Shown piece after piece: positions 1 to 64,000 of a stretch of 64,000 nt of DNA. The translations under genes were made by a program, and so were the position numbers. A model generated the notes under the pieces. That model worked only from the letters and a program-made list of their open reading frames with translations. It did not search any database and had not been told where the DNA came from. Origin of the DNA: Thermodesulfobacteriota bacterium (GTDB taxonomy: Bacteria > Desulfobacterota_D > UBA1144 > Nemesobacterales > Mycalebacteriaceae); contig OZ245366.1 of assembly GCA_965226585.1 (NCBI GenBank), positions 1,280,001 to 1,344,000 of the forward strand. Direction: 5' to 3'. Numbering within the stretch: position 1 is the stretch's first letter; the number at the start of each line of letters is the position of its first letter.

Positions 1-305
1 ATCGTCCCTCTCAGCGTAACGGCACAGCCGATGGGCATATCTTCACGGAGTTTGAAACCCGCTATGGATTTTTTGGATATCGTTACCGCAGGCCTCTGCC
101 CCGCTATAAGGGCGAGTTCGGCAACCGCTTCTTCCACAACCGTTTTATTGCGTCCAGCTTCGCTCAAACGCCCCAGCCCCATGTTCAGAACTATGCGCTC
201 AAGGCGGGGAACCCTCATCGGATTGGAGTAAGAGTTTCTCTCCATAATCCGGGGAACAACTTCCTCGTTGTATATCTTCTTCATTCTTGGTTGCGCGCCA
301 GACAT
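1..305 (-). CDS. rplE: 50S ribosomal protein L5 (partial, runs off window start)
   Basis: Manual translation from ATG at 305: MSGAQPRMKKIYNEEVVP...NPMRVPRLERIVLNMGLG...KSIAGFKLREDMPIGCAVTLRG; follows rplX. Confidence 0.95.
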   Translation of the reverse strand, partial: MSGAQPRMKKIYNEEVVPRIMERNSYSNPMRVPRLERIVLNMGLGRLSEAGRNKTVVEEAVAELALIAGQRPAVTISKKSIAGFKLREDMPIGCAVTLRGT

Positions 306-625
306 CATACCTTCTTCCCCGTTTTGCGGTTCACTCTGACCTTTTTGCCGCCTTCATCCGTGTAGCCCGCTTTGACGGGGGAAGACTCCTTTGAATCGTA
401 AAGCATCAAATTTGAGATGTGCAGACTCGCTTCCTTGTCCACTATTCCGCCTGAAGGGTTGTCGCGGGTGGGGCGCGTGTGGCGTTTCACCATGTTGAGT
501 TTTTGCACTATCGCCCTGCTTTTTCCGGTGAGAATGCCGGCAACCGTGCCGGTTTTGCCCTTCTCCTTTCCGGAAAGCACGATAACTTCATCGCCTTTCT
601 TTATGTGGAACTTCACGTTTGCCAC
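305..625 (-). CDS. rplX: 50S ribosomal protein L24
   Basis: KOW motif IKKGDEVIVLSGKEKGKTG; operon order. Confidence 0.97.
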   Translation of the reverse strand: MANVKFHIKKGDEVIVLSGKEKGKTGTVAGILTGKSRAIVQKLNMVKRHTRPTRDNPSGGIVDKEASLHISNLMLYDSKESSPVKAGYTDEGGKKVRVNRKTGKKV

Positions 626-627
626 CG

Positions 628-996
628 CTACACAACCTCCGGGGCGAGCGATATGATTTTCATAAAGCCCTTGAATCTGAGTTCTCTCGCTATCGGTCCG
701 AAAACCCTTGTCCCTATCGGTTCCCTGTTGTCATCTATTATCACCGCCGCGTTGTTGTCAAAACGCACGTAAGTGCCGTCAGTCCTTCTGCTCTCTTTTC
801 TCACGCGCACAACAACCGCCTTGCACACATCGCCCTTGGAAACTCTGGAGTTCGGCATCGCCTCTTTAATGGACACCACCACCACGTCTCCCAGACGCGC
901 AAACCTTCTTCTGGAGCCACCGAGAACCTTTATGCAGTAAAGCCTCTTTGCTCCCGTGTTGTCAGCGGAATCAAGATATGAACTTGACTGAATCAT
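628..996 (-). CDS. rplN: 50S ribosomal protein L14
   Basis: [37 protein letters not shown]. Confidence 0.98.
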
Positions 997-1295
997 TCTT
1001 CCGCTCCGCCCTCACCGGCAAGCACGGGATTTGCCTTGCCAACGATTTTGCCAACTCTCCATCTCTTGGTTTTGCTCACGGGCTTTGACTCGTATATCAG
1101 TGCCTTGTCTCCAACTTCGCACTGGTTTTTTGCGTCATGAACGACGTAGCGAACCCGCTTTTTGATAGACCTGTTGTAGAGGAGGTGCTTCTTTGTTGCC
1201 ATAACGTCCACAACGGCGGTTTTGTCGGAGCCGGTTTTTACAACCGTTCCGATAAGCGAAGTAAGACGCCCTCTTTTTGACTGTTGTTCAGACAT
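993..1295 (-). CDS. rpsQ: 30S ribosomal protein S17
   Basis: [19 protein letters not shown]; start taken at MSEQQ to avoid overlap with rpmC. Confidence 0.95.
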
Positions 1296-1296
1296 T

Positions 1297-1518
1297 TTAT
1301 CCTTCCGTGTTCTCCGGTTTATTCTTCCTCTCAAGTTCCGCCCTCACCGTCCGTATCCTCGCTATGTCTCTTCTGAGAATCTTTATCTTCGCAAAAGCTG
1401 TGGTCTGCTTCGTTGAGACCTGCATGCGGAGATTGAAAAGGGAGGAAGCCAGCTCGCGCTCCTTTTTGTTGAGGTCGCCGACCGTTAACTCTCTGAGTTT
1501 AGCAGGTTTTTCAGCCAT
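1297..1518 (-). CDS. rpmC: 50S ribosomal protein L29
   Basis: LFNLRMQ..IKILRRDIARIRT; position. Confidence 0.95.
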   Translation of the reverse strand: MAEKPAKLRELTVGDLNKKERELASSLFNLRMQVSTKQTTAFAKIKILRRDIARIRTVRAELERKNKPENTEG

Positions 1519-1937
1519 TATACAACATCCTCGCTGCGCTCAACCGTGCGCGTTTTCAGGGGCAGTTTGTGGGAGGCGAGCCTGAAAGCCTCTTTGGCGA
1601 GACTTGTGGGAACGCCGCTCAACTCATAAAGCATCTGTCCGCGTCTCACGGGAGCCACATATTCCGACAGGTCGCCCTTTCCTTTTCCCATCCTCGTTTC
1701 GGCGGGCTTTTTCGTAAGCGGTTTGTCGGGGAATATCCGTATCCAAAGTTTCGCGCCCCTTTTCACATGGCGGGTTATTGCTATCCTCGCCGCCTCTATC
1801 TGCCTTGAAGTGAGACGCCCGTTCTCAAGCGTCTGGAGACCGAACTGACCGAAATCAATTCCGGTTCCTCTGGTCGCCGCGCCGCGTATACGCCCCTTGA
1901 ACATCTTGCGGTATTTTGTTTTTTTAGGTTGAAGCAT
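1518..1937 (-). CDS. rplP: 50S ribosomal protein L16
   Basis: [25 protein letters not shown]. Confidence 0.98.
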
Positions 1938-1949
1938 TGCGTTTCACCG

Positions 1950-2597
1950 TCAGGAAGATGCCTTTTTCTCTATGATGTCTCCTTTGAATATCCAGGTCTT
2001 GATGCCGATAACCCCGTATTTGGTCTTTGCCTGAGCAAAGCCGTAGTCTATGTCCGCTCTCAATTTCGCAAGGGGGATACTGCCTTCCTTGTACCATTCT
2101 CTTCTGGCTATCTCCGCTCCGGCAAGCCGCCCCGCCGCCATAATTTTTATCCCGAGTGCGCCGGTTCTCATGGCGGATGAAATTGCCTGCTTCATCGCCC
2201 TTTTGTATGCCACCCTGCGCTCTATCTGAAGCGCGACATTTTCCGCGACCATTTGCGCGTCTGTCTCGGAACGGCGGACTTCTTTGATGTCCACAACCAT
2301 TTCCTTGCCCGTTTGCGCCTGAAGTTCCTTGCGTATTCTCTCAATCTCCTGCCCGTTGCGCCCTATGATGATTCCGGGACGAAGGGCGTGTATGACGACC
2401 TTGACCTTTTTCTGAATGACGCGCTCTATCTCAATCCGGGAAATGCCCGCCTGATAGAAATCCTTTTTGAGAAATCTCCGTATTCTGATGTCTTCGTTCA
2501 GCATTTCCGTAAAAGACGCCTTCTCCGCATACCATTTGGAGTCCCAGGTTTTCGTTATGCCTATTCTCAGACCTATTGGATTTACTTTCTGTCCCAT
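1950..2597 (-). CDS. rpsC: 30S ribosomal protein S3
   Basis: [27 protein letters not shown]; start at MGQKV. Confidence 0.98.
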
Positions 2598-2598
2598 A

Positions 2599-2937
2599 TT
2601 AAAGCCCCTTCCTCTCAAGCACTATTGTGATATGGCTTGTTTTTCTTTTTATCTGAAAAGCCCTTCCCATCGCCCTTGCCTTGAACCTTTTAAGAGCGGG
2701 GCCTTCATCGGCGTACGCCTCTTTAATGTAAAGTTCATCCGGCTCCGGAAAGCCCTTCTCCGAAGCATTTGCCACTGCGGACTTGAGAATTCCGGCGATA
2801 ACCGGCGCAGACCTTTTACGCAGAAGGTGAAGCACCGAGAACGCTTCCTCCACATTCCTGCCCCTTATAAGCGGAAGAACAAGGCGAACCTTGTCGGGAG
2901 ACATTCTGTAATATTTGAGAACGGATTTTGAAACCAT
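2599..2937 (-). CDS. rplV: 50S ribosomal protein L22
   Basis: [30 protein letters not shown]. Confidence 0.97.
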
Positions 2938-2948
2938 TTGAAAAACCC

Positions 2949-3248
2949 CTATCTTCCCACCTTGGATTTTTTGTCTCCGCCGCCGCCGGCCGCGTGTCCC
3001 TGAAAACTTCTTGTCGGCGAAAACTCTCCGAGTTTGTGCCCTATCATGTGTTCGTTAACCGACACGGGAATAAACCTCTTGCCGTTGTGAACGGCTATTG
3101 TCAGCCCTATCATCTCAGGTATCACCATTGATGAGCGCGACCACGTTTTGATATACGCGTCGCTCTTTTTCTGCTCTTTTGCCGCGAGCACCTTCTTGAG
3201 AAGTTTCTCGTGAATAAACGGCTGTTTCTGTTTTGCGTCTTCTGTCAT
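2949..3248 (-). CDS. rpsS: 30S ribosomal protein S19
   Basis: [23 protein letters not shown]. Confidence 0.97.
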
Positions 3249-3250
3249 GG

Positions 3251-4093
3251 TTAATCCATCCCGTACCCTACCCTGCGGGGCCTTACTATGTATTTGTCCG
3301 TCCTTTTGTTCTTTCTCGTTTTGTATCCGATGGTTATCCAGCCCCAGGGGGAAACGGGGTGAGGATTTCCTTTCGCGGCTTTGCCCTCTCCGCCGCCGTG
3401 AGGGTGGTCAACGGGGTTCATCGCCACTCCCCTGACGTTGGGTCTGCGCCGTCTGTGCCTGTTTCTTCCGGCTTTTCCGATTGTTACAAGTTCATGCTCT
3501 GAGTTGCCAACTTTTCCGACTGTCGCCATACATTCAAGGCTTATCATCCGTATTTCCCCTGACGGCATTTTAAGAAGCGCGCGTCCGCCCTCTTTGGCGG
3601 TTATCTGCACCGAACTTCCCGCGCTGCGGGCTATCTTGCCGCCGCCGCCCGGGCGAATCTCAACGTTGTGAACAAACACGCCCGTGGGGATATCTTTCAG
3701 TTTCAGCGCGTTGCCCGATGTAACTTCGGAACCTTCGCCCGAAAAAATTGTGTCTCCAACCGACATTCCGTCGCAGGCGATAACGTATCTTTTCTCGCCG
3801 TCTGCGTAGTGCAGAAGCGCGATTCTGGCAGATCTGTAAGGGTCGTACTCTATTGACGCGACCTTTGCGGGAACTCCGGATTTTGCTCTTTTGAAGTCAA
3901 CCTCGCGGTAGAGCCGTTTGTGCCCGCCGCCCCGGTTGTAACTTGAGATGCGTCCGCCGCTTCCTCTTCCCGCCTTGTTGGGTATGGAGGCGGTGAGCGG
4001 CTTGTGCGGGGTGGATTTCGTCACTTCGGAGAAATCTTCGCCCGTTCTGAAACGCGTTCCCGGAGATGTGGGTTTGAACTTTCTTATTCCCAT
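3251..4093 (-). CDS. rplB: 50S ribosomal protein L2
   Basis: [26 protein letters not shown]. Confidence 0.98.
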
Positions 4094-4381
4094 TTATACG
4101 CCCTCAAAAATTTCTATCTTTCCCTCAATTACTTTGACATACGCCTTTTTGTAGCCGGGTCTTCTTCCCGCCGCCCCGCGCGCCCGCCTGACAGTTTTGC
4201 CGGGCATAACGGCGGTTCTAACCTTGCCGACCTTCACACCGAACGCCTTTTCAACGGAATCCTTTATCTGATGCTTGGCGGTTCTCTCGTCAACCGAGAA
4301 AACGTACCAGCCGTTTTCACGAACAGACAGACTCTTCTCCGTAACAACGGGAGACTTGATGATTTTATACGGGTCGTTCAA
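4094..4381 (-). CDS. rplW: 50S ribosomal protein L23
   Basis: PVVTEKS, YKKAYV; position. Confidence 0.96.
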   Translation of the reverse strand: MNDPYKIIKSPVVTEKSLSVRENGWYVFSVDERTAKHQIKDSVEKAFGVKVGKVRTAVMPGKTVRRARGAAGRRPGYKKAYVKVIEGKIEIFEGV

Positions 4382-5007
4382 TGCTCAAGAGCCTCCTGTA
4401 CGGACTTGACCGCATCCACGGTCATTATCACTCCGTCAAATCCCAGAGTGTCGTAAACATTCACTCCTTTGTCCGCAAGAATCTTCACTCCCGGAATATT
4501 GTTTGCCGATTTCGCGAAGTTCTCCCAGTTGCTTCCCGGAACATCCACAAAAAGCGCGCTGGAAACCCCGAAAGCCTTCATCATTTCGGCGACCTGTTTT
4601 GTCTTTATTTCGGGAAGGCTCAAGTCCTGCACAACCGTTATCGCGCCGTCACGGAACCTTGCCGAGAGGGCAGACTTGAGAGCCTGTTTTCTTACCTTGC
4701 GCGGAACTTTGAAAGACCAGTCTTTGGGTTTGGGACCGAAGGTAACTCCGCCTTTTCTCCATATAGGGGAACGGGTGGAGCCGTGCCTTGCGCGCCCTGA
4801 GTGTTTCTGCTTCCAGGGCTTCGCGCCGCCGCCTCTCACCTCGCCGCGCGTTTTGGTTGAAGCGGTTCCGCTTCTCGCCGCGGCAAGCTGCCACCTGACG
4901 ACAACCTGCATAAGGTCTTCTCTGACGGCAGACTCAAAAACATCGCCTTTGAGGTCAAGTTTGCCGACCGGAGATTTGCTCATGTCATATACTTCAACCG
5001 TCGGCAA
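4378..5007 (-). CDS. rplD: 50S ribosomal protein L4
   Basis: TKTRGEVRGGGAKPWKQKHSGRARHGS. Confidence 0.97.
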   Translation of the reverse strand: MPTVEVYDMSKSPVGKLDLKGDVFESAVREDLMQVVVRWQLAAARSGTASTKTRGEVRGGGAKPWKQKHSGRARHGSTRSPIWRKGGVTFGPKPKDWSFKVPRKVRKQALKSALSARFRDGAITVVQDLSLPEIKTKQVAEMMKAFGVSSALFVDVPGSNWENFAKSANNIPGVKILADKGVNVYDTLGFDGVIMTVDAVKSVQEALEH

Positions 5008-5635
5008 CAGACCCGCCTCCTTTTACAGAATGTCTTATAAAAACCCCCGAACCCCTGTGCCCCGCAACGGAGCCCTTAACGGTTACAAGGTTCTTTTCCC
5101 TGTCAACCGACACAACTTTCAAACCTTGAGAAGTTACACTGCGTCCGCCCGCTCTTCCCGCCATCTTTATTCCCTTCCACACACGCGCCGGATATGACGC
5201 CTGCCCGATTGAGCCGGGTCTGCGGTGCGCCTTTCCGCCGTGCGAAGCGGGCTGTCCCGCAAATCCGTGCCTTTTAATAACGCCCGTAAAACCTTTTCCT
5301 TTTCCGGTTCCAACCACGTCAACCTTGTCTCCCTCTTTGAAAAGATCTGCGGTGAAAATGTCTCCCGGCTTTATATCTTCGCCCTCGCAACTGACTTCAA
5401 CAATACGTTTCATTGCCGGAAGCCCGGCGGCGGAGCAATGCCCGGCGGCGGCTTTATTCGGGGTAAAATCTTCCCCGTATCCGATTTGAACCGAGTTGTA
5501 GCCGTCTGTATCTTCGGTTTTTTTCTGAATCACGTAGCACGGACCCACCTCAAGAACCGTAACGGGAACAAGCACGGAGCCGTCCTGAAACACTTGAGTC
5601 ATCGCCACTTTCTTTCCTATAAGTCCGCCTATCAT
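4994..5635 (-). CDS. rplC: 50S ribosomal protein L3
   Basis: GKKVAMTQVF, GKGFTGVIKRHGF, HRRPGSIG. Confidence 0.97.
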   Translation of the reverse strand: MIGGLIGKKVAMTQVFQDGSVLVPVTVLEVGPCYVIQKKTEDTDGYNSVQIGYGEDFTPNKAAAGHCSAAGLPAMKRIVEVSCEGEDIKPGDIFTADLFKEGDKVDVVGTGKGKGFTGVIKRHGFAGQPASHGGKAHRRPGSIGQASYPARVWKGIKMAGRAGGRSVTSQGLKVVSVDREKNLVTVKGSVAGHRGSGVFIRHSVKGGGSVADG

Positions 5636-5653
5636 TTTTTCTGCCGCCGTTTG

Positions 5654-5968
5654 TTATGTCAGTTTGATGTCAACATCCACGCCTGAAGCCAAATCCAGCT
5701 TCATGAGTTCGTCAACCGTCTGGTGTGTCGGCTCAAGTATGTAGACAATACGTTTGTGAGTCCTCACCTCAAAATGCTCCCTTGAATTTTTGTTCACGTG
5801 CGGGGAACGCAGAACGCAAAACCTGCGTATGTGCGTGGGAAGCGGAAGGGGACCTGAAATTCTGGCTCCCGTTCTCTTCGCCGTGTCCGCTATCTCAAAC
5901 GCCGACTTGTCGAGGAGACGGTGGTCGAACGATTTGAGTTTGATTCTTATTTTTGAGGCAAGGTTCAT
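5654..5968 (-). CDS. rpsJ: 30S ribosomal protein S10
   Basis: [28 protein letters not shown]. Confidence 0.98.
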
Positions 5969-5971
5969 GGC

Positions 5972-7147
5972 TTACTCGATAATACCCGTGACGACGCCTG
6001 CGCCCACGGTTTTGCCTCCTTCCCTTATGGCGAAGCGGAGTTGTTCCTCCATCGCCACCGGGGCTATAAGTTCAACTTCCACGTTCACACTGTCTCCGGG
6101 CATAACCATCTCCACTCCGTCAGGGAGTTTCACCGAGCCCGTTACGTCCGTTGTCCTCAGGTAAAACTGAGGCCTGTATCCGGGGAAAAACGGCGTGTGC
6201 CTGCCGCCTTCCTCTTTCTTCAAAACATACACTTCCGCGGAAAACTTCTTGTGCGGCGTTATACTTCCCACCGCGCTCAAAACCTGCCCGCGCTCCACAT
6301 TCTCTTTGTCTATGCCTCTGAGAAGCACACCCACATTGTCTCCGGCAACAGCATCGTCAAGTATCTTGCGGAACATCTCAAGGCTCGTGGCCACAGTCTT
6401 GACCGTCTCGCCAAAACCCACTATCTCAACCTCGTCTCCAGCCTCTATCTTGCCCTTCTCCACCCTGCCCGTTACAACAGTCCCGCGTCCCGATATTGTG
6501 AACACATCCTCCACCGCCATAATGAACGGCTTGTCCACCTCTCTCACAGGCTCGGGAATGTAGCTGTCCACGGCGCTCATCAACTCCCGTATCTGCGCCT
6601 CCGCATCCGCATCCCCTTCAAGCGCCTTAAGTGCGCTTACTTTTACTATCGGTATGTCGTCACCGGGAAACTTGTACTCACTCAAAAGCTCCCGTATCTC
6701 TAACTCTACAAGATCAAGCAACTCAGGGTCGTCCAGCATGTCAATCTTGTTCAACGCAACCACTATCGACGGAACACCTACCTGACGCGCAAGCAGTATG
6801 TGCTCCCGCGTCTGGGGCATCGGTCCGTCTGGTGCGCTCACCACAAGTATCGCGCCGTCCATCTGCGCAGCTCCCGTTATCATGTTCTTTACATAGTCCG
6901 CGTGACCGGGACAGTCAACGTGCGCGTAGTGCCGCGTATCCGTCTCATACTCCACGTGAGATATGTTTATCGTTATCCCCCTGTCCTTCTCCTCAGGAGA
7001 CTTGTCTATGTCACCAAACTCTACATACTCTGCCTTGTCCAAAACCTTCGTTATCGCCGCTGTAAGTGTCGTCTTGCCATGGTCCACGTGACCCACTGTC
7101 CCTATGTTTAAATGCGGCTTCCCTCTCTCAAACTTCTCCTTCGACAT
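5972..7147 (-). CDS. tuf: Elongation factor Tu
   Basis: [32 protein letters not shown]. Confidence 0.99.
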
Positions 7148-7170
7148 ATCTGTATACCTCCTTTCTTGTG

Positions 7171-9255
7171 TCAGCCGTCGCCCGCCGACTGTCTAAGTTC
7201 TTCCGCTATATTCGGCGGAAGAGCCTCGTAACGCGCGAACTCCATTGTGAAGGAACCCCTTCCCTCAGTCATCGACCTCAGCGTTGTAGCATATCCGAAC
7301 ACTTCGCCGAGGGGAACATCTGATTTTACCGCCTGCATTCCGCCGCGCATTTCAGTGCTTACGATTCTTCCCCTTCTGGAGTTCAAATCCCCAATAATTC
7401 CGCCGGTAAAGTCTTCCGGCGCGACAACCTCAAGGCTCATCACCGGCTCAAGAATTGACGGAGACGCTTTCGCAAAACCGTCTTTGAAAGCCATTGACCC
7501 CGCGATTTTGAACGCTATCTCGGAAGAGTCAACCTCGTGGAAAGAGCCGTCATAAAGCGTAACGCGCACGTCAACAACCGGATAGCCGGAAATAACTCCG
7601 GTCTCTATAACCTCTTTCATTCCCTTCTGAACGGCGGGGATGTATTCCCTCGGTATCACTCCGCCTTTTATCTTGTCAATAAACTCAAAACCGCCGCCTC
7701 TCTCAAGCGGCTCCATCTGTATCTTCACGTGCCCGTACTGCCCGCGCCCGCCCGTTTGCCTGATGAATTTGGCTTCAACATCCGAGGAACCCATTATGGT
7801 CTCCCTGTACGCGACCTGCGGCTTTCCAACATTCGCATCCACGCCGAACTCCCTTGAAAGCCTGTCAACAATAACGTCAAGGTGAAGTTCGCCCATTCCC
7901 GATATAACAGTCTGCCCGGTCTCCTCGTCGCTTCTGACCCTGAATGAAGGGTCTTCAAGGGCGAGGCGCGAAAGGGAAACCGCGAGTTTTTCCTGATCGG
8001 GTTTGGATTTCGGCTCAATCGCGATAGATATGACGGGGTCTGAAATATTGAGACTTTCAAGCACTATGGGGTTTGCCTGATCGCAAAGCGTGTCGCCGGT
8101 TATGGAGATTTTAAGCCCAACGGCGGCAACTATTCCGCCCGCCCCTATCTCTTTGATTTCCTCTCTCTTGTTGGCGTGCATTCTCACAAGCCGCCCTATT
8201 TTTTCTTTCTTGCCCTTGGTTGAGTTCAAAACCGTACTGCCGGAAACCATCTTCCCGGAATACACCCTCACGTATGTAAGTTGTCCCACAAAGGGGTCGT
8301 TCATAATCTTAAAAGCCAGCCCTGAAAAAGGAGCCTCCGTGTCTGAGGGTCTTGAATCCTCTTCGCCGTCATCGTTTAACCCCGGTATCGGGGGAAGGTC
8401 AACCGGAGAGGGAAGGTAGTCCACAACGGCGTCAAGAAGAAGCTGAACGCCCTTGTTTTTGAACGCCGAACCGCAGAACACCGGAATTATGTTAAGGGCG
8501 ATGGTCTGCTCTCTCACAACTTTTTTAACGATGGCGGTGTCCACATCTTCGTCGCTCAGGTACGCCTCCATTATGGAGTCGTCAAAATCGGCAATCGCTT
8601 CAAGCAGTTGTTTGCGCCCCGCCGAAAAATCTTCCCGCGACTCTTCGGGGATGTCTTTCTCTTCAAACTTCGCCCCCAGAGATTCTCCGTCCCACACCAC
8701 AAGTTTTTGCGAAACAAGGTCGATTATGCCCTTAAAGTCTTCGCCCTCAAACCAGGGTATGTGCATATAAACGGGGCGGGCGTTCAGCCGCTCCTCAATC
8801 TGTTTGACAACCTTGAAAAAGTCCGCGCCGATTCTGTCCATCTTGTTGACAAAGCACATTCTCGGAACGCCGTAGCGGTCTGCCTGCCGCCAAACGGTTT
8901 CGGTTTGCGGCTCAACTCCGCCAACGCAGTCAAACACAACAACGGCTCCGTCAAGAACTTTGAGCGAACGCTCAACCTCTATCGTGAAATCAACGTGTCC
9001 GGGAGTGTCAACGATGTTTATCCTGTGGTCGTCCCAGAAGCAGGTTGTTGTTGCCGAAGTGATGGTTATTCCGCGCTCCCTTTCCTGGTCCATCCAGTCC
9101 ATCGTGGCGGTTCCTTCGTGAACCTCTCCTATTTTGTAGGTAAGCCCGGTGTAGAAAAGTATGCGTTCGGTGGTTGTGGTTTTACCCGCGTCTATGTGCG
9201 CCACAATCCCTATATTGCGCACCTTGTCCATGGGGACTTTTATTTCTTCTGCCAT
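7171..9255 (-). CDS. fusA: Elongation factor G
   Basis: [32 protein letters not shown]. Confidence 0.99.
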
Positions 9256-9270
9256 CTCTTGTCCCCCTTT

Positions 9271-9744
9271 TTACCATCTGTAGTGGGCGAAGGCGCGGTT
9301 TGCCTCAGCCATTTTGTGAGTGTCTTCCCTCTTTTTGATTGCCGCGCCTTTGTTCTGCGAGGCTTCAAGTAATTCCATTGCGAGTTTTTCGCGCACGCCG
9401 TTTTCCGGTCTTTTGCGCATGGCGTCAAGAAGCCAGCGTATCGCCAGATAGTTTCTTCTGACGGGTTTTACTTCCATCGGCACCTGATAGGTCGCGCCGC
9501 CAACCCTTCTTGAGCGAACTTCAAGAGACGGCTTCACATTGTCCATGGCTTCATAGAACACCTTTACCGGCTCTTTCGTGTTCGCCTTTTCGGCGAGCAG
9601 GTCAAGCATCTCGTAGAACACCTGTTCCGCTTTGCTCTTCTTTCCTTCAAGCATGAGCGAGTTGATGAACTTCGCTATAAAAACGTCCCCGAAACGCGGG
9701 TCGGGCTCAACTCTGAGCCGTGCTGATGAATTTTTTCGTGACAT
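9271..9744 (-). CDS. rpsG: 30S ribosomal protein S7
   Basis: [25 protein letters not shown]. Confidence 0.99.
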
Positions 9745-9755
9745 TTTCTATACTC

Positions 9756-10127
9756 TTATTTGGGTTTTTTGCTTCCGTATTTGGAGCGTCCTCTGCGCCT
9801 GTTTTCAACGCCCGTTGTGTCGAGGGTGCCCCTGACAACGTGGTAGCGGACGCCGGGAAGATCTTTCACTCTGCCGCCTCTCACAAGAACAACGGAGTGT
9901 TCCTGCAAGGTGTGCCCCTCTCCGGGGATGTATGCCGCAACCTCAACGCCGTTTGTAAGGCGAACTCTGGCGACTTTTCTCATTGCGGAATTGGGTTTTT
10001 TCGGGGTCGTTGTGTAGACCCTGACGCACACCCCTCTTTTTTGGGGGTTATTCTGAAGCGCGGGCGAACTGCTTTTGGAAACTGTCCGCTTTCTGCCCTT
10101 TCTTATAAGTTGGTTTGCGCTTGGCAT
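9756..10127 (-). CDS. rpsL: 30S ribosomal protein S12
   Basis: [19 protein letters not shown]. Confidence 0.99.
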
Positions 10128-10175
10128 ATCCTCAAATACTCCCGTCTTTATAGCAAAGACAGAGCGGTAGTTTTA

Positions 10176-12452
10176 TCAGGTGGCGGGCGTGTTGTCAAGC
10201 AGTTCGGGGGCTGCGCTTAAAATACCTTTTATCTCGCGGGCAACCTTTTCAGACGGGGCGCGAACCGTTCTGCACTTCGGCACGGATTCAACAAACCGTT
10301 TTCCGTATCCTTTGCTCACTATTCTGCTGTCCAGAACCGCCACCGCGCCCTTGTCTGTGGCGGCGCGTATCAGTCTTCCGAACCCCTGGCGGAAGCCCAC
10401 AACCGCCATCGGAACGGCGTAGCGCGAGAAAGCATCTCCGCCCGCCGCCGTGATTGCCTCCATTCTCGCCTGAAAAACCGGCTCGTCCGGCACTCTGAAC
10501 GGCAGGCGCGTTATCACAACGAGGCGCAGGGCGTTTCCCGCGATATCAACGCCCTCTCTGAAGCTGTCTGTCGCGAAAAGGGCGGAGTTTTCGTCAGACT
10601 TGAAACCGGCAAGCAGTTTTTCTCTCGGCAGGTCGCCCTGAGTGAGAACCTTCACGCCCTTTTCCGCAAGGCGCGGGGAAAGAGCGGAACTCACCTTCCT
10701 CAGCATCTGATAAGAGTTGAACAGAACAAGCGCGCCGCCGCCCGCCGCCGTTACGCAGTCAAAAACCGCTTCGGTCAGTTTTTCCGTATGGTTTTCCCGC
10801 GAGGGTTCCGGCACATCGGTTGCGAGGGCGAGAAGGGCTTGATCTTCATAGCGGAACGGAGACGGCACGGCGAGTTCGCTCAGGCGGTGATTTTCCGTAA
10901 GACCCAGCGAGCGTTTTTGAAAATCAAACCCGCCTTCCGCCGTCAGTGTGGCGGAGGTCATTATCACGGTTCCGTATTTGGCGTAAATCTTTTTCAACTG
11001 CGCGGCAATGTCTATCGGCGAAAGGGAGACGGCGGTAAAAACCTTTTTGCCTCTGCGCCGTATCTCAACGCTTTTCACAAACTCTTCAAACGATTCCGCT
11101 CCGGCAAAAAGCCCGGCGACATCGGCAAGGCGCACAAGTCCGTTAAGAGCCGCCTTGAGTTCCGAAACCAGAGCCGCGTCATCCGCGCCCACATCGGCAA
11201 GAGTGGCGGCGGCGTCTTTCACGGCAGACGCAAGCCCCAGAGCAGACGCTCTGATTTGGGCGCACGGCTCCACGCATTCGTAAAAGTTTCCGCCTTGTTC
11301 AAGGTCGGTTTTCGTAACGCGCATATTTTGCGCCCCCGTGTTTGCGGCGCGGGAGGGCAAAACGCATGAGCCGAGAGACTCAAAGAAAATTTCAGAAGCC
11401 GTCATCAGCGCGTCAATTCTGGGCATAAAAACCCTCTGCATTCCCGAAAGAGCTTTGAACACCTTTGTGTTTGCGGATGCGGAGTCCGCTCTTTTCATTT
11501 TCCGCGCGGCTTTTTCCGAACGCGCCACCACCTTTCTCAGCCGTCCGAGAGTTTTCGCGACTGCGGCGGTGGACGCTCTCATGGAGAAATGCGAAGTGGC
11601 GGAATCCACAACGTTGTGGGCTTCGTCAATAACAAGCCGTCTGTTTTGAGGCAGAACCCCCGCGTCTTCTCTGCCCGATGACTCTTTAATGGCGATGTCT
11701 GAAAAAAGCAGGTGGTGGTTGACAACTATAATGTCTGACTCCGCCACTTTCCGCCGCGCTTTGAAAAAGAAACATTCTTTATAGTGCGGGCATTCCCTTT
11801 TCACGCAACTTTCGCTTTCTGCGGCAAATTTGTCCCACACTTCGCCTGACGGCTCAAACCCCAGGTCTGACACTGAGCCGGCGGAAGTTTTTCCCGCCCA
11901 TTCAACTATTGCGCGCTCTTCGCTCATCTCCGGGTCGGGATTTTCAGCGTTTTCGTCTTCAAACAGAGTCCGCAATTCGTCTCGTTCGGAGTCTGCGCGC
12001 AAGAGGCACAGGTAGTTTCTCATTCCCTTCACAAGCGAGTATCTGATGTCTTCGCCGAGGATGTTTTTTAGCATTGGCATATCTTTGTTGATTATCTGGT
12101 CTTGCAGGTTGATTGTGTTTGTGGATATGACGATTCTTTCTTTGTTGAGCAAAGCCCAGCGCGCGGCGGGCACGAGGTATGAGAGGGTTTTTCCGGTTCC
12201 CGTCGGGGCTTCGAGCAGTGATATTGAGTCTCCGTTAAACGCGGCGGTGATTTCCCTTGTAACGGACTGTTGTTCTTTTCTGAATTCGTATCCCTCGCCG
12301 AATGTGGTTTCCACTCTGCCGCCGGGCAGGAAGTAGGAGGCGATTTCCTCAGGGTTCATAAACTTGCGTTCCCCTTCAATCACGGCGTCGGGTGTAAAGA
12401 CTTCCGGCGCAATGTCGGGAAGGTCGTTTGTTTTTTCCGGTTTGTCGCTCAT
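10176..12452 (-). CDS. DinG/YoaA-family ATP-dependent DNA helicase
   Basis: EAPTGTGKT, Fe-S-type Cys cluster (YLC..SC..CPH..C), DEAH, QGFGRLIR. Confidence 0.92.
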   Translation of the reverse strand: MSDKPEKTNDLPDIAPEVFTPDAVIEGERKFMNPEEIASYFLPGGRVETTFGEGYEFRKEQQSVTREITAAFNGDSISLLEAPTGTGKTLSYLVPAARWALLNKERIVISTNTINLQDQIINKDMPMLKNILGEDIRYSLVKGMRNYLCLLRADSERDELRTLFEDENAENPDPEMSEERAIVEWAGKTSAGSVSDLGFEPSGEVWDKFAAESESCVKRECPHYKECFFFKARRKVAESDIIVVNHHLLFSDIAIKESSGREDAGVLPQNRRLVIDEAHNVVDSATSHFSMRASTAAVAKTLGRLRKVVARSEKAARKMKRADSASANTKVFKALSGMQRVFMPRIDALMTASEIFFESLGSCVLPSRAANTGAQNMRVTKTDLEQGGNFYECVEPCAQIRASALGLASAVKDAAATLADVGADDAALVSELKAALNGLVRLADVAGLFAGAESFEEFVKSVEIRRRGKKVFTAVSLSPIDIAAQLKKIYAKYGTVIMTSATLTAEGGFDFQKRSLGLTENHRLSELAVPSPFRYEDQALLALATDVPEPSRENHTEKLTEAVFDCVTAAGGGALVLFNSYQMLRKVSSALSPRLAEKGVKVLTQGDLPREKLLAGFKSDENSALFATDSFREGVDIAGNALRLVVITRLPFRVPDEPVFQARMEAITAAGGDAFSRYAVPMAVVGFRQGFGRLIRAATDKGAVAVLDSRIVSKGYGKRFVESVPKCRTVRAPSEKVAREIKGILSAAPELLDNTPAT

Positions 12453-12514
12453 ATCGCGGGGTTTAAGTTAACAGCAATTTGCCCGCAGTGCTTGCGGGGT
12501 GTAACTTAACCGCC

Positions 12515-12604
12515 GGAGGGATGGCCGAGTGGTCGAAGGCGCTGGTTTCGAAAACCAGTAGAGTCTCACGGCTCTCAGGGGTTCGAATCCCCTTCCCTCC
12601 GCCA
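12515..12604 (+). tRNA. tRNA-Ser (anticodon CGA)
   Basis: GGAGGGA/TCCCTCC acceptor stem, CTGGT-TTCGAAA-ACCAG anticodon arm, long variable arm, GTTCGAATC, encoded CCA. Confidence 0.96.
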
Positions 12605-12679
12605 AAAGACTGTGGCATACTTGCAGGAAAGAATAACGCTTTTTTTGATAATAAAGAGGTTTTGGAGAAGCGGAAATCC

Positions 12680-13876
12680 ATGAGAGTTGCTAAGAAAAGG
12701 CAGTACCGAATTACTAGCGTGTCCCAAGCAAAAGAGGTCTCTAGGAATTTTCTCAAGAATCTCGACCTACATAATGCTGTGGTCTTTGGGTTGCCAGAGA
12801 TTGATGACCGCTATCATATTTGGCGGGTTCCCCTGCTTGGTAAAGAGAAGGAATCCATCGGAGAAATTGTTATAGACGCTATTACCACTTTGGTCAACGA
12901 GAAGAAAACCACAGACAAGGAAGTACTTGAATCAAGACTTCTTGGTAGAAAGAAGTTAAAGAGTCTACAAATAAAACAGCAACCTTGTGCAAGAGGAAAA
13001 TCGACTCCAAAACTTTCCACTTTGAGGAACACTATAGGGCTTGGCGATAGTGAAGAACTTTTGTCTGAGACACCAAACGAGTCTGTGGATTTAGTTTTCA
13101 CCTCACCTCCATATTACAATTCAAGACCTGAATACTCAGAGTACCTAACCTATGAAGGTTATCTATTAAAAATTCAGAAAATCATACACCAATGCCATCG
13201 CGTCATGAATGAGGGACGATTTTTCGTTATGAACGTATCACCCATACTGATTAGACGACCAAGCAGGAACCAATCATCTAAACGCATCGCTGTACCATTT
13301 GATTTTCATCGCCTTTTTATTGAAGAAGGATTTGAATTTATTGATGACATACACTGGGTAAAACCCGAAGGGGCCGGTTGGGCAACAGGTAGGGGGAGAA
13401 GGTTCGCAGCTGACAGGAATCCACTACAATACAAACCGGTTCCAGTAACTGAATACTTGCTAGTTTATCGCAAAAAGACTGACAAACTGATTGATTGGCA
13501 CATTCGCAATCATCCTAATCGAAAACTAGTCAAGCAATCAAAAATCAAAGATGGATATGAAAAAACTAATATTTGGAAAATTCATCCTGCTCACCATTCA
13601 AAACATCCAGCTGTTTTCCCCTACGAACTTGCAGAGAAGGTGATTAGTTACTATTCATTCAAAAGCGATGTTATTCTTGACCCCTTCGCCGGAACAGGGA
13701 CAGTAGGACAAGCAGCTATAAACCTTGAGCGCAGATTCATACTTTTTGAACAAGAAAACGAATATATGGAAGTCATGAAAGAAAAAATACAAAAATTAAT
13801 GAAAAACAAGATGGATGAGATTAATTGGATAAATACACAGCCTAGCAAACCTCACAATTACCCTCTGGATTTTTAA
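12680..13876 (+). CDS. Site-specific DNA methyltransferase, N4-C/N6-A, beta-class motif order
   Basis: TSPPY precedes [14 protein letters not shown]; start moved to ATG 12680 (GGAGAAG upstream) because the longer ORF overlaps the tRNA. Confidence 0.92.
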
Positions 13877-13877
13877 G

Positions 13878-14975
13878 TTGCCTAAAAAGAAACAATCCGA
13901 AGCACGACTCGCCCAAAACATACCATCTGTAGGTTTGAATTTAGCGAAATATACCAGTGGACAACTAATTGAAAGATTAGGAGAGGACATAATAAGGCAA
14001 GTTGTTACTTCCATACTCTGTGGAGGAAATGTCCGCTCCCTAACTGAGGGGCTGACCCAGAGACGAGTGGCACTTTCAAATGCCTCTATGTTTGTTGCAT
14101 TTTTGCAGGCATCAAAAAATGTTTCAAAGTTTCCAGAGAACCTCACAAAAATTGTCAGCAAAGAAATAAACACAGCAAATCTTTCCCGCGAAGAAACAAT
14201 ATTCCTTAATTGGTTTGTTGGGTTAACGGGAAAAAGCATTCAAAACGTTTTAAGAAGTGACCGCAAACAACTGGCCACATACTTAGAGGAACTTGACAAG
14301 TCACTACATAAGTCCATTCAACAATCTCAGAAAGAATTTGGAGATCTCTCCGGCATTATCAATCTCAACAAAGACGAATACCCCGTAAGTTGGAATTCAA
14401 TTCTACATTTGTTTCTTGCCATCGGAGCTCAAACGCTTTCCATAAGAGGGTCTGAAAAATCCATGTACGGAAAATTGTTTGAGAAACTCATACTTGGTTC
14501 ACTTCTTACAATTCTTGGTTTTGAAAAAATTGATAGTACCAAATCTAACAAATCCAAAAAAGTGTTCTGGCTTTCGCAACGGGAGGAAAAAAGAGAAAGT
14601 GATGCGACACTACTTCTGAATCCGGGAACAGGCATCAGATTTGATATCGGCTTCATAGGTCCGGGCAATACTGAAATCTCCCTTGACAAGGTTTCCCGTT
14701 TTGAAAAGGAAATGGAACACGGGAAGAAACTTCATTTTATGTCAACCATCATCCTAGTTGACAGAATTGGAGAAGGTAGCAACATCACCCACCTTGCAAA
14801 GGAAATTGAGGGAGATATTGTACAAATGAGCATGGCATACTGGGTTAAGCAAGTGTGTGAAATACTAAAATCAAAAACAGACTTTAAACACCCTCTAACA
14901 AAAATTAGTGACGAGAAAAGCATACGCTACATAGAGGATGCAATGAAAAACATGGATTTAAAATCCTTTATTTAA
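13878..14975 (+). CDS. Putative type II restriction endonuclease (resembles CfrBI family from memory, unverified)
   Basis: 1 bp downstream of the MTase, AT-rich; GKLFEKL..ESDATL..RFDIGFIG PD-(D/E)xK-like pattern. Confidence 0.7.
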   Translation: MPKKKQSEARLAQNIPSVGLNLAKYTSGQLIERLGEDIIRQVVTSILCGGNVRSLTEGLTQRRVALSNASMFVAFLQASKNVSKFPENLTKIVSKEINTANLSREETIFLNWFVGLTGKSIQNVLRSDRKQLATYLEELDKSLHKSIQQSQKEFGDLSGIINLNKDEYPVSWNSILHLFLAIGAQTLSIRGSEKSMYGKLFEKLILGSLLTILGFEKIDSTKSNKSKKVFWLSQREEKRESDATLLLNPGTGIRFDIGFIGPGNTEISLDKVSRFEKEMEHGKKLHFMSTIILVDRIGEGSNITHLAKEIEGDIVQMSMAYWVKQVCEILKSKTDFKHPLTKISDEKSIRYIEDAMKNMDLKSFI

Positions 14976-15055
14976 GTCTATCCCTAAATATCGGAATTGA
15001 ATTCTCTTCGCTTACTTAAAGATAGTCCTCTACCGAGCCTGTGAAATCCTTCTAC

Positions 15056-15186
15056 TTGTCCGAATATTCACCTTCCGCAATTTCCCGCTCAATAGATTCA
15101 CCTACAAACTGATTGAGTGATATGCCCCTTGCGGCTGCCATCTCGCTCGCCCTGCGGTGAATATCCGGGAAAACGCGGATATTGAA
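15056..15186 (-). pseudogene. 3' remnant of a second hicB copy
   Basis: Translates FNIRVFPDIHRRASEMAAARGISLNQFVGESIEREIAEGEYSDK*, nearly the same as the C-terminus of 16338-16676; in-frame TGA upstream and no start. Confidence 0.85.
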
Positions 15187-15237
15187 CCAAGAACAACCAT
15201 TTTCGCGGACTCACGAAAATGGTCTGAACAACTTGTA

Positions 15238-16302
15238 TTACTCATCTTCACCACCGCCGCGCTTCTTTCCCCCCGCCTTCTCAATCTCCTTCACTTCTTT
15301 ATCAAAATCAGACTCAAACTTCCGGTCTTGAATAACCCGATATTTCTCAAACTCGCTTTTAGCATGTTCTTTGGCATTTGCCGCGCTTATCGCTCCGGCG
15401 TCTGGCAAAATATCGCGTTCGTTCAATTTCAGAAACCCATCAAGACGTTTCGCCCAATCTTCCATTGTCATCGGGATTTTTCTTTCCGCCATATCCTCGG
15501 CAAGGTCAAGATACGAGTTGACAGTCCGCCCCAGTGATTTCATCTCATCCTTTGTCAGATAGTTCTTAGCCACTACAACGTCAGTTTTGAGAATTTTACC
15601 TTCGGGACCTCCCTCCCAACTCGTCAGCCCCATATTGGACTTCCCGCTGTCCGCCCGTTTGCTAATCAACTCCGGCGCGGTGTTGCCGTGAATGGCGTAA
15701 TGCAACTTGTTCTGAACTTTGGCGAAAAACTCCCGTGTAGTCGGCGCGTCCCGGTTGTAATCCACGCTTGTGGCGTAAATATCGGTAACTTTCTGATAGA
15801 AACGCCGCTCACTCAGGCGAATCTCCCTGATTTCCTCTAACAGTTGCTCAAAATAGTCGTTGCCGAGAAATGCGCCGTTCTCAAGACGCTTCGTGTCCAT
15901 CACATAGCCCTTGATGGCAAACTCACGCAAAACACTTGTTGCCCACTGGCGAAACTGAGTTGCGCGCCGGGAATTGACGCGGTAGCCGACCGCAATGATG
16001 GCATCCAGATGGTAGAACTTGACGGTGCGTCGTACCTCTCTATTGCCCTCTTTTTGAACTACCGAGAAATCCTCGGCAGTTGCTTTTTCCTGCAATTCCT
16101 CCTCCGCATAGATGTTTTTCAGGTGCAGGCTAATGTTGTCACTGGAAGTGCCAAACAGTTCCGCCATCAGTTTCTGCGTAAGCCAGATGGTTTCATCCTG
16201 ATAGCGCACCTCAATCCCACCTTCTCCGGCTTGCCCGGTAAAAATGAGAAACTCCGCTGTGCTGTTGCGGATAGTCAAACTCTTGGAACGCCCTTTGCTC
16301 AC
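15238..16302 (-). CDS. RhuM-family (virulence RhuM-like) DNA-binding protein
   Basis: ETIWLTQKLMAELF, IIAVGYRVNSRRATQFRQWAT, IREIRLSERRFYQK, AKNYL. Confidence 0.9.
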   Translation of the reverse strand: MSKGRSKSLTIRNSTAEFLIFTGQAGEGGIEVRYQDETIWLTQKLMAELFGTSSDNISLHLKNIYAEEELQEKATAEDFSVVQKEGNREVRRTVKFYHLDAIIAVGYRVNSRRATQFRQWATSVLREFAIKGYVMDTKRLENGAFLGNDYFEQLLEEIREIRLSERRFYQKVTDIYATSVDYNRDAPTTREFFAKVQNKLHYAIHGNTAPELISKRADSGKSNMGLTSWEGGPEGKILKTDVVVAKNYLTKDEMKSLGRTVNSYLDLAEDMAERKIPMTMEDWAKRLDGFLKLNERDILPDAGAISAANAKEHAKSEFEKYRVIQDRKFESDFDKEVKEIEKAGGKKRGGGEDE

Positions 16303-16337
16303 CGCTCTATCCCCTTAAGCAACTTATCCATCTCGCC

Positions 16338-16676
16338 CTAGCCTTCCGCAAGTTCCCTCTCAATGGCTTCACCCACAAACTGATTGAGTGATATGCCCCT
16401 TGCGGCTGCCATCTCGCTCGCCCTGCGGTGAGTGTCCGGGGAAACACGGATATTGAAAGAGCCCTTGTATTGCTTGAATACCGGAATTGAATTCTCCTTG
16501 CATGTTTCAAGGTAGAGATCTATCGCGTCTCTAAAATCTTTTTTGAGTTCCTTGACTGACCTGCCCTCAAAAGAGACAGAGCCGGAAATACTCAGCACAA
16601 CACCAAAGAAAACATCATCCTCTTCGCTGTATTGAACCTTCGCCACAAAATCTTTGTATCTCATTACACTTGCCAT
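16338..16676 (-). CDS. HicB-family antitoxin
   Basis: YSEEDDVFFG..SFEGRSVKELKKDFRDAIDLYL, YKGSFNIRVSPDTHR..GISLNQFV. Confidence 0.9.
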   Translation of the reverse strand: MASVMRYKDFVAKVQYSEEDDVFFGVVLSISGSVSFEGRSVKELKKDFRDAIDLYLETCKENSIPVFKQYKGSFNIRVSPDTHRRASEMAAARGISLNQFVGEAIERELAEG

Positions 16677-16754
16677 AATAAAACCCTCTTCGGCAAGATT
16701 CTAACTTATAAAAAATGAATAGCAACTAAAAAACAGTCGCAAAAAGAAAATTCT

Positions 16755-18563
16755 CTAAACCGGCTCCATAATAGTCCGTTTCTTTTCCAAATCCGCGCCC
16801 ACAACCCTCAGTTTCAGTTCCTGTCCGAGACTGAACCACTTTCTTCTGCCGCTTTGTTTCATCTTCTCGCGGGGCACAAAACCCTCGCAACACATCTCAC
16901 TCAACTCAAGAAACATCCCAAACGGCAAAACACTTATCACCTTGCCCGTCAAAGTTCTGCCCGTGAGCGTTTTCATAAAATTCGCGGTCTCAAGATTTAC
17001 CGTCTCCCTCTCAGCCTTCTCCGCGTTTCTCTCAAGAACCGAAGCCCGCTCGCACAAACCGTCAAGCGATTCCTGCGAATAGGATGTGCCGCCGTTCGCT
17101 ATGCGGTCAACCATCCGGTGCGCTATCACATCGGGGTAACGCCTTATCGGAGAGGTGAAGTGCGAATACATCTCAATGGCAAGCCCGAAATGCCCCAACT
17201 CGCGGGTTGAATAAACCGCCCTCTGAAGCGACTTGAGCACAAGCATATTGACCGCGCTCTCCTGTTTTCCACCCTTGAAATCGGAAAGCAATTTCTGAAT
17301 CGCCTTCCCGGTTATCCCGTCCGGCATATCCGCCTCATAACCCAGTTTGCCAAGTTCCGAAACAAGTTCGGAAGCAGAATCACCCGTTGGCGGCTCGTGA
17401 ACCCTGTACACACCGCAACCCGCGCTCTTACGCAGAAGCGTTCCAACCGCCCTGTTCGCAGATATCATAAACTGCTCTATTATCATGTTCGCAACGCCCC
17501 TCTGCGCGTTCCTTATCTCCGTTACCCTGCCTTGAGAATCCCTGACTATCTCCGGCTCCGGCAGGTCAAAATCCAACTCTCCGTTTGCCAAACTGCGCCT
17601 CTTTATCGCCCCGTAAAGATCCCTCATCATCTTGAGACTTTCTTTGACATCCGGCGACAGATTATCGCCGCTTCCGCTCTCAAGAAATGCCGTTACCTGA
17701 GAATAGGTTAAACGCGCCGCGCTGTTGATGATGCTGTTGTAGACATGAAAATCCTTTAACTCGCCGTCACGGGAAAACTCCATCTCCACCGTCTTGGTAA
17801 GCCGGTCTTGCTTCGGAACAAGACTACACAAATCGTTTGACAGCTCTTCGGGAAGCATCGGTATCACGCGGTTGTCAAGATAAACGCTCGTGCCTCGCGC
17901 CACCGCCTCTTTGTCAAGAGCGCCGCCCTCGGTAACGTAGTGCGAAACATCCGCGATGCACACCCACAGAGAATAGCCGGAGCCCTCTTTTCTGATGCCA
18001 ACCGCATCGTCATAATCCTTTGCGTCATCGCCGTCTATTGTGAAAATGGTTTTCTTTCTGAGGTCAACCCTGCCGGCGGTGAACTCTTCGGGACGCGCGC
18101 GGCAAACATCTTTTGCGTGGCTCAAAACCTCAGGCGGAAACTCGCCCGGAAGCGAGTATTTGTATTCAATCGCCTTCTTTTCCGTCTCATACTCGCCCGC
18201 CCTTCCGATAATCTTCTCCACACTCACAACCGGAACCGCGTCTTTCATTCCCCGGTACCGGACAACGGCAAGGTAGCCGGGTCTCATTTTCGGTTCCTGT
18301 GACGGGTCAGAAATAAACGCGTGCGGAAAATCTTCGCCCCTGGGAATAAGACGCAAGCCTTCCGGACCCTCAACCGCTTTGGCAAGAAAAACAGACGAAA
18401 TCCCTTCTCCCGAAACACGTCTCGGTTTGCCCGGTTTTCCCTTTGCTCCCCCGGGGCGTGAAGACGCGGAGCGGGAGCGGTTTGAGGGCGGTTTCGGTTT
18501 GCCCGAATGCGGTTTTGCTCCGCCGGACGGGCGGGGGCGGCGGCCTCCTCTTTTTCGGGTCAT
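16755..18563 (-). CDS. rnr: Ribonuclease R / RNB-family 3'-5' exoribonuclease
   Basis: TIDGDDAKDYDDA, HFTSPIRRYPD, C-terminal S1 domain. Confidence 0.88.
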   Translation of the reverse strand: MTRKRGGRRPRPSGGAKPHSGKPKPPSNRSRSASSRPGGAKGKPGKPRRVSGEGISSVFLAKAVEGPEGLRLIPRGEDFPHAFISDPSQEPKMRPGYLAVVRYRGMKDAVPVVSVEKIIGRAGEYETEKKAIEYKYSLPGEFPPEVLSHAKDVCRARPEEFTAGRVDLRKKTIFTIDGDDAKDYDDAVGIRKEGSGYSLWVCIADVSHYVTEGGALDKEAVARGTSVYLDNRVIPMLPEELSNDLCSLVPKQDRLTKTVEMEFSRDGELKDFHVYNSIINSAARLTYSQVTAFLESGSGDNLSPDVKESLKMMRDLYGAIKRRSLANGELDFDLPEPEIVRDSQGRVTEIRNAQRGVANMIIEQFMISANRAVGTLLRKSAGCGVYRVHEPPTGDSASELVSELGKLGYEADMPDGITGKAIQKLLSDFKGGKQESAVNMLVLKSLQRAVYSTRELGHFGLAIEMYSHFTSPIRRYPDVIAHRMVDRIANGGTSYSQESLDGLCERASVLERNAEKAERETVNLETANFMKTLTGRTLTGKVISVLPFGMFLELSEMCCEGFVPREKMKQSGRRKWFSLGQELKLRVVGADLEKKRTIMEPV

Positions 18564-18750
18564 ATTGCCAAAACCCGCCGGGCGCGAAGACTCGGCGATT
18601 CAGGAACCGTATTTGGATTTGAGTTTGAAAAAAGTCTCACAAGAACCTTGGCGGAACGGGTCCGCAAAACACAGTCTACACGGTATAAGCGGATTTTTCT
18701 CAAAAAACCCCCGAAGGCGGTCTTGAAAACAAAACCCCTTTGTATAGATT

Positions 18751-18942
18751 GTGTCTGAAATGCTTAAAACAAACATCCCGGGCGGAATCGCGGTTGTCGC
18801 TCTTATATTCTCAGTCGTTGGCTTCGGCATATCGCTCAACACTTCAATAAACTGGGATCTCTACTTCAAAATCATCGGCTCGGTCGGAGGCATCGCCCTC
18901 ACGGTCGCCATTATCGCGCGTTTTATCCCCTCATCGGAATAA
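18751..18942 (+). CDS. Small hypothetical membrane protein (two hydrophobic segments)
   Basis: Fills the gap between rnr and the secretin gene; two TM-like stretches; start may be ATG 18760. Confidence 0.6.
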   Translation: MSEMLKTNIPGGIAVVALIFSVVGFGISLNTSINWDLYFKIIGSVGGIALTVAIIARFIPSSE

Positions 18943-18949
18943 CCGCCGC

Positions 18950-20350
18950 TCAAAGTATCACGCGCGGCGTTATGAAGAGAAGCAGTTCTCTCTCCACAGT
19001 CTGCCTTTTTGAACTTCTGAACACGTGCCCGACAATCGGAATTGCAGACAGAATGGGAACACGCGAAACGTTGTTGCTGACTGTCGTGGTAACTATTCCG
19101 CCGAGAACTATGGTTTCTCCGTCTTCGGCAAGAACCCTTGTTCTGGCTTCGTTTCTCCTGATTGACGGCTGAGAGCCGACCGAGAAAGTCGCGTCGGGCG
19201 AGTTGTCTGTGATGTGAATGTCCATAAAGATGTTGCCGTCATTGGTGATTTTGGGCTTCACCTCAAGGCTCAAAGTTGCGTCCGCGAATTCTGTTTTTGT
19301 TCCCTGCTCCGAAACTGTTGAAAACGGGATTGAAATTCCCTGCTCTATGCGCGCCACCCAGTTGTCTACGGTGATGATTTTCGGAGATGAGAGGATTTTC
19401 ACTTTGCCGCTTGCTTCAAGGGCGGAAAGCCGCACGTCAAGGTCGAAAGTGCCGGCAAGGTTTCCGAGAACAACCCCAAGCGTTCCCCCGCTTCCGGCTC
19501 CGGCGGCGGCGGGCATGTCAACTATGAAGCCGTCTCCCACGCTTCCAAACGGGCTGTCTATTCTTGCCCCGCCGATGTTTATGCTTGAAGGAAACGCGGC
19601 TCCGGTGTTCTTGCTCGTGTAATGGGCTCCCCACTGAATGCCCAGTTCCCTTGAGAAATCCGTTCCCGCCTGCACAATGCGCGACTCTATCAGTATCTTC
19701 GGCGTGGGCTTGTCGAGCGAACTGACTATGTTTTTGATTCTCTCTATGTTGAGCGGAGTCTCAAGAACCACGATGCTGTTTGTTCTTTCGTCAACCGCCA
19801 CTTTTCCCCTTTTCGTGAGAAGGCTTTTCACCGCCGCCGCCATTTCCCTCGCGGTCGCGTAGTTCACAAAAAACTGTTTGGAAACAAGTTTCTCGGTTTT
19901 CTCAACAAGCAGAGCGGTGTCTGAGGTCTGCCGCCGCCTTTTGCTTATGTTTTCAAGAGACGAGACTTTGATAACGTCTCCCTCAACAAACGCGCCGAGA
20001 CTGCTTTGCTCAAGCACGATGGCAAGCGCCTGATCCCACGGAATATTGCGCAGTTCCATGTCAACCGTTCCGCTCACGTCTCCGGTCATGATGATGCTGA
20101 ATTTGCCGATTTGCGCGATGTGCCTCACAACCTCCCGCGCTGAGGCTCCCTTGTACACAAACACTCCTTTTTCGCCCCTGTACACGGTTGCGTCTGAGCC
20201 GAGCGATGAAGCCCGGAAGTCAAACGCCCACATCTTTCCGTACGAAGACGGCTCAGCCCCTGTGGCGGAATCCCCCGCGCCTGCGGCGGGAAAAGCGGTT
20301 GCCGCAAACAGCGCGGCAAATCCGCAGAGCAGGTAAGTTTTCAACTTCAT
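18950..20350 (-). CDS. pilQ: PilQ-like secretin, short form
   Basis: Signal peptide, IPWDQAL, VDERTNSIVV, ILSSPKI, RVPILSAIPIVG, RELLLFITPRVI. Confidence 0.88.
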   Translation of the reverse strand: MKLKTYLLCGFAALFAATAFPAAGAGDSATGAEPSSYGKMWAFDFRASSLGSDATVYRGEKGVFVYKGASAREVVRHIAQIGKFSIIMTGDVSGTVDMELRNIPWDQALAIVLEQSSLGAFVEGDVIKVSSLENISKRRRQTSDTALLVEKTEKLVSKQFFVNYATAREMAAAVKSLLTKRGKVAVDERTNSIVVLETPLNIERIKNIVSSLDKPTPKILIESRIVQAGTDFSRELGIQWGAHYTSKNTGAAFPSSINIGGARIDSPFGSVGDGFIVDMPAAAGAGSGGTLGVVLGNLAGTFDLDVRLSALEASGKVKILSSPKIITVDNWVARIEQGISIPFSTVSEQGTKTEFADATLSLEVKPKITNDGNIFMDIHITDNSPDATFSVGSQPSIRRNEARTRVLAEDGETIVLGGIVTTTVSNNVSRVPILSAIPIVGHVFRSSKRQTVERELLLFITPRVIL

Positions 20351-20760
20351 TTTTTAAACGGGAAAAACACCTCTCCGCCCGCGCCCGAGGCTCTGCGGGT
20401 GACAATCCCTTCCTCCTTGATTTTCGCAACTTTCAAACCGAACGCCTCATCTCCTTCCTCAACCCACAGGGCGCGGCGTCCGGAAACCAGCATCGCGAAA
20501 TTCTTATCCATAAAACTCACAAACCCCGCAACCCTTAAAGACGGATTGCGCCACTGCTTCCGTTTGTCCTTCCCCGCCTTGCGGGCAGACGGGGCTTGCG
20601 CGAATGACGAAGATTCCCGCTCCGGCGGCTCATAAATTCCGGGGGCAAACACCGTCTTAAAATACAGCGCGCCTGTAACGGCTATCACGGCGGCGGCAAT
20701 AACCGCCGCGCGCGAGTAGCGTCTGCGTCTGCCGGATTTGGCAAGGTTTATCTCTATCAT
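20347..20760 (-). CDS. Type IV pilus alignment-like protein (PilN-like N-terminus, PilP-like C-terminus)
   Basis: MIEINL + basic stretch + one TM; C-terminal LRVAGF..AML..VEEGD..KVAKIKEEGI; lies between pilM and the secretin. Confidence 0.55.
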   Translation of the reverse strand: MIEINLAKSGRRRRYSRAAVIAAAVIAVTGALYFKTVFAPGIYEPPERESSSFAQAPSARKAGKDKRKQWRNPSLRVAGFVSFMDKNFAMLVSGRRALWVEEGDEAFGLKVAKIKEEGIVTRRASGAGGEVFFPFKK

Positions 20761-20771
20761 TGGACTGAAAA

Positions 20772-21827
20772 CTACCCCGTCATCCTCAGCGCGAGCCCGA
20801 ACGCAACGGCGGATTTCGGAGACAGCCGCTTCATATGGTCTCCGCCGTTCTCATCACACGCCGAACGGAGAGGGTCTGAATAAACTGTTTCCGCGCCAAG
20901 TGTTTCTGAAATGCCGCTCTCAAAACCGTGCAGAAGCGAGCCGCCGCCTGAGAGTAAAACCTTTTCCGCCTTTGCTCCGGAGCCGAGAAAGGTCTCAAGG
21001 TTGGATTTCACTTCACGCCCCAGAGATTCAGCAAACCCGCGCGCCGCGCTGAGAAACTCAGGCCTTGAGCCGCCTGAGAGCGAAACCTTTTCCTTTTCCG
21101 CCTCTTCCGCGGTCATGCCTCCCTCACCGGCGATTTTGGAAGTCAGACTGCCGGAGCCGTGGGGCAAATCTCTCATAAGAACCGTCTTTTTCCCCTCAAG
21201 AACCGCAAAATTGGTCGCGCCCCGCCCAACGTTCAGAAGAACCGCAAGCCCGTCCGGCGGCGTTGATGTTCGCAAGTGCGAATTGACAAGCGCGAAGCAG
21301 TCGCAGTCAACAACGGAGGGAACAAAACCCGCTGATGAAAGAGCGCGGGAACACAGGGAAACGGCATCGCTTTTTGCCACCGCAATAAAAATGTCTTCGG
21401 GGCTGTCCGGGTCTTTCCAGAAGTCGTAACGCAAGCCGTCCATCCCTTCGGGGAAAAACCGGCTCAAATGGAGCAGAACTTCATCTTTCACCACGCGGCG
21501 CGGCGCGTCTGCCGAAACCTTCAGCCTGCTTGTGAAAACCTCTCCGCCCGAAACCGACACCGCCGCCCTCGCTCCCCTGATGCCGAGGTCGTCTCGCAGG
21601 AAAGAGAGGGACTGCCCTATGGAATCAAAATCCGCGCCGGAGCCGTGCACAATCTCGCCCGCGCTTACGGCAAAATCTTCGCCGCCGGAGCCGTTTCTCA
21701 AAACAACCGCTTTTACGGAATGGGAACCGATATCAATTCCAACTGCGGGTCTGAATACGGGAAAGCGGCGCGGAAATAAGCCCTTCAACTTCGCAATGCC
21801 GTCTACGATGAAGTCGGGTTGCTTCAT
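20772..21827 (-). CDS. pilM: Type IV pilus assembly protein PilM
   Basis: VGIDIGSHSVKAV, LNVGRGATN, LSGGGSLL, AVAFGLALR (actin-like fold). Confidence 0.9.
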   Translation of the reverse strand: MKQPDFIVDGIAKLKGLFPRRFPVFRPAVGIDIGSHSVKAVVLRNGSGGEDFAVSAGEIVHGSGADFDSIGQSLSFLRDDLGIRGARAAVSVSGGEVFTSRLKVSADAPRRVVKDEVLLHLSRFFPEGMDGLRYDFWKDPDSPEDIFIAVAKSDAVSLCSRALSSAGFVPSVVDCDCFALVNSHLRTSTPPDGLAVLLNVGRGATNFAVLEGKKTVLMRDLPHGSGSLTSKIAGEGGMTAEEAEKEKVSLSGGSRPEFLSAARGFAESLGREVKSNLETFLGSGAKAEKVLLSGGGSLLHGFESGISETLGAETVYSDPLRSACDENGGDHMKRLSPKSAVAFGLALRMTG

Positions 21828-21836
21828 AAGTGAGGG

Positions 21837-22613
21837 TCAACTGTTTTTCGAAATAAACTTGGAAATGGAAATTATCTTCTTGCCGCCCGCCTTTTTACCG
21901 TCTTCGGGCGCTTCGGCGGCGGGATTGTTGGCTTTTCTCTCTTCGGGATGGTCTTCAATTATCTCCTCAAGAATTTTGCGCATAACTTTAAGCGCGCCGA
22001 TGGAATGCTGTTTCATGTAGGGTCTTGTGTATCCCTTGTCTATGATGTCTTTCTGTCTTTTCTGCGTGAAGTAGTGGAGGATGAACACCTGGTTGTTCAG
22101 CACAACAAACAGGGCGAGATAGAGAAGAATGTTGTCTCTGAGCACCTTTTTCATTATCAGGGTTTTTGAGGAGTTTATCGTGATAACTCCGTAGGGATTT
22201 CCGTCCGCGCCCATAAGGAAGGGAACGGTAACGGAATACGTGCCGCCGCCGTCCACAACGCCGTAGCCCTTTTTGGGGGAATACAGACTGCCGCGAAATC
22301 CGGTTTCGCCGGTTTCACGCATGAACGCGACCCCGAAGGATGAAGGCGTAACGGTGAAGGTGTTGAGAACGCCCGCCTGCCCGTGCTTGCTTCTGAGGAA
22401 AGAGTAGAACTCTTTGCTTGTCGGTGCTTGTGTGTAGACCGCGAATTCTGCGGCATCATCACCTATGACTCTGGAAGCCGCGATGGTTTCGCGCACAACA
22501 TTTGCTTTTGCTTTGCTGAACTGGCTGTAGAAAACCGCGCCGATAAGAAAAAGTATCGCCGCTTCAACGAATAGTATCTTGTAGAAAAGTCCGAAATTTC
22601 CAATCAGGCGCAT
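21837..22613 (-). CDS. Hypothetical membrane protein (two TM segments around an extracytoplasmic region)
   Basis: 258-aa ORF with two hydrophobic segments; overlaps the upstream regulator gene. Confidence 0.7.
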   Translation of the reverse strand: MRLIGNFGLFYKILFVEAAILFLIGAVFYSQFSKAKANVVRETIAASRVIGDDAAEFAVYTQAPTSKEFYSFLRSKHGQAGVLNTFTVTPSSFGVAFMRETGETGFRGSLYSPKKGYGVVDGGGTYSVTVPFLMGADGNPYGVITINSSKTLIMKKVLRDNILLYLALFVVLNNQVFILHYFTQKRQKDIIDKGYTRPYMKQHSIGALKVMRKILEEIIEDHPEERKANNPAAEAPEDGKKAGGKKIISISKFISKNS

Positions 22614-23017
22614 TTGAGAAATTCTTCAAGAATCTTTTTGGCCTCAGAGTTCTCATAGTGTTTGAACAGCATGAACACCATTCCGTTGAAGTCTTTTTTA
22701 ACCTCATCGTCCAGAACCCTGTAAAGCTTTACGAGATACCTCTCCTCGTTGGTTAGAATTTCAAGATCTTTCTCACCTACAAGTTCCTTCTCAAGGAACT
22801 TTTTCAGTTTCTCGCGCCGTGAGAAGTTCCATATCTCCTCCACGCCCACACGCAGGAACTGGGCAATCTGGTGGCATCTTTCACGGGAGGGGGAGTCTGC
22901 CTTGCCGGTTTCAATCTGGTGGATGTACACCTTCGAAACGCCAAGGTAGTGCGCAAGCGCGCCTTGAGTTACGCCCCTGTGTTTCCGCTTTGCCTTTAAG
23001 TAGTCGCCAAATGTCAT
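22604..23017 (-). CDS. XRE-family HTH transcriptional regulator
   Basis: FGDYLKAKRKHRGVTQGALAHYLGVSKVYIHQIETG. Confidence 0.88.
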   Translation of the reverse strand: MTFGDYLKAKRKHRGVTQGALAHYLGVSKVYIHQIETGKADSPSRERCHQIAQFLRVGVEEIWNFSRREKLKKFLEKELVGEKDLEILTNEERYLVKLYRVLDDEVKKDFNGMVFMLFKHYENSEAKKILEEFLKCA

Positions 23018-23126
23018 AATAAAACCCCAACCGCCTGTTAAGTAAGATGGTTAAGTTCTTCAAATTTAGCCGGTTTTACGGGAATTTGTCAATAGAGAGG
23101 GAAAGTTTGCTGTTTGGCGGAAAAGT

Positions 23127-23199
<73 letters not shown>

Positions 23200-23250
23200 A
23201 CAGAAAAATCAAAACCAATTTACAGCACTGCCTCTTTTTTCCGGGCGCGC

Positions 23251-23607
<357 letters not shown>

Positions 23608-23671
23608 TTATATTAATGAAAGCCCGCATAAAAACCAAATCACTGCCGGCACGGGCGGACAGGGGAAAATT

Positions 23672-24637
23672 TCAGTCTATCTTTGCGTTTTCCGCATCCC
23701 GCAGAAGGTCTTTCGGCACACTGAAATGGACACTTTCCTTCACTCCGCCCGTTTCTGTAACAACCGCTCCGCCCGTCCACTCTCTCAAACGTGAAGCGAT
23801 GTCTTTCACTATGGCTTCGGGCGCGGAAGCCCCCGCCGTGAGCCCTATTTTGCTCGCCCCTTCAAGCCACCCGCGGTCTATGTCGTCTGCGCTGTCTACA
23901 AGGTAGGCGCGCGCTCCAAGCAGGCGGGCAACCTCTTTCAAGCGGTTTGAGTTGGAACTTGCCACAGAGCCGACAACAAAAACCACATCGCAGTCCGCCG
24001 CCATCGCCTTAACGGCGTCCTGCCGGTTTTGCGTGGCGTAGCAAATGTCGTCTTTTTTCGGCAGGCGGATTTGCGGAAACTTTTCGCGAAGCAGTCTTAC
24101 AAGTTCCCGCGTGTCGTCAACCGAAAGCGTGGTCTGTGTTACATAAGCCAGCTTTGAAGGGTCTTTCACTTTCAGGGCGGATATGTCGCCTGAGTTTTCC
24201 ACAAGGTATATCCCGCCGTCCGACTGCCCGAGCGTTCCCTCAACTTCGGGATGACCCTTGTGCCCTATCATCACAATTTCGTATCCGCCCGCGCGAAGGC
24301 GCGAAACTTCGGCGTGAATCCGCGAAACAAGCGGGCAGGTGGCGTCATATATCTTGAGTCCGCCGTCTTCGGCGGCTTTGCGGACACTGCGGGAAACTCC
24401 GTGCGCGGAATAAACAAGCGGCATTCCCGCCGGAACATCCGAGGGGTCTTCTATAAAAATCACCCCGCGCTTTTTGAAATCGTCCACAACCGTTCTGTTG
24501 TGAACAATCTCGTGTTTTACATAAACCGGCGCGCCGTGCTTTTCCAGAACCTTCTCAACAATGGTTATCGCCCTTTCAACCCCGGCGCAGAAACCGCGCG
24601 GGCTTATGAGAAAAACAGAACTGCCGGAGCCGCTCAA
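23672..24637 (-). CDS. ispH: 4-hydroxy-3-methylbut-2-enyl diphosphate reductase
   Basis: PRGFCAGV, DATCPLV, DICYATQNRQ, SSNS, TAGASAPE. Confidence 0.97.
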   Translation of the reverse strand: MSGSGSSVFLISPRGFCAGVERAITIVEKVLEKHGAPVYVKHEIVHNRTVVDDFKKRGVIFIEDPSDVPAGMPLVYSAHGVSRSVRKAAEDGGLKIYDATCPLVSRIHAEVSRLRAGGYEIVMIGHKGHPEVEGTLGQSDGGIYLVENSGDISALKVKDPSKLAYVTQTTLSVDDTRELVRLLREKFPQIRLPKKDDICYATQNRQDAVKAMAADCDVVFVVGSVASSNSNRLKEVARLLGARAYLVDSADDIDRGWLEGASKIGLTAGASAPEAIVKDIASRLREWTGGAVVTETGGVKESVHFSVPKDLLRDAENAKID

Positions 24638-25968
24638 TCAACCAATTCCCCGCGCAGAGAGTTGGCGAGCCCCTCCATCACGCGCACACGGGCGAGAGTT
24701 CCGGTGAGCGCGGGGTCGCCGGTGAAGTTCACTATTCTGTTGTGGGTTGTGCGCCCGGTCATCAAACCGCTTCCGCGTTTGCTTGAGCCGGAAACAAGCA
24801 CCTCTTCACACGCGCCCTCACGCGAGCGGTTGCTCTCAAGGGTTATCTCCCTCTGCCTTGTTTGATAGACGGCAAGCCGCCTCTCCGATTCCTGAGGGCT
24901 TATCTGCCCGGGGGCGTCTGATGCGGGAGTTCCGGGGCGTTTTGAATATTTGAAGGAGTAGGCGGCGTCAAAACGCACTTTATCAAGAAACTCCATCGTT
25001 TCAGAAAAGTTGCGCTCCGTCTCTCCGGGAAAGCCGAGTATCATGTCGGTTGAAACGGTTATGCCGGGAATTGAGTCTCTAAGGCGGTCAACCACTCCGG
25101 CGTACCAGCCGGTTGTGTAGGTGCGGTTCATCAGTTTCAGCACATCGTCTGAGCCGGACTGTATCGGAAGGTGTATGTGGTCGCACACTTGCGGAACCTC
25201 TTTCATCGCGTCTATCATCTTTTTCGTAACATCACGCACAAACGGGCTTGTGAAACGTATCCTCTCAACCCCTTCAATATCGCCCGCTATGCGGAGAAGG
25301 TCGCCGAACTTTTTGCCGTCATGCTTCCACGAATTGACCGTCTGCCCGACAAAAACAATCTCTCTCGCCCCTTTTGACACGAGAAGCTCAATCTCGCGCT
25401 CTATGCCGTCAAGCGGGCGGTTTATCTCCGTTCCCCTCACGGACGGCACTATGCAGTAGGCGCATTTCTTGTTGCATCCCTGCTGAACAGACACAAACGC
25501 GCTTACGCGGGATTTGTCGTGAGCGGGCGAGATTTCAAAAGTTTCAAGAACATCAAAAGAAGTTTCGGTTTTTCCGGCGCGGTCTATCTCTCTCGACCGC
25601 TCTATGTCTGCGATGATTGCCGGAAGTTTCGGTATCCCTCTGGGCCCGATTACAAAATCCAGATGCGGATTCTTTTTTATAAGTTTTTCGCCGTAAAGCT
25701 GAGCCACACATCCCGCCATTCCGATAACCACGTCGGGCTTTGAGTCTTTGAGGCGTTTGAATTTGCCCAGACTGCTGAACGCCTTGTGGTCTGCCTTCTC
25801 CCTTATGGCGCAGGTGTTCACAACTATGTAGTCGGCGGATGAAGGGTCTGCCGTCTTTTCCGCCCCCAGCGCGGCGCGGATTCTGTCTGAGTCGTACTCG
25901 TTCATCTGACACCCGTAGGTCTCAATGTAGAGAAGCGGAGACTGTTGCGTGTTTGCTGTTTCTTTCAT
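24634..25968 (-). CDS. miaB: tRNA-i6A37 methylthiotransferase
   Basis: TYGCQMNEYDS, CNKKCAYC radical-SAM motif, C-terminal TRAM domain. Confidence 0.95.
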   Translation of the reverse strand: MKETANTQQSPLLYIETYGCQMNEYDSDRIRAALGAEKTADPSSADYIVVNTCAIREKADHKAFSSLGKFKRLKDSKPDVVIGMAGCVAQLYGEKLIKKNPHLDFVIGPRGIPKLPAIIADIERSREIDRAGKTETSFDVLETFEISPAHDKSRVSAFVSVQQGCNKKCAYCIVPSVRGTEINRPLDGIEREIELLVSKGAREIVFVGQTVNSWKHDGKKFGDLLRIAGDIEGVERIRFTSPFVRDVTKKMIDAMKEVPQVCDHIHLPIQSGSDDVLKLMNRTYTTGWYAGVVDRLRDSIPGITVSTDMILGFPGETERNFSETMEFLDKVRFDAAYSFKYSKRPGTPASDAPGQISPQESERRLAVYQTRQREITLESNRSREGACEEVLVSGSSKRGSGLMTGRTTHNRIVNFTGDPALTGTLARVRVMEGLANSLRGELVD

Positions 25969-26039
25969 ATTGTAAAAACCGGCGATATTATTTACATAAT
26001 ATAGACCCGTTTATAAAGTGGCGCGGACACAAAGCCGGA

Positions 26040-26249
26040 ATGAAAATGAAAAACAACGGACACTGGAAAATCTTTCTGCCCCTCACTGTCGTGATAGCGG
26101 GCTTTGCGTTTGTGCCCGCGATTGTGGGCGAAGGCGTTACAGAGCCGAACCTTTTCGGAATACCGCGAACGCTTTGGGTAAGCATGGGAATCTCGCTCTG
26201 CATATATGTTGTTCTGATAGCGGCGATGATTATGTCAAAAGAGAGTTGA
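26040..26249 (+). CDS. Small two-TM membrane protein, probable symporter partner
   Basis: MKMKNNGHWK..LFGIPRTLW; ends 3 bp before the symporter gene. Confidence 0.7.
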   Translation: MKMKNNGHWKIFLPLTVVIAGFAFVPAIVGEGVTEPNLFGIPRTLWVSMGISLCIYVVLIAAMIMSKES

Positions 26250-26252
26250 AGG

Positions 26253-27692
26253 GTGGGCAAGGGAACTACATTTATAACGGTCGCCCTCGTGTACCTCGCA
26301 GTTCTTATTTCCCTTGCGGTTATAGGCAACAGAAAAAACAAGGGCGATGAGCACGAGTTCTTTCTCGCGGGCGGAAGCCTTGGAACCACAATCGGGTTTC
26401 TAACTTTTTTCGCCACCCTTTACAGCACATTCATTCTGATAGGAATGCCGAACTTCTTCCGCGTTCACGGCGTTGGAACGTGGATATTCCTCGGCGTTAC
26501 GGACATGGCGCTCGCCGTCTTCACCCTTTGGCTGTGCTTCAAACTGAAAGACCGCGTGGCTTCAAAGGATTTCCGCAGTATGTCTGATTTGATAAGAGAT
26601 TCATTCGGCGGATACGGCGTGGCGGTTTATGTAACCGGGCTTGTGATTTTTCTGATTCCATATATCGCGATACAGATAAAAGGCGCGTCCGGGCTGTTGT
26701 TCACAATTGTTCCGGAGTTCAGTCCTGAATACGCCATTCCGCAGTGGGGCTGGGCGCTGATAATTCTCGCGCTGATGTTTTGCTACTCGTCAATCGGGGG
26801 CTTGCGCGGAATCATGTATTGCGACGCGCTTCAGGGAATTATGCTGTTCACCGTGATATGGATAATGGCGGCTATCGCGCTGTCAAAATTCGGCGGTGTG
26901 GGCGAGCTGTTTCAAGCGGTGGCGGAAACCGATGAGCGATTACTTTCAGTTCCGGGGCCAAAGGGATTGCTGTCTGTTCAGTGGCTTCTCGCGGGATTTA
27001 TCTCCATCGTTCTTCTGCCGGTGTCTCAACCCCAGCTCACTTCGCGCCTGTCCATTCTCAAAGGGATAAACGAGCGGCGCAAGGTGCCGGTTCTGCACGC
27101 CTCTTTCACTTTTCTGCTTCTGATAGCGGGGCTGATAATCGGTCTCTACGGCGCGGTGTCAATCACGGCGAAAACGGGACCCGAATTCATAGGGAACTTC
27201 ATACTTGAACAAAACGCGACAATCGGCGCCATCGCCCTTATCGGAATTCTTGCCGCGGCGATGTCAACATCTGATTCTCAATTCTTCGCGCTCGGTTCGG
27301 AAATCAACAACGCGCTCGGCAGAATCAGCAGGAAACTGAAAATCTCGTCTGTGGTTTTCGTAAAATTGGTAATTCTGATATTCTGCGCGGCGGCGTTTAT
27401 TGTGGCGATGAAAAGCTCTCAGGGCATCATCTCTCTTGCCATATCGGGCTTTATGGGAACCGCCCTTATGGCTCCCATGGTGCTAACTTCAACCCTCACC
27501 CGCAACAGAAGGTTCGGGGCTTTCATTCCGGCTCTCACGGGCGTAACGCTTGTTGTGTTCCTGCTGTCCCTTTTCGGTGTTGCTCCAAACACCGCCGCGG
27601 GAATCCGCCTTGACCTCCTGCTTCTTGCCATAAACTCGGTTGCGGCGGCGGTCGCGGTTTTCCCGTCCGGGCGCGCGGCGCGGGAAGCCTGA
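26253..27692 (+). CDS. Sodium:solute symporter (SSS) family transporter
   Basis: EFFLAGGSLG, GGLRGIMYCDALQG, AAAMSTSDS, many TM segments. Confidence 0.92.
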   Translation: MGKGTTFITVALVYLAVLISLAVIGNRKNKGDEHEFFLAGGSLGTTIGFLTFFATLYSTFILIGMPNFFRVHGVGTWIFLGVTDMALAVFTLWLCFKLKDRVASKDFRSMSDLIRDSFGGYGVAVYVTGLVIFLIPYIAIQIKGASGLLFTIVPEFSPEYAIPQWGWALIILALMFCYSSIGGLRGIMYCDALQGIMLFTVIWIMAAIALSKFGGVGELFQAVAETDERLLSVPGPKGLLSVQWLLAGFISIVLLPVSQPQLTSRLSILKGINERRKVPVLHASFTFLLLIAGLIIGLYGAVSITAKTGPEFIGNFILEQNATIGAIALIGILAAAMSTSDSQFFALGSEINNALGRISRKLKISSVVFVKLVILIFCAAAFIVAMKSSQGIISLAISGFMGTALMAPMVLTSTLTRNRRFGAFIPALTGVTLVVFLLSLFGVAPNTAAGIRLDLLLLAINSVAAAVAVFPSGRAAREA

Positions 27693-27699
27693 CATCTCC

Positions 27700-29370
27700 G
27701 TGCCGCAAAACACCAACCCCAAATTTCAGCCTTCATCCCTGCCGTCATCATGCGGCGTTTATATGATGAAAAACTCTGAAGGGCGCGTGGTTTATATCGG
27801 CAAGGGCGCGGATTTGAGAAGCAGAGTCCGTTCCTATTTCAATCCCGGAAACGACTCAAGACCTCAGATTGAGTATCTGATGAGAGAGACGGAAAATGTT
27901 GACTACATCGTCTCACAAAACGAACACGAGGCGCTTATCCTTGAAAACTCGCTCATAAAAAAACACAAGCCGAAGTTCAACATACAGTTGAAAGACGACA
28001 AAACCTACGCCTCTTTGCGGCTTTCAATGAACGAAGATTTTCCCCGTCTTTCCATGACACGCGGGGCGCGGGCAGACGGCGGTTTTTATTTCGGGCCCTT
28101 TTCTCGCGGCGGGGATTTGAAAAAAACCGCGAAACTGGTTCACCGTCTTTTCCCCGTTAGAGACTGCACAAACTCGAAGTTCAAGCGGCACAGCCACCGC
28201 CCCTGCCTCAACTACGATATGCGGCTTTGCGCGGGACCGTGCGCGGGGAAGATAGACAGAGGAAGTTACCGCGACATCTGCCGGAGCGCGGCGGCTTTTC
28301 TTGGAGGCGACAGGGGAGGCGTCTCCTCGCTTCTCAGAAAAAAAATGAAAAAGGCGTCCGGTGAGATGAGGTATGAAGACGCTTCATATTACAGAGACCA
28401 GATTGAAGCCCTGAGGGCGGACGGCGGTTCTGAAAAAATCGCGTCATCAAGTTTTGCGGACAGAGACGTTATAGAAGTGGCGGCGGACGGGAAGGGGTTT
28501 GAGTTTGTGGTTCTTTTTCACAGAGGCGGCGGAGTGGCGGACAAGGCGGAGTTTTCCGCGAAAAACACGGGAGTTGAAACCGCCCGCGCTCTTGCCGAGT
28601 TCATGGGAAGGTTTTATGACGGGGGCAGACAGCCGCCGCCTGAAATAATTGTTCCACGCGCCCCGGAACACAAACACGCTTACGAGCAATGGCTGACGGA
28701 AAAGCGCGGCGGAAGCGTAAAGATAATAGTTCCGGCGCGGGGAATGAAGGCGAAACTTTTGCGCCTCGCGGCGGACAACGCGCGTGAATCGCTCAGAAAG
28801 AAACGCGCTTCAGAGCGGAAAGACAGAGACATTCCGCACCGCCTGAAAGTTGCTTTAAGACTGTCAAAAACCCCTCACACGGTTGAGTGTTTCGACATAT
28901 CAAACACTCAAGGGAAGCAGACAACCGGCTCTGCGGTAAGGTTTGCGGACGGCGAGCCGGACAAGCGGCGGTATAAACGCTACAAAATCAAAACCGTTTC
29001 CGGTCAGGATGATTTCGCGGCGATAAGGGAGATGCTTGTCCGCCGTTTGAAAAGAGCAAACGAACCCGGATGGGAACTTCCCGATTTGATACTCATAGAC
29101 GGCGGAAAGGGACAGCTTTCTGCGGCGGTTGAAGCGATAAAAGAGACCGGTTTTGAGGGAAAAATAGACATCGCCGCCATTGCCAAAGGGCGCACAAGAA
29201 AACAGGGCGATTCAATTCACGCGCCGGGAAGAAAAACCCCGTGGACGCCGCTGAGAGACAAAGACGGGTTGTTTCTTCTAATGCGTGTCAGAGACGAAGC
29301 CCACCGCTTCGCGCTGAGTTATCACAGAAAATTGAGAGAAAAAGAGTTTTTTAAAAGGAAAAAAGCATAA
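27700..29370 (+). CDS. uvrC: Excinuclease ABC subunit C (lacks the C-terminal HhH domain)
   Basis: GVYMM..VYIGKG GIY-YIG, ECFDISN, IDGGKGQL, RDEAHRFA; start taken at GTG 27700. Confidence 0.93.
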   Translation: MPQNTNPKFQPSSLPSSCGVYMMKNSEGRVVYIGKGADLRSRVRSYFNPGNDSRPQIEYLMRETENVDYIVSQNEHEALILENSLIKKHKPKFNIQLKDDKTYASLRLSMNEDFPRLSMTRGARADGGFYFGPFSRGGDLKKTAKLVHRLFPVRDCTNSKFKRHSHRPCLNYDMRLCAGPCAGKIDRGSYRDICRSAAAFLGGDRGGVSSLLRKKMKKASGEMRYEDASYYRDQIEALRADGGSEKIASSSFADRDVIEVAADGKGFEFVVLFHRGGGVADKAEFSAKNTGVETARALAEFMGRFYDGGRQPPPEIIVPRAPEHKHAYEQWLTEKRGGSVKIIVPARGMKAKLLRLAADNARESLRKKRASERKDRDIPHRLKVALRLSKTPHTVECFDISNTQGKQTTGSAVRFADGEPDKRRYKRYKIKTVSGQDDFAAIREMLVRRLKRANEPGWELPDLILIDGGKGQLSAAVEAIKETGFEGKIDIAAIAKGRTRKQGDSIHAPGRKTPWTPLRDKDGLFLLMRVRDEAHRFALSYHRKLREKEFFKRKKA

Positions 29371-29380
29371 AGCAAGGGGA

Positions 29381-29686
29381 CTAAAGTTTCGCGATAATGC
29401 GCTCAAGTTCTTCTACTGAACATTTCTTATATTTTTCGTAAATGCGTTTTGTGTTGCTTGAGAACTTATCCCAACTGCCAATCCCATCGAGAGATTGAAA
29501 GTTTCCTATTTTACAACGTATGGAGTTCTTACCGGGCTTCACATCCGGCAGTTCCGCCATTTCCTTGCAATACTGTGTCTGCCTCCCGCGAGGAGAACCT
29601 TCTTTTTGCAATTTTCTCATTATTAACAAACACCGAAGTTCGTTCTTATCGTTCCAACCGGAATTGCGTCTATATGTCATTCTCAC
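29381..29686 (-). CDS. Hypothetical protein
   Basis: 101-aa AT-rich ORF whose start overlaps the gloA stop; no family recognised. Confidence 0.55.
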   Translation of the reverse strand: MRMTYRRNSGWNDKNELRCLLIMRKLQKEGSPRGRQTQYCKEMAELPDVKPGKNSIRCKIGNFQSLDGIGSWDKFSSNTKRIYEKYKKCSVEELERIIAKL

Positions 29687-30063
29687 TTCCTTTCTATCAA
29701 CTCAACCTTGTAGCCATCGGGGTCTTCCACGAAGGCGAGGATGGTTTTGCCGTGTTTCATTGGTCCCGGAGGGCGGACAACCTTGCCGCCGAGTTGCGCG
29801 ATTTTATCGCAGGCGGAGTTTATGTCTTCAACGGAAAATGCCATGTGCCCGTAAGCGGCTCCGTGTTTGTATTCGCCCACTCCGTAGTTGTATGTGAGTT
29901 CAAGAAACGGCTCCGTGTCGCCGCCGTATCCGAGAAACGCAAGGGTGAACTCGCCGTCCGGGTAGTCTGTGGTGCGGTGGTGGACAAGACCCAGAACATC
30001 GGTGTAGAAGCGGATTGACCTCTCCAAATCCCCCACTCTTATCATTGTGTGCAAATACTTCAT
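29683..30063 (-). CDS. gloA: Lactoylglutathione lyase (glyoxalase I)
   Basis: LHTMIRVGDLERSIRFY, LELTYNY, GHMAF, DPDGYKVELI. Confidence 0.95.
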   Translation of the reverse strand: MKYLHTMIRVGDLERSIRFYTDVLGLVHHRTTDYPDGEFTLAFLGYGGDTEPFLELTYNYGVGEYKHGAAYGHMAFSVEDINSACDKIAQLGGKVVRPPGPMKHGKTILAFVEDPDGYKVELIERK

Positions 30064-30084
30064 AGCCGCCCGCAAAGTTCGCGG

Positions 30085-30417
30085 TCAGGAAAACTGACCC
30101 GCTATTGTGTTGCTGTAATAGTAGTTAATCAGGGTGTCCAGACGAAGGCAAAAAATCTCAACCGCTCTCGCGCTTTTTTCCGCCCCCCACTCGCTTTCCG
30201 CGCTTTCCTCCCGGTTTCCGAAACTCTCAACAAACGATTCTTTAAGCGCGTCCAGCTCCTCTTTCAGAACCGCCTCAATAATTGTTGTGTCCTGAACATC
30301 GTATTTCTTCTTCGCTATCGCCGCTTCAAAATCGGCAAAAACCGATTCGGGCTTCTCCCCCGGAAACTCGGAAAGACACAACTTGAAAATCTCGCTGAGA
30401 TTTGAAACGCACATCAC
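30085..30417 (-). CDS. Hypothetical protein
   Basis: 110-aa acidic ORF, start overlaps the M42 peptidase stop. Confidence 0.65.
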   Translation of the reverse strand: MMCVSNLSEIFKLCLSEFPGEKPESVFADFEAAIAKKKYDVQDTTIIEAVLKEELDALKESFVESFGNREESAESEWGAEKSARAVEIFCLRLDTLINYYYSNTIAGQFS

Positions 30418-31433
30418 ACGCTCCCGATGTTCTCAACAACCCCCTTCATAAGTTTTATTGTCGCCTCAATGTCGCTTTTGCGGGCAATTGAACTGGGGCT
30501 GTGCAAATACCTTGTCGGCACGGAAACCGCCGCCGCGCGAGAACCTTTGCCCGTTACCTGCATGGCGGTCGCATTTGTTCCGCCGGCTTTCTTGACGGTG
30601 ATTTGCGCGGGAATTTTCTTTTTGTCGGCAAGCGATTTGATGAAAAAACTGAACTCCCTGTCCGCCACAAGGTAGCGGTCTGAAAGGCGGATTTCCGCGC
30701 CCTTGCCCGTGTTCGCAAGCGTTTTGTGCGGGGCAACTCCCGGCAAGTCCATCGCAACCGTTCCCTCAAGGGCGACCACAAAATCCGGCTCAACCGCAGG
30801 CGTTATAACCCTCGCCCCTCTAAGTCCGGGCTCTTCCTGAACGGTCATCGTAACAAACAGTTCGCAAGAAAGTTTTGGTTTTGCCGCAAGCATCTCAAGT
30901 ATGACGAAAATGCCCACTCTGTCGTCAATGGAGCGGGCGATTACGGAGTCTGCCGTCTCAACAAGTTCGGTGTCAAAAGTTACGGGGTCTCCGATTTTGA
31001 CGGACTTCTTCACTTTGTCCGCTTCAAGTCCGAGGTCAACAACGCAGTCATCAACATCGGGAACGCCCTTGTCTGCGCTTGTTTTGCTCACATGAGGAGG
31101 AATGGCGGCAACCATTGCGGGAAGCGGTTTTGTTCCGTGAACAACAAGCCGCTGTCCGTAGAAAACGCGAGAGTCAATCCCGCCGATGGCGTGAACCCTC
31201 ACAAAACCCCTGTCGTCTATGTGGCTAACCATAAAGCCGACCTCATCCATATGGGCGTCAACAACCAGTCTGGAACCTTTGCCGCCGATGCGGGCGATGA
31301 TGTTGCCCATCGTGTCAACGGAAATCTCTTTTGTGTATTTGCGGAGTTCTGTAAGCAGAAAATCCCTCACCGCGCCCTCGTCTCCGGCAATGGCGGGAAT
31401 ATCGCACAGTTTTTTCAGAAGTTTTGTGTTCAT
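30414..31433 (-). CDS. M42-family metallo-aminopeptidase
   Basis: AHMDEVG, DDRVG, VQEEPGLRGA, RYLHSP; start at MNTKLL. Confidence 0.92.
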   Translation of the reverse strand: MNTKLLKKLCDIPAIAGDEGAVRDFLLTELRKYTKEISVDTMGNIIARIGGKGSRLVVDAHMDEVGFMVSHIDDRGFVRVHAIGGIDSRVFYGQRLVVHGTKPLPAMVAAIPPHVSKTSADKGVPDVDDCVVDLGLEADKVKKSVKIGDPVTFDTELVETADSVIARSIDDRVGIFVILEMLAAKPKLSCELFVTMTVQEEPGLRGARVITPAVEPDFVVALEGTVAMDLPGVAPHKTLANTGKGAEIRLSDRYLVADREFSFFIKSLADKKKIPAQITVKKAGGTNATAMQVTGKGSRAAAVSVPTRYLHSPSSIARKSDIEATIKLMKGVVENIGSV

Positions 31434-31523
31434 AAGGTTTGAATTATAGCCGAAAACGGTTTTGAAGGGGCGCGAGGGAAAACCGCCCCGCGTGCCAAGT
31501 ATAATACCGGCGGAGAAAAGAAG

Positions 31524-32789
31524 ATGGAAAACACCCCGCTTGCGGAGCGCATGAGGCCGCGCTCTCTTGACGAAATCGCCGGACAGAGCCACCTCGTTGG
31601 CGCAGACGGCGTTTTGCGCCGCGCTGTTGAAGGCGGCGGGGCTTCGCGCTCGGTGATTTTGTGGGGTCCTCCCGGAACGGGAAAAACCACCCTTGCCCGC
31701 GTTCTGACGGGAGACGGCGGAGGCGAATTTATTCATATGGACGCCGTTTCATCCGGCGTGAAAGAGATACGGGCGGCTCTTGCCCGCGCGGCGGAGGCAA
31801 AGGAAAACGGCGCAAGCGCGGTTCTGTTCATAGACGAAATTCACAGGTTCAACAAAGCCCAGCAGGCGGCGCTTCTGAAAAGTGTTGAGGAGGGGGAAAT
31901 CTCACTCATCGGCGCGACAACGGAAAACCCTTCGTTTGAGGTTATCTCCCCTCTGCTCTCCAGATGCGCGGTTTATAAACTTGAGCCGCTTGCCGAAAAA
32001 GATTTGCGTTTGATAGTCCGCAGGGCGGTTGAAAACGATGACAAAATAAAGGGCGCGGAGATTGCCCCGGACGCGCTGGATTTGATGGTTTCTCTCTGCG
32101 GCGGAGACGCGAGGGCTCTTCTCAACGGGCTTGAAACCGCAGTTTCAATATGCGCGGGAAGCAAGGTTGACGCGCAAACCGTAAAGGATGTTTATCAGAA
32201 AGGCGTGCGTTACGACAAGGGCGGCGATGAGCACTACAACACGATTTCCGCGTTCATAAAAAGCGTTCGCGCAAGCGACCCGGACGCGGCGCTTCATTAT
32301 CTCGCCCGTATGCTTGACGCCGGTGAGGAGCCGCTTTTCATAGCGAGGCGGCTGATAGTTCTTGCGTCTGAAGACATAGGAAACGCAGAGCCCTACGCGC
32401 TGACGCTTGCAACCGATTGTTTTACGGCGGTGAATTACATCGGAATGCCTGAGGCGCGGATTGTGCTTGCGCAAACGGCGACATACTTGGCGAGTTGTCC
32501 GCGAAGCAATGCGGCGTATTCCGGTTTGCGAAAGGCGGAGGCGGATGTAAAGAAGTTTCCGGGTTTGGATATTCCCATGCACATCCGCAACGCGCCCACC
32601 CGTTTGATGAAAGACATGGGTTACGGCAAGGGGTATCAGTATCCGCACGATGAGAAAGACGCCTTTGCCGGACAGGAAAACCTGCCCGAAAAGATAAAAG
32701 ACAAAATCTACTACAAACCCTCCGAAAGAGGCCGCGAAGCCGCGCTTAAAAAGTATCTTGAAGAGAAATGGAAGAAACGGAGGAAGTGA
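31524..32789 (+). CDS. rarA: Replication-associated recombination protein A (MgsA/RarA)
   Basis: PLAERMRP, GPPGTGKTT, DEIHRFNKAQQ, GATTENPSF, SAFIKSVRASD. Confidence 0.95.
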   Translation: MENTPLAERMRPRSLDEIAGQSHLVGADGVLRRAVEGGGASRSVILWGPPGTGKTTLARVLTGDGGGEFIHMDAVSSGVKEIRAALARAAEAKENGASAVLFIDEIHRFNKAQQAALLKSVEEGEISLIGATTENPSFEVISPLLSRCAVYKLEPLAEKDLRLIVRRAVENDDKIKGAEIAPDALDLMVSLCGGDARALLNGLETAVSICAGSKVDAQTVKDVYQKGVRYDKGGDEHYNTISAFIKSVRASDPDAALHYLARMLDAGEEPLFIARRLIVLASEDIGNAEPYALTLATDCFTAVNYIGMPEARIVLAQTATYLASCPRSNAAYSGLRKAEADVKKFPGLDIPMHIRNAPTRLMKDMGYGKGYQYPHDEKDAFAGQENLPEKIKDKIYYKPSERGREAALKKYLEEKWKKRRK

Positions 32790-32805
32790 AGAGTTGCCCC
32801 TCGCC

Positions 32806-32971
32806 CGTCATTCCTTGCCCTCGCCCGTCATTCCTGCGAAAGCAGGAATCCAGTATTAGTTAACCAGTTGAATACTGGATTCCGTGTCAGGCACGGAATG
32901 ACGGAATAGAGTCCATGACGAAAAAAAGACAGGCACGGAATGACGGAAAGAAGACAAGCAACGGAATGACG
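32806..32971 (+). repeat. CGTC-tagged palindromic REP doublet (32826-32903) with flanking half-sites
   Basis: CGTCATTCCTGCGAAAGCAGGAATCCAGTATT-13 nt-AATACTGGATTCCGTGTCAGGCACGGAATGACG plus extra CGTCATTCC and ACGGAATGACG copies. Confidence 0.95.
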
Positions 32972-33018
32972 GGGAATAAAGGTGTATAATCCCACGAGTA
33001 AAAGGGAGACACTTTCAA

Positions 33019-34123
33019 ATGAAAGACACCGAAACGCAAGACCTTCAGTCCCTCGGCGCGCGTATTGAATCCATCAGAGGTTTTCTTTGACCTGCCGGGC
33101 AAAGAGAAACGAATCGCCGAAATAGACGACATATCTAACGGCGCGGATTTCTGGGACGACCGGGAAAAAGCGCAGACAGTTCTATCCGAGCGGTCTTCGC
33201 TTAAACAAAAGATTGACGAATGGAACGAACTCTGCAAAGGGCTTGAAGAAGCCCAAACCATTGCCGAACTCTGCGGCGAACAAACAGACAGCGAACTTGA
33301 AGCGGAACTCACCGCCACACTCACATCACTCACGGAAAAGATTGAGCGCGTTGAGTTCAAAAGAATGCTCGGCGGAGAAGATGACTCCAAAGGGGCGATT
33401 GTGGAAATAAACGCGGGCGCGGGAGGAACCGAAGCGCAAGACTGGGCGGATATGCTTTACAGAATGTATCTGCGGTATTGCGACAGAAACGGCTTTTCCG
33501 TGAACGTGCTTAACTGCCAGGACGGAGACGAAGCGGGAATAAAAAGCGCGACCATAATCGTTTCAGGCGACCATGCGTACGGCTACCTTAAAGGCGAAAG
33601 CGGCGTTCACCGCCTTGTGAGAATCTCCCCGTTTGATTCAAACAAAAGACGGCACACATCTTTCGCGTCTGTCTTTATCGCCCCGGAAATAGACGACTCG
33701 GTTGAGGTGGTTGTGGATGACAAAGATTTGAGGGTTGACACCTTCAGAGCCGGAGGCAAAGGCGGACAGCACGTGAACAAAACAGATTCCGCCGTCCGCA
33801 TAACGCACATTCCCACGGGAACGGTTGTGAGTTGCCAGAACGAAAGGTCTCAACACCAGAACAGAATGAGCGCGATGAAGGTTTTGAAAGCGCGCCTGTA
33901 TAAAATAGAGACGGAGAAAAAACGCGAAAAACTGACCGATCTCTCATCGTCAAAAAAAGACATAGGATGGGGAAGCCAGATAAGGTCTTATGTTATGCAT
34001 CCGTACAGAATGGCGAAAGACCACAGAACCGGTTTTGAGCAGAGCGATGTGATTGCCGTGCTTGACGGGGAGATTGAGGAGTTCATAAAGAGTTATCTTA
34101 CTTCCGGGGAGACAGCGCAATGA
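33019..34123 (+). CDS. prfB: Peptide chain release factor 2 (programmed +1 frameshift)
   Basis: ATG 33019 reads MKDTETQDLQSLGARIESIRGFL to CTT-TGA-C, then +1 frame DLPGKE...; SPF and GGQ motifs. Confidence 0.96.
33076..33091 (+). promoter_or_regulatory. RF2 +1 frameshift site
   Basis: SD-like AGAGGT followed by TTT CTT TGA C. Confidence 0.92.
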
Positions 34124-35007
34124 GCAAAGGAAAGAAAGTCCGCAAAATAGGAATTGTGGGGCTGAAAAGCAAAAAAGAAGTCAGGAAGATGACAGCCTTT
34201 CTGTGCGCCCTGCTTGAAAAATCAGGCATAGAGCCGGTTGTGGAAAGCACTTTGGGCGAAGCGTCCGGTGTTTCGCAACTTGCCGAAGCAAAAGAGATTC
34301 CAACTCTCGCAGACATGGTTTTCTCTCTCGGCGGAGACGGCACTTTCCTCAGCGCGGTGCGTTTGCTCAGCGGAAGTTCAATTCCGGTGCTTGGAATAAA
34401 CCTCGGCGGTTTGGGTTTTCTTGCGGAATGCAAGGTTGACGAGGCGGAAAAAATGCTGAAAAAAATCGCATCGGGCGATTACAGGGTGGAGAGGAGAGAT
34501 ATGTTCGCCGTTCGTGTTGAGGAGAAGGGAAAAACCGTATGGGAGGGCGAAGCGTTGAACGAAGTTGTTGTGAACTGCGGCAAGGCGACCCGCATTATAG
34601 ACCTTGAACTCCACATAGACGGCTCTCACATAACCACCTTTAAGGCGGACGGCATAATATGCTCAACGCCGACCGGCTCAACGGGGTATTCGCTTTCTGC
34701 GGGAGGTCCCGTTGTGTATCCCACGCTTCCGCTTGCCGTGATAACCCCGATATGCCCGCACACGCTTGCGAACCGTCCGCTTGTGGTTTCAAACGAGAAT
34801 GAGATTCGTTTCCGCACTCCCGCTTCGGCTCCCGATGAAAAACTCACCGCCACCGTTGACGGGCAGATGGAGACTCCGTTGAAGCTCCGTCAGGAGGTTG
34901 TGGTAACAAAATCCGGCAGTTCGGTAAATCTTGTGAAATCGCCGTTTGTTGATTACTTCTCAATTTTGAAAACAAAACTGATGTGGGCGACAAGGAATAA
35001 GGGTTAA
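34120..35007 (+). CDS. nadK: NAD kinase
   Basis: GGDGTFL, LNE, DGIICSTPTGSTGYSLSAGGP. Confidence 0.95.
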   Translation: MSKGKKVRKIGIVGLKSKKEVRKMTAFLCALLEKSGIEPVVESTLGEASGVSQLAEAKEIPTLADMVFSLGGDGTFLSAVRLLSGSSIPVLGINLGGLGFLAECKVDEAEKMLKKIASGDYRVERRDMFAVRVEEKGKTVWEGEALNEVVVNCGKATRIIDLELHIDGSHITTFKADGIICSTPTGSTGYSLSAGGPVVYPTLPLAVITPICPHTLANRPLVVSNENEIRFRTPASAPDEKLTATVDGQMETPLKLRQEVVVTKSGSSVNLVKSPFVDYFSILKTKLMWATRNKG

Positions 35008-35037
35008 GTTTCCCGCCTTCCGTGCCTGACACTTCCC

Positions 35038-35115
35038 CGTCATTCCGTGCTTGACACGGAATCCAGTATTCAACTGGTTAACTAATACTGGATTCCTGCT
35101 TCCGCAGGAATGACG
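35038..35115 (-). repeat. REP doublet, reverse orientation
   Basis: Reverse complement of the 78-bp unit. Confidence 0.95.
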
Positions 35116-35223
35116 GAGGGGGCAAAGAATGACGTTAGGGGCTACTTTATCGGCAGATAAAAGAAAACCTCTGATGGATTCAATATGTGCGATGGGGGAC
35201 TAAAGGTTTTGCGTTTCGGTCTC

Positions 35224-35514
35224 TCATTTTCCGTAGTGAAGAATGATTTTCTGTTCTTTAAGTAGTTTTTCTATCTTTTTGGGTAATTCCTCTATGGAAT
35301 TGAACTTTATTGGCTTTTTCAGTGGGTCTATGCCGTGAGACTTGTTTTTTGGTGTGTTGACTGTTCCTGCTGCCCAAGCATGTTTTGGATCTATATGGCC
35401 CTTAGTCGGCGCAATGCCATCAGTCCACAAACTAACGGTAATTTTAATCATCTTCTGACCGCTTCCTGCTTTTACAGAAGATGTCGAAATCTTTTTAGTT
35501 GATTTTTTTTGCAT
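35224..35514 (-). CDS. Hypothetical basic protein
   Basis: 96-aa AT-rich ORF with AGGAGG-like SD upstream; family not recognised. Confidence 0.65.
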   Translation of the reverse strand: MQKKSTKKISTSSVKAGSGQKMIKITVSLWTDGIAPTKGHIDPKHAWAAGTVNTPKNKSHGIDPLKKPIKFNSIEELPKKIEKLLKEQKIILHYGK

Positions 35515-35551
35515 TTTCTTTCCTCCTTAACGGGAATAAGCGTAATCGCTT

Positions 35552-36379
35552 TTACTCTCTCTCCCAACTCCAAGTTTGTTTGCAATTCCCGCAGCTGGCT
35601 ACTGTAATTGAGGCATATTCAGTAGGCAACCAATTAAATACAGTGCCACCACCTGTTGCTCTACTGCTCTCTTTAGTTCTGACCTGTCCCTTTGTCTGGC
35701 AGTGCGGACAAATAACCTCAGAGGCAACTTCACCATGCTGTTTCGCTACTTTCTGCTTAGCAGTCAACGGCTTCTGTTCTAAGAGATGGGGGAAGTAGAG
35801 AATCATAATGACAAAGGAAACTATCAACAATATAAAAATCAAACCTAACAAAGTGTTTATGAGGAAAACAAGCGTGACTAATAATAGTAGAGCGAGTGCC
35901 ACGAGAACAATTTCTTTCTTTAGTGGTACATGCCGATTTTTTGACAATTTTTCTGACCTTTGGTGGAGTCTGCGATAATCTACCTTTGGAACTTTCATCT
36001 TCCATTTTGCTTCCAGTAAATCATGTGTTCCGCCGTGAATATCAACCACTTCCCAACCTTGTTTGATTAACTTTCGCCCATAGCGAGAGTTATAAATACG
36101 ACCCATAATCGTCCAATAGAGCACAAGAGCAACAAGAAGGGGAAAGGCAAATACTAAACTGTCTTCGCCTTTAAGCAAAAAAACATTTTTCAATAGAACT
36201 CTTATTGAAACGACAGATAAAAAAAACGTTATGACCCAGCCAAGAGTGTAGATTAAAAAGCCAACCCAATCTCTCCTCAACAAAGGGACTAAAGAGCCCG
36301 CGAAAAGCATTGTCCATGAATATCCGGCGGATACTACCCTTTCCTGCTCCCGTTCCTTATGTTCCCAAACTATTTTCAC
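35552..36379 (-). CDS. Hypothetical membrane protein with C-terminal zinc-ribbon-like motif
   Basis: GYSWTMLF..PLLRRDW (DUF2628-like from memory), several TM segments, CPHC...CGNC. Confidence 0.7.
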   Translation of the reverse strand: MKIVWEHKEREQERVVSAGYSWTMLFAGSLVPLLRRDWVGFLIYTLGWVITFFLSVVSIRVLLKNVFLLKGEDSLVFAFPLLVALVLYWTIMGRIYNSRYGRKLIKQGWEVVDIHGGTHDLLEAKWKMKVPKVDYRRLHQRSEKLSKNRHVPLKKEIVLVALALLLLVTLVFLINTLLGLIFILLIVSFVIMILYFPHLLEQKPLTAKQKVAKQHGEVASEVICPHCQTKGQVRTKESSRATGGGTVFNWLPTEYASITVASCGNCKQTWSWERE

Positions 36380-36418
36380 TTTCTCACAGGTTTCTCAAAG
36401 GTTATCTCAGCCACCAAA

Positions 36419-36484
36419 GTCATTCCGTGCCTGACACGGAATCCAGTATTCAACTGGTTAATTAATACTGGATTCCTGCTTCCG
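36419..36484 (-). repeat. REP doublet, reverse orientation, truncated
   Basis: GTCATTCCGTGCCTGACACGGAATCCAGTATT...AATACTGGATTCCTGCTTCCG, then the match stops. Confidence 0.92.
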
Positions 36485-36493
36485 GCAACAACC

Positions 36494-36820
36494 CTACTCC
36501 CCTTTTGGAGCCGTTGCCTGCACATACCGCAGTCTCAAACTGTAAAGCACATCGTCTATCAGGTTTTGTTCCTCATCTGACAGGTTGCCCTTTGTCTTGT
36601 CTTGCAGGATTTCAAGAATATCCACCGTGTGTTTTGCGGCGGGGATGTTGATTTCTCTCTGTTTTGTATTCGGGTCGGGAATGTCTCCCAGATGCATAAT
36701 TGCCGAAGCGTTTAGCGAGAGAACAAAATTGGAAAAATCCATCTTCATCTCTCCGCTTTGCGGTTTCCTCTGCTCCGCCTCCGCGCCTTCGGTTTCCACT
36801 TTCTTCTCTTCTTCACTCAT
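36494..36820 (-). CDS. DUF1844-like protein
   Basis: FSNFVLSL..HLGDIPDP..AKHTVDILEILQDKTKGNL..EE. Confidence 0.8.
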   Translation of the reverse strand: MSEEEKKVETEGAEAEQRKPQSGEMKMDFSNFVLSLNASAIMHLGDIPDPNTKQREINIPAAKHTVDILEILQDKTKGNLSDEEQNLIDDVLYSLRLRYVQATAPKGE

Positions 36821-37886
36821 CTCCGCCTCCGTTTTCCAACTGCCTCAAAACCTCATCCGCAACCTTCATAAACGCCTGCGCCGCAGAGCAGTCGGGTTTG
36901 AACTCAACCACCGGAACGCCGCTGTCTCCGCACTTTCTCACCTCAGGGTCAATCGGAATCTCACCGAGAAACGGAACGTCAAACTTTTCCGCCATCGCCT
37001 TTCCGCCGCCCCTGCCGAAAATGTCTATCGCCTCGCCGCCCGGCACATCCAGATAACTCATGTTCTCAACTATCCCCATTACCGGAATGTTCAGTTTTTC
37101 AAACATCAAAATCCCGCGCCGCACATCTATAAGCGAAACCTCTTGCGGAGTTGTTACGATAACCCCGCCGTTCAGCGGAGCCGTTTGCGCTATGGAAAGT
37201 TGCGCGTCTCCGGTGCCGGGGGGAAGGTCTATCACAAGGTAATCGGTGTTTTTCCACTCAACATCTTCAACAAACTGCTTTACGGCTCCGTGAACCATCG
37301 GTCCCCGCCATATGACGGTTTCCTCCTCTTTTATAAGGTAGCCGATTGACATTATTTTCAGCCCGTATTTCTCTATCGGAAGCATTTTGCGCTGGGGTGT
37401 GGCGACCGGTTTTTCGCCCTGCGTTCCGGTCATCATCGGCGCGCTTGGTCCCCAAATATCCGCGTCCATAAGCCCCACATTTTGTCTTTTTTTCGCGATT
37501 GCCACCGCGAGATTTACCGCCACTGTGGATTTGCCCACGCCGCCTTTTCCGCTTGCCACCGCAACGTAGTGTTTGATGTCCGGCAGTTTTGACTGCGCCG
37601 CCTGTCCCTGTTCGGGAGCGCCGCGTGCGGCGGACGGCTCTCTTGTCTCCGTAACGATTGAAACCCCTTCAACTCCGGGCGTTTCAAGAACAGCGGTTCT
37701 GACTGATTCCTCTATTTGTTTCTGAATTGCCGCGTCCGGTTTGGGAAAAACAAGGGAGATTTTCACGCCCGAATTGTCGTCCACATCTACGCTTTTTACA
37801 ATTCCGAATGACACAATATCCCTTGTAAAACCGGGATACTTCACTTGTTTTAAACGTCTTGAAACGGTTTCAGGGGTAAGACCCAT
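36813..37886 (-). CDS. Mrp/NBP35 (ApbC) iron-sulfur carrier ATPase
   Basis: SGKGGVGKST, WRGPM, DLPPGTGD, ENMS. Confidence 0.93.
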   Translation of the reverse strand: MGLTPETVSRRLKQVKYPGFTRDIVSFGIVKSVDVDDNSGVKISLVFPKPDAAIQKQIEESVRTAVLETPGVEGVSIVTETREPSAARGAPEQGQAAQSKLPDIKHYVAVASGKGGVGKSTVAVNLAVAIAKKRQNVGLMDADIWGPSAPMMTGTQGEKPVATPQRKMLPIEKYGLKIMSIGYLIKEEETVIWRGPMVHGAVKQFVEDVEWKNTDYLVIDLPPGTGDAQLSIAQTAPLNGGVIVTTPQEVSLIDVRRGILMFEKLNIPVMGIVENMSYLDVPGGEAIDIFGRGGGKAMAEKFDVPFLGEIPIDPEVRKCGDSGVPVVEFKPDCSAAQAFMKVADEVLRQLENGGGDE

Positions 37887-37896
37887 GGCTTGAAAG

Positions 37897-38307
37897 TTAC
37901 CCCACTCCGAGTTTGCTTTTGGCTTCCGGGCTCATCATGCCGGGGTTCCACGGCGGATCCCAGACGACTTGCACAATCACGTTCCTTGCCCCTATCGCTT
38001 TCAACGCTTCTTCCGCCTGCCCCGATATGTGCGCGCCCATTGAGCATCCGGGGGTTGTGAGTGTCATTTTCAGCCCCACATCACTGCCTGAAATTTGAAC
38101 ATCGTAGATAAGACCGAGGTCAACAATGCTTACGGGAAGTTCGGGGTCGTTCACGCCTTTCAACGCTTCAAAAACCGACTCTTCGGTAAGTTCAACCGCG
38201 CCGCCGGGTTCTTTTTTCTCGAATTTTTTGAGTTCAACCTGCGGTTTTTCCGCATCTGCGCCGGAAGGGGAATCGGGCTGAATAGTTATAATTTTTTTCA
38301 TCGCCAT
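37897..38307 (-). CDS. DUF59/SufT-like metal-sulfur cluster assembly factor
   Basis: DPELPVSIVDLGLIY, MTLTTPGC, VWDPPW; start approximate. Confidence 0.88.
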   Translation of the reverse strand: MAMKKIITIQPDSPSGADAEKPQVELKKFEKKEPGGAVELTEESVFEALKGVNDPELPVSIVDLGLIYDVQISGSDVGLKMTLTTPGCSMGAHISGQAEEALKAIGARNVIVQVVWDPPWNPGMMSPEAKSKLGVG

Positions 38308-38408
38308 TGGATGACGATTGTAGCCACTGCTCCCCTTGTTGTCAAAGCGCGGACGCACTTGAATAATGGCTCGCGGGGCGGATAATTAGCCGTGCGAATT
38401 CTTGCGGA

Positions 38409-38687
38409 ATGGCGCGATTTTATGAACGATACCACCAAAAAAACGGAGAGCGGCAGGCGGGTGCCGGTTTGAAGGTGGAGGCTGGAAATGATGTTTGTGA
38501 ATGTGGAAACCGTCTTGGTTCGCCGCTTGTTTCGCCGAAGTCCAAATACACGACTTTCGGTTGGTTTCTTGTATCAATGGGAATAAGCCACCCGCCGGTA
38601 AAGGTGGTTTTCACTTGCGACAATTGCGGGAAAGAGTTCAAAACGATTACGGATAAGAAGCTTTTGAGAGAGCATATTTACAGATAG
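38409..38687 (+). CDS. Small hypothetical protein with Cys pairs (zinc-ribbon-like)
   Basis: CECG...CDNCG; divergent from the DUF59 gene. Confidence 0.65.
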   Translation: MARFYERYHQKNGERQAGAGLKVEAGNDVCECGNRLGSPLVSPKSKYTTFGWFLVSMGISHPPVKVVFTCDNCGKEFKTITDKKLLREHIYR

Positions 38688-38697
38688 AGGGAGTGGG

Positions 38698-38881
38698 TGC
38701 GGAAGCAGGAATCCAGTATTGGTTTAGCCCAGTTGAATACTGGATTCCGTGTCAGGCACGGAATGACGGGAAGGAGAAAAGGCGCGGAATGACACACTTC
38801 CCCGTCATTCCTGCGGAAGCAGGAATCCAGTATTGGTTAGCCCAGTTGAATACTGGATTCCGTGTCAAGCACGGAATGACG
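38698..38881 (+). repeat. Two tandem REP doublets (first 5'-truncated)
   Basis: Units at 38698-38768 and 38803-38881 with the same linker as the main array. Confidence 0.95.
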
Positions 38882-38888
38882 GGATGGG

Positions 38889-41800
38889 TCAAAAACTGTA
38901 ATTAACCCCGCCTCTGAACTGTTGCACAAAAGTATCAAAACTCGTGCTCATTCCGCCGTCATAGTCAATCCTCACACTCAGTTCCCGCAAAGGAGCATAA
39001 GGCGTGTATTCAAAACCTGCGCCGTAGTTGAACATTATCCGGTCCTGCCCGCCGCTTCGGGGAACATTACCGTCAGCAAGAGTCGCCTCAAGGTCGGCTT
39101 CAGGGTTCAAGACGTGTATATCCGCCCCCACGCGAATTCTCATATTTACCGTCTCACTCAAAGGTGAACGCGCTTCAAATGACGGACTTACATATACCAA
39201 TATCTCGCTTGTGTCTTTTACTTTGAAAGCGTCAGCTATTGCCTCAGGAGTGTTTGTTAAGGAAGTCTCATCAAACGCCCCCGCTGTTACATAAGACGCT
39301 CCAATCTCTATACGGGGAAATAATGCAAAACTCCCCGACAAAAACGGCATTGCCGCGCCAAGCGCGCCGCCGAATACTGTCGCGTTTGTATCCGCAGAGT
39401 AACGGTTATCTCCCGCAGTGCGGGTTGATTCCCAACTCGTAGAAACATACTGAAACCTGCCGTCAACCATATATCTGTCCACTATTGTGGAGGCAAAAAT
39501 GCCGCCCATAAATCTTGTTGCCTCTCCGCTTGCGTCTGCCCTGCCTTCATCAGTCAGCACATCCATATCAAGGTTTGAGATTTCATAACCGCCTGCCACC
39601 GAAACAAGAATGCTGTTAAACGGCGCGGATACGCCGCCGGTGAAGGTATAGACATCTTCGTCATAGTTAATCGCTGAAGAATAGCGGGTGTACCTTCCGC
39701 CCGATGTTGCCCACACGCAACCAGTCCAGAAATCTCCGTCTATCTCATCACTTGCCGCAGAGCCGTAACCGCAACCGCTTGAAAGTTTTGTGGCAAAACT
39801 CCTGTCTGCGCGGTAAGCGGACTGGATGAGAGAATCATAGATATCCAAACTGGCATCTTTCAGCGACATTGCTGTCAAAAACAGGTTGCCGTCTCCATCT
39901 GTCTGAACACTTCCCCTTTCGCCTATTTCCGCGTTTAGACGCTCTACAACCTCTTGCCTTTCTTCGCCGTCCGGCAAGTCGTCCGCTTCAAAAATTGTGT
40001 ACTCCGTTATATGCGTTCCGGGAACATCAACTCTGACTCTGAAACCTTCAATATCTTCCGCGCTTATCGTGCCTTCAAGGTTTATAAGCGGTTTGCCTGT
40101 CATCTCTTCAGGGTCTGCCGAGACAACAAGGGTTGAATTCGCGCCGAAGGTTATTTTGTCCAAGCCGTTAAAACCGCCCGCGCCGGCAAGAACTATTGTG
40201 CCTTCATTTATGAAATGGTCATCGCCTTCGCCAAAGTTAATGGTTGCCCGTTCCGGCTCCCGCTCAGGCGTGGCGGATGAAAGACGGAAACGGTTGCCGC
40301 CTCCTTCAGACGGGGTTGACTGCGCCCCGTGCGCCGGAGCCGACTGCGAGGATGGCGGGGGTGATGATGATGGCGGAAGCCCCGTAACGGTGTCAGAACT
40401 ATCGTGTATGACCGACCCCGCGCCGTTTATTGTGCCTCTGTTTTGGAAAATATCCGAGCCGGATCCCGTGTCAAAAGAGGTGATAATTGTGATAGTTCCC
40501 GTGTCTTCGTTATAGACTTCGTCATCGTCAGCGCCCATGCTGGCGTTTCCGATGAATGTGCCTTCGTTTGTGAAAATGTCATCGCCGTCTCCCGTGTCAA
40601 AAGAGCCGATAATTGTGAGAAGTCCCGTGTCTTTGTTGGTAAATGTGTCTCCGACATCGCTCAGAGTTACTTTTCCGACTATCGTTCCCCAGTTGTCAAG
40701 TCCAACGTCATTGTTGTCCCACTCGTCTCCCACCTGCAAGGCGATTACGTTGTTCGCGGGGGTAACTATGCAGTTGCGGTTCTCATCTATCACACCGCCG
40801 CACAGAAGAGCGCCCTCAAAAATCCGCAGCAAACTCTGATAACGGGCATACGAGCCGCTTCTCAAAGATACCGCCACAGAGTTCATCCCGGACGCAGACA
40901 CATTCGCGCCGTTGTACATATGGAGTTCCGCCTCGCTTTCGCCAACATTCGGGTCATCATCTTTCTCTTCAATCAGGATGGTTGTGCTGTCCGCTCCGGT
41001 TGTGTACACATCTGCGGCGTTTACGTTCACGACGCCAATCCTGTCATACGAATTAATATTTACCGCCACACTCCGCGCGCCGTTTGTGAATACACGCGCC
41101 CCGCTGTCAATCGAAATGGTTGATCCGAATCCGTAGAACCCGTCCACCACCGCCATTGCGTGGCTGTCATTGGCTGTTGTGTACACTTGCGACCCGCCGG
41201 ACACTCTTGTGTAGGTAACTCCCACCCTGCCTCCGATAAGTATCGCGTTGCTTTTCGCGCCGTTCGCGAACACTCTGGAATTGCCGTGAACCACAATATT
41301 TCCAAATGCCTCCGTTTCTATGAATATGCCGTTGCCCGTTTTTGTGGTGAACACGCTTGATGACTGGTTGACAATTACTTGCAGTTCATCGTTGAACCCG
41401 CCGTCAATACTGTTCGCATAGATTGCGACGCTTCCCGCGCCGTTTGCCCACACATGAGACTGATTACCGACAGTTATGAACTGGCTCCTCAAAATAGCAT
41501 TGCCATAGACTGAGCGCGCGCCGTCTCCTTCCGTCCACACTTGCGACTTGTCGTTAATCGTAATGTTGGAGTGCTGTGCCGCGCGGGAGTTCATGAATAT
41601 CGCGCCCGTTCTCGCGCCGTTTGCCCACACTTTTGAGCCGTTTGTAACTGTCCACTCCGTACTCCGGCTCCGGTCGCCCCCGGAATGCGCTTGCGACACC
41701 GCCGTTGCTCTGCTTTGTCCTGTTGACCACATATTTGAGCCGTTGATTTCAATTCCCATAAACCGGTGGGATTCTGCCAACAGCGCGCTTCCGTCTTGTC

Positions 41801-44800
41801 CCGTTGCCCAAACATTTGAGCCGTTGGCAACCGAAACATAAGAATCGCTTGTTAAGGATGTTGTTGTTTTCGTTCTTATGCCGCTTCCGCCTCTGCCCGT
41901 AGTTCTGATGTTTGAACCGCTGACGACAACATTGCCTCCTCCCGCTCCAAGCATATTCATAAAGACTGCCGAGGAACGTGCAGGCGTGGAAGTTCGTGTG
42001 GAGTTTTCAAAGATGTCTGAATCGCTAATTTCCACATAAGCTCTGCCGGCCGTTGTCCGCGCCCTGATGGCGTTTGAGTCCCGTGTTGCGTCCGTCCATA
42101 TCTTTGAGGAATTGACCTTCACAACAATCGCGTTGTCTCCGGTTTCCGTGTTTGACGAGAAGGCGAAAATTGCCGAACTTGCGGTTTCATTTGCCCATAT
42201 ATTTGAGCCGTTGATGCTGACCGCAACACTGCCGCCTCCGGCATTGGCGACAACCGCATTTGACCTGCCTCCGCCCGCCCATATATCCGAGCCGTTTATC
42301 TCAATGTCTATATTCTCGCTGTCGCCCCCGCTGCTGATATGAGCGGCGTTCACGTCTTCGGCTACCGACGCTCTGCCCGCGCCTATTTGCGAGTTGTGAA
42401 TGGCAACAAACATTGCCGCAGGGGTCGCCGTTTCCGCCCACAGCGCGTTTGCTCTCGCGCCGTTTGCCCGCACCTTCAGGTTGCGGAGTTCAATATCCGG
42501 GCTGTCTGTCCTGACAGTGTTAACGCTGTCACCGGCAGACCATATTTCCATCGTCTCGCCTTCCGCCGCGCTGATTGAGAGCGAGCCGCCGCCGCTTTCA
42601 GACCATATTGCCGAACTGCCCGCGCCGTTTGCCCAAATCTTTGAGGAAACCCCCGTATCGTAGGAAACATCGCCGCCCGCGCTGCTTTTCAAGACAATCG
42701 TGTTGCCGTCCGCGCCTTGCGTCCAAGCCCGTTTCGCGTTGAAGTAGTTGTTGATTTCCACAGCCGCGCCCGTCTGGTGGTCAAGCGAAAACACCGTTCC
42801 CCTCAAGCCTTCTGTCGATACTTCATTCTGGTTTCTGATATTCATTCGGAATGTCCGCACGGTGTCGTCAATCATGTTTGCCGCGCCGCCGCTTGTCACC
42901 GTTGTCGCGAACACGGTCGCGTCATCCTCTCCCATGCGGAAAGATGTGTTTGTGGAATCAACAGATATCCGCGTGCCGGAACTGTCCGTTAATTTGAAAA
43001 ACTCTCCCGTTGAGTTTGCCAGTATGACAGCCGAGTTGTGCAGTTGAACGCCTATGTCGCCTCTTTGCGCGTTGAGGGTGAACGCCGCGCTGTCTGCGCC
43101 GTTGACCAAAATGGTAACGCCGTTGAAGTTCGCCTGAATCTTGTTGCCGCCGCCCTTAACCTGAATTGTCTCTCCGCCGAAAGCGGTTGAGTTATCACCC
43201 TCCGTCCAAACGGTTGAGTCGTGTACATCCATAAAAGATGTGCCGCCCGCTTCGGTGATAAGGAACAACGGCGCCGAGTTTGCCCCGTTTGCCCATACTT
43301 TTGACCCTCTCACTTCTATGTCGGTTTTTCCGTATAAGTATGTGTAGCCGTTGACGGCAACTGAATTATGTCCTTCAGTCCATACATCCGAGGCGGTTAC
43401 GGTTACAAGCCCGTTGCCCGTTTCACTTTCGCTGAAAGCGTTAATTGCCGCCGAATGGCTTCCGTTTGCCCAAACTTTTGATTTGTCCAGATTTACAATC
43501 GCGTGTCCTTCCCTGCCAGCATCAATGTCCTCAACGGTTTGCACGGCTACGCCGGATGAGTTATCTCCTTCCGCCCAAATGTTCACGCGGACGGCGTTCA
43601 CAATTCCATTCCCGCCTTCAAGCGCGGCAACATAGACGGCGTTGGACTCATTGCCGCCGGTTGATATGTCCATAACGCTCAAATCTACAAATGTGCGTCC
43701 TCCCGGTATTGCCGGGGTTCCGGGGTTTGTGCAGTACACTTCTCTCCCGTTCGGAAATACAACGCAGAGATATCGCCATCCGTCTATCGCCGGAACACCC
43801 CCGCCGTCTTGAATGGCAACCGAGAGTCCGGTGGAGTTGCGCCCGCTTGTCCGTATGTTTGAACTTGTGAAACTTGCATTGGCGTGTCCTCTGAATTGAG
43901 AGTGCACGATAACCGCCGTTGAATCCGCGCCCGCTGTTGTAATGTCTGTGCCGTTTATTTCCGCAGAGGCAAGTGAGATGCCCCTTGACGCTCTTATCTC
44001 AAGCCCCGTTGAAAAGCGTTTTGCCGTCCGCACGGTTGAATCGTCAATGCCTACAAATACCACCGAGTTTGTGCCTGAACTGTTCGGTAATTTTGTGGCG
44101 TCCGCATAAATTGCCTTGGAACTTATTTCGTTTGCCCACACATCGGAGTCTTTCACAAAGAGAGCCGCATTTCCGCCCAGATCTGCGGTTACGGTAATTG
44201 CCGTTGATATTGTGTCTTCCGTCCACACATTCGCCCCTGTCGCGTTCACTGTGGCGTTTGCCCCGCCGTATGAGGTTACGTTTATGCCGCGTGAGCGGCT
44301 TCCCCATGCGGAGATATTTGAGCCGCTGATGTTTATGGCGGCGTTTCCAAAAAATGCGTCTGCGGAAATCGCACTCGCGCCAAGTCCGCCCGCCCGTATA
44401 TTCGCGCTCACCGCATTTATAAGCAGTTCCACGCCCGCCTCGTAAGACGATATCGCGGTTGACACGCTTCCGTTAGCCCACACGCTCGCCCCGTTCACAT
44501 CAACCGTAATTTCAGTTGTGTCCGCCGTCCGCTTTTCCGCCTTGATTGCCGCGCCGCCGTCTCCTGAATGAATCCAAACATTCGCCCCGCCGGACACTTC
44601 CACCGTTTCCGCGACTATTGTTACACCTCCCACTCCGTTAGCCCACACATCCGAGCCGTTGACTGTTGCCGTTGTCGCAAGCACGGTTACGCCGTTTGAG
44701 TTGTTAGTCCAAACTTTCGCCCCGCCCACAATATCCACCGTTGTTGCCACCGTGATTACCGCGCCTGTGTTGATTGCCCCTTCCGCCCAAACTTCAGAGT

Positions 44801-47800
44801 TGTTGATTGTCGCAGATGTCGCTTTTATGGCGTTGCTGTCTGATATGCCGTTAGTCCAAACTTTTGCCTCGTTGCTTATCATCACGGTTTCCGCCGTGAT
44901 GGTTTCGCTTGTGTTGCCTTCCGTCCACACATTCGCGCCGTTGACTGTTACCGTTACCGCCCTCACCGCGTTGCTTGTGTCGCCGTTTGCCCACACATTC
45001 GCGCCGTTCCATATATTTGCGGTTGTCGCCCTGATTGCATCGCTTGTCGCGCCTTCCGTCCATATATCCGAGCCGTTTGCCGTTACCGTTTCCGCTGACA
45101 CCGCGTTACTCGCGGCTCCGTTTGCCCACACTTTCAAGTCGTGAACGGTTGCCGAGCCGCCGGATAAAGAAGAAGCGTTTATGGTTGAACCGCCCGCGCC
45201 GATTGTCCAAATCTCTCCCATTCCGTCTTCAGAAACGATGGTTACAGTTTCCGAAGTTCCCGCCTCAACCGCCGCTGAGCCATCGCCGTTTGCCCAAACC
45301 TTTCCGCCGCCGCTCACATTGACCGTTGCCGCAATTATCGTGTCGCTTGTGTTGTCTTCCGTCCAAATCTGCGCGCCGTTGACTGTTGCCGTTGCGGTGA
45401 AAATCGCGCGGGCTTGCTGTCCGTTTGCAAACACTTTTAAGTCATGAACCGTTACGCTTGTTGCCGCGTTCACGGTTGAAGCCCCGATACCGCTTGACCA
45501 AATTTCTCCCATCCCGTCTTCAGAAACGATGGTTACAGTTTCCGAAGTTCCGGCGCGAACCGCCGAGGAAGAGGGTCCCGTCTCGCCAACCCAAATTTTT
45601 CCGCCGCCCGAAACGTTGACCGTCTGCGCGGTTACCGCGTTGCTTGTCGCGCCGTTGCTCCAAACCTGCGCGCCGTTGTAGATGTTCACATCTGTCGCGT
45701 CAATGGCTGTGCTTCTTTCTTTGTCAGCCCACACACTCGCGCCGCCGTCAACTGTTGCCGTTGCCGCCGAAACCGTCCGGCTTGCCGCGCCGTTAGACCA
45801 TACTTTCAAACCGTCATTGATATAAGCCGCCGCCGTTGCTTTCACCGTTGAAACGCCGTCAACTGTTGTCCAAACCTCTCCGTCTCCGTCTGCTGATATG
45901 ATGTTGACCGTTCCCGAACCGCCCGCAGAAACCGCCGAACTGTCCGCGCCTTCCGCCCAAACCTTTCCGCCGCCCGATACATTCACCGTGCCCGCAACTA
46001 CCGAGTTGCTTGCCGAGCCGTTTGCCCACACTTTCGCGCCGTTCCAGATGTTTGCGGTTGTCGCGTCAATGGTTCTGCCGCCTTGTCCTTCACTCCATAC
46101 TTGAGTGCCTGTGCCGTTGACTGTCGCGCTTGCCGCCTTAACTGTGTTGCTGTCTGAGCCGTTTGCCCACACTTTCAAGCCGTCATTGATGTAAGCCGCC
46201 GTTGTTGCTTTTACCGTTGAAACGCCGCCAACTGTTGTCCAAATCTCTCCGTCTCCGTCTTCAGAGACGATGTTGACCGTTCCCGAAGTTCCCGCAGAAA
46301 CGGCTGAACTTCTCACGCCGTTTGTCCAAACTTTTCCGTCTTTTGAAATATTTGCCGTTTCCGCGACTATCGCGTTACTGCCCGTGCCGTTAGCCCAAAC
46401 CTTCGCGCCGTTCCAGATGTTCACGGTTGGCGCGACTATGGTGTCGGATGAGCCGCCTTCCGTTGTCCAGACATCCGTGTTGTTGACTGTCGCGCTTGTT
46501 CCCGCCGTAACCGCCCGGCTTGCCGCGCCGTTTGCCCAAACTTTCACGCCGTCATTGATGTAAGCCGCAGTTGCCGCTGTTACTGTTGAAACTCCGGAGA
46601 TTGTCCAAATCTCTCCCGTTCCGTCTTCAGAGATGATATTTGCCGTTCCCGAAGTTCCCGAAGAGACGGCTGAACTTCCCGCGCCGTTTGCCCATACCTT
46701 GCCACCGTTTGAAACGTTCAAAGTTTCAGCGACTACCGTGTTGCTTGTTACGCCGTTAGACCACACTTTCGCGCCGTTCCAGATGTTTGCCGTGCCTGTT
46801 GCGATTATGGTGTCGCTTGTGTCTCCGTTTGACCACACTTCCGTTGCTGAGCCGTTGATTGTTACGGTTGCCGCCGTAACCGCCTGACTTCCCGCGCCGT
46901 TAGACCATACTTTCAAGCCGTGAATGCCTGCCGTTGTTGTTGCCTTTACCGTTGAACTTTCCGAAGCGTTAGACCACACTTCTCCCTTTCCGTCTTCTGA
47001 TACGACCGTAACCCCTCCGCCGGTTTTCGCTGAAATTGCCGAACTTCCGGAAGCGTTAGACCACACTTTCGCGTCATTTGAAAAGTTGACTGTTTCCGCA
47101 ACTATGGAGTTGCTTGTGTTGCCTTCCGTCCAGACTTCAGAGCCGTTGACCACAACAGTTGTTGCTGAAATGGCGTTGGCTGTCGCTCCGGTAGCCCGCA
47201 CTTTTGAACCATTCCACACATTCACCGCGCCAGTTGTTGTTGAGATTGTGGCGGCTCCCGTTTTGTTCGTCCACACATCCGCGCCGCTGACATCAACATC
47301 ACCAGTCGCCAAAATCGCGTAGTTCGAACCGTTGCCGCCAATATCTGCGTCCACAACATTCACCGTTGACGCATTAATTGCCGCAAATCCGCCGTTCGTC
47401 CAGACGGAAAGACCGTCCGCTTCTCCCGCCACTACTGACAGGGTTCCCGTGCCCGTGGTTGACGCTTCAATGGCAATACTTCCGGCTTTATCCGCAAAGA
47501 TAGCCGAACCGCCGTTTCCGCCTATGTTTATGTCTCCGCTTGTGGATGTTGCTATGACGCCGTTTCCACCTTCAGTGGATCCGCCGCCTCTTCCATAAAC
47601 GACTCCGTTCGCGAGAGCGAGGTCAATGTTTCCGCTAACCGTGTTGGCTATGATGCCGTCTTTACCAACTATGCAGGAAACGGCGTTCGCAATTGTTATG
47701 TCTATGTTTCCCGCGCCTCCCGTGTCTGCCGCCAAGCCGTGAGAGTCTCCCACGGATGAGGCGAAGATTGCCGCGCCGTTTATAAGTTCAACTGTTATGT

Positions 47801-48548
47801 CTCCGCCGCCTGTGGATGTGAGTGTCGCGCCTCTTGTGTCTCTAACTGTGTATTCCTTGCCTGTGCCGCTTCTGGCTCCATACAGGTGGATTGCCGAATA
47901 CATCCCCTCAAATGAAAGTTCAATATCTCCGCCTGCTGTGTTTGCTATAAGACCGTTTGTGCCTTGCCTGTCTGAAACGATTATTCCCTGATTGGAGAAG
48001 TCCGCGACCACGTTTCCGCTTGTGGATGTTGCTATAATCCCGTTTCCGCCGGTTCCCCCGATTTTAACTCTTGAGGTGTTGTGAACGCCTATATTCACAT
48101 CGCCCGTTCCGGCTGTGATGGTAGCAGGGTTGTTAGGAGCGTCTGGGTCGGTTTCCCCGATTCTAACTCTTGAGGTGCTGATGGTAACAACGTTTCCGCC
48201 GGTTCCGTTTTTGGCGGTAAAAGAGCCGTCATCGGTTTGGAAGGCAGCGGCAGTCGCGCCGCCGATAACTATTGTATCTCCGCCCGTTTGGGTTGTTGCG
48301 ACATTTGCACCGTAAGAGGTAAGGGTGGCAGACCCTCTGGCGGATTTGACTGTAACAGCGGGAACATCCGTAACCACGGAACGCGCGCCGCCTGAGATGT
48401 TAAGCGCGGCGTCTGTTGCGGAAGTACAGTCAATTGCGGTTGCGGCAACCGGTGTTACATCGCCGCAACTCGTTTGCGCATGGGAGTTTTGCGGCGCAAA
48501 AGCAAATAAAATTGCGAACAGAAAGGTGATGGTTAATTTTCTGTGCAT
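38889..48548 (-). CDS. Giant autotransporter-like adhesin AT1 (3219 aa)
   Basis: Sec signal (..NSHA/QT), long repetitive G/A/S/T/N/V passenger, about 300-aa amphipathic beta-barrel ending NYSF. Confidence 0.88.
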   Translation of the reverse strand: MHRKLTITFLFAILFAFAPQNSHAQTSCGDVTPVAATAIDCTSATDAALNISGGARSVVTDVPAVTVKSARGSATLTSYGANVATTQTGGDTIVIGGATAAAFQTDDGSFTAKNGTGGNVVTISTSRVRIGETDPDAPNNPATITAGTGDVNIGVHNTSRVKIGGTGGNGIIATSTSGNVVADFSNQGIIVSDRQGTNGLIANTAGGDIELSFEGMYSAIHLYGARSGTGKEYTVRDTRGATLTSTGGGDITVELINGAAIFASSVGDSHGLAADTGGAGNIDITIANAVSCIVGKDGIIANTVSGNIDLALANGVVYGRGGGSTEGGNGVIATSTSGDINIGGNGGSAIFADKAGSIAIEASTTGTGTLSVVAGEADGLSVWTNGGFAAINASTVNVVDADIGGNGSNYAILATGDVDVSGADVWTNKTGAATISTTTGAVNVWNGSKVRATGATANAISATTVVVNGSEVWTEGNTSNSIVAETVNFSNDAKVWSNASGSSAISAKTGGGVTVVSEDGKGEVWSNASESSTVKATTTAGIHGLKVWSNGAGSQAVTAATVTINGSATEVWSNGDTSDTIIATGTANIWNGAKVWSNGVTSNTVVAETLNVSNGGKVWANGAGSSAVSSGTSGTANIISEDGTGEIWTISGVSTVTAATAAYINDGVKVWANGAASRAVTAGTSATVNNTDVWTTEGGSSDTIVAPTVNIWNGAKVWANGTGSNAIVAETANISKDGKVWTNGVRSSAVSAGTSGTVNIVSEDGDGEIWTTVGGVSTVKATTAAYINDGLKVWANGSDSNTVKAASATVNGTGTQVWSEGQGGRTIDATTANIWNGAKVWANGSASNSVVAGTVNVSGGGKVWAEGADSSAVSAGGSGTVNIISADGDGEVWTTVDGVSTVKATAAAYINDGLKVWSNGAASRTVSAATATVDGGASVWADKERSTAIDATDVNIYNGAQVWSNGATSNAVTAQTVNVSGGGKIWVGETGPSSSAVRAGTSETVTIVSEDGMGEIWSSGIGASTVNAATSVTVHDLKVFANGQQARAIFTATATVNGAQIWTEDNTSDTIIAATVNVSGGGKVWANGDGSAAVEAGTSETVTIVSEDGMGEIWTIGAGGSTINASSLSGGSATVHDLKVWANGAASNAVSAETVTANGSDIWTEGATSDAIRATTANIWNGANVWANGDTSNAVRAVTVTVNGANVWTEGNTSETITAETVMISNEAKVWTNGISDSNAIKATSATINNSEVWAEGAINTGAVITVATTVDIVGGAKVWTNNSNGVTVLATTATVNGSDVWANGVGGVTIVAETVEVSGGANVWIHSGDGGAAIKAEKRTADTTEITVDVNGASVWANGSVSTAISSYEAGVELLINAVSANIRAGGLGASAISADAFFGNAAINISGSNISAWGSRSRGINVTSYGGANATVNATGANVWTEDTISTAITVTADLGGNAALFVKDSDVWANEISSKAIYADATKLPNSSGTNSVVFVGIDDSTVRTAKRFSTGLEIRASRGISLASAEINGTDITTAGADSTAVIVHSQFRGHANASFTSSNIRTSGRNSTGLSVAIQDGGGVPAIDGWRYLCVVFPNGREVYCTNPGTPAIPGGRTFVDLSVMDISTGGNESNAVYVAALEGGNGIVNAVRVNIWAEGDNSSGVAVQTVEDIDAGREGHAIVNLDKSKVWANGSHSAAINAFSESETGNGLVTVTASDVWTEGHNSVAVNGYTYLYGKTDIEVRGSKVWANGANSAPLFLITEAGGTSFMDVHDSTVWTEGDNSTAFGGETIQVKGGGNKIQANFNGVTILVNGADSAAFTLNAQRGDIGVQLHNSAVILANSTGEFFKLTDSSGTRISVDSTNTSFRMGEDDATVFATTVTSGGAANMIDDTVRTFRMNIRNQNEVSTEGLRGTVFSLDHQTGAAVEINNYFNAKRAWTQGADGNTIVLKSSAGGDVSYDTGVSSKIWANGAGSSAIWSESGGGSLSISAAEGETMEIWSAGDSVNTVRTDSPDIELRNLKVRANGARANALWAETATPAAMFVAIHNSQIGAGRASVAEDVNAAHISSGGDSENIDIEINGSDIWAGGGRSNAVVANAGGGSVAVSINGSNIWANETASSAIFAFSSNTETGDNAIVVKVNSSKIWTDATRDSNAIRARTTAGRAYVEISDSDIFENSTRTSTPARSSAVFMNMLGAGGGNVVVSGSNIRTTGRGGSGIRTKTTTSLTSDSYVSVANGSNVWATGQDGSALLAESHRFMGIEINGSNMWSTGQSRATAVSQAHSGGDRSRSTEWTVTNGSKVWANGARTGAIFMNSRAAQHSNITINDKSQVWTEGDGARSVYGNAILRSQFITVGNQSHVWANGAGSVAIYANSIDGGFNDELQVIVNQSSSVFTTKTGNGIFIETEAFGNIVVHGNSRVFANGAKSNAILIGGRVGVTYTRVSGGSQVYTTANDSHAMAVVDGFYGFGSTISIDSGARVFTNGARSVAVNINSYDRIGVVNVNAADVYTTGADSTTILIEEKDDDPNVGESEAELHMYNGANVSASGMNSVAVSLRSGSYARYQSLLRIFEGALLCGGVIDENRNCIVTPANNVIALQVGDEWDNNDVGLDNWGTIVGKVTLSDVGDTFTNKDTGLLTIIGSFDTGDGDDIFTNEGTFIGNASMGADDDEVYNEDTGTITIITSFDTGSGSDIFQNRGTINGAGSVIHDSSDTVTGLPPSSSPPPSSQSAPAHGAQSTPSEGGGNRFRLSSATPEREPERATINFGEGDDHFINEGTIVLAGAGGFNGLDKITFGANSTLVVSADPEEMTGKPLINLEGTISAEDIEGFRVRVDVPGTHITEYTIFEADDLPDGEERQEVVERLNAEIGERGSVQTDGDGNLFLTAMSLKDASLDIYDSLIQSAYRADRSFATKLSSGCGYGSAASDEIDGDFWTGCVWATSGGRYTRYSSAINYDEDVYTFTGGVSAPFNSILVSVAGGYEISNLDMDVLTDEGRADASGEATRFMGGIFASTIVDRYMVDGRFQYVSTSWESTRTAGDNRYSADTNATVFGGALGAAMPFLSGSFALFPRIEIGASYVTAGAFDETSLTNTPEAIADAFKVKDTSEILVYVSPSFEARSPLSETVNMRIRVGADIHVLNPEADLEATLADGNVPRSGGQDRIMFNYGAGFEYTPYAPLRELSVRIDYDGGMSTSFDTFVQQFRGGVNYSF

Positions 48549-48688
48549 AAGGGTTCCCGTATTAGGGATAATTCAACAGCAAAACTCGGCGTTGTTAGAC
48601 CGGTTATGGCGCGGGATTATACCCATACAGACTATATTGTTGGGGTTTTCTGTCAAATGGGGAGAGGGGTAGAAAAGGGGTTTTTTTC

Positions 48689-48721
48689 CGTCATTCCGTG
48701 CTTGACACGGAATCCGGTATT
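48689..48721. repeat. Single REP arm overlapping the AT2 stop codon
   Basis: CGTCATTCCGTGCTTGACACGGAATCCGGTATT. Confidence 0.9.
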
Positions 48722-51700
48722 AAAACGCTAATCCAACTCTCGCGCTAAACACCTGCGTTAGCGTATCCAGCCCCGGCGTTACTCCGCCGTCATAGTCAAT
48801 CCGCACATTAAAACCCTTATACGGCAACACAAACTCAGCCCCGGCGCCGTAATTAACCATTATCCTCTCAAGCGAACCGGTTACCTTGAACAAATCTCCG
48901 CCGCTTGTCCTCGCGCTCCACTGCGTTTCAGGGTCTGTAATGTGCGCGTCCGCTCCCAAACTCATCCAGATATTTACCGTCTCTCCCGCAGGAACATACG
49001 CCGTTACGGACGGGCTTATAACCAAATATGTCTTCCCCGCCCCGCCAACGGTAAGGGCGGAATCTTCCAAAGCCGTCTCGCGGAAACCGTCAGCGGATAC
49101 CTTTGTAACTCCCGCCTCAACTCTGGGGACAACCATAAACACACCGCCGGGAAATATCGGCATCTCCCCGCCCACAGCCGCAGACCATGTGGCTACATCC
49201 GTTTCCGCCCCGTGCTTCCCGTTATCGCCTCTTATCAGACTTTCCCCCCTTAACGCCGCAGATTCCCATGTCGCTCTGGCAAACTGCGTTCTCACATCCG
49301 TGATAATTCCGCTCCAAAACTCACTCGCCACCGAAATACCCGCCATAAACCTCTCGCCGCCCGCGCTTGTGTCTGCTCCGGCGTCAAAGTCCGATGTCTC
49401 ATATCCCGCCGCAACCGATACGATGGATTTTCCGGCAGGCACGGTAAAACCGCCCGTGAATACGTGGGCATCTTCACTGTATTCGGAAGTGGCGGTGTGC
49501 CGCGTGAATCTGCCGTCCGCCGCCGCCCACAGACAGCCGCCCCGCAGGTCTTGCGTTTCCGTCTCATCGCCGCCGCCGTAGCAACCGCCGCGCAGTTTTT
49601 CTGAAAATGCGTTGTCCGCGTAGTAGGCGGATTGAATCATGGCGTCATAGTTTCTCAGGTAATCGTATGGACGGAGGTTGGAAAGGGTAATGAAGATGTT
49701 GCCGATTTCATCCATCCGGGCAGACGCATTCCGTTCAAGCCCATCGCTTACTATGTTGAAAATTGCCTGTCTTTCATCTTCGCTGTCCACCAGAATTTCT
49801 TCCCTGAATAACAGAAACTCTCCCGAAAGTCTCTCAGGGTTGGCAAATCTTGCGCTGAAACCTTCAATGTCCGCCTCAGCTATCTCGTCTTCAACGTTTA
49901 TGAGCGATCTGCCCACCATCTCGACAGGGTCTGCGGTTATAAGAAGGAGTGAGTTTTCGCCGAAGGTTATTTTCTCCAAACCCGCAAAGCCCTCGCCTCC
50001 GATAACCATTGTGCCGTTGTTTATGAAATAGTCATCGCCGCCGCCAAAGTTTATTGGTATCCCCGTGCCGTTTATTATGCCGTCATTTCTGAAAGTGTCT
50101 TCGCCGGTTCCCGTGTCAAAAGAGCCGGCCATTGTGATAACTCCCGTGTCTTTGTTGGTAATTCTGTCGTGGTAATCGCTCAGTTTCACATCTCCGACTA
50201 TCGTTCCCGCGTTTTCCAGAATGGAGTGGTAGTCTGCGGGGTCGTCATCCGCATTTCCGTCATCCCTTATCCGCACCGCCGCCGCGCCCGCCGCGCCGGT
50301 TATAAGACAGTTGCGTCCCGCGTCTATCACACCTGAGCACACAAGGCCGTCTTCAAAAACTTTCATAATGGTTTTGTAATATGCCGCTCTGCCGCTTCTC
50401 AAAAATACCGCCGTAGAGTTCTGTCCGTCTGCCGATACATTCGCGCCGCCGGATATGTAGAGTTCCATCTTGCCCCCGCCGGAACTCCTTGCTCTTTCCG
50501 CAAGCATTATGGCCGCGCTGTCCACTCCGGTTGCATAGACACCCGCGCCGCCTGATATGTTCGCAATGGCGTCTCTGTTATATGCGTTGATATTTATAGC
50601 CGCGCTTCTCGCGCCGTTAGAGAAAACACGCGAACCGCCGTCAACATAAACGTATGACCTCGCGCCGGCAAAACCGTCTGTTATTGCTATTGCGTTGCTG
50701 TCTGCTCCGGTTGTGTACACTTGCGACCTTCCGGACACTCTCATGTGGGAATCCCCGATTCCGAAGCCAATAAATATCGCGTTGCTTTTCGCGCCGTTTG
50801 TCCAAACTCTGGAACCGTCGTGAACCACTATGTTGGCGAATGCCTCCGTATCTACGGCTATGGCGTTGCTCATTTCGTCTGTGGTGAAAACCCTTGACGA
50901 GCCGTTGACAATCACCCGCGCGAAATCGTCAATTCCGCCGTCCGCGCTGTTTGCGTAGATTGCCGTGCTTCCCGCGCCGTTTGCCCACACACGGGAATGA
51001 CTGTGGACTTCTATGTATTGATTTCTTTCAGATGCGTTTCCGTAGATTGAGTATGCCGAGTCTCCCTCCGTCCACACTTCCGACCCGCCGGAAATGATAA
51101 TGCCCGACCCCGGCGCTCTTTGAGAGTTCATGTATATCGCGCCCGTTCCCGCGCCGTTTGCCCAAACCTTTGAGCCGTTTGCAACCACCCACTCCGCTCG
51201 CGCCCCCGTCCAGCTTCCCGCGCTGTGATGCGAGTTTGACTCAGCCGCCGCTCTGCCTTCTCCAACAGACCACACATTTGAGCCGCTGATTGTAATTCCT
51301 ATAAATCTGTGCGAGTTCACGAAAATCGCGCTTCCTTCCGTGCCGTTTGCCCACACATTTGAGCCGTTGGCAATCGTAAGAGTTGTGTCCTGTCTTATGG
51401 CTCCCGCGCTCTCCGCCCTTATGGTTTTGCTGTTAATTCCTCCCGACCAGATGTTTGAACCGCTTGCGACAAAACCAATTCCTCCCTGTCCGGTTGAGTT
51501 CATCATCACCGCCGCAGAACGCGCCTGAAAAGAGAGTCTGGAATCTTCAAAGACGGTGGAGTCTCGTATTTCCACATAGATTTTGCCGGCGCCCGTTGTT
51601 TGCGCCCTGATGACGTTTGAGTCTCGTCCCGCGTTTTGCCCTGACCAAACCCTTGACGATTGGACCTTCACAACAACCGCGTTGGTTCCGGAGTCTGAGT

Positions 51701-52544
51701 TTGCGGAGGTGGCGAAGATTGCCGAACTTGCAGACTGGTTTGCCCATATCTCAGAGCCTTTGACATCAACCGCAACACTGCCGGTTCCGGGGTTGGCGGC
51801 AATCGCGCTTGAGTTAGTTCCGTCCGTCCATATTTTTGAGCCGTTTATTTCAATGTTTATATTTTCGCTGTCGCCCGCGCTGGTGATATGAACGGTGTTC
51901 AACCATCTGCTGAATACCGGCTTGCCCGCGCCCAGTTGAGAGTTGTGAATGGCAACGGATATTGGCGAGGGTGTTGCCGTTTCCACCCACAGCGCGCCCG
52001 CTCTGTTGCCGCTTGCCCGCGCTTTCAGGTTGCGGAGTTCAACATCCGGGCTGTCTGTTCTGATAGTGTTGACGCCCGGTTGAGAAGTCCATATTTCCAT
52101 TGTTTCGCCATCCGCCGCGCTGACAGAGAGCGAGCCACCGCCGCTTTCAGACCATATAGCCGAACTGCCCGCGCCGTTAGCCCATATTTTTGATGAGATT
52201 CCTGCGCGGTAGGAAACGCCGCCGCCCGCGCTTTTCAAGACAACCGTGTTGCTTTGCGCGCCGTTAGTCCAGATATCTGTGGCGTTAATGGTTAGAAGCA
52301 GGTTAGCGGTTTGATTTTCGTTGGAAGCGTTAACGGCGGTTGACTGGCTTCCGTTTGCCCACACTTTCAAGTTGGCGAGTGTGGTTGTTGCCGTTGCGTT
52401 GAATGTTGAGACGCTGTTATCCACCGTCCACAATTCTCCGTCTTTTGAGAAAGCCGCAACATCTATTGACTGTGCGTAAGAGGGAGGCGGTGAGAAAGCA
52501 AACAGGATTCCGAGTATGGAAAGCAGGGTTAGGGTTTTACGCAT
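48720..52544 (-). CDS. Autotransporter-like adhesin AT2 (1274 aa)
   Basis: Signal peptide (..PSYA/QS), VWANG repeats, barrel ending GLAF. Confidence 0.88.
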   Translation of the reverse strand: MRKTLTLLSILGILFAFSPPPSYAQSIDVAAFSKDGELWTVDNSVSTFNATATTTLANLKVWANGSQSTAVNASNENQTANLLLTINATDIWTNGAQSNTVVLKSAGGGVSYRAGISSKIWANGAGSSAIWSESGGGSLSVSAADGETMEIWTSQPGVNTIRTDSPDVELRNLKARASGNRAGALWVETATPSPISVAIHNSQLGAGKPVFSRWLNTVHITSAGDSENINIEINGSKIWTDGTNSSAIAANPGTGSVAVDVKGSEIWANQSASSAIFATSANSDSGTNAVVVKVQSSRVWSGQNAGRDSNVIRAQTTGAGKIYVEIRDSTVFEDSRLSFQARSAAVMMNSTGQGGIGFVASGSNIWSGGINSKTIRAESAGAIRQDTTLTIANGSNVWANGTEGSAIFVNSHRFIGITISGSNVWSVGEGRAAAESNSHHSAGSWTGARAEWVVANGSKVWANGAGTGAIYMNSQRAPGSGIIISGGSEVWTEGDSAYSIYGNASERNQYIEVHSHSRVWANGAGSTAIYANSADGGIDDFARVIVNGSSRVFTTDEMSNAIAVDTEAFANIVVHDGSRVWTNGAKSNAIFIGFGIGDSHMRVSGRSQVYTTGADSNAIAITDGFAGARSYVYVDGGSRVFSNGARSAAININAYNRDAIANISGGAGVYATGVDSAAIMLAERARSSGGGKMELYISGGANVSADGQNSTAVFLRSGRAAYYKTIMKVFEDGLVCSGVIDAGRNCLITGAAGAAAVRIRDDGNADDDPADYHSILENAGTIVGDVKLSDYHDRITNKDTGVITMAGSFDTGTGEDTFRNDGIINGTGIPINFGGGDDYFINNGTMVIGGEGFAGLEKITFGENSLLLITADPVEMVGRSLINVEDEIAEADIEGFSARFANPERLSGEFLLFREEILVDSEDERQAIFNIVSDGLERNASARMDEIGNIFITLSNLRPYDYLRNYDAMIQSAYYADNAFSEKLRGGCYGGGDETETQDLRGGCLWAAADGRFTRHTATSEYSEDAHVFTGGFTVPAGKSIVSVAAGYETSDFDAGADTSAGGERFMAGISVASEFWSGIITDVRTQFARATWESAALRGESLIRGDNGKHGAETDVATWSAAVGGEMPIFPGGVFMVVPRVEAGVTKVSADGFRETALEDSALTVGGAGKTYLVISPSVTAYVPAGETVNIWMSLGADAHITDPETQWSARTSGGDLFKVTGSLERIMVNYGAGAEFVLPYKGFNVRIDYDGGVTPGLDTLTQVFSARVGLAF

Positions 52545-53263
52545 AACGGCACGGTGAGGTGTCTTGATTTGGTGAAGTATATTTGCGTAGAGGGTAGATG
52601 TCCACTAAGACGGGGCAGGTGTCCAATAAAGGTGTCCAATAAAACGGAATGCCTTCCCCGTCATTCCGTTGCCTTTCCCGTCATTCCTGCGAAAGCAGGA
52701 ATCCAGTATTGGTTAACCAGTTGAATACTGGATTCCGTGTCAAGCACGGAATGACGGGATGGGGAAAAACACGGAATGACACACTTTCCCGTCATTCCTG
52801 CGGAAGCAGGAATCCAGTATTGATTAACCAGTTGAATACTGGATTCCGTGTCAAGCACGGAATGACGGGATGGGGAAAAAAGCACGGAATGACACACTTT
52901 CCCGTCATTCCTGCGGAAGCAGGAATCCAGTATTGGTTAACCAGTTGAATACTGGATTCCGTGTCAAGCACGGAATGACGGGATGGGGAAAAAAGCACGG
53001 AATGACACACTTTCCCGTCATTCCTGCGGAAGCAGGAATCCAGTATTGGTTAACCAGTTGAATACTGGATTCCGTGTCAGGCACGGAATGACGGGAAGGG
53101 GAAAAAGCGCGGAATGACACACTTTCCCGTCATTCCTGCGAAAGCAGGAATCCAGTATTGGTTAACCAGTTGAATACTGGATTCCGTGTCAGGCACGGAA
53201 TGACGGAAAGGGGAAAAGGCACGGAATGACGGGAGTGTAGAAGCGTCATTCCGTTGCCTCCTC

Positions 53264-53648
53264 CGTCATTCCTGCGAAAGCAGGAATCCAGTATTATTTA
53301 ACCCGATGGACAAAAATCCCGCAGTCTACATAATGGCGAGCAAGCGAAACGGAACACTTTACACAGGTGTAACCAGCAACCTGCCCGCCCGCGCTTGGGA
53401 GCATAAGAACAGCGCGACAGAAGGTTTTACAGACAAATACAGTGTCCACCTGCTTGTGTACTTTGAAGTGCACGAGGATATGAATTCAGCAATTGAACGC
53501 GAGAAGCAGATAAAGCAATGGAAACGCCAATGGAAATTGGAACTTATAGAGAAAGACAACCCTGAATGGAAAGATTTGTATGAGGATATTGTTTGAGTAG
53601 GGGTTTCGCCAGTTGAATACTGGATTCCGTGTCAGGCACGGAATGACG
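53264..53648 (+). mobile_element. Candidate 385-bp element: REP arm - GIY-YIG gene - inverted REP arm
   Basis: The gene lies between arm A (53264-53295) and arm B (53616-53648); mobility is inferred, not shown. Confidence 0.6.
53306..53596 (+). CDS. Stand-alone GIY-YIG nuclease (YhbQ/UPF0213-like)
   Basis: AVYIMASKRNGTLYTGVT, R..EH, YFE, AIEREKQIK..W.R.WK. Confidence 0.93.
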   Translation: MDKNPAVYIMASKRNGTLYTGVTSNLPARAWEHKNSATEGFTDKYSVHLLVYFEVHEDMNSAIEREKQIKQWKRQWKLELIEKDNPEWKDLYEDIV

Positions 53649-54342
53649 GGAAGGGGAAAAGGCACGGAATGACACACTTTCCCGTCATTCCTGCGGAAGC
53701 AGGAATCCAGTATTGGTTAACCAGTTGAATACTGGATTCCGTGTCAGGCACGGAATGACGGGATGGGGAAAAAGGCACGGAATGACGGGAGTGGAGAAGC
53801 GTCATTCCGTTGCCTCCTCCGTCATTCCTGCGGAAGCAGGAATCCAGTATTGGTTAGCCAGCTGAATACTGGATTCCGTGTCAGGCACGGAATGACGGGA
53901 AGGGGAAAAGGCACGGAATGACACTCTTTCCCGTCATTCCTGCGGAAGCAGGAATCCAGTATTAGTTAGCCAGTTGAATACTGGATTCCGTGTCAGGCAC
54001 GGAATGACGGGAAGGGGAAGAAGGCACGGAATGACACTCTTTCCCGTCATTCCTGCGAAAGCAGGAATCCAGTATTAGTTAACCAGTTGAATACTGGATT
54101 CCGTGTCAGGCACGGAATGACGGGAAGGAGAAAAGGCACGGAATGACACACTTCCCCGTCATTCCTGCGGAAGCAGGAATCCAGTATTGGTTAGCCAGTT
54201 GAATACTGGATTCCGTGTCAGGCACGGAATGACGGAAAGGGGAAAAAGGCACGGAATGACGGAAAAAAAACAATCAACGGAATGACGGAATGGTGGAAAG
54301 CACGGAATGACGGGAAGGGGAAAAGGCACGGAATTACAGGTC

Positions 54343-57300
54343 TTAAAACCTGTAATTAACTCCGCCTCTGAACTGTTGCACAAAAGTATCAACCGAAGAA
54401 CTAACCCCGCCGCCATATTCAACACTCACATTAAACTTCTCATAAGGGCTGTATTCAAAACCCGCCCCGTAGGTGAACATCACCCTGTCCATTGTGCCGT
54501 CAACGGGAACATTATCCCTCTCAAGCCTTCCTTCAATCTCAGATTCAGGGTTAAGCACTTGTATATCCGCCCCTGTTCTTATCCACATATTTATTGTCTC
54601 ATTGAGAGGACTCCGCGCCTCTATTGACGGACTCACGTACACAAGCAACTCGCTTATCTCATCTACCCCAAAGGCATCCATCGCCGCATCCGCCGCACCT
54701 GTTCCTGTTGTAAGCGAAGTCTCATTAAACTTATCCGCCGTTATTTGAGATGCTCCAACCGCCACACGGGGGAAGAAAGCGAACTCTCCCATTAAGAACG
54801 GTCTTGCCGCGCCTATCTCGCCGCCGAATACCGTTGCGTCCACATCCGCCGAGTAACTGTTACCCGCCGTTCTGGTCGCTTCCCAACTCGTTGACCCGTA
54901 ACGCAGGTTGCCGTCAAGCACAAACTCATCAACCAACGCCTCGGCAAATATACCGCCCATGAACCTTGTTGCATCTCCGCTTGCTTTGCCCAGTCCTCTC
55001 GTGTCCGCCGCAGTCTCTGTTTCTGAACTCGCGTCTATGTCCGATATCTCATATCCGCCCGCGATAGAAACAAGCACTCCGCTAAATGGCGCGGAAAAAC
55101 CGCCGGTGAAGGAATAAACATCCTCGTCATATTGTATCGCCGATGTGTGCCTTGTGTATCTTCCGCCCGATGTTGCCCATACGCATCCGCCAGTCCAAAA
55201 CTCTCCTTCTATCTCATCACTCGCCGCTCCGCTGATTCCGCATCCTCTTGCCAACTTGTCAGCAAAGTTTCTGTCTGAACGGTAGGCGGACTGTATCAAT
55301 GCGTCATATACATCCAAACTTGTGTCTTTGTGCGATGTTGCTCTTAAAAACAGGTTGCCGTTTTCGTCTGTCTCAACAGTTATTCTTTCGCCGATTTCCG
55401 CGCTCAGGCGGTCTGCAACTTCCTGCCTTTCTTCGCCTTCCGGCAGGGCTTCCGCTTCAAAAATTGTGTATTCCGTTACATGCGCGCCGGGAACTTCAAC
55501 TTCAACATTGAAACCCTCAACATCTTCGGCGGTTATCGTCCCCTCAAGGTCTATCAGCGGGTCGCCCGCAACGCTTTCAGGGTCTGCCGTGATAACAAGG
55601 GTTGAGTTTGCGCCGAAAGATATCTTCTCAAGCCCGTTAATCGTTTCCCCGCCACTTATTACCAAAGTTCCGTTGACTGTCAGAGTGTCTCCATCGCTAT
55701 CTCCAAAGTTCAGAGAACCGCCGCCCGATTTCTCCGGCTCCGTTTCCACAAACTCAGCGGTTCCCGCAGAACCGAGACGGAAACGCCCGTCTCCGCCGGA
55801 TGATGCGGAACGCCTGCTGCTGGTGGTAATATTCGTGCCTTCATACGTTCCGCCTGCGGCTATGGTAACACTTGCGCCGCCCACAACAGCAGATGTGTCT
55901 ATGTCGCCATACACCTTGCCGGTGGCGTTAATCGTAACTATTCTGTTATCGTAACCAAGGGTTCCTGACCACCCCTTCGCGCCCGCAGACATTTTTATCG
56001 CCTTGCCGCCCGTTACGTTCACGGTTCCGTCCACCCAAACAAAAGCCCCGCCGTTTGCCGTGCTCGCGGAAATCCCGATTCCCGAAGTCGCACCCGCCGC
56101 CCCTTTCGCGTACACCGCCGAACCTTCATCAATAATTACATTTGCATATCCGGTATCAGCCCTCGCTATTATCGCCTTCCCGCCGGTTCCGCTCGCGTTC
56201 ACAAGCGTTCTGCCTCCTAATCTTACTGTCGCCTCTATGTCATGCACACTTACGGCAGATGCCCCTGTTTGGGGGTTCGTCCTCGGCGCGCCGGTTGTTG
56301 TGGCGTTCAGCCCTTCAGCCTGTCCGCCCGGGAGGCTGATAACATGTGTAACATCCGAACTTGACGAATGATAAGAGTTGACAGTCGCGTCCGCCCCGGC
56401 CGATTCTGCCACGGCATACTTGCTTTGGGTTCCGTTTGCGTAACGCACTGCGGGAGTTCCTCCGCTTGGTGTGCGGAAAATAATATCCACCCGGGCATTT
56501 GCGCTGCTTGAGGATGCGTGGGCGGCGGTACTGCGGTTGTCGCCGTTCACGAATAAAATGCCGCTCGTCTCAATACTTGCGTTTCCGCCTGCGCTAGCCC
56601 GTATCGCCGTGCTTCCAATGCCCTCCGTATAGACAGCCGTGCTGTGACTTGCCTGTCTGATTAAAACATTTCCCGACCCGCTCACTCCGTACAGGGCGTG
56701 GCTTTGCTTCTGCACCGCCCACACTTTTGCCTGTCCTGAAACGGTAATGGCAACATCTCCGCTTCCGCTTGATACGCCACTAAACGCGGATGACCTGTCA
56801 GGGATGACTGACAGCCGAGAATCTCCGCTCATTGAAAAAGATATATCTCCGTTTCTCGTCTCCGCGACAATTGCGTCTGCAAGGAAATGACCGCGCATAG
56901 CTACCTGAGAGGTGCCGCCAAGCGCAATATTTATGTCTCCGTCCGCGCTGTTCGCGTGTATGGCTCTGGCGGCGGTTCCGTATTGCGGGAATCCGGCTAT
57001 CACCTGCGCGCCGCCCTGCAAACTGACGGTTGTGGAGCCGTTGCGGGTTTGCAGTCTGACGGTATTGGTATTCGACTGCCCTGAGGAAACATACGCCGAA
57101 TCCGGATTCTCTAACGGCGCGTCTGCCGCCGCCGCCGCGCCGTTGACATAAAGCCCTATGGCACCGTCCACCGATGTCGCTTTTATGGTGTCGCCACTCC
57201 CGCCGGTAACGACTCGCGACTTGTCGGAAATGATTATTTTTGTTTCTCCGTTACCCACTTGCGACACGACACCGCTTCCTACCGCCTCTATACGGGAATC

Positions 57301-60300
57301 GCCAACCAGAGTAATTTCCGTTCTTTCTGTTGAGCCGCTTGCGTCAACACTCAGCACGGAGGCTCCGCTTGTTTCTGTGGCGATGCTGGAGTTTGCAAGA
57401 TAGACCCTAACTCCAAGTTCAGTTCCCTGTGTTCCCGCTACGTATGAAGAGCTTACGTGAACCGCGCTTCCCGCTCCGGCGACCGCCGTCAGCGGAGAAT
57501 TGACTATATCAAGCGTTGCCGTGCCTTTGTCAGCCCGAACCTGCGCGGCGCGTCCGCCGGCGGATTTAATAGTTGAGCTGTTGACGATGACATGCACGCC
57601 TCCAACCACTCTTGTTCCCACAGCCGAAATTCCGCTTGACCCCGCAACCGCCATGACGGTTGAATCATTCACCGCCAAAACTACCGCCGGCAAGTCCGCT
57701 GTTCCGCCGGGGCCCGCTCCGGCGTCAACGGCGTCAACGGCATTTGCTCCCGCGCCGTTTAACGCGATAAACGAGTCGATTACATTCACTGCTCCAACAA
57801 TTCCTCCAACCGCCGGGTTGCCCGCGTGCGCCGACCATACCTTGGACCCGCTTATGTGCACAGTCGCCCCTTTGACGGCTGTGCCCGTGCCTGATGTGCC
57901 CGTTGCCCAAACCTCCGAGCCGTTAGTTATGCTCACGCCGCCAGCCGTGGTGATGCCTTCTCTTACCGCCCACACCTTTGAGCCGTTAACGGTTACATCT
58001 CCGCCGGTCTGGATTTTGATGGCATTGCCGGCCGCGCCGTTTGCGCCAACTACCGCGCCGTTGACCACATTCACCGCGCTACCCGTTTGAATCGTGATTG
58101 ACTCGGCGCCTTCGCTCCAAACGCTGACGCCGTTTAAGTCAAAACCCTCACTGAAAGAAGTGATGACAAAGGTTCCCGCGCCGTTAGACCAAACTTTTGA
58201 GCCGTCTGTTATGGTCAGCGATGTCCTTCCCGTTTCGGGAATTACAGGGTTCACGGGGCTGTCTCCCGTTGACCACACATTTGAGCCGCTTATGCTGATG
58301 TCTGCTCCTGTTATCGCGCTTTTTGCCGCTCCATGCGTCCAAACGTTTGACCCGTTAAACACTTTCACCGTTCCGGTTGCCACAATTCCGCCGCCGCCGG
58401 TCGCGCTGTTTGCCCCCGCAGTCGCGCCGCTCAGAAGTACGTCTTGCGCCGTAATCGCGTTGCTGTCCGCTCCTTCAGCCCACACAGACGCGCCGTTGAG
58501 TGTTACGGTTCCGGTTGCGGTTGTGGCAAGGGCGTCTGTTGTCGCGCCGTTAGCCCACAGCTTTATGCCGTGAATTGTTACTTCCGTTGTTATTCCCGCA
58601 GTTGAAGCACTGTCTGCCGTTGTCCAAACTTCTCCCGCTCCGTCTCTTGATTCAATGGTGAGCGTTCCCGAAGTCGCATTAATCGCAGAACTGCTCGCGC
58701 CTTCCGCCCAAACCTTTGAGCCGCCGTAAATTTCGAATAATGAGGCAACCACAACCGCGTTGCTGTTATCGCCTTCCGTCCAAATTTGCGAACCGCTTCT
58801 GATTGTCGCGTTTTCGGTTACGGCAAGGGCGTTTGTTGTCGCGCCGTTTGCCCACACTTTTGCTTGCCGAATAAATGCTCTGTCCGCCCTCAGGGTTAAA
58901 GCCCCATCACCGGTTGTCCAAATCTCTCCCGTTCCGGCAATGGCAAGCCCTCCGCCGCTTCCCGCGGAAACCGCCCGACTTCCCGCGCCGTTTGCCCAGA
59001 CCTTGCCGCCGGCGGTAATTATTAGTGAGTTGGCGATAATCGTGTTGGCGTTATTGCCTTCCGTCCAAACTTCCGAGGAGTACACTCTCGCGGAATCCGA
59101 AACTACCGCATCAGACCTGAAGCCGCCCGTCCACACCTTGACGCTGTTCTGAATGCCCACAGTTGTTGCCTTTATCGCGTTACTGATTGGGCCGTTTGCC
59201 CACACATTCGCGCCGTTCCAAATATTGACGGTTGGCGCAAGGATGGTGTTGGATTGGCCGCCTATTGTCCACACATTCGCGCCAATGACTGTTACGGGTG
59301 CTGATGTTGCCTTAACTGCGTTGCTTCTCGAGCCGTTTGCCCACACATTTGCGCCGTTCCAAATATTGACAAGTGCCGCAACGATAGTTTCGGAACCTTG
59401 GCCGCCTATTGTCCACACATTCGCGCCATTGACTGTTACGACAGCTCCCGCCGTAACCGCCTGACTTCTCGAGCCGTTTGCCCAAACTTTCAGGTCATTG
59501 ATGACCGCCGTTCTTACCGCTTTCACTGCTACAGTCGAGGATCCTTTAACCCATATCTCTCCCGTTCCGTCTTCAGATTCTATGGTAACCGAGTCCGAAC
59601 TTCCCGAAACAACGGCGATTCCGCTGGATGAGCTTGCCCAAACCTTTCCACCGCTTGAAACATTCACCGTGTCCGAGACTATCGTGTTGGAGTTAAAGCG
59701 GTTTCCCGTCCAAACTTCCGAGTTATCGACCAGCACGGCTGTAGCCAAAATCGCGTCGCTTCTGGCTCCGTCACTCCAAACCTTCGCGCCGTTCCAAAGG
59801 CTCACAGTTTTTGCCTGTATCGTACCGGCGTCTGATTTGTTAGACCATATTTGCGCCGATGAGACCTTTAAGGCGTCCGTTGATATGACTGCCAGTTTGC
59901 CGTCGCTCGTCCATATATCAAGTTCTGATATTAGCGCGCCGTCCGGTGTGGCGCTGATAATGTTGACGGCGTAACTGTTAAAGCTGAGTGAGTAGATTTC
60001 GCCCGCTGAGGCGTTGCCGGAGATGGTAACGCTTCCGCTGTTGGTTTGAACCGCCAGAGCCGCCCCCCCGCCTGCGGAGTATCTTTCCAGCGCGATTTTT
60101 GAATTGTTGCCCACCCAAACGGTGGTGGATGTGTTCACGCCTTTGAATTCAACGGTATTCACGCCATTGCCGCCTGACACGCTAATGTCGCCTGAGGTAA
60201 CAAGCATATTGTCTGTTATTACCGCGGCTATATTTCCCCGTTCTATATTTACGCTAATCACCGTGCTTTCGTCTGAGTTTATAACGTCCGGTTCTCCGTC

Positions 60301-60756
60301 TCTTGAGCGGATATCCAAATCAAGGTTTGTAATGGTACTGGTGTTTGTAATGATACCGGTGTTTGTGTTTGGGTCTCTTACGTAGGTAATTGGGTCTCTT
60401 GCGTAGGTAATGTTGAAATTAATTCCGTCTCCTCCGATTAGCGGAACGGGTTTTGTGCCTTCAATGATGAAGGGGCGGATAGTCTTTGTGGTGGATGAAA
60501 TAACCCCGCGTGTGCGACTTTTAAATATGACTTTTACAGGGGTAGTCACCTCCGGAGACGTGAAGGTTGTCGTTGAGGAATCTGTCGCGGGAAAAATTGT
60601 GGAAATTATCACCACGGAAGGATCGTTCGTGGTTACGTAACTTGTGTTGGAATAAAATGTATTGGAATAAGATACTGTCTGGGAATAAGATACGCCCGGC
60701 ACGATGAGGGTGCATAAAAGAGCAAAAAGAACGAGTGCGAACGAGCGTTTACGCAT
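54343..60756 (-). CDS. Autotransporter-like adhesin AT3 (2137 aa)
   Basis: Signal peptide (..VSYS/QT), VWANG repeats, barrel ending NYRF. Confidence 0.88.
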   Translation of the reverse strand: MRKRSFALVLFALLCTLIVPGVSYSQTVSYSNTFYSNTSYVTTNDPSVVIISTIFPATDSSTTTFTSPEVTTPVKVIFKSRTRGVISSTTKTIRPFIIEGTKPVPLIGGDGINFNITYARDPITYVRDPNTNTGIITNTSTITNLDLDIRSRDGEPDVINSDESTVISVNIERGNIAAVITDNMLVTSGDISVSGGNGVNTVEFKGVNTSTTVWVGNNSKIALERYSAGGGAALAVQTNSGSVTISGNASAGEIYSLSFNSYAVNIISATPDGALISELDIWTSDGKLAVISTDALKVSSAQIWSNKSDAGTIQAKTVSLWNGAKVWSDGARSDAILATAVLVDNSEVWTGNRFNSNTIVSDTVNVSSGGKVWASSSSGIAVVSGSSDSVTIESEDGTGEIWVKGSSTVAVKAVRTAVINDLKVWANGSRSQAVTAGAVVTVNGANVWTIGGQGSETIVAALVNIWNGANVWANGSRSNAVKATSAPVTVIGANVWTIGGQSNTILAPTVNIWNGANVWANGPISNAIKATTVGIQNSVKVWTGGFRSDAVVSDSARVYSSEVWTEGNNANTIIANSLIITAGGKVWANGAGSRAVSAGSGGGLAIAGTGEIWTTGDGALTLRADRAFIRQAKVWANGATTNALAVTENATIRSGSQIWTEGDNSNAVVVASLFEIYGGSKVWAEGASSSAINATSGTLTIESRDGAGEVWTTADSASTAGITTEVTIHGIKLWANGATTDALATTATGTVTLNGASVWAEGADSNAITAQDVLLSGATAGANSATGGGGIVATGTVKVFNGSNVWTHGAAKSAITGADISISGSNVWSTGDSPVNPVIPETGRTSLTITDGSKVWSNGAGTFVITSFSEGFDLNGVSVWSEGAESITIQTGSAVNVVNGAVVGANGAAGNAIKIQTGGDVTVNGSKVWAVREGITTAGGVSITNGSEVWATGTSGTGTAVKGATVHISGSKVWSAHAGNPAVGGIVGAVNVIDSFIALNGAGANAVDAVDAGAGPGGTADLPAVVLAVNDSTVMAVAGSSGISAVGTRVVGGVHVIVNSSTIKSAGGRAAQVRADKGTATLDIVNSPLTAVAGAGSAVHVSSSYVAGTQGTELGVRVYLANSSIATETSGASVLSVDASGSTERTEITLVGDSRIEAVGSGVVSQVGNGETKIIISDKSRVVTGGSGDTIKATSVDGAIGLYVNGAAAAADAPLENPDSAYVSSGQSNTNTVRLQTRNGSTTVSLQGGAQVIAGFPQYGTAARAIHANSADGDINIALGGTSQVAMRGHFLADAIVAETRNGDISFSMSGDSRLSVIPDRSSAFSGVSSGSGDVAITVSGQAKVWAVQKQSHALYGVSGSGNVLIRQASHSTAVYTEGIGSTAIRASAGGNASIETSGILFVNGDNRSTAAHASSSSANARVDIIFRTPSGGTPAVRYANGTQSKYAVAESAGADATVNSYHSSSSDVTHVISLPGGQAEGLNATTTGAPRTNPQTGASAVSVHDIEATVRLGGRTLVNASGTGGKAIIARADTGYANVIIDEGSAVYAKGAAGATSGIGISASTANGGAFVWVDGTVNVTGGKAIKMSAGAKGWSGTLGYDNRIVTINATGKVYGDIDTSAVVGGASVTIAAGGTYEGTNITTSSRRSASSGGDGRFRLGSAGTAEFVETEPEKSGGGSLNFGDSDGDTLTVNGTLVISGGETINGLEKISFGANSTLVITADPESVAGDPLIDLEGTITAEDVEGFNVEVEVPGAHVTEYTIFEAEALPEGEERQEVADRLSAEIGERITVETDENGNLFLRATSHKDTSLDVYDALIQSAYRSDRNFADKLARGCGISGAASDEIEGEFWTGGCVWATSGGRYTRHTSAIQYDEDVYSFTGGFSAPFSGVLVSIAGGYEISDIDASSETETAADTRGLGKASGDATRFMGGIFAEALVDEFVLDGNLRYGSTSWEATRTAGNSYSADVDATVFGGEIGAARPFLMGEFAFFPRVAVGASQITADKFNETSLTTGTGAADAAMDAFGVDEISELLVYVSPSIEARSPLNETINMWIRTGADIQVLNPESEIEGRLERDNVPVDGTMDRVMFTYGAGFEYSPYEKFNVSVEYGGGVSSSVDTFVQQFRGGVNYRF

Positions 60757-60782
60757 TGATAAAAACTCAGAACTACGGGGTA

Positions 60783-63700
60783 TTAGAACCTGTAATTAAC
60801 TCCGCCCCTGAACTGTTGAATAAAAGTATCCACCGAAGAACTAAACCCGCCGCCATACTCAACACTCACATTAAACTTCTCGTAAGGGCTGTATTCTAAA
60901 CCCGCCCCGTAGGTGAACATCACCCTGTCCATTGTGCCGTCCACGGGAACATTATCCCTCTCAAGCCTTCCCTCAATCTCCGACTCAGGGTTAAGCACCT
61001 GTATATCCGCCCCTGTTTTTATCCACATGTTTATCGTCTCATTGAGAGGAGTCCGCGCCTCTATTGACGGACTCACATACACAAGAAACTCACTTATCTC
61101 ATCTACCCCAAAAGCGTCCATCGCCGCGTCTGCGTCCAAAGTGTTGTCTGCGTTTCTCGCAAGCGAAGTCTCATTAAACTTATCCGCCGTTATTTGCGAT
61201 GCTCCAACCGCCACACGGGGGAAGAGAGCAAACTCTCCCATTAAAAACGGCCTTGACGCGCCTATCTCACCGCCAAATACCGTTGCGTCCACATCCGCCC
61301 GGTAACTGTTGCCCGCCGTTCTTGTCGCTTCCCAACTCGTTGACCCGTAACGCAGGTTGCCGTCAAGAACAAACTCATCAACCAACGCCTCGGCAAATAT
61401 GCCGCCCATGAACCTTGTTGCGTCTCCGCTTGCTTTGCCCAGTCCTCTTGTGTCCGCCGCAGTCTCTGTTTCCGAACTCGCGTCTATGTTTGATACCTCA
61501 TATCCGCCCGCGATGGAAACAAGCACTCCGCTGAACGGGGCTGATACTCCGCCGGTGAAGGAATAAACATCCTCGTCATACTCTATCGCCGATGTGTGCC
61601 TTGTGTATCTTCCGCCCGATGTTGCCCATACACATCCGCCAGTCCAAAACTCTCCGGAAATCTCATCACTCGCCGCTCCGCTGATTCCGCATCCTCGCGC
61701 CAACTTGTCGGCAAAGTTTCTGTCTGAACGATAGGCGGACTGTATCAGCGCGTCATATACATCCAAACTTGTGTCTTTGTGCGATGTTGCTCTTAAAAGC
61801 AGGTTGCCGTTTTCGTCTGTCTCAACACTTACCCTTTCGCCGGTTTCCGCGCTCAGGCGGTCTGCAAACTCTTGCATTTCCTCGCCTTCGGGCAGGTCAT
61901 CCGCTTCAAAAATTGTGTACTCCGTTACATGCGCGCCGGGAACTTCAACTTCAACATTGAAACCCTCAACATCAGAGGCGGTTATCGTCCCCTCAAGGTT
62001 TATCAGCGGGTCGCCCGCCACGCTTTCAGGGTCTGCCGTGATAACAAGAGTCGCGCCTTCGCCGAACTTTATACTCTCAAGCCCGGTAAATCCGTCCGCG
62101 CCCTCAATCACTGTTGTGCCGTTGCTTATGAAGCGGTCATTACCGCCTTCGCCAAAGTCTATGCTCGCTTGAGTGTCCGCAGGAGCGGGGTCTATTGCAG
62201 AAAGACTGAAACGCGCCCCGCCGCCTGATGCCGGTGAAGATTGCGCCCCGGATGAAAGACGGAAACGTCCGGTTCCGCCGGCAGACGGAGTGGTTTCCGC
62301 ATTCTCTAACATGAAAGAACCCACAGTAAGCGTTGAACCCGTTTCAGTCGTAACGGTGTCTCCATCGCCCGCGCCGAGGTCAAGATTGCCCGTAAGCGTA
62401 AATGTGGAACCGCTCTTAATGGTAATCTCGTCATCACCGCCTCCGGTGTCTCCCGAACCCGTGAAATCTCCCTCGTTGTCGAAGGTATCCGCGCCATCGG
62501 CAAGTTCTATTCTGCCGGTTATGTTGCCGTCTGCGTGGGTTGTTATAGTTATCCCCGCAGTGCTTTCGGAATCAATTGAAAAGTGAACCGCGTTCACAGC
62601 CGCCGTCTCCGTGCAGGCTGTGCCTGAAAGCACACCGCCGCAAACTATCGCGCCATTTCCAACTTGAAGTTGCTGACCAAGCGTTGCCGCGACTATCTTT
62701 ACCGTGTTTCCGCCCGAACTGTTTGACCACACTCTCGCGTCTTCAAGGTTAATACCCGAAAGCCATGTGTAGATGGCTGAAGATGAAAGCCCCTCAGCCC
62801 ATACTTCCGCCTTTACTCCAGCCGGTGCGGAGAGCTCAACTGTCGTTGGGGTGCCCAGATCTTCCGGCGGGAATGTAATACGCTGTCCCCTGTCGGAAGA
62901 GTTATGGGAAGAGCGAGGGACAGAGGAAGAGGAAGCTGCGGCAACCCTTCTTATGCTTATGGTGGCGGTGTCTGCGCCGTTTGACCATATCTGCGCTCCG
63001 GTTTCAAGCGAAACCAGTCCGCTTACCGTCTCTATCCTGACAGCGCCGGACTCAGTCCCTTCAGACCAAACCTGTTTCGGGTCAAAGTAAGTGCCCACTG
63101 CCGCCGGGTTGGTTGAAGAATGCGTGAAGTCAAAGGCAACCGCGTTGTCTCCGGTTGTCCAAACCTTGTTTATCTCTGTTATCCCTATGTTGGATTTGCC
63201 TGAAATCGTAAAGTCTCTAATTTTTACTGTCGCGCTTGATGTTTCAACACTTGCTGAGAACAGAGGTCCGGTTACGGAATCTCCCGACCTGAACGATGAG
63301 TTGGTTGATGTAACGGTTATGTCGTCATCTGAACCTGCTATTTTGAGTATCTCGCCGTCTTGAGAGTTGATGCCGACCACCGAGTTGTGAACCGTAAGTC
63401 CCACGGCGGAGCCCGCGCTCGCCGTCAAATCAAACACCACAGAGTTTTCGCCCTCCACCCAAACTTCCGCTCCGTCGTCTATGTTGATGGCAATGGGACC
63501 CCCTGCCGAGTCTGCTTCAAACACAGTGGAATTGGCTCCGTTTGTCCATGCCTGTGATGCGTTAAACCACGTAACGGTTGACACTTTTACCGCCGAAGAG
63601 TTGATTCCGGTTGTCCAAACCTGTCCGCCGCCGGAAGCATTCAAAATTGCTGAAACTATCGCGTTGCTTGACGCTCCGCCGCTCCACACTTTCGCGCCAT

Positions 63701-64000
63701 TGACTGTTACGGCGGTTGTTGCCGTAACCGCATTGCTTGTGTCGCCGTTAGCCCAAACATTCGCGCCGTTCCAAATGTTCACAGTCGGAGCAACGATGGT
63801 GTCGGTTGCGCCGCCTTCCGTCCAGACCTGAGTGTCCGTGCTGTTGACTGTTGCGGCTGTTGTCGCCGAAACCGCCTGACTTCCCGCGCCGTTTGCCCAC
63901 ACTTTTACGCCGTCATTGATATATGCCGTTGTTCCTTTTACTGTCGGAACGCCGTCAACTGTTGTCCAAACCTCTCCCGTTGCGTCATCCGCCACTACGT
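60783..64000 (-). CDS. Autotransporter-like adhesin AT4 (5' part outside the window)
   Basis: Open to the window edge, same repeats, barrel nearly identical to AT3. Confidence 0.87.
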   Translation of the reverse strand, partial: VVADDATGEVWTTVDGVPTVKGTTAYINDGVKVWANGAGSQAVSATTAATVNSTDTQVWTEGGATDTIVAPTVNIWNGANVWANGDTSNAVTATTAVTVNGAKVWSGGASSNAIVSAILNASGGGQVWTTGINSSAVKVSTVTWFNASQAWTNGANSTVFEADSAGGPIAINIDDGAEVWVEGENSVVFDLTASAGSAVGLTVHNSVVGINSQDGEILKIAGSDDDITVTSTNSSFRSGDSVTGPLFSASVETSSATVKIRDFTISGKSNIGITEINKVWTTGDNAVAFDFTHSSTNPAAVGTYFDPKQVWSEGTESGAVRIETVSGLVSLETGAQIWSNGADTATISIRRVAAASSSSVPRSSHNSSDRGQRITFPPEDLGTPTTVELSAPAGVKAEVWAEGLSSSAIYTWLSGINLEDARVWSNSSGGNTVKIVAATLGQQLQVGNGAIVCGGVLSGTACTETAAVNAVHFSIDSESTAGITITTHADGNITGRIELADGADTFDNEGDFTGSGDTGGGDDEITIKSGSTFTLTGNLDLGAGDGDTVTTETGSTLTVGSFMLENAETTPSAGGTGRFRLSSGAQSSPASGGGARFSLSAIDPAPADTQASIDFGEGGNDRFISNGTTVIEGADGFTGLESIKFGEGATLVITADPESVAGDPLINLEGTITASDVEGFNVEVEVPGAHVTEYTIFEADDLPEGEEMQEFADRLSAETGERVSVETDENGNLLLRATSHKDTSLDVYDALIQSAYRSDRNFADKLARGCGISGAASDEISGEFWTGGCVWATSGGRYTRHTSAIEYDEDVYSFTGGVSAPFSGVLVSIAGGYEVSNIDASSETETAADTRGLGKASGDATRFMGGIFAEALVDEFVLDGNLRYGSTSWEATRTAGNSYRADVDATVFGGEIGASRPFLMGEFALFPRVAVGASQITADKFNETSLARNADNTLDADAAMDAFGVDEISEFLVYVSPSIEARTPLNETINMWIKTGADIQVLNPESEIEGRLERDNVPVDGTMDRVMFTYGAGLEYSPYEKFNVSVEYGGGFSSSVDTFIQQFRGGVNYRF

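What the first reader, a model, noticed from the sequence alone, without database searches (positions are those of the whole stretch)
53264..53648. GIY-YIG nuclease gene inside a REP doublet: candidate nuclease-driven REP/MITE system
Seen: the empty unit is arm A (CGTC-ATTCC-TGCG(G/A)AAGCA-GGAAT-CCAGTATT), a 13-nt spacer (GGTTAACCAGTTG), and inverted arm B. In unit 6 of 11 the spacer is replaced by ATTTAACCCG + a 291-bp intact GIY-YIG ORF + GTAGGGGTTTCGCCAGTTG. The empty spacer reads like a join of the two gene flanks (..TTAACC / CCAGTTG). Only 10 nt separate arm A from the ATG. Established: REP/REPIN families are normally linked to HUH-type RAYT transposases, and GIY-YIG domains include homing and retroelement endonucleases. 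No RAYT, transposase or integrase is visible in this window. Inference: the 385-bp unit is the autonomous element and the 78-bp doublets are non-autonomous deletion derivatives spread by nuclease cutting plus host repair. I cannot confirm from here that this is undescribed.
Basis: partly seen in the sequence, partly recalled or inferred. Interest (0 to 1): 0.9.

Follow-up and report, generated by a model that had tools for sequence, protein, structure and literature searches.

The report
Ssn nuclease inside its hairpin repeat
A tiny DNA-cutting enzyme gene sits between two inverted hairpins of a repeat that has over a hundred gene-less copies in this genome; it is a new example of the Ssn nuclease and hairpin pairing published in 2025, and the gene-less copies are likely deletion products of the gene-bearing unit, though whether the enzyme spreads them is untested.

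Summary
Unit 6 of an 11-unit array of 78-bp CGTC-tagged REP doublets carries an intact 96-aa GIY-YIG gene. A second, 99.5% identical filled unit lies elsewhere in the genome, beside about 126 empty doublets.

The pairing is already described. The protein is 56.5% identical to the Neisseria SsnA orthologue and keeps its catalytic Tyr/Tyr/Glu. It belongs to the Ssn family (Chenal et al. 2025), which cuts single-stranded DNA just 5' of such hairpins; that paper already proposes the arm-gene-arm unit as a mobile or domesticated element. Inward-facing tagged hairpins flank 28 of 48 homologous loci (controls 0 of 40 and 0 of 42).

What this genome adds: 78 of 128 empty spacers equal a join of the gene's flanks over their last 11 bases, so filled and empty units share one ancestor. 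The only Y1 transposase has no arms nearby. Thirteen autotransporter genes carry an in-frame doublet at a mosaic breakpoint.

Autonomous mobility is not shown: both filled copies follow paralogous genes, and three congeners have arms with no ssn found. This scan noted the pairing before (41 findings matched my search words). Verdict: new member of a known kind.

The parts
52679..54234 (+). Tandem array of 11 inverted CGTC-tagged REP doublets (ten empty 78-bp units, one filled 385-bp unit), separated by linkers that contain partial arm copies
53264..53295 (+). Arm A: CGTC tag, 8-bp stem with 4-nt loop, CCAGTATT extension (NTS / CGTC-1-like; one compensatory pair differs from the Neisseria NTS)
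   Evidence: NTS definition
53293..53298 (+). Possible -10 hexamer (5 of 6 to consensus) 7 nt before the ATG, suggesting a leaderless transcript; inferred only
   Evidence: sequence; 18 of 63 homologous loci show a -10-like hexamer at this distance against 23 of 252 control positions; not reported by the two-hexamer promoter scan
53306..53596 (+). Ssn-family single-domain GIY-YIG nuclease gene, 96 aa; Y8, Y19 and E66 align with Y6, Y17 and E64 of SsnA
53597..53615 (+). 19-nt trailer whose last 7-8 bases are the right-hand part of the empty spacer
53616..53648 (-). Arm B: CGTC tag, 8-bp stem with 5-nt loop (CGTC-2-like), facing the gene
48720..52544 (-). Autotransporter gene left of the array (1274 aa); context
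   Evidence: PF03797 hit at G000:1328789-1329532
54343..60756 (-). Autotransporter-like gene (2137 aa) whose 3' end abuts the array; a paralogue abuts the second filled array

Best explanation
The 385-bp unit is an Ssn-family nuclease gene between two inward-facing CGTC hairpins that it likely recognises, and the genome's 78-bp doublets are likely gene-less deletion products of such a unit that spread by host recombination and repair, probably helped by the enzyme's cuts. Shown here: the anatomy, family membership, shared ancestry of filled and empty units, and a second filled copy. Taken from published homologues: the enzyme binds the hairpin only as single-stranded DNA and cuts a few bases 5' of the CGTC tag. 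Inferred: because the tags point outward, cuts would fall just outside each end of a doublet, one on each strand, whenever the DNA is single-stranded (replication, recombination, incoming DNA). Repair of such breaks from another copy would give half-arm duplications, tandem arrays and gene conversion. The 307-bp loss of the gene would have occurred across a 2-bp microhomology. The second filled copy most likely came from recombination between paralogous arrays, not from transposition.
For: Protein: 56.5% identity over 92 aa, E 5e-41, to the 94-aa N. gonorrhoeae orthologue, which has Y6/Y17/E64 as described for SsnA. Y8, Y19, G21, R29, H33 and E66 are kept in 118-120 of 120 homologues. Flanks: an inward tagged hairpin lies within 150 nt in 28 of 48 GTDB loci (both sides 18), against control windows 0 of 40 and 0 of 42; in 17 of 28 loci from the same order (controls 0 of 28 and 1 of 27). 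Both arms keep the tag G and the C after the stem that SsnA needs. Join test: 78 of 128 spacers are exact over the last 11 bases and 27 more have one mismatch; both common spacer variants are obtainable as joins. Partial tag-plus-left-stem copies lie on the 5' side of 131 of 279 arms, and right-half copies on the 3' side of 0 of 279. The congener G001 has 110-bp tandem repeats of arm plus ssn 5' end, each restarting about 8 nt before the tag. Among 40 relatives, arms occur in 10 of 16 with an ssn match and 5 of 24 without (kin are not independent). No rival mobiliser was found: one Y1_Tnp gene with no arms in 3.2 kb, present also in a congener with zero arms; no IS110, rve or DDE_Tnp_1 match.
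Against: No activity was tested for this protein. The published SRM pattern does not match these arms: 7 hits in the genome against 3-9 in three Markov controls. No empty spacer is a full-length exact join, and the direction (loss versus capture of the gene) is not settled. In three other ssn-bearing genomes with doublets (G043-G045) the spacers are diverse and by eye do not match the flanks of the ssn copy I had; G041 had 2 pattern matches and G042 none, so the join pattern is not general. G001 has intact ssn but no dispersed arms, while G002, G004 and G005 have 12-30 arms with no ssn found. Half-arm repeats could come from polymerase slippage at hairpins with no nuclease; many are copies within arrays, and the 3' control lies inside the conserved doublet. 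20 of 48 homologous loci had no tagged hairpin by my rule.
Confidence: 0.6

Rival explanations
1. Autonomous element: the 385-bp unit copies itself and the empty doublets to new sites through its own nuclease, as RAYT is thought to do for REPINs.
For: Two near-identical filled copies lie 124 kb apart, with different sequence immediately left of the tag. There are 278 arms in 65 clusters against at most 30 in 40 relatives. Homologous cassettes sit tightly between unrelated genes, for example between sufB and sufC. One empty/filled paralogue pair suggests the insert carries about 4-5 extra bases outside each tag, near the SsnA cut distance (one diverged pair only). No known transposase with these arms was found.
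Against: GIY-YIG enzymes hydrolyse DNA and have no known strand-transfer step (established knowledge, recalled). Both filled copies follow paralogous genes and share a right-hand flank of about 50 nt and the downstream gene family. No obvious target duplication was seen by eye at 35 doublets listed as isolated. G001 has ssn but no spread.
Confidence: 0.15
2. Passive partner: the ssn cassette arrived horizontally and recombined into a resident doublet family. The enzyme acts only as a single-strand restriction or recombination modulator, as SsnA does on transforming DNA, and the arrays grow by slippage and gene conversion alone.
For: SsnA's one shown cellular role is lowering integration of NTS-bearing DNA. 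Congeners hold arms with no ssn found, and a G002 doublet has the same CCAGTATT extension on one side. The closest protein relatives found (77-80%) are closer than the congener's copy (68%). No empty spacer keeps the filled unit's second spacer base (0 of 128).
Against: It needs both gene flanks to match the empty spacer in register; two common spacer variants and the rarer extra-C variants fit joins of the filled flanks. The two-sided 8-bp extension was not found in 5 of 5 congeners, so the family looks specific to the lineage that has this ssn.
Confidence: 0.2
3. The genome's Y1 (RAYT-like) transposase, or another unrecognised enzyme, mobilises the doublets and ssn is cargo.
For: A 274-aa Y1_Tnp gene exists at G000:1393395. 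An earlier scan note describes an ssn cassette carried inside a larger mini-transposon in another genome (e1-9921070, not checked by me).
Against: No arm-like hairpin lies in the loci around that gene here or in four congeners. It is single-copy in 4 of 5 congeners, including G003 with zero arms.
Confidence: 0.05

Closest known systems
Ssn nucleases (cd10448, GIY-YIG_unchar_3; SsnA = NMV_0044/NMB0047) with NTS/SRM hairpins; Chenal et al. 2025, PMC11893778
   Same: Single-domain GIY-YIG of about 95 aa, same catalytic positions, 56.5% identical to the Neisseria orthologue; gene flanked by CGTC-tagged hairpins; hundreds of hairpins clustered near surface-protein genes; the paper already raises the mobile or domesticated element hypothesis.
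   Different: The arms carry a compensatory stem change and escape the published SRM pattern. The gene occupies the exact spacer position of the genome's dominant doublet. There are two filled copies, and 13 autotransporter genes carry an in-frame doublet. I saw no filled-versus-empty analysis in the parts of the paper I read.
CGTC-tagged REPs, families CGTC-1 and CGTC-2 (Di Nocera et al. 2013, PMC3733652); includes Neisseria dRS3 and Rickettsia RPE-6
   Same: CGTC tag, 8-bp stem, 4- or 5-nt loop, CCA tail, inverted dimers, clusters, and copies inside genes.
   Different: That paper concluded CGTC REPs lack a dedicated transposase and has no mention of GIY-YIG in its main text; here the dimer encloses a nuclease gene.
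REPIN-RAYT systems (HUH/Y1 transposase with GTAG REPs)
   Same: An enzyme gene bracketed by the same palindromes that populate the genome as inverted doublets and mosaic arrays; a single-stranded hairpin substrate.
   Different: The enzyme here is a hydrolytic GIY-YIG nuclease, not an HUH transposase with a covalent tyrosine intermediate (recalled); the tag is CGTC; the genome's Y1 gene is unlinked to the arms.

Membership tests
Ssn nuclease family | Similarity to SsnA at E < 1e-10 over at least 75% of its length | tested here: met
   56.5% over 92 of 94 aa, E 5e-41. Measured against the N. gonorrhoeae orthologue as a stand-in; the N. meningitidis sequence was not held.
Ssn nuclease family | Single GIY-YIG domain, under 150 aa | tested here: met
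   96 aa, only PF01541
Ssn nuclease family | Catalytic residues Y6, Y17, E64 of SsnA | tested here: met
   Y8, Y19 and E66 align without internal gaps; conserved in 118-120 of 120 homologues
Ssn nuclease family | CDD cd10448 assignment | not testable with these tools
   No CDD library; NCBIfam gave no family
Ssn nuclease family | NTS-like oriented hairpins on both sides of the gene, with tag GTC and the C after the stem | tested here: met
   Arm A differs from the NTS consensus at one compensatory pair; both arms keep the tag and the C
SRM motif as published | Exact match to the degenerate SRM search pattern | tested here: not met
   No match at either arm; 7 matches genome-wide against 3-9 in controls. 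The arms are a variant outside the pattern.
Ssn nuclease family | Sequence-specific cleavage of single-stranded DNA 5' of the hairpin | not testable with these tools
   Shown for four homologues in PMC11893778
CGTC-tagged REP | CGTC/TGTC tag, 8-9-bp stem, 4-5-nt loop, CCA tail, high copy number, dimers | tested here: met
   Of 126 doublets, 114 start with CGTC and 11 with TGTC; stems and loops; family description
REPIN-RAYT | HUH/Y1 transposase gene flanked by the same REPs | tested here: not met
   One Y1_Tnp gene, with no arms in its 3.2-kb locus
Autonomous transposable element / MITE pair | Independent insertions of the coding unit at unrelated sites with defined ends or target duplications | tested here: inconclusive
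   Two copies, both in arrays 3' of paralogous genes; no obvious duplication by eye at isolated doublets

The most novel reading that the evidence does not exclude
The arm-ssn-arm cassette is the progenitor and active driver of this genome's CGTC doublets. Doublets translated in frame at the passenger/translocator junction of 13 autotransporter genes act as Ssn-cut recombination hotspots that shuffle surface-protein passengers. That would be a domesticated GIY-YIG and REP system for surface variation, and the missing mobiliser of CGTC REPs.
Probability: 0.15. Interest if true: 0.75.

Novelty: new member of a known kind. Interest (0 to 1): 0.27.

Why it matters
How CGTC-type REPs multiply has been open since 2013 (PMC3733652), and the 2025 Ssn paper left the mobility idea as a hypothesis. 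This genome gives a clean test case: one young doublet family, a filled unit that differs from the empty ones by a 307-bp segment, and no rival transposase found. It also offers a natural Ssn/hairpin pair with changed stems, useful for specificity studies. The pairing itself is already published, so interest is modest.

Tried and rejected
Paper searches: searches found nothing relevant; one search found the Ssn paper; two searches found no follow-up on Ssn mobility (one preprint only uses SsnA loci as a benchmark). The library lacks most subscription journals.

NCBIfam and PDB sequence searches gave nothing. Phage records gave only distant partial matches. The paper's two locus primers did not match the Neisseria locus, so orthology rests on length, residues and flanking NTS.

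The published SRM pattern under-called the flanks (19 of 48 loci) and was replaced by a tagged-hairpin rule of my own, written after viewing the flanks.

Generality of 'empty = join of gene flanks': examined by eye in 5 other ssn-bearing genomes and not seen. The two-sided extension was not found in 5 congeners.

Sequencing runs: no RNA holder was listed. Contigs of X4 (same species, 14 differences in 1901 bp), X5 and X6 cover the arms but not the ORF. That is an uncovered part and no proof of absence, and the joints that skip the gene are explained by empty doublets elsewhere. X1 may be the source of the assembly and is not independent. A site-specific filled/empty comparison across the array was not possible with contigs.

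Searches failed with script errors and were rerun. Two rows were mis-anchored and were corrected. One search stopped after printing its results. No structure prediction or complex job was run.

Full report
Observation. The window holds a tandem array of 11 inverted hairpin doublets at 52679-54234, between two autotransporter-type genes. Ten units are 78 bp. Unit 6 (53264-53648) is 385 bp and carries a 96-aa ORF with one GIY-YIG domain. The hairpin pattern occurs 31 times in the window against 0.33 expected. An empty doublet folds far better than shuffles as single-stranded DNA (z -7.7).

The genome. G000 (1.48 Mb, one contig) has 278 arms in 65 clusters and 124-128 empty doublets, depending on the pattern. 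A second filled unit, 99.5% identical and encoding the same protein, lies at G000:1209332-1209716. The only other GIY-YIG match is in a 578-aa frame. One Y1_Tnp gene exists outside the window; it has no arms in 3.2 kb and is single-copy in 4 of 5 congeners, including one with no arms. Searches for IS110, rve and DDE_Tnp_1 found nothing; other transposase families and integrases were not searched.

Homologues. The protein has thousands of relatives (7999 of 7999 candidates scored). In 48 GTDB loci from many phyla, an inward-facing tagged hairpin lies within 150 nt upstream in 24, downstream in 22, on both sides in 18 and on either side in 28. Control windows about 1.1 kb away gave 0 of 40 and 0 of 42. 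The four loci under 45% identity had none. In 28 loci from the same order, 17 had one. The rule was written after viewing the flanks, and by eye it misses some longer-looped hairpins. Among 40 relatives, arms occur in 10 of 16 with an ssn match and 5 of 24 without; these genomes are kin and partly incomplete.

Identity. Chenal et al. 2025 (PMC11893778) define the Ssn family: single-domain cd10448 GIY-YIG proteins whose genes are flanked by NTS/SRM hairpins (one side in 71% of homologues, both sides in 42%). I read the abstract, introduction, results, discussion and methods parts 1-6 of 11, supplement file 12, part 1 of 2 of file 6, and keyword hits in the other files; figures were not visible. 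SsnA binds the hairpin only as single-stranded DNA, cuts a few bases 5' of the tag (a 20-nt product from an oligo whose tag starts at base 25), and lowers integration of NTS-bearing transforming DNA. The discussion compares NTS-ssnA-NTS with IS200/IS605 and REP systems and suggests domestication and repeat expansion. The window protein is 56.5% identical to the 94-aa N. gonorrhoeae orthologue, with Y8/Y19/E66 on Y6/Y17/E64. The arms fit CGTC-1 and CGTC-2 REPs of Di Nocera et al. 2013 (PMC3733652; abstract and 12 passages read). They miss the published SRM pattern because of a compensatory stem change.

Filled versus empty. Ignoring two variable positions, 78 of 128 empty spacers equal a join of the gene's left and right flanks and 27 more differ by one base. 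Random flank pairs come within one base in 7 of 20,000 trials. None is exact over its whole length. The units therefore share an ancestor and differ by 307 bp across a 2-bp microhomology. Deletion is the likelier direction, because arm-gene-arm with short spacers recurs across phyla and several spacer variants fit different joins. Capture of the gene by a resident doublet is not excluded. The pattern was not evident in five other genomes.

Mechanism. Shown: anatomy, membership, shared ancestry, duplication. Inferred from homologues: cutting just outside each tag on single-stranded DNA. Consistent traces: partial tag-plus-stem copies on the 5' side of 131 of 279 arms, and 110-bp tandem repeats in G001 that restart about 8 nt before the tag. 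Slippage at hairpins could give the same traces. Against autonomy: both filled arrays follow paralogous genes and share their right flank, G001 has ssn with no dispersed arms, and three congeners have arms with no ssn found. I favour nuclease-assisted spread by host repair (0.6) over a passive partner (0.2), an autonomous element (0.15) or another enzyme (0.05).

Beyond the finding. Fourteen of 124 doublets lie inside long open frames, in 13 of 30 autotransporter-like ORFs (picked by a C-terminal motif; 16 PF03797 matches), all in the linker about 480-535 aa before the C terminus. Among these 13 genes, the pattern of pairwise identity changes most across the doublet: Spearman 0.41, the lowest of 22 junctions (others 0.56-0.91), with 4 switching pairs against 0-2 elsewhere. 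This fits a crossover hotspot. However, the two windows are 130-280 nt further apart than the others, the site is a domain boundary, and shared homology alone would favour crossovers there.

Verdict. Real, and a clean new member of a published system; the driver role remains an open, testable hypothesis already voiced in print. Earlier notes of this scan reached the same family in other genomes and at the second copy in this one; these are AI notes, not independent evidence. The claim that no follow-up is in print rests only.

Noticed in passing
G000:C1, 13 ORFs, e.g. 24223-27444 (-), 445149-447524 (-), 771654-777407 (+), 1189475-1192993 (-), 1350123-1354130 (-): Doublets are read in frame, always in one orientation, in the linker of 13 of 30 autotransporter-like ORFs, with variable numbers of half-arm repeats on each side; mosaic switching peaks at the doublet.
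   Followed up: partly
G000:C1 688628-688811 and 1259678-1259754: Two in-gene doublets have a 1-nt longer spacer that shifts the frame, and the frame stays open through the adjacent duplicated or altered repeat sequence.
   Followed up: no
L054 1437-3282 (G001:C1 1388700-1390545): Two ssn copies 1.27 kb apart with four 110-bp tandem repeats of arm plus the ssn 5' end between them; all 13 arms of that genome lie at this locus.
   Followed up: partly
window 53293-53306: No Shine-Dalgarno site; a -10-like hexamer lies 7 nt before the ATG, and its last T is not kept in any of 128 empty spacers. A similar hexamer occurs in 18 of 63 homologous loci against 23 of 252 control positions.
   Followed up: partly
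L001 1420-2244 (G000:C1 about 1393314-1394138): Single-copy 274-aa Y1_Tnp (RAYT-like) gene with no CGTC arms nearby; a match also occurs once in 4 of 5 congeners, which suggests a domesticated gene.
   Followed up: partly
window 52773-54165, minus strand: Seven inter-unit linkers form terminator-like stem-loops with T runs in the direction of autotransporter transcription (7 found, 2.2 expected).
   Followed up: no
L050 and L051, around 1501: More distant GIY-YIG genes (38-41% identity) sit between tRNA-like repeats rather than CGTC hairpins (seen by eye).
   Followed up: no
window 38889-48548, 48720-52544, 54343-60756: Very large paralogous autotransporter genes (3219, 1274 and 2137 aa) with repetitive passengers, part of a family of about 30 in a 1.48-Mb genome.
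   Followed up: partly
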